From Eubacteriaceae bacterium ES3 (GTDB lineage Bacteria; Bacillota; Clostridia; Eubacteriales; Eubacteriaceae), in NCBI GenBank assembly GCA_030586155.1, contig CP130741.1, positions 396,680 to 428,679 on the forward strand: a stretch of 32,000 nucleotides of DNA. The letters are read 5' to 3'. Of this stretch, positions 1 to 32,000 are shown piece after piece; position 1 is the first letter of the stretch; each line of letters opens with the position of its first letter. Below the pieces are notes generated by a model. The model did not search any database and was not told the origin of the DNA. It was given only the letters and a program-made list of their open reading frames with translations. The position numbers were made by a program, and so were the translations under genes.

Positions 1-102
1 GCAGACGCATTGGGGTGAATCAATTAAAAACTTGACGATCTCCAATCGAACAGGATGGCCTAGCGCCTTAAAAATTTTTACGGATATATCATTTGCGTTC
101 AT
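1..102 (-). CDS. ArsR/SmtB-family metalloregulator; only the N-terminal 34 codons are present because the gene runs off the left edge
   Basis: Absent from the ORF track because there is no stop in the window. My minus-strand translation from the ATG at 102..100 is MNANDISVKIFKALGHPVRLEIVKFLIDSPQCVC. FKALGHPxRLxI is the typical ArsR/SmtB N-terminal helix signature. The CVC lies where As(III)-sensing ArsR proteins carry their metalloid-binding cysteines. A GAGG lies 5 nt upstream of the ATG. Confidence 0.6.
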   Translation of the reverse strand, partial: MNANDISVKIFKALGHPVRLEIVKFLIDSPQCVC

Positions 103-146
103 TATTGCCTCATTTCTTTCAGTGGATTTTGACCACTTGTATATAT

Positions 147-175
147 ATTATAAAAAAATTTCAGCAATTTGACAA
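147..175 (-). promoter_or_regulatory. Sigma-70-like promoter for the ArsR-family gene, with a downstream 5-bp inverted repeat
   Basis: On the minus strand, TTGTCA (175..170) is followed by a 17-nt spacer and TATAAT (152..147). The inverted repeat AGTGG-N7-CCACT at 121..137 lies between the -10 and the start codon and is a possible autoregulatory operator. Confidence 0.5.
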
Positions 176-202
176 TGCCGATTAATCAGCTTTTAGAAAC
201 AG

Positions 203-475
203 TTAAAGTTTGATGCCCTTCAGCTGCGATTCGAAAGAAAAATCTAATGCAGCTGACATAAAGGCATTAAAATCTTCGAAAGATGTAGTGTTTTGAACGT
301 GTTGGTCAAAGATTTCTGGTGGAATTGCATCAAAACTTTCCTGAGAATATACTTCTAAGTCACAAGCGCTAAAAAAATTATCGAGGTTTTTGAAATTTGT
401 TTTGGCTTGCATAAAAGCTGGGCATAAATAAAACTTTATAGCTGAGTAATCACGATTTTTAATTTGGGCTGACAT
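203..475 (-). CDS. Hypothetical small acidic protein (90 aa), family not recognised
   Basis: The ORF has GGAG 8 nt upstream of the ATG. That RBS overlaps the end of the preceding gene, which indicates an operon. I recognise no motif. Confidence 0.5.
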   Translation of the reverse strand: MSAQIKNRDYSAIKFYLCPAFMQAKTNFKNLDNFFSACDLEVYSQESFDAIPPEIFDQHVQNTTSFEDFNAFMSAALDFSFESQLKGIKL

Positions 476-486
476 GTTATATTCTC

Positions 487-1026
487 CTATTCTGTTTCAT
501 AACCCAGTAGTTGCAGGTGCGATTCCAGACTCAGATAATTTGGTGCAAAAGCCTCTTCTTTAATATGCGGGCAGTCGTTGAGATGCGCAGTTCCCAAAAT
601 AAGTTTTGAAGAAAAAGCCATGCAGGAAGGTTGTGAGCAGTCCCGGCATCCCCTTTTTTGTGGCAATAGTTTGTAAAGCTGGATGGCATTAGGACGTTCT
701 CGGGTTTCGTTATTAGGGGTTATGTTTTCCCTGTTCTCCCAAGTTTCATTAATTAAATCAAAAATATGGTCAATCATCTCATAACATTCAGATTCATTAG
801 TCAGCTGAGTGCAGGTTAAATCCTGATCATGAATATTAACAATATGACTTTCAATTTTATAGGTAAAAGTTTGGGCTGCAGGTATATAGAGTCCGGTTTT
901 TATAACGCTATTTAAATAAGGCATCACTTCTGGCACAGCATTACTCATTTTGGCCCGAAATTTAATCCGGCCACCGCCGGTTGTGCAGGGTTTGATATAG
1001 ACAAGATTGATGGATGACAGAATCAT
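487..1026 (-). CDS. Fe-S-binding protein with a C-terminal CFeSP/RnfB-type [4Fe-4S] domain
   Basis: The C-terminal GCRDCSQPSCMAFSSKLILGTAHLNDCP gives C-x2-C-x4-C-x16-CP. This is the spacing of the 'putative Fe-S cluster' domain at the N-termini of the corrinoid Fe-S protein large subunit and RnfB. The start overlaps the upstream gene's stop by 4 nt (ATGA). Confidence 0.6.
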   Translation of the reverse strand: MILSSINLVYIKPCTTGGGRIKFRAKMSNAVPEVMPYLNSVIKTGLYIPAAQTFTYKIESHIVNIHDQDLTCTQLTNESECYEMIDHIFDLINETWENRENITPNNETRERPNAIQLYKLLPQKRGCRDCSQPSCMAFSSKLILGTAHLNDCPHIKEEAFAPNYLSLESHLQLLGYETE

Positions 1027-2177
1027 TGTTTGTTCTCCTTTAAATACGTTTTAAGCCCTGTGACTAAAGCATTAATATCGTCGGATTCGTTAAAGTAGCC
1101 AATTCCGATACGGCAAGTTCCCCGGTTGACAGTGCCAATCAGTCGATGGGCGCTGGGAGCACAGTGAAGACCAGACCGAATCATAATCTGATATTTTTGA
1201 TCCAGATAATAAGCGACTTCTTCCGGTGCTTCTCCAGCAAGGTTGAAAGCAATAACGCCAACTGTTTTCGCTGGATCACGAGGGCCATAGATTTCGATGC
1301 CCGGAACTGTTTTTAATTGTTCAAGAGCATAATTCATAAGTGTAGATTCTTTGTTAGCGATAAGATCAAGACCGGTTTTTTGAATGAACGCAATGGCTTT
1401 TCCCAGACCGATTATTCCGCTAACATTCATGGTGCCGGCTTCAAGGTGGTTGGGGTAGTAATCGGGCTGATATTCATAGGCGGAGTCACCGCCGGTGCCT
1501 CCGGAAATCAATGGGTGGATATTGACATCGCAGTTGACAACCAGACCGCCAGTTCCCATTGGGCCAAGCAGACTTTTGTGACCGGTAAAGGCCAGAAGAT
1601 CAATGTTGTGTGCCTGAACATCAATTGGCAGGACACCAGCAGACTGAGCGGCATCCACTAGAAAAAGAAGACCATTTTCGTGTGCCAGTTGACCAATTTG
1701 TTCAATCGGCTGAATCGTCCCCAATACATTGGAAGCATGGGTAAAGACAATCATTTTGGTCTGTGGTGTTAGGGCGGTTCTCACGTCGGCAATACTGGTT
1801 TCCCCGCTTTGGTTAGCGGGGACTGAGGTGATTGAAATACCGCGATCCCTTTCCAGGGTTTTTAAACACCGCCAGACGGCATTATGTTCTAGTGAGCTGG
1901 TAACAACATGATCGCCATCTTGTAATATTCCCTGCAGGGCCAAGTTCAGGGATTCGGTAACAGATGAAGAAAAAACAACCGTTTTAGGATCGGGGTGGTT
2001 AAAAAGCTGAGCCAGCTGTTTTCTGGTTTGATAAACCAAACCGTCGGCAATAATAGCCTTTTCATAAGCCCCTCTCCCGGAAGTTCCACCGTTGTTGACC
2101 ATATAGTCATAAACCGATTCAGAAACACTCAAGGGTTTGGGAAAGGAAGTTGCGGCATTGTCAAGGTAAACGCTCAT
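1023..2177 (-). CDS. Class V aminotransferase, cysteine desulfurase / selenocysteine lyase family
   Basis: The 384-aa protein has a PLP-lysine context (AFTGHKSLLGPMGTGGL), a C-terminal active-site loop (RSGLHCAP) and an overall NifS/CsdA-like sequence (VYLDNAATSFP...). Confidence 0.85.
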   Translation of the reverse strand: MSVYLDNAATSFPKPLSVSESVYDYMVNNGGTSGRGAYEKAIIADGLVYQTRKQLAQLFNHPDPKTVVFSSSVTESLNLALQGILQDGDHVVTSSLEHNAVWRCLKTLERDRGISITSVPANQSGETSIADVRTALTPQTKMIVFTHASNVLGTIQPIEQIGQLAHENGLLFLVDAAQSAGVLPIDVQAHNIDLLAFTGHKSLLGPMGTGGLVVNCDVNIHPLISGGTGGDSAYEYQPDYYPNHLEAGTMNVSGIIGLGKAIAFIQKTGLDLIANKESTLMNYALEQLKTVPGIEIYGPRDPAKTVGVIAFNLAGEAPEEVAYYLDQKYQIMIRSGLHCAPSAHRLIGTVNRGTCRIGIGYFNESDDINALVTGLKTYLKENKQ

Positions 2178-2549
2178 TTTATTCTCCTTGTAATAAATTT
2201 AAGGATAGCAATTCATAATTAAATAATGATATGCTTACATATTATCATAGCCTGTTTTAAAAAGTGCGTCAATTGAATTAAGAGGTAGAATTTTGATTTC
2301 GTTGTCTATTATAAGCTAAATAATAACGTATAAAAGAGTTGAAATTTTGATGTTTAGAAAAATTGATTGATTATCGGATGGAAATATCTGATAATGGAAT
2401 TATCAAAAAAGGTTGAAGTTGGCAAAGCTATTCATGGTGTGCTGGGAAAACACCTGAAGATAAGTGCTATGCCATTACTAATGGACGAAAAAACAGTGGT
2501 CCTGTTAAGCCGACTAATAGGTGATTTTGTCTAGGTTCAATTCAGGAGA

Positions 2550-3602
2550 ATGGGAAAAATAATGAAAAAAACAATGCAAGAAACAATGGAACTGAAACGG
2601 GTGTATATCGAACTGACCAACCGTTGCAATCTGGATTGTCAGATGTGCTTCAGGCACAGTTGGGAAACTGTTGAAGGTGATATGGATTTTGAAATGCTTA
2701 AAAGGCTGAAAAAACAGATCGAAGAAATTGGAACAGTCAATGAAATTTTCTTTGGCGGAATTGGCGAGCCAACGATCTATCCCTATTTTAAAGAAGCGGT
2801 AGAATTATTTAAAGACTATCGTTTGCTGATAACCAGTAACGGAATTATGCCACAGGAAACAGCCAAAATTTTATGTGAAAATTTTGGTGCTGTATTTTTT
2901 TCGGCTGATCAGTATCATGAGGAAACTCAGGGACTTAAAGATCAGCTGATAAAGACTTTTGAATATTTTGCTGATTATCATCGAAGAACCCGCTCATCTA
3001 CCCCTAAAACGGGAATCGCCTATGTGTTGACAAAAAGTAATCATGAAGAGTTGTTTGAGATTCTGGAGGTAATGCGACATTACGGATTTCATCGACTCAA
3101 TCTTTCTCATTTGATGCCGCTTTCCCAAGAAGGAGAAGATGAGATATTTTATACCCGCTATGAAAATGTCGAGGGTAAAAAGTTCAGAGATAAAATGTAT
3201 ACCTATCGGGATATCAAAGTCAATATGCCTGATATGGAATTAAAAACCGAACGGCGATGTGATTTTATCGATAAAGGTTATATCTACATCGATGCAAGTG
3301 GTGAGGTAATTTCCTGCTATCGTTTAGCTAATACCTATGATGAAGTTGTTTTTGGTGAAAAGAAGCGGGTGATTAAACATTCCTTTGGCAATGTGAAAGA
3401 GACTCCGCTAAAAGAAATCATTGAAGGCAAAGACTATCAGGATTTTTGGCATACAATTTACAACAATCAGTATCCATCGTGTGTAGACTGCGATCTGCGT
3501 GGTGGTTGCAGTTTAGTGGAAGATACAAAATATGACTGCTATTTTAATACGCCATCCTGTTCTGATTGTCTTTGGGTCAGAAATTTTATTCGCTGTCCAT
3601 AG
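2550..3602 (+). CDS. Radical SAM protein with a C-terminal SPASM/twitch-like cysteine cluster
   Basis: CNLDCQMC provides the CxxxCxxC motif at C26/C30/C33, and GGIGEP follows downstream. The C-terminus is Cys-rich (CVDCDLRGGCS...CYFNTPSCSDC). The start is ambiguous because AGGAG at 2544-2548 abuts the ATG at 2550; the ATG at 2562 is an alternative. Confidence 0.8.
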   Translation: MGKIMKKTMQETMELKRVYIELTNRCNLDCQMCFRHSWETVEGDMDFEMLKRLKKQIEEIGTVNEIFFGGIGEPTIYPYFKEAVELFKDYRLLITSNGIMPQETAKILCENFGAVFFSADQYHEETQGLKDQLIKTFEYFADYHRRTRSSTPKTGIAYVLTKSNHEELFEILEVMRHYGFHRLNLSHLMPLSQEGEDEIFYTRYENVEGKKFRDKMYTYRDIKVNMPDMELKTERRCDFIDKGYIYIDASGEVISCYRLANTYDEVVFGEKKRVIKHSFGNVKETPLKEIIEGKDYQDFWHTIYNNQYPSCVDCDLRGGCSLVEDTKYDCYFNTPSCSDCLWVRNFIRCP

Positions 3603-3652
3603 AAGTTGAAGGGTCGATGAACCTTTATAAATGGAAAATATTAAATTTAGGA

Positions 3653-3681
3653 TTGACTCGGAGAAATTCCGGGTGTACAAT
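3653..3681 (+). promoter_or_regulatory. Sigma-70-like promoter in front of the HdrA-like/DGC operon
   Basis: TTGACT (3653-3658) is followed by a 17-nt spacer and TACAAT (3676-3681), about 40 nt upstream of the ATG at 3722. GAGG lies 8 nt before that ATG. Confidence 0.5.
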
Positions 3682-3721
3682 ATCCATAAGCAAATAATTA
3701 AATAATAAAGAGGTAAATGAT

Positions 3722-4093
3722 ATGAGTCAGGAATTGCCAGGATTTTTAATGTGTGTCTGTACTGGAAAGTGCCCAGGTTTTCAGGCTATGGATATATGGG
3801 ATTTTATCAATCAGGTGAGAGTAGAACTGCCAGTGGAGTATGCTTTCATCCATCCCCAGTTATGCGAAGAGGATGGCGATCGTTTTTTGGCGGATTTTTT
3901 AAAAAGCCACCGCAAGGTGATTATTGGAGCCTGTGCCCCAAATATGCAGAAAAAAATGTTCAAGGATGCTTTTAAAGAAGCCGGACTTGACGTGATGGAA
4001 GATGCAGTGATGTTGGATATTCGTGATATGACCAACGAAGAAGCTTTCGAGAAAGTAGAAGAAAAGCTCGAAGAGATGGGATATGAGGTGTAA
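3722..4093 (+). CDS. Stand-alone HdrA/QmoA-like cysteine-rich domain protein (123 aa)
   Basis: CVCTGKC...IHPQLCEEDG...VIIGACAPNMQKKMFKDAFKEAGLD...MLDIRD parallels the HdrA segment I recall as xCxCGxNI...CS..G...VVVAACSPRTHEPLF....AGLN...ANIREQ. No FAD or Rossmann part is present. Confidence 0.5.
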   Translation: MSQELPGFLMCVCTGKCPGFQAMDIWDFINQVRVELPVEYAFIHPQLCEEDGDRFLADFLKSHRKVIIGACAPNMQKKMFKDAFKEAGLDVMEDAVMLDIRDMTNEEAFEKVEEKLEEMGYEV

Positions 4094-4095
4094 CC

Positions 4096-4404
4096 ATGAG
4101 TGAATCAACCTTTATGGGTGTGGACCGGGAGAAAATTGACTGGTGTCCAACCATTGATTATGATAAATGCAACGATTGTATGGATTGTGTAGAGTTTTGC
4201 CCACATAAGGTTTTTGAGGTGAGAGAAAATGAAACGCCAAAACTAATTGTCAAAAATCCTAAGAACTGTGTGGTTTTTTGTCGTGCCTGTTCTAAAACGT
4301 GTGGATTGGATGCGTTGTCATTCCCTGATAAAAATGAGACAACAAGAAAAATCAAGGCAACTCGTAAAGCGGAAAAGGCAGCTAAGAAAGAGGCGGAAGA
4401 ATGA
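4096..4404 (+). CDS. 4Fe-4S dicluster ferredoxin-domain protein with a Lys/Glu-rich tail
   Basis: It has CNDCMDCVEFCP (CxxCxxCxxxCP) and a second, atypically spaced motif, CVVFCRACSKTC (C-x3-C-x2-C-x3-C). The start lies 2 nt after the upstream stop. Confidence 0.8.
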   Translation: MSESTFMGVDREKIDWCPTIDYDKCNDCMDCVEFCPHKVFEVRENETPKLIVKNPKNCVVFCRACSKTCGLDALSFPDKNETTRKIKATRKAEKAAKKEAEE

Positions 4405-5237
4405 AATGTATACTGCCTTGCAACGGACTTGATAAATGTGCCGGATTGGTTTCTGCCCAGACTGCTATCGAACTGAGTAAACAGGAAGGTTGGGAGCTGG
4501 TTTGTCCGGTACTCCTAAATCAGAATAAAAGCCCTTATGAAAAGGTGCTTTCCCAGGGGGAGCTGGTAGTGCTTGATGGGTGTAATACCCGGTGTGCCAG
4601 CAAATTGGTGCAAAGCCTGGATTTAAAGTTTAAAGATAAGCTGAATGTCAGCGAGGTGGCCAAGTCTCTTGATGTGAAGCTGGGCAAGGAATTGGCTGTA
4701 AATGATTCAACCAGGGAAGTTCAAAAGGCCTTGATTGAAAAACTGACTCAGGCTGAGGATAAAAAGGAAACTACGAGCTTTGAAATGGGCTCTATCGACT
4801 ATGATTCCTTCATGGAAGGCAAGTTTGTTTTCAAAGTGCCTAAAGAAGGCTTTCATTTTAATGAAAATGACTGCTGGATTTATGTATCGGGAAAGACAGC
4901 CAGAATTGGTGTTAGCGATTATGTTCAGCAGAATCTTTCAGATATTCTCTATGTGGATTCGCCAGAAATTGGAGATGAAGTTGAGCAGTTTGATGATTGC
5001 GGCAGTATCGAATCGGGCAAGGCGGTTTTTGAGATCATTTCACCGGTATCCGGAACAGTAATCGCGGTAAATGAGGAACTCCAGGATTCACCTGAATTGA
5101 TCAATGAAGCTCCTTACGAAAAGGGCTGGTTGGTGGAACTTGAATTAACTGATGAACTTCAGGATGATTTGGAGATTCTCCATGATGGACCATCCTATTT
5201 TGAATATCTGAAAAAGAAGGTGGCAGAAGATGTCTAA
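4401..5237 (+). CDS. Fusion protein: N-terminal DGC (putative Zn/4-Cys) domain and C-terminal glycine-cleavage H-protein-like lipoyl-carrier domain
   Basis: The N-terminus has ILPCNG...VCPVLL...VVLDGCNTRCA, the four-Cys DGC pattern. The C-terminal IGVSDYVQQNLSDILYVDSPEIGDEVEQFDDCGSIESGKAVFEIISPVSGTVIAVNEELQDSPELINEAPYEKGW aligns by eye with E. coli GcvH (VGITEHAQ...[34 protein letters not shown].GGW). The lipoyl-Lys position is retained at K207, codon 5019-5021. The start overlaps the upstream stop (ATGA). Confidence 0.75.
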   Translation: MKCILPCNGLDKCAGLVSAQTAIELSKQEGWELVCPVLLNQNKSPYEKVLSQGELVVLDGCNTRCASKLVQSLDLKFKDKLNVSEVAKSLDVKLGKELAVNDSTREVQKALIEKLTQAEDKKETTSFEMGSIDYDSFMEGKFVFKVPKEGFHFNENDCWIYVSGKTARIGVSDYVQQNLSDILYVDSPEIGDEVEQFDDCGSIESGKAVFEIISPVSGTVIAVNEELQDSPELINEAPYEKGWLVELELTDELQDDLEILHDGPSYFEYLKKKVAEDV

Positions 5238-5628
5238 AATTAAAGTATTGCCCTGCTCTGGGATTGGAAAAGTTCTGGGGCTTTTGGCGCGTGAATCGGT
5301 GTTGCTGGTCACTCAGGACAAATGCCCAGAAGAAACAGAGACCCTGTGTCTGGCCCAGCTTGTGACTGGTGATGATGAAGTACTCAAGCGGATAAATGGT
5401 GAAACTTGTATTACCATGGATGGCTGTCCCAAGAAATGTGCTTTAAAAAGTGTCGAAGCAGCCGGTGGTAATGTGGCCAAAAGTTTTAAGGTAGCTGATT
5501 ATATGAAGGCACATCGGGGTGAAGATCATGGCACGGCTACGGCTTTGACTGCTGACGGCTGGAATTATGCCGAAGAGCTGGCTGACAAAATGGCTGAGAT
5601 GGTTGAACAGCTTAGGGGGGAGATCTGA
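5230..5628 (+). CDS. DGC-domain (putative zinc-binding, 4-Cys) protein
   Basis: VLPCSGIGK...LCLAQL...ITMDGCPKKCA gives the pattern CSG / C-L / DGC / xxxC-A. The gene overlaps the upstream gene by 8 nt. Confidence 0.7.
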   Translation: MSKIKVLPCSGIGKVLGLLARESVLLVTQDKCPEETETLCLAQLVTGDDEVLKRINGETCITMDGCPKKCALKSVEAAGGNVAKSFKVADYMKAHRGEDHGTATALTADGWNYAEELADKMAEMVEQLRGEI

Positions 5629-6023
5629 TGAGTGAAAAAAAAATCGGTGTTGTTGCCTGCAGCGGTGAAGAATGTCTGGGAGGAACTATTTCGCGATTGG
5701 CAGTAAGAAAAATTATGGAAGAAGATCGCCCGGGGACGACCACGACTTTGTGTCTGCCTCTTTTTATTGCTGGTGATGGCGGTGAACGGGAGTTTGCCAA
5801 GAACTATCCGACTATAGCAGTTGATGGCTGCTCAAAATGCTGTGCCAAGCGATCTATTGAAAAATTCAGTAGTCAAGTGGCAGGTAGCGTAGACATTGAA
5901 AAGATCTTCGGGATTGAAAAGGCTTTGGCGAAACCTTTATCAACTAGAAATGTGACCAAAGCGCACCGGGAAATGGTAGATGAAGTTAGTATTGAAATTT
6001 TAAAGATTTATGATGAACTTTAA
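5628..6023 (+). CDS. DGC-domain (putative zinc-binding, 4-Cys) protein, third paralog
   Basis: VVACSGEEC...LCLPLFIAGD...IAVDGCSKCCAKRS matches the DGC pattern. The start overlaps the upstream stop by 1 nt (TGATG). Confidence 0.7.
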   Translation: MSEKKIGVVACSGEECLGGTISRLAVRKIMEEDRPGTTTTLCLPLFIAGDGGEREFAKNYPTIAVDGCSKCCAKRSIEKFSSQVAGSVDIEKIFGIEKALAKPLSTRNVTKAHREMVDEVSIEILKIYDEL

Positions 6024-6169
6024 ACCCTATTTAGACTATGTCTAAAATTGATAGTCGATTTAGATAATTTGTATCTTATAAGAGTTGTGAAGAGCAAATC
6101 TGGGACTTGTAATTTATTAACATAAGTTAAGTAAAAAATATTTACTGATAACTAGAAAAGAGGAATAGA

Positions 6170-6376
6170 ATGGCTAAAAACTGGTATCCAATGATTAATG
6201 AAGAAAATTGTGTGGAATGTGGATCTTGTGTGGAAAAGTGTACCCATGGCGTTTATGATAAATCCAGTCAGAAACCTATTGTAATTTATACGGATGGCTG
6301 CGTTGATGGTTGTCACGGATGTGGAAATCTTTGTCCGGCAGAGGCAATACAGTATTTTGGAGATACAAACATATAA
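6170..6376 (+). CDS. Small 2x[4Fe-4S] ferredoxin (68 aa)
   Basis: It has CVECGSCVEKC and CVDGCHGCGNLCP. AGAGGA lies 7 nt upstream of the start. Its stop directly abuts the MFS gene's ATG (TAAATG). Confidence 0.8.
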   Translation: MAKNWYPMINEENCVECGSCVEKCTHGVYDKSSQKPIVIYTDGCVDGCHGCGNLCPAEAIQYFGDTNI

Positions 6377-13906: not shown

Positions 13907-15934
13907 ATGAAAAAGATCATATTAAATCTGAAACGAGTACTTAATCGAATCGCTGAAGCAGACAATATGGAACAAATTATGGAAAATGAAAATAAGCTGA
14001 TAATGAGCATTCTGGGGCCAATGTTATTTTTAGGCGCCATCGTTTGTATAATTATTGGATTTTACTGGCAGTTAGGGATCTATTCAACTGCGGGTGTAGC
14101 GGGTACGCTCTTTTTAGGTGGAATATTTATTCTTACCATCCTGCACCGGAAACTTTCACGCCGCCTGGCCTTGAACCTGGTGAGTATGGCAATTACTTTT
14201 AGTTTATTGGCCACCTATCTGACATTATTTGAACATTTCACCTTGTTGTTCTGGCTAATCATCCTGATTATGATTATTCTATCCAATGTGATGCTGCAAC
14301 GAACACTGTTTTATTATATGGCTTTTGCCAGCCTGTTTTTCTTCGTTTACAGCCTGATTCGTTACCCGGATCTGACAATTCAAATGGATAATGCCTTTAA
14401 TCTGACATTCCTGGCAGTTTATTTCTGCCTCATTGTTGCAAGTATTGTCAGTAATACCGTGTATCGTCTAATTATTCAGAAAAAGTTAAAAATTTATGCC
14501 ACCACACTTTATCAGAAGGACAATCTAAATTCATTGTATGAAGATATAGTGGCTCATCAGCATCAGCTTAAGGCACAAAATGAATTATTGCTTAATTATA
14601 ATAATGAGATTGAAGCTAATCAGGAACGGCTGGAGCTTTTGGCCTATACCGATACCTTAACTGGGATCCCCAATCGCAAGATGATTATTGAGCAGATCGA
14701 GTTGATGATTGATTTCAACCAGGAAAACCGCCATCATTTTGCACTGGTTTTTATTGATCTTGATAATTTCAAGAAGATCAATGATTCCATGGGTCATGGA
14801 GCAGGGGATAATTTACTTATTCAGGTCGCTGGTCGCCTCAAGGCAGCAATGGATGAAAGAGATCTGATTGGCCGTTTAGGGGGGGATGAGCTGGCGATTT
14901 TGGTCCGTCGGCAGATTTCAGACGAGAAAGTGTTGAGCTATACAGAAAAACTCTTGAGTCTGCTGTCAAATCCATTTGACCTCGGGGAAAAATCAGTAAT
15001 TATAACAGCCAGTTTTGGAATTGCCATTTGGCCAGGAGATGCAACAACCTGCAGTGATCTCTTAAAGGCGGCTGATACAGCTATGTATAAAGCCAAGGAG
15101 ATGGGAAAAAATTCCGTTCAGTTTTATCGGAAGGAAATGAAAGCCGAAGTGATCTATAAGATAGAACTGGAAAATCGGATGATAAAAGCATTTGAAAATG
15201 AAGATTTTTTCGTGGTTTATCAGCCAATTGTTGATGTTGCCGATCAAAAGAATATGAGTTTTGAAGCTCTGCTTAGATGGGAGGTCCCTGGTCAGGGCTT
15301 GGTATCGCCGGTGGAGTTCATCCCGATGGCCGAAGAAATCGGTCTGATTGGCGAACTTGGTGAATGGGTATTGCGTCAGGCCTGCAAAAAAATCAAGGCA
15401 ATCAAGGCGGAGATGGGGATCGATATTCGTGTGGCAGTTAACGTTTCAGCTGTCCAGATGAAACGTCCGGATTTTCTGGGGGGGATTAGACGGGTCATCG
15501 AAGAGGAATCAGTAGATCCTAAGCAGTTGACTCTGGAGATTACGGAATCTGTTTTTATCGGTCACATTGAGCAGGCTATTATGATTATTAAGGAGCTTAA
15601 AGGGATGGGTGTGATGATCTCGCTTGACGATTTTGGAACCGGCTATTCATCACTGAGTTATCTGATGCAGTTACCGATTGATGTTCTGAAGATTGACCGA
15701 TCTTTTATTAAATCATTGGAAAAAGAAGAAAAGAATAACCGGATAGTTGGCAGTATCATTGAAATGGTCCATAACCTGGACATTCATGTGGTGGCCGAAG
15801 GTGTTGAAGAAACGCCGCAGTTAGATTTCCTCAAAGATAAAAAATGTGACTGGATTCAGGGATATTTATTTAGTCGACCGCTAGGGGATGTTGATATGCT
15901 GAATTATCTTAAAATACAACAGGAAAATGACTAA
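13907..15934 (+). CDS. Membrane-anchored GGDEF-EAL c-di-GMP signalling protein
   Basis: An N-terminal region of about 6 TM helices is followed by a coiled-coil linker. The GGDEF domain has RLGGDELAIL (GGDEL variant). The EAL domain has FEALLRW, DDFGTGYSSL, KIDRSF and AEGVE. I take the start at the ATG at 13907, with AAGAGGTG 7 nt upstream. The 13790 start in the track lacks a good RBS. Confidence 0.85.
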   Translation: MKKIILNLKRVLNRIAEADNMEQIMENENKLIMSILGPMLFLGAIVCIIIGFYWQLGIYSTAGVAGTLFLGGIFILTILHRKLSRRLALNLVSMAITFSLLATYLTLFEHFTLLFWLIILIMIILSNVMLQRTLFYYMAFASLFFFVYSLIRYPDLTIQMDNAFNLTFLAVYFCLIVASIVSNTVYRLIIQKKLKIYATTLYQKDNLNSLYEDIVAHQHQLKAQNELLLNYNNEIEANQERLELLAYTDTLTGIPNRKMIIEQIELMIDFNQENRHHFALVFIDLDNFKKINDSMGHGAGDNLLIQVAGRLKAAMDERDLIGRLGGDELAILVRRQISDEKVLSYTEKLLSLLSNPFDLGEKSVIITASFGIAIWPGDATTCSDLLKAADTAMYKAKEMGKNSVQFYRKEMKAEVIYKIELENRMIKAFENEDFFVVYQPIVDVADQKNMSFEALLRWEVPGQGLVSPVEFIPMAEEIGLIGELGEWVLRQACKKIKAIKAEMGIDIRVAVNVSAVQMKRPDFLGGIRRVIEEESVDPKQLTLEITESVFIGHIEQAIMIIKELKGMGVMISLDDFGTGYSSLSYLMQLPIDVLKIDRSFIKSLEKEEKNNRIVGSIIEMVHNLDIHVVAEGVEETPQLDFLKDKKCDWIQGYLFSRPLGDVDMLNYLKIQQEND

Positions 15935-15987
15935 ATGTTTTGCAATGATTTGAAGCATGCAAAATTAAAAAAAATTTAATTTATCAA

Positions 15988-16021
15988 ACAGGTGTCTGAT
16001 GATTGAGATTCAAACACCTGT
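15988..16021 (+). terminator. Hairpin downstream of the GGDEF-EAL gene (possible terminator without a clear U-tract)
   Basis: ACAGGTGT (15988-15995) and ACACCTGT (16014-16021) are separated by an 18-nt loop, with possible extension through ATCAA/TTGAT. No T-run follows. Confidence 0.35.
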
Positions 16022-16059
16022 ATTGATTCGAATGAATGATAGCTTTATGGTAATATCTA

Positions 16060-16088
16060 TTGACAAAATGCCCTGGTCATACTATCAT
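16060..16088 (+). promoter_or_regulatory. Sigma-70-like promoter of the amino-acid ABC transporter operon
   Basis: TTGACA (16060-16065) is followed by a 17-nt spacer and TATCAT (16083-16088). Confidence 0.55.
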
Positions 16089-16179
16089 TAAATAGAATTA
16101 AAGAAAAACTAAAGAAATTGATAAAGCAACGAGGCTTCAGACTACGCGATCAAAGTACGTACGTTTTAAGAGGCTTTTT

Positions 16180-16938
16180 TTGGGCGTTTCGATGTCAGAT
16201 TTGGGGGAAAAGGGTTTGATTAAACTTGAAAATGTAAATAAGTATTTTGGTGAAAACCATGTGCTCAAGGATATTAATTTAGAGGTCAAAGAAGGTGAGA
16301 AGCTGGTTATTATTGGACCTTCTGGTTCAGGAAAAAGTACCACTGTCCGATGTATGAATTTTCTGGAGGAGCCGACATCGGGTAAGGTTTTTGTCGATGG
16401 TGAAGAGCTTACCCAGAAAAATAAGATTGAATTGATCAGAAGAACGTCGGCGATGGTGTTTCAAAGTTTTAACCTCTATCCGCATAAAACTGTTCTGGAA
16501 AATCTGACGCTAGCACCAATAAAATTGCAGAAACTGCCAAAAGAAGAAGCGGTTAAAAAAGCACGTAAATATTTGTCGATTGTTGGCTTAAGCGAGAAAG
16601 AAAATGCTTATCCGACGACTCTGTCCGGGGGACAGCAGCAGCGTGTGGCAATTGCCAGGGCGCTGGCGACGGAACAGAAAATTATTCTTTTTGATGAACC
16701 GACATCTGCTCTTGACCCGGAAACGGTTCAGGAAGTACTTGATGTTATGATTAAACTTTCAAAGGAAAATATTACCATGGTAGTGGTTACTCACGAAATG
16801 GGTTTTGCCCGGATGGTTGCCGATCGGGTCATTTTTATGGATGATGGCCGGATTGTCGAAGAAGGGGCACCGGAACATTTCTTTGAGAATCCGACGGAAG
16901 AACGAACCAAGCTCTTCCTCAGTAAAATTCTGCGTTAA
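16180..16938 (+). CDS. Amino-acid ABC transporter ATP-binding protein (polar amino acid, GlnQ-like)
   Basis: Walker A is GPSGSGKST, the signature motif is [15 protein letters not shown], and Walker B is [11 protein letters not shown]. The TTG at 16180 has AAGAGG 6 nt upstream. The ATG at 16192 is an alternative start. Confidence 0.9.
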
Positions 16939-17023
16939 TTTCCGATGCCTTTTACTTGCAGCTGGAGTCAGTTGCGATTATCAGGAAGCGGTGATTATAA
17001 ATTTTTTTAGGAGGAATATGATT

Positions 17024-17839
17024 ATGAAAAAGGTACTTTCTGCTCTGTTGGTATTCTGCCTGTTGTTTGCGCTGGTAGGATGCTCTTCATCATCTACTGA
17101 TTCCAGTGATGATACAGCGACAGCTGATGATGGCAGCCTACAGGCTGTTGTTGATGCGGGTGTGTTACGGGTTGGTGTAAAAGAGGATGTTCCGAACTTT
17201 GGACTAAGAAACACTGACACTAATGAAATTGAAGGATTTGAAGTGGATCTTGCGAAAATGCTGGCAGCTGAAATTCTTGGTGATGAAAATGCCATTGAAT
17301 TAACACCGGTTACTGCTAAAACGCGTGGACCGTTACTGGATAACGGTGAATTGGATCTGGTAATTGCAACCTTCACAATTACAGAAGAACGAAAACTGAC
17401 TTACAACTTCTCAACTGCATATTATGAAGATGCAGTGGGTCTGTTAGTTAAAAAAGACGCTGGATTTACCGGTCTTGCCGATATGGATGGCGCTGTGATT
17501 GGTGTTGCCCAGAGTGCGACTTCAAAAGATGCCGTTCAGGCAGCTGCTGATGAACTGGGAATAGCTGTATCTTTCTCCGAATATGCAACATATCCTGAAA
17601 TTAAAGCTGCTCTTGACTCTGGTCGAGTAGATGCTTTCTGTGTAGACGGCTCAATCCTTGGCGGATATGTAGATGATACTACTATGATCCTGCCTGACCG
17701 CTTCTCTCCACAGGAATATGGTGTTGCTTCTAACTTAAACAATGTTGCACTGGCTGAAGCTGTTGATGGTTATATTACTGGATGGTTGGCAGATGGCACC
17801 ATTGAAGAACTGATTACGAAATGGGGACTTAATTATTAA
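17024..17839 (+). CDS. Amino-acid ABC transporter substrate-binding lipoprotein
   Basis: The signal peptide has a lipobox (LLFALVGCSSS). The body is PBP2-like (LRVGVKEDVPNFG...DLVIATFTITEER). AGGAGG at 17009-17014 lies 9 nt from the ATG at 17024; the ATG at 17018 is also possible. The 16805 start in the track overlaps the ATPase gene and is rejected. Confidence 0.85.
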   Translation: MKKVLSALLVFCLLFALVGCSSSSTDSSDDTATADDGSLQAVVDAGVLRVGVKEDVPNFGLRNTDTNEIEGFEVDLAKMLAAEILGDENAIELTPVTAKTRGPLLDNGELDLVIATFTITEERKLTYNFSTAYYEDAVGLLVKKDAGFTGLADMDGAVIGVAQSATSKDAVQAAADELGIAVSFSEYATYPEIKAALDSGRVDAFCVDGSILGGYVDDTTMILPDRFSPQEYGVASNLNNVALAEAVDGYITGWLADGTIEELITKWGLNY

Positions 17840-18561
17840 TGAAAAGCTCTAATCCTTTTGCCTTATGGCGTTGGGAGAAGATGTTTGGACAATGGCAAAT
17901 GTTTGGCGAAGGCTTTTTGCGTACCATTGAGGTCGCAGCCCTCGCCATTATCCTTGCTCTAGTGCTGGGCATTGTGTTTGGGGTGATTTCCACATCAAAC
18001 AACAAAGTTATGCGTGGAATTGCAAGGGTTTATGTCGAGTTTTTCCAAAACACACCTCTGGTCATACAGGTTTTCTTTATGTATAATGGTCTGGCTATTG
18101 CCGGACTGCGTTTAAGTGTCTTTACCATCGGCGTACTGGGAGTAGGCATTTATCATGGCGCCTATGTGTCTGAGGTGGTTAAAGCTGGTATTCACTCGAT
18201 TCCCGAGGGACAGGTCGAGGCGGCTAAATCTCAAGGGTTCACTTATATTCAATATATGCGTTATATTATTTTACCGCAGACGGTTAAAATTATTTTACCG
18301 CCACTGACCAATCAGGCCGTCAATCTGATAAAGAACACGTCAGTACTGGCGATGATATCCGGGTTCGATCTGATGTATATGGCCGATTCATGGGCATCAT
18401 CAAGTCTTGATTATGGTCCATCCTATGTTTTCGCAGGTCTTTTGTATTTTATGCTTTGTTTCCCACTGGCAACCTGGGCCCGAAAATACGAAGAACGTCT
18501 CAAGCGAAACGATTTGACCCATTTACCATATGATGCGGCTGAGGAGGCAATTACATGTTAG
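17839..18561 (+). CDS. Amino-acid ABC transporter permease (His/Glu/Gln/Arg/opine family)
   Basis: The polytopic protein has an EAA-loop (PEGQVEAAKSQGFTYIQYMRYIILPQ). The start overlaps the upstream stop (TAATG). Confidence 0.9.
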   Translation: MKSSNPFALWRWEKMFGQWQMFGEGFLRTIEVAALAIILALVLGIVFGVISTSNNKVMRGIARVYVEFFQNTPLVIQVFFMYNGLAIAGLRLSVFTIGVLGVGIYHGAYVSEVVKAGIHSIPEGQVEAAKSQGFTYIQYMRYIILPQTVKIILPPLTNQAVNLIKNTSVLAMISGFDLMYMADSWASSSLDYGPSYVFAGLLYFMLCFPLATWARKYEERLKRNDLTHLPYDAAEEAITC

Positions 18562-19214
18562 AACTTTTTCAAAATGTCTTTACGCCTTCAAACATCCAGT
18601 TTTTAGCTAAGGGTATGGGCCTAACGCTATTACTTTCAGTAATTATTATTATTACTTCGATTCTTTTTGGAACGCTTTTGGGGCTTTTACGAAGCTATGA
18701 AAGGCGATTTTTGGGAAAAGTGGCAGGTTTCTACATAGAAATGTTTAGAAACACCCCACTCCTGCTTTGGATTCTGGTCTGCTGCTTTATGATTCCTCTA
18801 GGAACGGTTGTCATGCGTGGCGGCTTGGCCTTGATTCTTTATACTTCAGCAGTTATTGCCGAGATTGTTCGTGGTGGACTTAATTCAATTCCAGAGGGGC
18901 AGTTTGAGGCAGCGAAATCCCAGGGCTTTACATTAATTCAGACCTTAAGTTATATTGTTTTGCCGCAATGTTTCAAAAATATTATTCCGTCACTCTTATC
19001 TCAGGTTATTACCACAGTAAAAGATACTTCGTTTTTACAGGTTGTGGCAATTCCTGAATATACTAGAAGCGGATTTGTGGTCATGGGACGATATACTACA
19101 ACGGCCGAAGTATTTTTGATTTTTGCAACCCTGGCAGTTGGCTATTTTGTAGTCTGCTTTAGTCTTTCAATGGTTGTTCGTAACTATCAAAAAAGGACAA
19201 GTGTGGCCCGTTAA
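18555..19214 (+). CDS. Amino-acid ABC transporter permease, second subunit
   Basis: It has an EAA-loop (PEGQFEAAKSQGFTLIQTLSYIVLPQ) and overlaps the upstream gene by 7 nt. Confidence 0.9.
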   Translation: MLELFQNVFTPSNIQFLAKGMGLTLLLSVIIIITSILFGTLLGLLRSYERRFLGKVAGFYIEMFRNTPLLLWILVCCFMIPLGTVVMRGGLALILYTSAVIAEIVRGGLNSIPEGQFEAAKSQGFTLIQTLSYIVLPQCFKNIIPSLLSQVITTVKDTSFLQVVAIPEYTRSGFVVMGRYTTTAEVFLIFATLAVGYFVVCFSLSMVVRNYQKRTSVAR

Positions 19215-19239
19215 TAGGTTAGAATAAAAGTGCGATAAA

Positions 19240-19292
19240 AAATCGCGTGGCATGTATTCCAATGAAATACATACCACGCGATTTTTATTTTT
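19240..19292 (+). terminator. Rho-independent terminator of the ABC operon
   Basis: AAATCGCGTGGCATGTATT-ccaatga-AATACATACCACGCGATTT forms an approximately 18-bp stem with one mismatch, followed by TTATTTTTT. Confidence 0.85.
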
Positions 19293-19320
19293 TGAGCGTA
19301 ATCTTTCGGGACCAATATAA

Positions 19321-19349
19321 TTGACAAATATTTATAATTTTAATATAAA
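19321..19349 (+). promoter_or_regulatory. Sigma-70-like promoter of the downstream membrane-protein gene
   Basis: TTGACA (19321-19326) is followed by a 17-nt spacer and TATAAA (19344-19349). Confidence 0.55.
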
Positions 19350-19415
19350 TGGCGAAAAAAATAGAAAAAATGGGTATCTAAATTACAAATATAAAAAATG
19401 ATAGGAGGGATTACA

Positions 19416-20180
19416 ATGAGCCAATTTACAAAAGCCGTTTTAAGTTTGGTTTTATTGGTTGGAACTTTAGTCGTTAATGCTTTAGGGGCTTTTGGATTCT
19501 TTAACGGAATGTCGCAAAAGGCGGTTTCCGATCTGAATCCTACGCTCATTACGCCAGCTCCGTTTACCTTTGGGATATGGAGTGTTATCTATTTACTACT
19601 GCTCAGTGCTGCTGTCCTTATGGTAGTAAAAAATAAAGATCCGCTTTATAGCGAGGCAATTGATCAGACCGCTCGTCTTTTCTGGGTTTCGTCTGGTCTC
19701 AATATGTTGTGGATTGTTTGTTTCTCATATAATTTTATTGGCATGTCAGCCATTATTATTCTGGCTTTTGCCATTGTGCTTGCATTGCTTGTTAAAAGGT
19801 TAAGTCAATTGGAAGCTGGAAAAAGCTGGTTGCTGCCAACTGCTTTTGGCTTATATTCAGGTTGGCTGCTGATAGCAACGGTTGTCAATTTTTCTGCCTT
19901 CTTAGTCAGCATTGGGTGGAATGGCTTTGGCCTGGCACCAGAATACTGGGCGTCTATAGTTTTAGTCATTGCAGTAGGACTGGCCTTTGTTGTTGCAAGT
20001 AATACCAAAAACTTTGTCATCCCACTGCCGATAGCCTGGGGATTCTTTGGAATCTATCAGGCACACAAAGAAATGGGGGGGGGATATCCTTTGTTACAGA
20101 CTGTTACTTTAATAGGAATCCTACTTCTTTTAGGGATTAGCGGCTACCAGTTCTGGAGGAATAAAAAATCAGTGGGCTGA
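19416..20180 (+). CDS. Integral membrane protein, tentatively TspO/MBR-related (tryptophan-rich sensory protein-like)
   Basis: It is Trp-rich with about 7 hydrophobic segments. ITPAPFTFGIWSVIYLLL resembles the motif I associate with long TspO-like proteins. I take the start at the ATG at 19416, with AGGAGG 6 nt upstream. The family call is from memory only. Confidence 0.4.
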   Translation: MSQFTKAVLSLVLLVGTLVVNALGAFGFFNGMSQKAVSDLNPTLITPAPFTFGIWSVIYLLLLSAAVLMVVKNKDPLYSEAIDQTARLFWVSSGLNMLWIVCFSYNFIGMSAIIILAFAIVLALLVKRLSQLEAGKSWLLPTAFGLYSGWLLIATVVNFSAFLVSIGWNGFGLAPEYWASIVLVIAVGLAFVVASNTKNFVIPLPIAWGFFGIYQAHKEMGGGYPLLQTVTLIGILLLLGISGYQFWRNKKSVG

Positions 20181-20209
20181 TCTAGAAAGATAATTGAGTA
20201 AGTCCGATA

Positions 20210-21076
20210 TTAAGAATTTTTATGAGCTTTTGCACTTAAAAATTTAGCTGCTTCCATTCCGGCCTTTTCACCTTCATAGATTGCTTTGGACAGGGTCATT
20301 TCAGCGTTTGTACAGCCGCCAGCAGCATAGACGCCAGGCAGATTAGTACCCAGTTGATTATTGACTTGAATAAGCTGATTTTCAGACATAACCCCCAATT
20401 TACGGGCCAGGTCGGATCCGTTTGCAATTCCGACAGCCAGAAATAGTCCTGCAAACAACAGGCTGGAATCATCTTCAAAGAGGACGCCCTCAATGGTTTC
20501 GTGTCCGAAGAAGCCTTCGATTTTTTTCTCGATCACGGTAATGTGATCAGGGATTTTTACATTGACTGGTTCACCATTTGTCAGGATAGTAGCTGAAGCA
20601 GCAAAAGTAAGAAGTTGATTTGCCTCATACAGTGCATACTCACCGTTTCCTAAAACGACAGGATGACGGTCTCTGTAGAAGAAGGCATCACAGGCGGCAC
20701 AGTGATGAACCCCTTTCCCAATAAAAGCGGACAGGTTATCCAGATCAGGCAAGGGGGAAGGAGGACCGGTTGTAATAATCAGGCTGTCCGTAGAGTAATC
20801 GGCTGATTTTGTTTTGACATGAAGTTTTCCAGTATAGGAAAAACCGATTACTTCATCTGTAATAATCTCAACACCCAGGTCTTTGAGTCGGCTTCGGGTG
20901 TTGTCGATTAGAATTTTACCGGAAATTGCTGTGTTATAGCCGAAAACGGTTTGAACTGAATTGACTAATGTGCTGTTATTTAAGCCAATCAGGATAGTAT
21001 CTATCCCACATTGTGCGGTATGTAAAGCAGCCGACATCCCGGCGGGGCCAGTTCCAATAATAATTACACTAGACAT
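20210..21076 (-). CDS. Thioredoxin-reductase-like FAD-dependent disulfide oxidoreductase
   Basis: It has the FAD motif VIIIGTGPAGMSAA and the redox-active pair HHCAACDAFF (CAAC at 20690..20701). Where TrxB has GGGxSA it has LGNGEYA, and I see no HRRxxxR. I take the start at the ATG at 21076 (MSSVIIIG...). Confidence 0.75.
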   Translation of the reverse strand: MSSVIIIGTGPAGMSAALHTAQCGIDTILIGLNNSTLVNSVQTVFGYNTAISGKILIDNTRSRLKDLGVEIITDEVIGFSYTGKLHVKTKSADYSTDSLIITTGPPSPLPDLDNLSAFIGKGVHHCAACDAFFYRDRHPVVLGNGEYALYEANQLLTFAASATILTNGEPVNVKIPDHITVIEKKIEGFFGHETIEGVLFEDDSSLLFAGLFLAVGIANGSDLARKLGVMSENQLIQVNNQLGTNLPGVYAAGGCTNAEMTLSKAIYEGEKAGMEAAKFLSAKAHKNS

Positions 21077-21228
21077 AAAAAAGCCGCCTTTCATTTGATA
21101 AACTCATTATAGCAGATAAAATAAGGGGATGCTACAGATGTGCATTCTGGTCTCAAAGCATTAGTAAAAATACTAAGACGCATCAGAAATAGTGATATTC
21201 AACACATTTAGAAAGAGAGGCGTATTTG

Positions 21229-21882
21229 ATGGAAAACCTAACCTGGAGTTTAAGAACAAGCTTAGATGGTGAGAAGCCCGAGATTGTATCGGATTATCTG
21301 CTGAACGAACTTGGTGTTTTTGTAAAACACGAAATGCGAATGCCCAAAAAAGCGAAACTTACAGCCTTGACTGGTTTTCGAATTGGTTATAAGGCAATAC
21401 CTGGGACAGATTATCGAGCCGCTCCGATGGATCGTCAGGCGATTCTATGGAAAAAAATCAAACGGATCGAAGAATTTAAGGATGGTCTGATAATTTTTGG
21501 AAACAGCGAGGATGAGATCAAACTGCTTTTTGAAGAGGTAAACAGGGATGAGATTAGCTCATATATAAGCTCTATGAGAACAGCTCATCCGCCGATTAAA
21601 ACAGCTGACTTCGATGCCGCTTCCTGGCTTTGCTGGCAGGAGGATGATGAGTGGACTGATCCCTTTGCACCGCTATCAGAAATGATTGAGGAAGAATTAC
21701 GAACTGAACGCTTTCTTGAACCGGAGGTTTTAGCAGCAACAGTTTTGCGTGGTGACGTGGAGATGTTAGGCACAGAAAATAATTCGGAATTAGATAGAAA
21801 TGAAAAGTTTTGTCATAATTGCGGAACATGGCTTTCTTTAGATGATAATTTTTGTACTGAGTGCGGTGCTAAGCAGGATTAA
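21229..21882 (+). CDS. Hypothetical protein with a C-terminal zinc-ribbon
   Basis: The C-terminal CHNCGTWLSLDDNFCTECGAK gives CxxC-x10-CxxC. The rest is unrecognised. AGAGAGG lies 8 nt upstream of the ATG at 21229. Confidence 0.6.
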   Translation: MENLTWSLRTSLDGEKPEIVSDYLLNELGVFVKHEMRMPKKAKLTALTGFRIGYKAIPGTDYRAAPMDRQAILWKKIKRIEEFKDGLIIFGNSEDEIKLLFEEVNRDEISSYISSMRTAHPPIKTADFDAASWLCWQEDDEWTDPFAPLSEMIEEELRTERFLEPEVLAATVLRGDVEMLGTENNSELDRNEKFCHNCGTWLSLDDNFCTECGAKQD

Positions 21883-21901
21883 AGTCATATCGGGAAATGA
21901 A

Positions 21902-22714
21902 TCAAGACTTTTTCTTCTGACAATTTTTGCAATAATAAGTTCCCCGTCCGCCGATCATTTCTTTAGTGATTGGTTGGCCACAGGATGGGCAGGTTTTTTG
22001 TAGGTGGGCCTGAAGTTTGAGCTGAAATAATCCGGTTATGCCGTTAGCATCAAAGGAGTGAATGGTAGTTCCACCCTGTTCGATAGCTTCTTTTAGTATT
22101 TTAGCAGAAACGGCTACCAGCTCAGCGGTTCTCTTTTTACTAAGGCGTTTTCCTGGCGTTGACGGGTTGAGTTTCATCCTGAAGCAGATTTCGTTGGCAT
22201 AGATATTACCAATACCGGCCATGATGGATTGATTGAGCAGCAGGCTTTTTACAGGCAGGCTGCTCTTATGAATTTTCTGGTAAATTTCTTCGGGATTAGC
22301 GTCCCAGGGTTCAGGCCCCAGTTTGGACAGGGGCAGATCATTTCGGTAGGTATCTTTGTTTGCAAGTTCCAGTCGTCCGAATTTGCGGGTATCCTGATAT
22401 CGCATCTGGCTTTGGTCTGAAAAAATAAAACTGATGTGTTCATGCTTATTAAGTGGCCTGGAAGCATCAGTCAGATTATACTTGCCTTCCATCCGCAGAT
22501 GAGAGATAAAGGCATCATTATCTAAGATAAAGATCAGGTATTTTCCCACCCGGTCAATATCGCGAATGGTCTGACCTTTTAAAATGTCAATAAATTCATC
22601 GGTATCGCCATTAACAATTTTGTCATAATGTACCAGGATATCGGTGATCTTTTTACCGATGATAAAATTCTTTAAAGTTTGGCGGACGGTTTCCACTTCG
22701 GGCAGTTCAGGCAT
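21902..22714 (-). CDS. mutM: Formamidopyrimidine-DNA glycosylase (Fpg)
   Basis: The N-terminal MPELPEVETVRQTL carries the catalytic Pro2 and Glu3. An H2TH region is present. The C-terminal zinc finger is CPSCGQPITKEMIGGRGTYYCKNCQ. Confidence 0.92.
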   Translation of the reverse strand: MPELPEVETVRQTLKNFIIGKKITDILVHYDKIVNGDTDEFIDILKGQTIRDIDRVGKYLIFILDNDAFISHLRMEGKYNLTDASRPLNKHEHISFIFSDQSQMRYQDTRKFGRLELANKDTYRNDLPLSKLGPEPWDANPEEIYQKIHKSSLPVKSLLLNQSIMAGIGNIYANEICFRMKLNPSTPGKRLSKKRTAELVAVSAKILKEAIEQGGTTIHSFDANGITGLFQLKLQAHLQKTCPSCGQPITKEMIGGRGTYYCKNCQKKKS

Positions 22715-22792
22715 GTCGGTTCTCCTTGATAGTGTTTTATATATTATGACAGAAAGAAGGGGGATTTAAAAGTTATAAAAACTTAAAATAAT

Positions 22793-22818
22793 TAGACATT
22801 TTGTCTACTTAGTATAAT
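22793..22818 (+). promoter_or_regulatory. Candidate promoter with an overlapping 6-bp-arm palindrome upstream of the SDR gene
   Basis: TAGACA-TTT-TGTCTA (22793-22807) is followed by TATAAT (22813-22818). TTAGAC could serve as the -35 with a 15-16-nt spacer. Confidence 0.35.
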
Positions 22819-22904
22819 AACGTGCGTATTGGATTATAATTATGGCAAAAAGTATCAGAGGTTATTTAAATTAGTGAGCGATAAAATTTCAGGAGGAAGA
22901 AACA

Positions 22905-23903
22905 ATGGCCTCAAAATTAATTTTTCTAGTCACCGGAGCGGCCGGTCACCTGGGCCGGGTAGTAACGCAGAAGCTGATTCAAAAGGGTGAACGTGTCCGG
23001 GCTTTGGTTTTAGCTGGGGAAAAACTGCTGCCGCAAAATGCTAAAATTTATTATGGGGATGTGCGGGACAAAAACTCGCTAAGGCCCTTCTTTGAACATG
23101 AGCAGGGTGAAGTTCTGGTGGTCATTCACTGCGCCGGCATTGTCTCCATCGCCTCAAAATACAGCCAGGATCTTTACGATGTCAATGTCACAGGAACTAG
23201 AAATATTACCGATCTTTGCCTGGAATATAGGGTTTCAAAGCTTGTTTATGTCTCTTCCGTCCATGCTATAGAAGCGCAGGCCCAGGGGATTGTAATGACA
23301 GAAACCAATAACTTTGATCCCAACCGGGTGTTGGGGCAATATGCTAAAACAAAGGCGGAAGCAACCGCCTATGTATTGGCGGCAACTGAACAAAACCTGG
23401 ATACTTCGGTGGTTCATCCGTCCGGGATTATCGGGCCTTTTGATTACGGTTGTGCCCATATGACAGCGATGATTATAGATTTTTGCAAACACAGACTGAC
23501 TTCGGGGATTTCCGGTGGTTATGATTTTGTGGATGTTCGCGATGTTGCTGATGGGATCATTGCCGCTTGCGATAGAGGTGCTAGTGGAGACTGCTATATT
23601 CTTTCAAATCGGTATTATACAGTCAGAGAAATTTTGCGGATGCTTTCTAAAATAACCGGGCGTCGGAGGATCAAAAGTTTCCTGCCGATCTGGTTTGTCA
23701 AAATGACCGCACCGATGGCGGAAGTATACTATAAGATCAGACGAAAACCGCCGCTTTTTACGGCTTATTCTATTGAAACCCTGCAGACCAATGCCAACTT
23801 TTCCCACGTCAAAGCCAGCAAAGAACTGGGGTACCACACAAGACCGATGATGGATACTTTGGCAGATACAGTCAGTTGGTTAAAAGAAAATGGAAGAATA
23901 TGA
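22905..23903 (+). CDS. NAD(P)-dependent epimerase/dehydratase (extended SDR) family protein
   Basis: It has the Rossmann motif VTGAAGHLGRVV, the catalytic YxxxK (YAKTK) and a dihydroflavonol-reductase-like length of 332 aa. Confidence 0.8.
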   Translation: MASKLIFLVTGAAGHLGRVVTQKLIQKGERVRALVLAGEKLLPQNAKIYYGDVRDKNSLRPFFEHEQGEVLVVIHCAGIVSIASKYSQDLYDVNVTGTRNITDLCLEYRVSKLVYVSSVHAIEAQAQGIVMTETNNFDPNRVLGQYAKTKAEATAYVLAATEQNLDTSVVHPSGIIGPFDYGCAHMTAMIIDFCKHRLTSGISGGYDFVDVRDVADGIIAACDRGASGDCYILSNRYYTVREILRMLSKITGRRRIKSFLPIWFVKMTAPMAEVYYKIRRKPPLFTAYSIETLQTNANFSHVKASKELGYHTRPMMDTLADTVSWLKENGRI

Positions 23904-23971
23904 CTTGAATGGTTTTTAAATAGCTATCTTTGCTGATATAATGATAGAATCAAGAAAAAAGAGGGACGAGT

Positions 23972-25132
23972 ATGAATGAGCTAAAAGAATATATTGAAAG
24001 AATCACGCAAGTTGGGATCAAAAAATTTGTGATTAGTAAGCCTGCCTCAAAAGATGAAAAGTACAATAAAGTTATCATCGAAAAGAAGGACAGCAAGTAT
24101 CAGATCGCCGGATATACTGACAAGCAGGTTTTTCATGAAAATATCGCTGAGGACCAATTGGCTAATCGGGTCTTTGAAATAAGTCATGACCATTTTCGTC
24201 AGATCAATGCCTGGTCTGAGCAGTTTGAACAGATGATTATGGTTTCTAAAAAGGGGAAAGTTTCATATAAGAAGAGGCAGATTTCTCAAGCCGAGGCAGT
24301 AGCTGTAGGGCTAGGCCATAACAGAAAGAAGCGATATCTGATTGAGGAAGGAACCATTGTTGCCCCTTTAGTTGATATGGGAATCTTTACCAAAGAGGGT
24401 AAGGTGGTCAATGCTATGTATGACAAATTTAAGCAGATTAACCGCTTTTTGGAAATTCTTGATGACGAAATCGGCAGTTTGAAGACTGAGCATGTAAATG
24501 TAATTGATTTTGGTTGTGGTAAGTCTTATTTGACATTTATTGTTTATTACTATCTTACAGAGATAAAAAAAATCAAGGCAAATATTATTGGTTTAGACTT
24601 AAAAAAAGAGGTGATCAGCAATTGTTCGCTTGCTGCCCAAAAATATGGTTATGAAAACCTGCGTTTTGAGCTGGGGGATATTAATGGCTACACAGCACCT
24701 TTTTCTGTTGATATTGTCATAACTCTCCACGCCTGTGACACGGCTACTGATTATGCCCTTTATAATGCCATAAACTGGAATGCAAAGATGATTTTTTCGG
24801 TCCCCTGCTGCCAGCATGAACTAAACAGTCAGATTTCAGCTGAGAATCTCTCACTCATCACCCGCTATGGAATAATAAAGGAGCGTTTTTCGGCCTTGGC
24901 AACTGATGCAATCAGGGCCAATCTTTTGGAAGTTAGCGGTTATAAGACCCAACTATTGGAATTTGTAGACCTGTCACATACCCCTAAGAATATTCTGATA
25001 AGGGCCGTCCGCCGCAAATCTACACCGGAAGAATTAAAGAAAAAAGCTTTAGATGAAGTAGATAGTCTAATGACAGAATTTAATTTTAATCCAACGCTTT
25101 ATCAACTGCTGACAGATAAGGAAACAGAATAA
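23972..25132 (+). CDS. Class I SAM-dependent methyltransferase, substrate unknown
   Basis: Motif I is [11 protein letters not shown], the acidic post-I motif is IGLDL, and the length is 386 aa with an N-terminal extension. Confidence 0.7.
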
Positions 25133-25137
25133 AAAAA

Positions 25138-25168
25138 CGGCACTCCTTTAACAAGGGGTACCGCTTTT
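25138..25168. terminator. Weak hairpin plus T-run between the convergent methyltransferase and ferredoxin genes
   Basis: CGGCACTCC-tttaacaa-GGGGTACCG has one mismatch and one G-U pair. It is preceded by A7 and followed by CTTTT. Confidence 0.4.
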
Positions 25169-25179
25169 CAGACGATTAT

Positions 25180-25365
25180 CTATTCAACGATAATCGCATT
25201 GAAACCGCATTCTGGTTCACAGGCGCCGCAATCGATGCATTCATCTTCATCAATGGCGTAAGAAATTGTTCCGGGTGGATTACTGATAGCAGAAACCGGG
25301 CAGGCACTTTTACATGCGCCACAGAATTCACATTTATCTGGATCAATTTTATGCATGGTAGTCAT
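25180..25365 (-). CDS. 2x[4Fe-4S] clostridial-type ferredoxin (61 aa)
   Basis: It has CEFCGACKSACP and CIDCGACEPEC. Confidence 0.85.
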   Translation of the reverse strand: MTTMHKIDPDKCEFCGACKSACPVSAISNPPGTISYAIDEDECIDCGACEPECGFNAIIVE

Positions 25366-25515
25366 CTCCTTTCCAGTTTCCTGATAATAAATTATTAATC
25401 AAAAACTTTTACTTAGTATATACTTTTAGCGGCATTTTATCAAGGAAGAATGTGATAGTTTATGTTCTATAAAAATACAAAATAGAAAACAAAAAGATCA
25501 TTAAGCGGACAGTTT

Positions 25516-25848
25516 TTAATCATCTATACCAATCATTACATCAGTTCCTTCAATTTTAATGGGATAGCTCTTAATATTATGGACTTTTGCGGGAATAAAG
25601 AGTACCTTTCCGCTTTTAACGACGGATCCGGTTTTTACATCGAAAACGGACCCATGCCTTGGGCAAATAACATTTTGACCTTCAAGCTTTCCGGCACTTA
25701 GAGAACCGCCCATATGTGGACAGGTATCGTCAATTGCGTAATAAGTGCCTTCAAGATTGGACAGTAAAATGGGTGTTTCTGCAATAATGAATTTTTTCAT
25801 TGTTCCTGGTTTTAATTCTTCTATTGAAACAACTTTCATATAGCGCAT
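25516..25848 (-). CDS. Rieske [2Fe-2S] domain protein (110 aa)
   Basis: It has CPHMGGSL (CxH) and CPRHGSVF (CxxH). GGAGGT lies 9 nt upstream of the ATG at 25848. Confidence 0.85.
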   Translation of the reverse strand: MRYMKVVSIEELKPGTMKKFIIAETPILLSNLEGTYYAIDDTCPHMGGSLSAGKLEGQNVICPRHGSVFDVKTGSVVKSGKVLFIPAKVHNIKSYPIKIEGTDVMIGIDD

Positions 25849-26065
25849 AATAAATTTACCTCCATCATTTTATAATTTTGATACCCAAATTATAAAAGCT
25901 TAATTAAATTTTGGGGAGATTGCAAAGTATTTAAACTTGACTTATTAATTTGTATTGGATATTTATTGGTATATGACCGGATTGAAAGTAACCATATATT
26001 TTGATAAACTTTATTTAAGAGTAGGGAAATAGAAAGCCGGTTATTAAAATTAAGGGGGCAACAGT

Positions 26066-29000
26066 TTGGACAATAATGACAAGGTAATTACGCTTTTTTC
26101 TTATATAAAAGAACTCTACGAGCAGAAATATTCGATTATTGCAGATGTGAAAGCACAGCAATGGTTTCAATGGCTTTCGGAAATACCAGCTAATGAAGCT
26201 TATGTAAAACTGAATTATCTGGATCGTTTATCTGAAGATGATGAAATGGGAGAGGAAAAAAGCATTATTCTCGAAGTAAGCAAACCTGAATTTGAAAAGT
26301 GCCCTTCTATACCGGAAATTCTCTTGTTCTGGGTCGAACCGGGCTGGCAGAAGTTTAACAATCAGGCATTACGTAAAGACAGTATACAAATCTATAAGGG
26401 TGAGACGCTGACAACTGAAAATTTTACAGATGATCCGCTTCGGGTCAGCACCTATAATTATTGGAGCAAAGATCGGGACAGGTGGGTTATTCGTCAATTG
26501 GAAATAAACAAGATCCGGCTGCTTTTTAATCAATTATATTTGATTTACAATGAGTTGGAAAATAATTCAGAAGCGGTTGAACTAATGGTTGGGCAAGGCA
26601 TATTAAGTTGCCAGTCGGATCTGTATGAATTTGTGTCCCATCCTATTCTTTTAAAAAGACTATCTATGGAATTTCTGGCCAAGCAGAACATTATCAGAAT
26701 TATTGATTCCAATGTTGACCCGGAACTCTATACCATGCTTTTGCAAAAGATAGATTTCATTAATCATTTGGCTGTTAAAGGTTTAAAAGATGATCTGGAA
26801 GACAATTTTTATCATCCCCTGGATAGAAAGGAGACGCCGGAATATCTTAAAAGCTTTGCTCACCGATTGCACTCGGACAGTAAGTATAGCTCAGATTTGA
26901 ATGATAGGCTGAATGAATATGATAAGCTGATTATTTATGATCATCCGGTTTTTTTCGTACGCAAAAGGACGGGTGGAGTTGTTAAAGCAATAGAGGATAT
27001 TATTGGACAGATTGAAGAAACGGGACAAGTATCGGGACCGCTTCTAAATCTGATAGGTGAGAACGTTTCTCAGTTTTCAGATAGCCTTAGAAGCCTGGAT
27101 TTAAGTCAGAGTCTGGCTGCCATTAATGGTGAAGACAAATCAGTCCTCTTATCAAAAGAGGCCAATGAGGAACAACTGGAAATTGCCAGACAAATAGAAA
27201 AGTATAATGCGGTCCTGGTACAGGGGCCGCCGGGAACCGGAAAAACCCATACTATTGCAAATCTGATTGGGCATTTTCTGGCCCAGGGAAAAAATATTCT
27301 GGTTACCAGTCATACCAGGAAAGCCTTGAGTGTTGTCAAGGAAAAGGTGGTACCAGAGCTGCAAGATCTTTGTGTATCGGTTTTATATGACAATAATCTG
27401 GATATGGAACGTTCAGTGGATGGGATTTCTGAATATATTTCATCCCATAATTCATTGGAGTTGCATCAAAATAGTGAAAAATTAAAAAGAGAACGGGATA
27501 AGATCATTGACGACTTATCCAATATCAGACAGAAGTCATATTCTATAAAGTTTAAAGAATACGAAAGTATTGTTTTTGACGGTAAAGAATATTCTCCAGC
27601 AGAAGCGGCAAGATTTGTTCATGAAAATAGGGAAAATTTATCGTATATTCCCGGCAAAGTGAAACTGAATCAGCCACTGCCCGTTACGATTGGCGACCTG
27701 GAGCTGGTTTATAAAAGCAATTCTGAAATCTCAGTCAGTGAAGAAATTGAACTGGAGAATAAGCTACCCAATCCGGATAGTTTACTGGCGCCCTATCAGT
27801 TTGAATCGGCAGTGAAAAGTCTGAGGAAAATTGAAGAACAGCTGGAACGTATCAATGAAAAATTTGATAAGCGTCTAAAGTATAATTTAAATCAGCTTGA
27901 GGTTGAATACCAGGGTGAAAAACTTTATAAAGCACCTGATTTGGACAAAGTGGCAGAACTGAAAGACATGATTAGGAATAATGTTTTTCAGTTTTCCGGC
28001 TGGGAAATTCATGCCATTCTGGATGGCAAAAAAGGTGGCGGTTTCAAAAAAGTATGGGAAGATTTATATAATTTACTGGATGAAACCTATCAGTTAGCAG
28101 GTGATACCGTTCAGATGACAGTTGGAAAATCGTTGACCGGCAGTCATCAGGTTGATGAAGAGACGATTAGAATATTGTGTCAGATAAAAGAACACTTAAA
28201 TGAGGGGAAAAAGCTGTCAGGACTGGTATTTTTAATACACCGGGACTGGAAAGCGATACTGGAGAATATCTCATTGAATGGTCAGCCTGTAAGAACAGCC
28301 GAAGACTGCCAGGTATTAATTGTTTTGTGTCGGCTTAAACTGAAGCGAGACCAACTGAGATTATTATGGGATGAGCTGATTTTTAAAAATGGCGGCATAA
28401 ATTTTGATGAACTGGGGCAAGAACCTGAGGAGACGGGAATTCAGTACAACAAAATTATCAAGGCAAGTCTCAATTGGTATGAAGACACATTTAGCAGGAT
28501 AAAAAATTGTTTTGTTCAGGTCGGCTTTAATGCTGAACTGATGAAAGAAGATCAGATTAACCTGAATGCACAAGCTGAAATTGAATTTTTAACTCATAAA
28601 GTTTATAACGATTTACCACTCTATATTGAGATAGTTGAATTGATTGAGGAGGACTTAAGAGATTTAAAAGGGCAATTAGATTCAAATCTTGAAATCTTGA
28701 CCAGCTACAAAAATTCTGTCATCTGTAAGTTGCTTTCTGCAGTCGCTGTTCAAAAGAATGCTACAAGGTACCGGGAAATTTTTGACCAGTTGAATAAGCT
28801 TTATGAAAAGAACTTTTTTTTGTCAGAACGATTTAGAATTCTCAAATCCATTGAGGGGAGCGCTCCCGAATGGGCTGCGATGATCAAAAATCGGACTGGT
28901 ATTCATGGGCAGGCTGACCTTCCGGCTAATATTGAAGAAGCCTGGAAATGGAAGCAATTTGCCGGACTTATCGAGGAAATCACGAAGCAGCCCTTTGATA

Positions 29001-30616
29001 AATTGCAGCGGCAGATGGCTGAACTAACCGGAAAACTGAGGCAGCTGACAGCTGTTTTATCTGAGAACCTTTCCTGGTATCATCTATTGACTCGAATTGA
29101 AGGGGATATCAGTAAAAAACAGGCCCTTCAGGGCTGGAAAATGACGGTTAAAAAAATTGGCAAAGGCACAGGAAAAAGGGCACCGGCTTTAAGACGGGAA
29201 GCAAAAAAACTGATGGCAGAGTGTCAGACTTCGGTGCCGGCCTGGATTATGCCAGTCAATAAAGCTCTGGAGACATTGGACCCTCGAAATAATAGGTTTG
29301 ACATTGTCATTATCGATGAAGCCAGTCAGTCCGATATTTCAGCTCTGGCGATTATGTATCTGGCCAAAAAGATTATAATAGTCGGGGATGATGAGCAGGT
29401 CAGCCCTTCAGCGGTTGGAATCGATCAGGAAAAAATGCATAATCTGGCGAAAATGACTATCCAGGGGCTTATTCCCAATTCGCACCTATATGATATGAAC
29501 TCTTCCTTGTATGATATCGGAAAAACAACCTTTCCAACCCTGATGTTAAAAGAGCATTTTCGCTGTGTCCCCAGCATTATCAATTACAGCAACCGTCTGT
29601 CATATGATTTTAAAATTCGACCGCTTAGAGACGACAGTCAGGTAATGGTTAAGCCAGCAACTGCAGCTTATCAGGTATATGGCCAGCGGGAAGGCCGTAA
29701 AAAAGTCAATGAGCTGGAAGCTAAAACAGTTGTAGCCTTAATGCTTGCCTGCATGAGACATATGGAATACGATAAGATGACTTTTGGGGCAATTTCCATG
29801 CTGGGAGAAGATCAGGCCAAGCGGATTTATGAATTGGCAATTGAAAAAATCGAGCCCTCTATCATGGAAGAACGGCGAATTTTATGCGGGAATGCCGCCA
29901 GTTTTCAGGGGGACGAGCGGGACATTATCTTTCTTTCGCTGGTGGACAGCAATGAGGGGGACGGTCCTTTAAGAATGACTGGTGAAGGCAGCGGCAAATC
30001 GACCAAACAACGATATAATGTGGCGGCCAGCCGGGCCAGAAATCAGCTTTGGGTGGTTCATTCATTAGATGTTTTTGATGATTTGAAAGCAGGCGATATG
30101 CGTCGGGATTTGATTGAATATGTTTCGGACCCAAAAGTTTTTTCAAAACAGCAGTTTATTGAGAAGAAGTCCAATTCACCCTTTGAAATTGCAGTTTCTG
30201 GAGCACTTGAAAAAAATGGTTTCAGAATTGTTCAGCACTGGCAAGTGGGGGCCTATCGTATTGATCTGGTTGCAGTCTCAGGCGAAAAGAAAATTGCCAT
30301 TGAATGTGATGGCGAGCTTTATTCTAGCGGTGCTGAAAATATTCGCGTAGAGATGGAGAAGCAGGCTGTCCTTGAAAGACTTGGCTGGCGCTTTATCCAC
30401 ATCCGAGGCAGTGAGTATTATGGGGATCCAGAAGCGACCTTGAAACGAGTCATGCGGGAGTTGAAGGAATTTGAAATTGAACCGGAAACCGAAGCTTTTT
30501 TTGAATCCGGCGAAAAGTTGGGACTTAAGGAGCGTGTGATTGCGACGGCTAAAGTGATTTTAGATGATTGGGAAAAAGAATCAGAAGCGCTTTCTACTGA
30601 ATCGGAGATGAGTTAA
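26066..30616 (+). CDS. Large SF1 (Upf1/DNA2-like, AAA_11/AAA_12-type) helicase with a C-terminal Vsr/DUF559-like endonuclease domain
   Basis: Motif I is VLVQGPPGTGKTHT (aa 387-394, nt 27224-27247). Motif II is IVIIDEASQ (D1084, nt 29315). Motif III is IIIVGDDEQVSP and motif IV is KEHFRC. Motifs V and VI are FQGDERDIIFLSLV and RYNVAASRARNQLWVVHS. The C-terminal YRIDLVAVSGEKKIAIECDGELY...ERLGWRFIHIRGSEY shows the D...E.DG pattern of the Vsr/DUF559 fold. The start is a TTG with AAGGGGG 7 nt upstream. Confidence 0.85.
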   Translation: MDNNDKVITLFSYIKELYEQKYSIIADVKAQQWFQWLSEIPANEAYVKLNYLDRLSEDDEMGEEKSIILEVSKPEFEKCPSIPEILLFWVEPGWQKFNNQALRKDSIQIYKGETLTTENFTDDPLRVSTYNYWSKDRDRWVIRQLEINKIRLLFNQLYLIYNELENNSEAVELMVGQGILSCQSDLYEFVSHPILLKRLSMEFLAKQNIIRIIDSNVDPELYTMLLQKIDFINHLAVKGLKDDLEDNFYHPLDRKETPEYLKSFAHRLHSDSKYSSDLNDRLNEYDKLIIYDHPVFFVRKRTGGVVKAIEDIIGQIEETGQVSGPLLNLIGENVSQFSDSLRSLDLSQSLAAINGEDKSVLLSKEANEEQLEIARQIEKYNAVLVQGPPGTGKTHTIANLIGHFLAQGKNILVTSHTRKALSVVKEKVVPELQDLCVSVLYDNNLDMERSVDGISEYISSHNSLELHQNSEKLKRERDKIIDDLSNIRQKSYSIKFKEYESIVFDGKEYSPAEAARFVHENRENLSYIPGKVKLNQPLPVTIGDLELVYKSNSEISVSEEIELENKLPNPDSLLAPYQFESAVKSLRKIEEQLERINEKFDKRLKYNLNQLEVEYQGEKLYKAPDLDKVAELKDMIRNNVFQFSGWEIHAILDGKKGGGFKKVWEDLYNLLDETYQLAGDTVQMTVGKSLTGSHQVDEETIRILCQIKEHLNEGKKLSGLVFLIHRDWKAILENISLNGQPVRTAEDCQVLIVLCRLKLKRDQLRLLWDELIFKNGGINFDELGQEPEETGIQYNKIIKASLNWYEDTFSRIKNCFVQVGFNAELMKEDQINLNAQAEIEFLTHKVYNDLPLYIEIVELIEEDLRDLKGQLDSNLEILTSYKNSVICKLLSAVAVQKNATRYREIFDQLNKLYEKNFFLSERFRILKSIEGSAPEWAAMIKNRTGIHGQADLPANIEEAWKWKQFAGLIEEITKQPFDKLQRQMAELTGKLRQLTAVLSENLSWYHLLTRIEGDISKKQALQGWKMTVKKIGKGTGKRAPALRREAKKLMAECQTSVPAWIMPVNKALETLDPRNNRFDIVIIDEASQSDISALAIMYLAKKIIIVGDDEQVSPSAVGIDQEKMHNLAKMTIQGLIPNSHLYDMNSSLYDIGKTTFPTLMLKEHFRCVPSIINYSNRLSYDFKIRPLRDDSQVMVKPATAAYQVYGQREGRKKVNELEAKTVVALMLACMRHMEYDKMTFGAISMLGEDQAKRIYELAIEKIEPSIMEERRILCGNAASFQGDERDIIFLSLVDSNEGDGPLRMTGEGSGKSTKQRYNVAASRARNQLWVVHSLDVFDDLKAGDMRRDLIEYVSDPKVFSKQQFIEKKSNSPFEIAVSGALEKNGFRIVQHWQVGAYRIDLVAVSGEKKIAIECDGELYSSGAENIRVEMEKQAVLERLGWRFIHIRGSEYYGDPEATLKRVMRELKEFEIEPETEAFFESGEKLGLKERVIATAKVILDDWEKESEALSTESEMS

Positions 30617-30674
30617 ATCTTTGGAAAAATAGATGCTGATATTTCAGGAATTGAAAAAATAAAGGAGACAAGTT

Positions 30675-31625
30675 TTGAACGATAAAAATATTGCCTTACT
30701 GATTGATGTTGACAATGTCAGTGCCAAATATGTGAAAATTATTTTTGAAGAGTTGAATGCCATCGGGACAGTTTCGATTAGAAGGATTTATGGAAACTGG
30801 CAAAAGAATTATGGTTGGAATGAAGAGGTTCTGCTGGAGTATTCGATTCAGCCGATTCAGCAGTTTGATTACACTAAAGGTAAAAACGCAACGGATATGG
30901 CCATGGTCATTGATGCTATGGATATCCTGTATAACCATGATATTGATATATTCTGTATTGTTTCAAGTGACAGCGATTTTACCCGACTGGCCATGAGATT
31001 GAGAGAGTCTCAAACCTATGTAATTGGCATGGGGGAATCAAAGACTCCGCTGGCTTTAACAAAGGCCTGTAATAAATTTGTCCATCTAAATTTAATTGCC
31101 TCGGAAGATGCTGAAGCAGATTTGGAAAAGACAGAGGGAGAAAATAATCAGAATGGAAAAACTGCTATAACCGTTGAGTCTAATGTGACACCTAAAGAAG
31201 TCATTGAAAAGTCAATTCTCGATATGCTGGCCGACCATGATCGTGTTCCTTTAGGTGATATTGGTCGTAAATTGGGTAACCTGTATTCGGATTTTGATGT
31301 CAGAAACTATGGTTATACAAAACTGAGCGTCTTTATCCGGGAAGAATGTTCGAAAATTTTTATTGAAGAAGAAGACAGACATTATTTCGTGAAAATGAAG
31401 AATGCAGTGGATATTATGACGATTAAAAAGGAAATCATTGAGATGATTAGAAATAACGGGGGCGTTATTCAGAATTTGTCAAAAATTCATGATGAACTAA
31501 AGAATAGACATGCACATTTTAATCTCCATGATTATGGTTTCAGCCGGTGTTCAAGTTTTCTGCGAAGTATAGATGGACTTGTTGTGGAGGGAAATAAGGT
31601 TAGATTGAAGGGGAAAGTAAAATAG
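30675..31625 (+). CDS. NYN-domain (LabA/PIN-like) putative ribonuclease with two C-terminal OST-HTH/LOTUS domains
   Basis: The N-terminus has IALLIDVDNV...IFCIVSSDSDFTRLAMRLRE, the NYN acidic residues. Two repeats follow of the LOTUS-like pattern (...VPLGDIGRKLGNLYSDFDVRNYGYTKLSVFI... and ...IQNLSKIHDELKNRHAHFNLHDYGFSRCSSFL...). The start is a TTG with AAGGAG 7 nt upstream. It lies 58 nt after the helicase stop with no hairpin between. Confidence 0.8.
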   Translation: MNDKNIALLIDVDNVSAKYVKIIFEELNAIGTVSIRRIYGNWQKNYGWNEEVLLEYSIQPIQQFDYTKGKNATDMAMVIDAMDILYNHDIDIFCIVSSDSDFTRLAMRLRESQTYVIGMGESKTPLALTKACNKFVHLNLIASEDAEADLEKTEGENNQNGKTAITVESNVTPKEVIEKSILDMLADHDRVPLGDIGRKLGNLYSDFDVRNYGYTKLSVFIREECSKIFIEEEDRHYFVKMKNAVDIMTIKKEIIEMIRNNGGVIQNLSKIHDELKNRHAHFNLHDYGFSRCSSFLRSIDGLVVEGNKVRLKGKVK

Positions 31626-31658
31626 GTATTATGTAGAGCGTATAAGGGAAGTGCAATC

Positions 31659-32000
31659 ATGAAAATCCAAGTACAGTATTCAACATTAATCGTTAAAGAC
31701 CTGTCCGAATCAGTTCGCTTTTATCGGGATGTGCTGGGCTTATCTGAAGGTTATCATGTGGATTTACCGGGAGGCGGTGCTATAACCATTATGAATAGTG
31801 AAGATGGAGCCAGTGTTGAGTTGACCGAAAGTAAAAATTTTGATGTGGGTATGTATTCGATTGGTACCGATGTTGCTGATCTTGACGAAGCCATTAGGGA
31901 GCTGAAGGAAAAAGGGTATGAAACCACCGGACCGGTTATTGCCACCTCAGTAGGACGGCAGACTTTTGTTATGGATCCCAATGGTGTCCGCATTTGCCTG
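31659..32000 (+). CDS. VOC (glyoxalase/bleomycin-resistance/dioxygenase) family protein, 3' end beyond the window
   Basis: Absent from the ORF track because there is no stop in the window. My translation is MKIQVQYSTLIVKDLSESVRFYRDVLGLSEGYHVDLPGGGAITIMNSEDGASVELTE...TFVMDPNGVRICL. The 'F Y..vLG' start and 'D P(N/D)G' end are typical of VOC folds. Confidence 0.7.
   Translation, partial: MKIQVQYSTLIVKDLSESVRFYRDVLGLSEGYHVDLPGGGAITIMNSEDGASVELTESKNFDVGMYSIGTDVADLDEAIRELKEKGYETTGPVIATSVGRQTFVMDPNGVRICL

Follow-up and report, generated by a model that had tools for sequence, protein, structure and literature searches.

Dihydrolipoyl groups are a classic target of As(III), trivalent arsenicals being classic ligands of vicinal dithiols, and a lipoate-protein ligase (LplA) with an H-protein is a known entry point for lipoyl salvage or relay (the GcvH-based lipoyl relay). 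ArsR/SmtB regulators are also responsive to Cd, Zn, Pb and sulfane sulfur. Closest among described systems to the locus analysed here is the sHdr–LbpA lipoate system, which is under ArsR-type sulfane-sulfur sensors (PMC12423496); the Fe–S cluster bound by the N-terminal domain of HdrA, in turn, lies along the path to ferredoxin (PMC9012536).

The locus lies in a 32,000-nucleotide stretch of Eubacteriaceae bacterium ES3 (contig CP130741.1, positions 396,680 to 428,679; hereafter the window), where a block of five forward-strand genes at 3722–6023 encodes, in this order, HdrAN, a ferredoxin, a DGC::GcvH fusion and two DGC paralogues (Table 1). In anaerobes, this block forms the central part of an accessory operon, widespread and uncharacterised, that belongs to arsenic-resistance islands. 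Our literature and structure search found no description, characterised pathway or solved structure for it. HdrB/C, DsrE and TusA genes are absent from the block, in contrast to sHdr/LbpA; unlike in the glycine cleavage system, neither GcvT nor GcvP is among the genes that recur next to the block at about 80 loci; and the dihydrolipoyl dehydrogenase (Lpd) linked to the block elsewhere lacks the C-terminal Cys pair of MerA.

Table 1. Features of the window in and around the five-gene block.
Feature	Position	Strand	Description
arsR fragment	1..102	-	First 34 codons of an ArsR/SmtB regulator gene, truncated at the window edge
Conserved hypothetical protein	203..475	-	90 aa; between PF04060 protein and arsR
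PF04060 protein	487..1026	-	179 aa; C-terminal 'putative Fe-S cluster' domain, CFeSP/RnfB N-terminal type
Cysteine desulfurase family protein	1023..2177	-	TIGR01977, 458.9 bits vs cut-off 377 (NCBIfam)
Desulfurase promoter-like site and box	2224..2272	-	TTGACG-17-TATGAT at 2272–2244; then operator-like TAAGCATATCATTA at 2237–2224
Radical-SAM/SPASM protein	2550..3602	+	Pfam Radical_SAM and SPASM
Block promoter-like site and box	3653..3700	+	TTGACT-17-TACAAT at 3653–3681; then operator-like TAAGCAAATAATTA at 3687–3700
HdrAN	3722..4093	+	123 aa; stand-alone Fe–S protein, HdrA-N-terminal-domain type
Ferredoxin 1	4096..4404	+	102 aa; Fer4 family (Pfam); 8 invariant Cys
DGC::GcvH fusion	4401..5237	+	278 aa; N-terminal DGC, linker, H-protein domain
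DGC protein 1	5230..5628	+	132 aa; invariant C9, C40, C66, C70
DGC protein 2	5628..6023	+	131 aa; invariant C11, C16, C42, C68, C72
Ferredoxin 2	6170..6376	+	68 aa; second motif atypical as in ferredoxin 1
MFS efflux-type transporter	6377..7570	+	Start abuts ferredoxin 2 stop
Two half-size ArsP_1-family permeases	7602..8617	+	Overlapping, 7602–8081 and 8030–8617
ArsC-like protein	8698..9114	-	LMW-PTP fold (Pfam LMWPc); convergent with operon

Layout, conservation and components of the block

A first-pass annotation of the window had described the genes at 3722–6023 as tightly packed. Every ORF coordinate that it gave was recovered from the ORF list of the window, and the four junctions, read directly in the sequence, are as claimed: TAA-CC-ATG between HdrAN and ferredoxin 1 (a 2-nt gap, 4094–4095), ATGA between ferredoxin 1 and the fusion (4-nt overlap, 4401–4404), an 8-nt overlap between the fusion and DGC protein 1 (5230–5237) and TGATG between the two DGC genes (1-nt overlap at 5628). 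Such strict coupling of translation (1:1:1:1:1) suggests that the products form a defined complex. The co-directional run extends past 6023 to 8617, through ferredoxin 2, a recurrent member downstream of the core block in the loci compared, the MFS transporter and the two ArsP-like half permeases.

Synteny and profile searches had been proposed as checks on the annotation. The five-gene order proved strongly conserved, recurring at about 80 loci in several phyla, and its juxtaposition is therefore not due to chance; Pfam and NCBIfam assign the block to no characterised pathway. A pattern scan found the DGC::GcvH fusion in at least 207 species genomes, a lower bound. Hosts of the block are mostly Clostridia, with Bacteroidales and other MAGs, and the order is retained in loci of Clostridia, Bacteroidales, Gastranaerophilaceae, Acidobacteriota and Actinomycetota.

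Profile searches matched the domain calls of the annotation (Radical_SAM and SPASM, Fer4, DGC, GCV_H, HdrA-type). For HdrAN the Pfam search gave no family, and its reading as an isolated HdrA-type domain is upheld by matches to the N-terminal ~95 residues of HdrA in NCBIfam (E=1.6e-5) and to residues 10–104 of HdrA in the PDB (7bkb_A, E=6.9e-5). The family is small (only 107 representatives) and well conserved (mean column identity 79% in alignment A2), with five invariant Cys (C11, C13, C17, C48, C71). The eight invariant Cys of ferredoxin 1 form a CX2CX2CX3C motif followed by CX3CX2CX3C, an atypical second cluster motif already noticed in the annotation and invariant in 46/46 orthologues; ferredoxin 2 likewise has eight invariant Cys.

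The fusion matches Pfam DGC (61.8 bits) and GCV_H (115.4 bits), and its GcvH domain is above the NCBIfam GcvH cut-offs (125.5 vs 117; 120.9 vs 115.85). Its predicted lipoyl-lysine, K207 in ESGKA, is invariant in alignments A1 and A6, as are C7, C35, C61 and C65 of its DGC domain; the AF2 model has a pLDDT of 88. The two small DGC proteins, which are paralogues, score 51.7 and 72 bits (Pfam DGC gathering score, 27), and the alignments bear out three 4-Cys DGC domains, each with four invariant Cys. In the DGC AF2 model (pLDDT 85) these Cys are placed at helix N-termini or where parallel strands end C-terminally, which is where flavodoxin-like folds usually have their cofactor edge. An As(III) site needs only three Cys, and Zn or an Fe–S cluster would suit the four no worse than As(III) would.

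Arsenic, lipoate and lineage-specific neighbours

Neighbour counts, taken over the 55 loci with full flanks, are approximate because genes in the loci were called with a crude ORF method, in which antisense ORFs took the place of some DGC and ferredoxin genes. ArsR is present at 51/55 loci (≤5 kb away at 42/55), ArsA, ArsD, Acr3 or ArsC at 33/55 and any ars-type gene at 43/55; both ArsR and ars genes are absent within 10 kb at 3/55. Helix α3 of most cluster-adjacent ArsRs carries CVC, CAC or CC, and in Bacteroidales ArsR-ArsE-ArsF-DsbD_2 directly precedes the block. The truncated arsR of the window reads MNANDISVKIFKALGHPVRLEIVKFLIDSPQCVC, ending in the CVC metalloid site; it is the sole window match in tblastn with 53 cluster-linked ArsR proteins (up to 69% identity), and locus L006 has the gene order of the window with a full-length ArsR. 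At the other end, the ArsC-like protein scores 95.1 bits against the NCBIfam thioredoxin-type arsenate reductase, under the cut-off of 215. The MFS transporter accompanies the block at 16/55 loci and the half-permease pair (34.9 and 47.5 bits, PF03773) at 15/55. The earlier idea that the block handles a thiophilic metal or metalloid is thereby supported for arsenic specifically. By contrast, hgcAB, taken as part of its setting, lies ≤10 kb away only in two Prolixibacteraceae loci and the window itself (3 of about 80), a rarity that leaves the Hg(II) reading with little support.

The sHdr/LbpA analogy of the annotation is strengthened by lipoate genes that were invisible to it, neither being adjacent to the block in the ES3 window: a bona fide Lpd (506 bits vs the TIGR01350 cut-off of 408.8; active site CLNxGC) at 33/55 loci and LplA (324.6 bits vs 280) at 16/55.

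The divergent desulfurase/Fe–S operon was confirmed, with a gap of 372 bp (2178–2549) to the radical-SAM/SPASM gene, but is only accessory, occurring at about a quarter of the loci (desulfurase, 16/55; PF04060 protein, 14/55, its domain scoring 34.2 bits vs a Pfam cut-off of 23). The second-best NCBIfam match of the desulfurase is the selenocysteine lyase SclA (375 bits, under cut-off). The 90-aa protein matched nothing in Pfam or NCBIfam and has same-position orthologues in L005 and L006 (cluster c43). The promoter placed at 3653–3681 does exist as a 10/12 match with −35 and −10 conserved in related Eubacteriaceae loci, but a single match is not significant, 16 of that grade being found against 10.7 expected. 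Just downstream of the −10 in both promoters lies an operator-like box, TAAGSAWATNATTA, with two matches in the window against 0.02 expected, a statistic inflated by deriving the pattern after viewing the sequences. Both positions are also occupied by the box in L006, L007, L008, L012, L015 and L016; L008 has a further copy a short way upstream of an ArsP gene, and in Acetobacterium woodii (L001) the box precedes an ArsR-MFS pair by 32 nt. In Eubacteriaceae the desulfurase operon and the block thus appear to be co-regulated.

The radical-SAM/SPASM protein, counted earlier as a cluster member, turned out to be a lineage-specific neighbour (8/55 loci, almost all Eubacteriaceae). It scores 333.4 bits against the tungsten-cofactor oxidoreductase maturase TIGR04317 (under the cut-off of 380), identity to homologues drops from 65–88% to 43% or less, and by sequence it is an Eubacteriaceae-only offshoot of that family. 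Its wider family adjoins tungsten or molybdenum cofactor genes, so that a role as lipoyl-assembly enzyme is not supported. The start of the ES3 gene probably lies at 2562 or further downstream, since the ATG at 2550 directly adjoins AGGAGA and homologues are 338 aa long.

Candidate functions of the block

We tentatively favour, at somewhat short of an even chance, an ArsR-controlled, protein-bound dihydrolipoyl/Fe–S relay that would reduce or capture arsenicals. As(III) or Sb(III) would derepress ArsR and induce the operon; the H-domain would be lipoylated at K207, and its dithiol arm would be kept reduced by NADH via Lpd, a route not demonstrable in the ES3 window, which has no adjacent Lpd or LplA, or, where Lpd is not adjacent, by reduced ferredoxin through HdrAN and the DGC centres. 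The dihydrolipoyl group might then reduce pentavalent arsenicals and/or chelate trivalent ones, and arsenicals, or electrons, would move via the Cys4 DGC sites to co-encoded exporters (MFS, ArsP-like, Acr3, ArsA). In Eubacteriaceae the desulfurase/PF04060/ArsR operon would be co-regulated via the shared box and would probably supply sulfur for Fe–S or Cys centres.

Alternatively, the block may be a ferredoxin- or NADH-driven disulfide reductase replacing thioredoxin reductase/thioredoxin without touching arsenic itself, which we consider unlikely. The proteins recycled would be LMW-PTP ArsC, ArsE-type thioredoxin-like proteins, ArsM and DsbD/Trx pairs. Electrons are carried by Lpd, the ferredoxins and HdrAN alike, the ES3 window has an adjacent ArsC-like gene, and Trx197 (15/55), DsbD (13/55) and ArsE-type Trx (18/55) occur at the loci, but ArsC is found at only 15/55 and Trx or DsbD at about a quarter of them, thioredoxin systems exist in cells anyway, and the invariance of three DGC domains plus a lipoyl carrier would be left unexplained. 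Still less likely is non-catalytic protection or repair of As(III)-sensitive lipoyl and Fe–S proteins, either by a sacrificial lipoyl/Cys4 sponge or by back-up lipoylation and Fe–S supply, with the LplA and GcvH relay, cysteine desulfurase and a HesB-like protein as parts. The known salvage role of LplA and H-protein, the sensitivity of dihydrolipoyl groups and the recurrence of desulfurase, PF04060 and HesB-like proteins near the block are consistent with it; against it, a sponge would have no need of HdrAN, of a dedicated Lpd or of two ferredoxins, LipL- or LipM-type transferases were not seen in the loci, and the strict coupling suggests a defined complex.

The ars genes could also be fellow passengers on metal-resistance islands, the true substrate being sulfane sulfur or persulfide (as in sHdr/LbpA), selenium, Hg(II) or Cd/Zn. 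The ArsR-type repressors of the LbpA system, the resemblance of the desulfurase to SclA, the presence at some loci of HesB-like Se-type proteins, XdhC, CDF transporters and rhodanese, and the three hgcAB cases would agree with this, but we find it more improbable than either role above: sHdr-type partner genes and MerA features are missing as described, rhodanese occurs at only 6 loci and HgcA near only those three, As-specific ArsA, ArsD and Acr3 dominate among the neighbours, and most of the regulators have a CVC site of the As(III)/Sb(III) type. That the block has a housekeeping role in glycine cleavage or lipoate metabolism, the fusion being simply the H-protein of the cell and its ars adjacency coincidental, is scarcely credible and already disfavoured by synteny: the GcvH domain of the fusion passes the NCBIfam cut-offs and Lpd serves the glycine cleavage system as its L-protein, but GcvT and GcvP are not among the recurrent neighbours, the fusion to DGC and the partners HdrAN, ferredoxin and DGC are constant, and ArsR is almost always nearby. 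Given its conservation beside ArsR and ars genes, the block is probably an undescribed redox module handling arsenic.

A conserved, translationally coupled five-gene unit

The block, as we term the five-gene core encoding a stand-alone HdrA-N-terminal-type Fe-S protein (HdrAN), a ferredoxin (Fdx), a DGC::GcvH fusion and two further DGC proteins (DGC-1 and DGC-2), is a conserved and translationally coupled unit. The ORFs called in the first-pass annotation were all present where it had placed them, the four junctions within 3722-6023 were exactly as it had described (a 2-nt gap, an ATGA overlap, an 8-nt overlap and a TGATG overlap), and so was the downstream context, with a second ferredoxin, an MFS transporter, ArsP_1 halves, an ArsC-like protein, a second radical-SAM protein, a TetR regulator and hgcB/hgcA. 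Its view of the cluster as undescribed and conserved also held. The same five genes occur in the same order in A. woodii, C. ljungdahlii and Fusibacter sp. 3D3, which carry distant homologues of the fusion, and full-text searching of the literature turned up neither the block nor PF08859, all matches to 'DGC domain' being to diguanylate cyclases.

Genes and sequence elements of the window
Feature	Position (strand)	Observation
arsR, first 34 codons	1-102 (-)	ends in CVC; cut by the window edge
90-aa ORF	203-475 (-)	no family match; between the PF04060 protein gene and arsR
PF04060 Fe-S domain protein		divergent, with the cysteine desulfurase gene
Cysteine desulfurase		divergent; TIGR01977, 458.9 bits vs 377
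Box TAAGSAWATNATTA, desulfurase promoter	2224-2237 (-)	
Radical_SAM + SPASM protein	2550-3602 (+)	best family TIGR04317, 333.4 bits vs cut-off 380
Box TAAGSAWATNATTA, block promoter	3687-3700 (+)	
HdrAN	3722-4093 (+)	outside Pfam families; HdrA matched weakly over its first ~90 residues
Fer4-type ferredoxin (Fdx)	4096-4404 (+)	profile search
DGC + GCV_H fusion	4401-5237 (+)	H-domain above NCBIfam GcvH cut-offs
DGC-1 and DGC-2	5230-5628 and 5628-6023 (+)	DGC in each, profile search
Split ArsP_1-family permease	7602-8081 and 8030-8617	two overlapping half-size genes
ArsC-like LMW-PTP		convergent, 3' of the two ArsP_1 halves
Second radical-SAM protein	9412-10509 (+)	no specific family
TetR regulator	10452-11126 (+)	58-nt overlap with second radical-SAM gene
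hgcB/hgcA	11239-12678 (-)	
TM1586-type nitroreductase	12738-13592 (-)	directly upstream of hgcA
GGDEF-EAL protein	13790-15934 (+)	next after the nitroreductase gene
1516-aa ORF	26066-30616 (+)	

When one genome per species was scanned by pattern, 207 proved to carry the fusion, a lower bound; 80 loci were fetched with 10-kb flanks, mostly from Clostridia, with Bacteroidales/Prolixibacteraceae, Lentimicrobiaceae, Gastranaerophilaceae, and Acidobacteriota and Actinomycetota MAGs also among them. ORFs called in these loci and in the window were clustered by BLASTP and the clusters labelled using Pfam and NCBIfam, which yielded the consensus (ArsR)-(Lpd)-HdrAN-Fdx-DGC::GcvH-DGC-DGC-(LplA)-(Fdx2)-(Trx + DsbD)-(MFS/split ArsP), where parentheses mark variable members, Lpd is dihydrolipoyl dehydrogenase and LplA is lipoate-protein ligase. 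Neighbours were counted in the 55 loci whose flanks reached 6 kb or more on each side; the counts are approximate because a DGC or ferredoxin gene was at times displaced by an antisense ORF that passed the crude filter. HdrAN was present in 50 of these loci, Lpd in 33, LplA and cysteine desulfurase in 16 each, and the PF04060 protein in 14. The pair of ArsP_1 half-genes recurs in 15/55 loci, and hence the split permease is a true two-gene form and not a frameshift. Two further window features have counterparts in other block-bearing loci: the 90-aa ORF recurs in the same place in both L005 and L006, and the second radical-SAM/TetR pair, which sits between the ArsC-like gene and hgcB, is kept in L006 (78% and 85% identity).

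Block proteins, dedicated partners and the upstream radical-SAM gene

The window's fusion protein matches one from Eubacteriaceae bacterium ES3 with 100% identity, and the window hence derives from this genome or one almost identical to it. Across 48 sequences of the fusion, C7, C35, C61 and C65 of the DGC domain and the lipoyl-lysine K207 in an ESGKA motif are invariant. Its GCV_H match scored 115.4 bits in Pfam, and the H-domain exceeded the cut-offs of both NF002270 (125.5 bits, compared to 117) and TIGR00527 (120.9 bits, compared to 115.85). The AF2 model (pLDDT 88) has two well-folded domains and a disordered linker (118-124), and with a pTM of 0.59 the mutual orientation of the domains is undefined. 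The three DGC (PF08859) matches scored 61.8, 51.7 and 72 bits against a gathering threshold of 27. DGC-1 and DGC-2 are paralogues (hhalign probability 99.5%) that each carry the same four invariant Cys, and in the DGC-2 model (pLDDT 85, pTM 0.82) these lie at strand C-termini or helix N-termini along one sheet edge of a flavodoxin-like alpha/beta fold, the usual cofactor-binding side of such folds. No solved structure gave a significant match to the DGC proteins. For four invariant Cys, an Fe-S or Zn site is no less plausible than one for As(III). That DGC and HdrAN are homologous Cys-rich flavodoxin-like domains was rejected (hhalign probability 0.2%).

In Pfam and NCBIfam scans of the block, the only Hdr-type matches were to the HdrA N-terminal domain, besides generic Fer4. 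HdrAN matched this domain in NCBIfam with E=1.6e-5 (the cut-off being 1400 bits), and aligned to residues 10-104 of HdrA in PDB 7bkb_A (E=6.9e-5) with its Cys aligned. It resembles HdrA of methanogenic heterodisulfide reductase (PDB 7bkb, 5odc) in its N-terminal Fe-S domain and Cys positions, but has only 123 aa, its family as a whole being of about 100-180 aa, and lacks the FAD/thioredoxin-reductase and ferredoxin domains. Five Cys are invariant in HdrAN. The HdrA N-domain binds an Fe-S cluster en route to ferredoxin, with the ligand Cys197 given in trans by the dimer partner (PMC9012536), and the extra invariant C17 of HdrAN could stand in for this ligand. Out of 1.84 billion proteins just 107 represent this family, almost all with 40-210 aa. 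The copies in the 39 other aligned loci all share 67-98% identity with HdrAN of the window, and this conservation, which exceeds that of every block partner, suggests that HdrAN may be a hub subject to very strong constraint, or else may have spread horizontally in recent times. The loci aligned span Firmicutes, Bacteroidales and other phyla, and the proteins encoded beside HdrAN share only ~45-55% identity. Both ferredoxins have eight invariant Cys, with an unusual second motif, CX3CX2CX3C.

In many lineages the block has its own dedicated Lpd and LplA. The flavoprotein of other loci is a true Lpd (TIGR01350, 506 bits versus 408.8) with a CLNxGC active site, and the ligase is a canonical LplA (TIGR00545, 324.6 bits versus 280); the window contains no lipoate ligase gene. 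Assignment of the flavoprotein as MerA was rejected, since it scored 341 bits against a cut-off of 454 and its C-termini lack the Cys pair.

The radical-SAM/SPASM gene just upstream of the block, which the first-pass annotation had counted as a cluster member, did not hold that place: it accompanies the block in only 8 of the 55 loci, almost all from Eubacteriaceae, and its homologues are 65-88% identical within this family and 43% or less beyond it. Over its full length the best family is that of radical-SAM maturases of tungsten-cofactor oxidoreductases (TIGR04317), below the equivalog cut-off. A true TIGR04317 member (P0361) lies beside AOR-ThiS-ThiF-MoeA, and the A. paludosum orthologue of the window protein (L086) is between ThiF/MoeA and a MOSC gene. 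Unlike the TIGR04317 family, the window protein has no adjoining AOR gene, none being found in the window, and its Acetobacterium counterparts are paired with ArsR in ars islands. These 'ArsR-rSAM(-ArsD)' pairs are several kb from the block, and together with the A. paludosum context they hint at an unexplained tie between arsenic islands and Mo/W-cofactor maturation. The pairs in L009, L010, L015, L016 and L071 are near ArsA, a HesB-like protein and XdhC. The distribution of the protein and the contexts of its family favour a maturase related to Mo/W cofactors over an enzyme of lipoyl assembly; a LipS-like role, or one as a core component, was rejected because the protein is TIGR04317-like and not conserved with the block. 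Its start at 2550 abuts a Shine-Dalgarno-like AGGAGA, to which an ATG at 2562 is better spaced; the homologues have 338 aa, and no protein 100% identical to the 350-aa ORF was present in the protein collection searched.

Arsenic-linked neighbourhoods and a shared box

The earlier proposal of a role with thiophilic metals or metalloids gained support specifically for arsenic. Of the 55 loci, 51 have an ArsR gene (within 5 kb in 42) and 43 some ars-type gene; ArsA, ArsD, Acr3 or ArsC occurs in 33, with Acr3 in 19 and ArsA in 16. Most block-adjacent ArsRs carry CVC, CAC or CC in helix alpha3, the position of the classical As(III)/Sb(III) site of ArsR; the motif also occurs in CadC-type sensors. 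The block is immediately adjacent to arsR-arsC-arsD-arsA-acr3 in C. ljungdahlii and C. ragsdalei, is flanked by two ArsRs and acr3-arsD-arsA in Paraclostridium, and in Bacteroidales stands directly behind ArsR, an ArsE-type thioredoxin-like protein, an ArsF-like protein and a DsbD_2 protein. These four replace the upstream Lpd in L054, L063, L064, L073 and L081 (Bacteroidales, Gastranaerophilaceae), and loci of this type are an ArsEFG-like organoarsenical module fused to the block. As candidates for the export function that Acr3, ArsB or ArsA serves in ars operons, the window has only the MFS transporter and the split ArsP-like permeases. An ArsR pseudogene was sought in the 372-bp gap and not found, the sole ArsR similarity in the window being at 1-126.

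Within Eubacteriaceae, a shared sequence, TAAGSAWATNATTA, lies 6-12 nt 3' of the -10 element in the divergent block and desulfurase promoters. It occurs exactly twice in the window and at the same two positions in six relatives; since the pattern was derived after seeing the sequences, the evidence for it is its conservation across loci and not the window expectation of 0.02 occurrences. The box also precedes an ArsR-MFS pair by 32 nt in A. woodii (L001 14212-14225) and an ArsP gene at close range in L008 (1271-1300), and is a candidate ArsR operator that would mark a small regulon. It is kept across Acetobacterium and Eubacteriaceae loci. A search of the intergenic regions for a palindromic ArsR operator yielded only weak AT-rich inverted repeats.

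The weight that had been placed on hgcAB proved excessive. Although the window genes, ~5 kb from the block, are bona fide (HgcB, 124.6 bits versus 99; HgcA, 451.7 bits versus 275), HgcA lies near the block in few loci only, and hgcAB was rejected as a systematic partner: within 10 kb, HgcA occurs only in the window, L055 and L075. The last two are Prolixibacteraceae MAGs (HgcA at 17387-18424 and 14427-15455, respectively), and with the window they place hgcAB on the same type of ars island in two unrelated lineages. HgcA probably also follows just past the flank of L006.

Relation to known systems and possible role

The closest analogue of the block is sHdr-LbpA, the lipoate-binding-protein system of sulfur oxidisers (Cao et al., 2018; PMC6067878), and the lipoate analogy drawn in the first-pass annotation was borne out by the dedicated lipoyl carrier, Lpd and LplA of related loci. 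Shared with sHdr-LbpA are a dedicated GcvH-like carrier with its lipoyl-lysine, encoded beside Fe-S or Cys-rich redox proteins, a dedicated lipoate ligase in many block loci, Lpd as the NAD-linked partner and an ArsR-family regulator. In contrast to sHdrA with FAD, sHdrB with CCG-domain non-cubane clusters and sHdrC, the block has no sHdrA/B/C (neither CCG nor FAD domains) and no Hdr genes among its recurrent neighbours; LipS1/LipS2 are absent and canonical LplA takes the place of sLpl(AB); DsrE3 and TusA are missing from the recurrent neighbour clusters, and rhodanese is present in only 6 loci. Moreover, its carrier is fused to a DGC domain, its neighbours are ars genes and its hosts are strict anaerobes rather than sulfur oxidisers. 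The block therefore stands outside sHdr-LbpA, given the missing Hdr subunits, LipS/sLpl assembly genes and sulfur transferases. With canonical ars operons and their accessory redox genes (ArsR-ArsD-ArsA-Acr3-ArsC, ArsTX, ArsEFG) it shares CVC-type ArsR and a place inside ars islands, often at one locus with ArsA, ArsD, Acr3, ArsC, ArsP and ArsE/F, and its small Cys-rich proteins recall the ArsD metallochaperone. None of its five products, however, belongs to a named ars family, and DGC has a predicted flavodoxin-like fold where ArsD has a thioredoxin fold. To our knowledge, no ars determinant employs a lipoyl carrier, Lpd or LplA. We class the block with redox systems built on a dedicated lipoyl carrier, or with ars-type accessory redox modules.

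We infer, with slightly less than even confidence, that the block encodes an ArsR-controlled lipoyl/Fe-S relay for arsenicals. Relief of ArsR repression would induce the operon; the lipoyl arm would be reduced by Lpd/NADH, or by ferredoxin through Fdx, HdrAN and DGC, and would then reduce and/or chelate arsenicals before handing them on toward export. Housekeeping glycine cleavage is by far the least probable alternative. The H-domain is above the GcvH equivalog cut-off and keeps its lipoyl-lysine, and Lpd, like the L protein, is a true TIGR01350 member, but in every case the H-domain is joined to DGC and coupled with Fe-S proteins. As the T and P genes are absent from its neighbourhoods (no GcvT or GcvP cluster among the neighbours of ~80 loci), we do not regard the block as a glycine cleavage system.

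The block might only supply reductant for other thiol-dependent ars enzymes, which we consider unlikely. Less likely again is a non-catalytic role as a sponge or in repair. Lower still in our estimate is a different thiophile, be it sulfane sulfur, Se, Hg or Cd; the neighbours recurring most often are of ars type. Returning to the arsenic relay, it is possible, rather than probable, that the block represents an unrecognised class of arsenic resistance in anaerobes, with LplA-charged DGC::GcvH, cycled by Lpd or by a ferredoxin/HdrAN/DGC chain, as the catalytic dithiol.

Arsenite toxicity is classically ascribed to binding to protein-bound dihydrolipoate, and for an ArsR-linked operon to supply a lipoyl carrier, a ligase and a dihydrolipoyl dehydrogenase of its own would be surprising. 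If true, a cofactor poisoned by arsenite would itself act on arsenicals, inorganic or organic, by reducing them, chelating them or handing them off, and the orphan families DGC (PF08859) and stand-alone HdrA-N would acquire a first function. The system has been obscured by the annotations 'glycine cleavage system protein GcvH' and 'putative zinc-binding protein', which may misdirect metabolic reconstruction of the acetogen reductive glycine pathway. More than 200 anaerobic species carry the block, including the model acetogens A. woodii, E. limosum/callanderi and C. ljungdahlii and the known arsenic transformers Fusibacter sp. 3D3, Paraclostridium and Desulfosporosinus, and genetically tractable hosts make the arsenic reading directly testable. 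The electron sources for arsenate and organoarsenical reduction, and the detoxification of MAs(III) without O2, are poorly understood, and the block would indicate a missing piece of anaerobic arsenic biochemistry.

What the first reader, a model, noticed from the sequence alone, without database searches (positions are those of the whole stretch)
26066..31625. Candidate defence module: giant SF1 helicase-nuclease followed by a NYN-LOTUS RNase
**Architecture**
- The 1516-aa protein combines a complete Upf1/DNA2-type helicase core with a C-terminal Vsr/DUF559-like endonuclease fold and a roughly 385-aa N-terminal region that I cannot assign.
- The next gene lies 58 nt downstream with no terminator and probably belongs to the same operon.
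- It encodes a NYN (PIN-like) nuclease domain plus two OST-HTH/LOTUS RNA-binding domains, the architecture of eukaryotic MARF1/limkain-b1.

**Relation to known systems**
Helicase plus Vsr-type nuclease logic is what I recall for the single-gene anti-phage system Hhe. COG1112-type helicases also define Mokosh. I do not know of a described two-gene system that pairs such a helicase-nuclease with a NYN-LOTUS protein. The N-terminus does not show the RNRLLNF-like motif I associate with DUF4011.

**Context**
The flanks are unrelated housekeeping-type genes (a Rieske protein and a VOC protein), which fits an inserted accessory module.
Basis: partly seen in the sequence, partly recalled or inferred. 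Interest (0 to 1): 0.75.

Follow-up and report, generated by a model that had tools for sequence, protein, structure and literature searches.

The report
Stand-alone helicase-nuclease beside unrelated NYN-LOTUS RNase
Both genes are real and correctly described, but they are neighbours only in this one genome, so this is not a two-gene defence system: it is a lone, uncharacterised helicase-nuclease (a plausible single-gene anti-phage protein) sitting next to an already-described stand-alone bacterial RNase.

Summary
A 1516-aa SF1 helicase with a C-terminal MTES_1575 (Vsr/DUF559-like) nuclease lies at 26066-30616. A 316-aa NYN + 2xLOTUS protein follows at 30675-31625, after a 58-nt gap with no terminator.

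In 88 loci with helicase relatives (26-64% identity, many phyla; 73 non-redundant with at least 1.5 kb downstream) none has a NYN-LOTUS relative. NYN-LOTUS orthologs (70-74%) in four relatives sit in four different contexts, never beside a helicase. A 2010 paper already described this bacterial architecture as a stand-alone RNase without conserved neighbours.

The helicase belongs to a family of about 950 clusters (50% identity). Its marks are a conserved N-terminal domain and a ~560-aa helical insert in the motor, neither with a solved-structure relative. It matches Hhe, PDC-S37, "ProA" and Mokosh models only over the motor and nuclease, far below membership cut-offs. It has no fixed partner gene and often sits near restriction genes and transposases.

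Most likely it is a single-gene Hhe-like defence protein. That function is untested.

The parts
25982..26010 (+). Candidate promoter of the helicase gene (TTGAAA-17 nt-TAAACT with an upstream TG), about 56 nt before the start codon
   Evidence: Consensus scan only. Not evidence of function.
26066..30616 (+). Helicase-nuclease gene, 1516 aa, TTG start
   Evidence: ORF. Identical to NCBI 'AAA domain-containing protein [Eubacteriaceae bacterium ES3]'. The family is conserved along its whole length, with mean column identity 59% in 15 members.
26066..27085 (+). Family-specific N-terminal domain (aa 1 to about 340), an alpha/beta fold with a 43-residue helix; no Pfam family
   Evidence: No Pfam hit. 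AlphaFold2 model pLDDT 84.8, pTM 0.71. No Foldseek match in the PDB: best E 0.06, TM below 0.12. 949 clusters at E<=1e-3, almost always at the N-terminus of 1500-1900 aa proteins.
27161..27592 (+). SF1 helicase domain 1A, first part, with Walker A GPPGTGKT (aa 387-394, K393)
   Evidence: AAA_11 367-508. Motif invariant in 15 members.
27593..29281 (+). About 560-aa all-alpha insert (aa ~510-1072) splitting domain 1A between Walker A and Walker B
   Evidence: Gap between the two AAA_11 stretches. Model of aa 430-1075 has pLDDT 88.6 with long helices. Foldseek against the PDB gives only non-significant coiled-coil matches to MukB, Rad50 and SMC, E>=0.19.
29282..30070 (+). Rest of the helicase core: Walker B DEASQ (1084-1088), motif III GDDEQ (1107-1111), domain 2A with QGDERD (1281-1286) and VAASRA (1319-1324)
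   Evidence: AAA_12 1157-1331 and Viral_helicase1 1073-1113. Motifs invariant. Closest solved sequences are Upf1-like 5'-3' helicases: 8ftm 1.4e-13, then Sen1, Upf1, DNA2, IGHMBP2.
30182..30463 (+). MTES_1575 / DUF559 (Vsr-like, PD-(D/E)xK) nuclease domain (aa 1373-1466) with D1400 and E1413-C-D1415
   Evidence: PF18741 2.1e-26 over the full model 1-96/96. D1400, E1413 and D1415 are invariant.
30617..30674 (+). 58-nt intergenic gap with the NYN gene's ribosome-binding site; no terminator or promoter-like site found
   Evidence: NYN orthologs elsewhere have 260-370 nt upstream gaps. Upstream DNA is alignable only at the RBS and start codon.
30675..31625 (+). NYN (LK-nuclease) + 2x OST-HTH/LOTUS protein, 316 aa; an independent gene, not part of a system with the helicase
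   Evidence: ORF. NYN 5-138 3.3e-35 and OST-HTH x2. D11, D80, D83, D99 and D101 invariant, mean column identity 62%. 70-74% orthologs in Acetobacterium and related MAGs.
30687..31088 (+). NYN nuclease domain (aa 5-138)
   Evidence: PF01936.
31209..31370 (+). First OST-HTH/LOTUS domain (best Pfam stretch, aa 179-232)
   Evidence: PF12872. 2kpm (NE0665 LOTUS) 1.5e-3 over aa 180-233.
31404..31610 (+). Second OST-HTH/LOTUS domain (about aa 244-312; boundaries from my reading of the alignment)
   Evidence: Pfam reports two OST-HTH stretches. Conserved block in A4.

Best explanation
These are two functionally independent genes that are adjacent only in this genome, inside a segment that Eubacteriaceae bacterium ES3 does not share with its closest sequenced relatives.

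Gene 1 is a stand-alone helicase-nuclease from a widespread, uncharacterised family. I think it most likely acts as a single-polypeptide defence protein against phages or other mobile DNA, in the manner of Hhe. In that model, the Upf1-like SF1 motor loads on nucleic acid and translocates using ATP. The C-terminal PD-(D/E)xK (MTES_1575/Vsr-like) domain cuts DNA. The family-specific N-terminal domain and the long helical insert in the motor hold the enzyme in check or sense an infection-linked signal.

Shown: the domain anatomy, intact catalytic motifs, patchy distribution, absence of any fixed partner gene, and frequent restriction-enzyme or transposase neighbours. Inferred: the defence role, the DNA target, and the regulatory role of the two unassigned domains.

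Gene 2 is a member of the bacterial LK-nuclease/NYN + OST-HTH family described in 2010. It is a stand-alone RNase whose LOTUS domains bind RNA. In ES3 it may be co-transcribed with the helicase, which I take to be an accident of position.
For: No co-occurrence: 0 of 88 helicase-homolog loci carry a NYN-LOTUS relative (73 non-redundant loci have at least 1.5 kb downstream, 39 of them from full-length family members). The closest homologs at 64, 58, 57, 57 and 53% identity have other neighbours. NYN-LOTUS orthologs at 70-74% identity sit in four unrelated contexts without a helicase.

No partner gene: the largest cluster of helicase neighbours covers 6 of about 80 loci.

[quoted passage not shown] One of two bacterial LOTUS domains tested bound G-quadruplex RNA (PMC7498356).

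Helicase kinship: partial matches to PDC-S37, Hhe, MkoA/C and ProA. [quoted passage not shown]

Neighbourhoods of family members include Mrr_cat x3, GmrSD_N x2, ResIII x2, N6_Mtase, DrmD, HEC-04, PDC-S02, Abi_2, AAA_15/21, several transposases and resolvases.

All helicase and nuclease catalytic motifs are invariant.
Against: No experiment links this family to defence. The neighbourhood evidence is qualitative, because I could not compute an enrichment score against a background. In ES3 itself there are no defence or mobile-element genes in the 32-kb window. GC and codon usage are native-like, and no insertion scars are present. There are no phage hits, and the only full-length plasmid-collection hits are on Mb-sized replicons. 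The closest solved helicases act on RNA, so the substrate is uncertain. The short gap without a terminator means co-expression of the two genes in ES3 is likely, so a lineage-specific functional link cannot be formally excluded.
Confidence: 0.7

Rival explanations
1. A genuine, lineage-specific two-gene system. The helicase-nuclease and the NYN-LOTUS RNase are co-transcribed in ES3 and work together, for example with the helicase sensing and the RNase acting as a second effector.
For: 58-nt gap, same strand, and no terminator or promoter-like site between them. Both lie in a segment absent from ES2 and a related MAG. In animals some LOTUS domains bind and stimulate a helicase, Vasa (abstract of PMC5458760, listed).
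Against: 0 of 88 helicase loci have a NYN-LOTUS gene, and 0 of 4 NYN contexts have a helicase. The NYN protein hits no PADLOC model. Vasa binding belongs to the animal-only extended LOTUS, and bacteria have the minimal type (PMC7498356). The helicase here is SF1, not DEAD-box. The VOC gene follows 33 nt later with the same lack of a terminator, so proximity alone would equally make it a 'member'.
Confidence: 0.05
2. The helicase-nuclease is a housekeeping or stress-induced DNA-repair or replication-restart enzyme, a Dna2- or AddAB-like end processor, rather than an immune protein.
For: Helicase plus PD-(D/E)xK nuclease is also the logic of Dna2 (weak sequence match, 1.7e-5). The Fpg repair gene lies 3.4 kb away. 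Composition is native-like and there are no mobile-element genes in the window.
Against: Distribution is patchy. Among named genomes, the family appears in one Acetobacterium MAG, Proteiniborus, Fusobacterium russii and Synergistaceae, but not in A. woodii or A. bakii among the top hits. There is no conserved synteny with any repair gene. Neighbours are often restriction enzymes, other defence candidates and transposases. The locus differs between strains carrying the identical protein (L009 against L010-L012).
Confidence: 0.15
3. The helicase acts on RNA, as a Upf1/Sen1/MkoA-like 5'-3' RNA helicase. It would sense or remodel foreign transcripts, with the nuclease as effector.
For: The closest solved sequences are RNA helicases: '5'-3' RNA helicase-like protein' 8ftm 1.4e-13, then Sen1 and Upf1. 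The Mokosh helicase models MkoA and MkoC match at 1e-33 to 1e-35.
Against: The same core also matches the DNA helicases DNA2, IGHMBP2 and RecD, so sequence does not decide the substrate. The MTES_1575/DUF559 fold is known as a DNA endonuclease fold (family knowledge, not tested here).
Confidence: 0.1

Closest known systems
Hhe (single-gene anti-phage helicase-nuclease; PADLOC PDLC02194, NCBIfam NF042953)
   Same: A single large polypeptide with an SF1 AAA_11/AAA_12 motor followed by a Vsr/DUF559-type nuclease. The models align over aa ~1053-1477 plus the Walker A region. Like this family, hhe has a patchy, cargo-like distribution (PMC11551731).
   Different: No DUF4011 N-terminal domain in this protein or in 15 family members. 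The score is 137.7 bits against a cut-off of 2000. The N-terminal domain and the ~560-aa insert are family-specific.
PDC-S37 (PADLOC candidate single-gene system, untested) and NCBIfam 'anti-phage protein ProA' (NF058533)
   Same: These are the best-scoring defence models: 1e-59 and 1.8e-57. Both share the motor's second half and the MTES_1575 nuclease.
   Different: Only about 420 of 1516 residues align in the best stretch. ProA scores 194.8 bits against a cut-off of 1500. The best PDC-S37 match among 15 members is 7.8e-67 and still partial. I found no paper on ProA in the library.
Mokosh (MkoA/MkoB, or the single-gene MkoC)
   Same: COG1112/Upf1-like helicase core (MkoC 1e-35, MkoA 4e-33).
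   Different: From my own knowledge, Mokosh pairs the helicase with a PLD-family nuclease. No PLD domain is present here; the nuclease is MTES_1575.
Bacterial LK-nuclease/NYN + OST-HTH family (Anantharaman, Zhang & Aravind 2010); 'MARF1-like' bacterial proteins
   Same: An identical architecture, NYN/DUF88 nuclease plus a duplicated OST-HTH, described as the stereotypic bacterial form, sporadic but widespread and without conserved neighbours (PMC2848206; PMC7498356).
   Different: Nothing architectural. The only peculiarity is its position 58 nt behind a helicase gene in ES3.
Eukaryotic MARF1 / limkain-b1
   Same: NYN nuclease plus LOTUS domains. MARF1 is an endoribonuclease (abstracts of PMC6294520 and PMC6217404, listed).
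   Different: MARF1 also has RRMs and 6-8 LOTUS domains and works with the decapping and deadenylation machinery, none of which exists here.

Membership tests
Hhe | N-terminal DUF4011 domain (NCBIfam names the family 'DUF4011 domain-containing anti-phage protein Hhe') | tested here: not met
   No DUF4011 hit at E<=0.1 in the ES3 protein or at E<=0.01 in 15 diverse family members.
Hhe | Full-length match to the family model above the curated cut-off | tested here: not met
   NF042953 scores 137.7 bits against a cut-off of 2000, with the best stretch at aa 1053-1477 only. PADLOC Hhe 5e-36 is also partial.
Hhe | Single polypeptide with an SF1 helicase and a Vsr/DUF559-type nuclease, acting without a partner gene | tested here: met
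   AAA_11, AAA_12 and MTES_1575 are in one ORF. No conserved neighbour in about 80 loci.
Hhe | Protects against phage when expressed | not testable with these tools
   Needs plaque assays.
PDC-S37 / ProA | Full-length match to the family model | tested here: not met
   PDC-S37 gives 200.5 bits, with aa 1071-1481 aligned to model positions 931-1352 of 1550. ProA gives 194.8 bits against a cut-off of 1500. The best among 15 members is 7.8e-67.
Mokosh | PLD-family nuclease, as MkoB or fused in MkoC (my own knowledge of the system) | tested here: not met
   No PLD domain in the Pfam scan of either protein.
Mokosh | COG1112/Upf1-like helicase | tested here: met
   MkoC 1e-35 and MkoA 4.3e-33.
Bacterial LK-nuclease/NYN + OST-HTH family | N-terminal NYN/DUF88 nuclease with conserved acidic residues | tested here: met
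   PF01936 3.3e-35 over 1-144/145. D11, D80, D83, D99 and D101 are invariant.
Bacterial LK-nuclease/NYN + OST-HTH family | One or two C-terminal OST-HTH/LOTUS domains | tested here: met
   PF12872 5.8e-21, two stretches. The NE0665 LOTUS structure 2kpm matches at 1.5e-3.
Bacterial LK-nuclease/NYN + OST-HTH family | Stand-alone gene without a conserved neighbourhood | tested here: met
   Four orthologs in four different contexts, in agreement with PMC2848206.
   0 of 88 helicase loci and 0 of 4 NYN contexts.

The most novel reading that the evidence does not exclude
In the ES3 lineage a resident NYN-LOTUS RNase has been captured into the transcription unit of an incoming helicase-nuclease, and the two now cooperate. 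That would be a newly formed bacterial LOTUS-helicase partnership, reminiscent of the LOTUS-Vasa pairing in animals.

A less exotic but more probable novel reading, at about 0.4, is that the helicase family by itself is an undescribed single-gene anti-phage system whose N-terminal domain and helical insert are new sensor folds.
Probability: 0.04. Interest if true: 0.7.

Novelty: new variant of a known kind. Interest (0 to 1): 0.3.

Why it matters
The proposed new two-gene defence system is not there, so nobody needs to clone the pair on that premise.

What remains is modest but usable. The helicase-nuclease family is sizeable, at about 950 clusters at 50% identity across many phyla. It shares the Hhe/PDC-S37 motor-nuclease back end, but carries its own N-terminal domain and a ~560-aa helical insert, neither of which has a solved-structure relative. 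If it defends against phages, it would extend the Hhe-type single-gene class with a different sensing front end. That comparison could help show how such enzymes are switched on.

The NYN-LOTUS gene adds one more case to the long-standing finding that this MARF1-like bacterial RNase stands alone. Its cellular role is still unknown.

Tried and rejected
- **ES3 context beyond the window:** looking up the ES3 NYN protein found no record in the index, so the right-hand boundary of the ES3-specific segment stays unknown.
- **Literature on NCBIfam's "ProA" and "PLuB" names:** two searches found nothing relevant. The names remain database labels only.
- **Upstream DNA of NYN genes:** aligning ES3 and four relatives to find a shared promoter or leader showed conservation only at the RBS and start codon. 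Uninformative.
- **Insertion scars:** the repeat search around the helicase gene found only short, low-identity matches of the kind expected by chance.
- **Rfam:** no RNA family in the window.
- **GC and codon usage:** neither gene is an outlier, so this test neither supports nor refutes horizontal acquisition.
- **Plasmids and phages:** no phage hits, and full-length plasmid-collection hits only on Mb-sized replicons. No direct evidence of mobility.
- **Pooled neighbour scan:** it reports families, not the number of neighbours with any defence hit, so I could not turn it into an enrichment statistic.
Full report
**1. What is there.** By exact protein matches, the window comes from the chromosome of "Eubacteriaceae bacterium ES3". 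Both ORFs exist as described.
- The helicase gene is 26066..30616 (+), 1516 aa. It has a TTG start seven bases after AAGGGGG.
- The second gene is 30675..31625 (+), 316 aa. It has a TTG start after AAGGAGA.
- The gap is 58 nt. The consensus scan finds no terminator in it and no sigma-70-like site on the + strand between 29443 and 31389.
- A Glyoxalase/VOC gene starts at 31659, only 33 nt further on.

- AAA_11 at 367-508
- AAA_12 at 1157-1331
- MTES_1575 at 1373-1466 (2.1e-26, full model), with a weak DUF559 match
- in the second protein, NYN at 5-138 (3.3e-35) and two OST-HTH/LOTUS stretches

No DUF4011 is detectable. K393 is the Walker-A lysine.

The motor is split. AAA_11 matches 367-508 and resumes near 1073. 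That leaves an insert of about 560 aa between Walker A (GPPGTGKT, 387-394) and Walker B (DEASQ, 1084-1088).
- An alignment of 15 relatives spanning 45-100% identity is conserved end to end, with mean column identity 59%. All helicase motifs and the nuclease residues D1400 and E1413-x-D1415 are invariant.
- AlphaFold2 with a 59-sequence family alignment gives confident models. The N-terminal 365 aa has pLDDT 84.8 and pTM 0.71, with an alpha/beta fold and a 43-residue helix. The insert has pLDDT 88.6 and is almost all helix, including several very long helices.
- A full HMMER scan of 1.84 billion cluster representatives with the N-terminal domain finds 949 clusters at E<=1e-3 and 593 at E<=1e-10. 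Nearly all carry the domain at the N-terminus of 1500-1900 aa proteins. This domain is therefore the signature of one sizeable family.

From the helicase side:
- I collected 80 loci with helicase relatives from species-representative genomes, with up to 10 kb of flank each.
- They come from Bacillota, Fusobacteriota, Acidobacteriota, Chloroflexota, Actinomycetota, Pseudomonadota and other phyla.
- I added eight more loci from exact-protein look-ups.
- The 88 loci span 26-64% identity.
- 73 are non-redundant with at least 1.5 kb downstream, and 39 of those are full-length family members.
- tblastn with the NYN-LOTUS protein finds nothing in any of them. Even at E<=10 only noise appears.

From the NYN side:
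- Orthologs at 70-74% identity sit in four different neighbourhoods: Acetobacterium woodii, A. bakii, a JGI metagenome contig and the HGW-Firmicutes-17 MAG.
- None has a helicase, and each has 260-370 nt of upstream intergenic DNA.

All-against-all clustering of up to four flanking ORFs on each side of the helicase shows no conserved neighbour of any kind. The largest cluster covers 6 of about 80 loci. The pairing is peculiar to ES3.

**4. The NYN-LOTUS protein is a known kind.** Anantharaman, Zhang and Aravind (2010) described this architecture as the stereotypic bacterial form: a DUF88/"LK-nuclease" of the PIN/NYN superfamily plus one or two OST-HTH domains. They called it sporadic but widespread. 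[quoted passage not shown]
- Ding et al. (2020) call these "MARF1-like" bacterial proteins. One of the two bacterial LOTUS domains they tested bound G-quadruplex RNA (PMC7498356).
- The family is strongly conserved, with mean column identity 62% across Clostridia and invariant acidic residues D11, D80, D83, D99 and D101.
- It matches no PADLOC model.
- The animal LOTUS-Vasa helicase interaction does not transfer. It belongs to the animal-only extended LOTUS type, and the helicase here is SF1 rather than DEAD-box.

**5. What the helicase is related to.** Defence-model libraries give partial matches only.
- PADLOC: PDC-S37 1e-59 (aa 1071-1481 on model positions 931-1352 of 1550), Hhe 5e-36, MkoC 1e-35 and MkoA 4e-33.
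- NCBIfam: "anti-phage protein ProA" at 194.8 bits against a cut-off of 1500, and Hhe at 137.7 bits against 2000.
- Scanning 15 diverse members changes nothing. The best PDC-S37 match is 7.8e-67, and there is no DUF4011 or DUF3320.

The family therefore shares the back end (motor domain 2A plus the MTES_1575 nuclease) with Hhe-type proteins, but it is not a member of Hhe, PDC-S37, ProA or Mokosh. It also has no PLD nuclease. The closest solved sequences are Upf1-like 5'-3' helicases: 8ftm at 1.4e-13, followed by Sen1, Upf1, DNA2 and IGHMBP2.

[quoted passage not shown] It appears to respond to the activity of phage DNA-metabolism genes and becomes toxic when a trigger is expressed (PMC11482910). 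It is also a rare, patchy, exchangeable cargo gene (PMC11551731).

**6. Where family members live.** Neighbourhoods are heterogeneous, but many carry markers of conflict or mobility.
- Acetobacterium MAG: IstB and Abi_2.
- A Eubacteriales genome: an AAA_15/AAA_21 ATPase, a DDE transposase and Y1 transposases.
- Strains carrying the identical protein: a segment that varies between them, with resolvase/recombinase and DUF488 genes.
- Proteiniborus: a transposase fragment.
- Fusobacterium russii: a second SF1 helicase with DUF2726, a Fic gene and an ISL3 transposase.

A pooled scan of 149 immediate neighbours finds the following:
- Mrr_cat x3
- GmrSD_N x2
- ResIII x2
- N6_Mtase
- IS1595 and Mutator transposases
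- DrmD
- HEC-04
- PDC-S02
- HmaB

This pattern is typical of defence islands, but I could not convert it into an enrichment statistic. There are no phage hits, and the only full-length plasmid-collection hits are on Mb-sized replicons.

**7. The ES3 locus.** The flanks are ordinary genes: Fpg, an epimerase, Methyltransf_32, a 2x[4Fe-4S] ferredoxin and Rieske on the left, and VOC on the right.
- Comparison with "Eubacteriaceae bacterium ES2" and a related MAG shows a conserved backbone of ABC permease, Fpg, Methyltransf_32 and ferredoxin at 76-94% protein identity. The backbone breaks right after the ferredoxin gene.
- Rieske, helicase, NYN and VOC are all absent from the corresponding 10 kb in the relatives.
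- The ES3-specific segment therefore begins before the Rieske gene and runs past the window's end. It cannot be described as a two-gene insertion between housekeeping genes.
- GC (0.406 and 0.369, against 0.404 for the window) and codon usage are unremarkable. There are no flanking repeats beyond chance and no Rfam hits.

**8. Mechanism, with its status.**
- Shown: a single polypeptide with an intact Upf1-like SF1 motor, an intact PD-(D/E)xK nuclease, two large conserved accessory domains, no partner gene, and a patchy distribution.
- Inferred: the motor translocates on nucleic acid using ATP, probably 5'-3' on ssDNA by analogy with SF1B/Upf1-like enzymes. The nuclease cuts DNA. The N-terminal domain and the helical insert impose autoinhibition or sense an infection-linked state, as is proposed for Hhe.

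I put about 0.55 on a defence role and about 0.9 on the two genes being functionally independent. Rivals are a repair or replication role (about 0.15), an RNA-directed variant (about 0.1) and a true ES3-specific pair (about 0.05).

**9. Verdict.** The helicase is best filed as a new variant of the Hhe-type single-gene helicase-nuclease kind, with function untested. The NYN-LOTUS gene is an already-described stand-alone family. Interest is low to moderate.

Noticed in passing
L095:338-571 (+): A group II intron (Rfam RF02005, D1-D4-6, 140.9 bits against a gathering score of 49) lies beside a GAP1-N1 gene in the HGW-Firmicutes-17 contig that carries the NYN-LOTUS ortholog.
   Followed up: no
L004:1293-1400 (A. 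bakii): A 36-aa stretch is 72% identical to LOTUS-1 residues 205-240 of the ES3 protein (E 6e-9). It lies 8.6 kb upstream of the real NYN-LOTUS gene and overlaps a called 77-aa 'GyrI-like' gene. It may be a LOTUS fragment or the remnant of a duplication.
   Followed up: no
L016:4010-4297, L017:5967-6218, L048:4079-4294, L049:2253-2492: Small PC4-like (PF02229) ORFs sit directly beside helicase-family members in four loci. From my own knowledge, PC4 is a single-stranded-DNA-binding fold. This is the only recurrent small neighbour, but it is far from universal, at 4 of about 80 loci.
   Followed up: partly
window 19398-21882 and 22905-23903: Relative to ES2 and a related MAG, ES3 has extra genes inside an otherwise conserved backbone. 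An unknown 260-aa protein, a Pyr_redox_2 oxidoreductase and a Zn-ribbon protein lie between the ABC permease and Fpg. An NAD-dependent epimerase lies between Fpg and Methyltransf_32. This whole region of ES3 is mosaic.
   Followed up: partly
L101:1524-4241 (Fusobacterium russii): A second SF1 helicase (AAA_11/AAA_12 with a C-terminal DUF2726) lies directly upstream of the family member, with Fic and an ISL3 transposase nearby. The two helicase-type genes are in tandem.
   Followed up: no
one search hit list (no window coordinates): No cluster among the top 120 NYN-LOTUS relatives includes a 3.76-Mb contig. ES2, one of the two closest relatives by the neighbouring methyltransferase (76%), therefore seems to lack a close ortholog. 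The NYN-LOTUS gene is itself sporadic, as the 2010 paper says.
   Followed up: partly
window 26066 and 30675; L004, L093, L095 start codons: Both ES3 genes start with TTG after strong Shine-Dalgarno sequences. NYN orthologs also use non-ATG starts: TTG in A. bakii and L093, and GTG in L095.
   Followed up: no
window 30294-30315 (+): A terminator-like hairpin followed by a T-rich tail lies inside the helicase ORF, over the codons for the nuclease motif IAIECDG. It has only 3 G-C pairs, and the count of such sites in the region equals the shuffle expectation (5 found against 5.2 expected), so it is probably chance.
   Followed up: no
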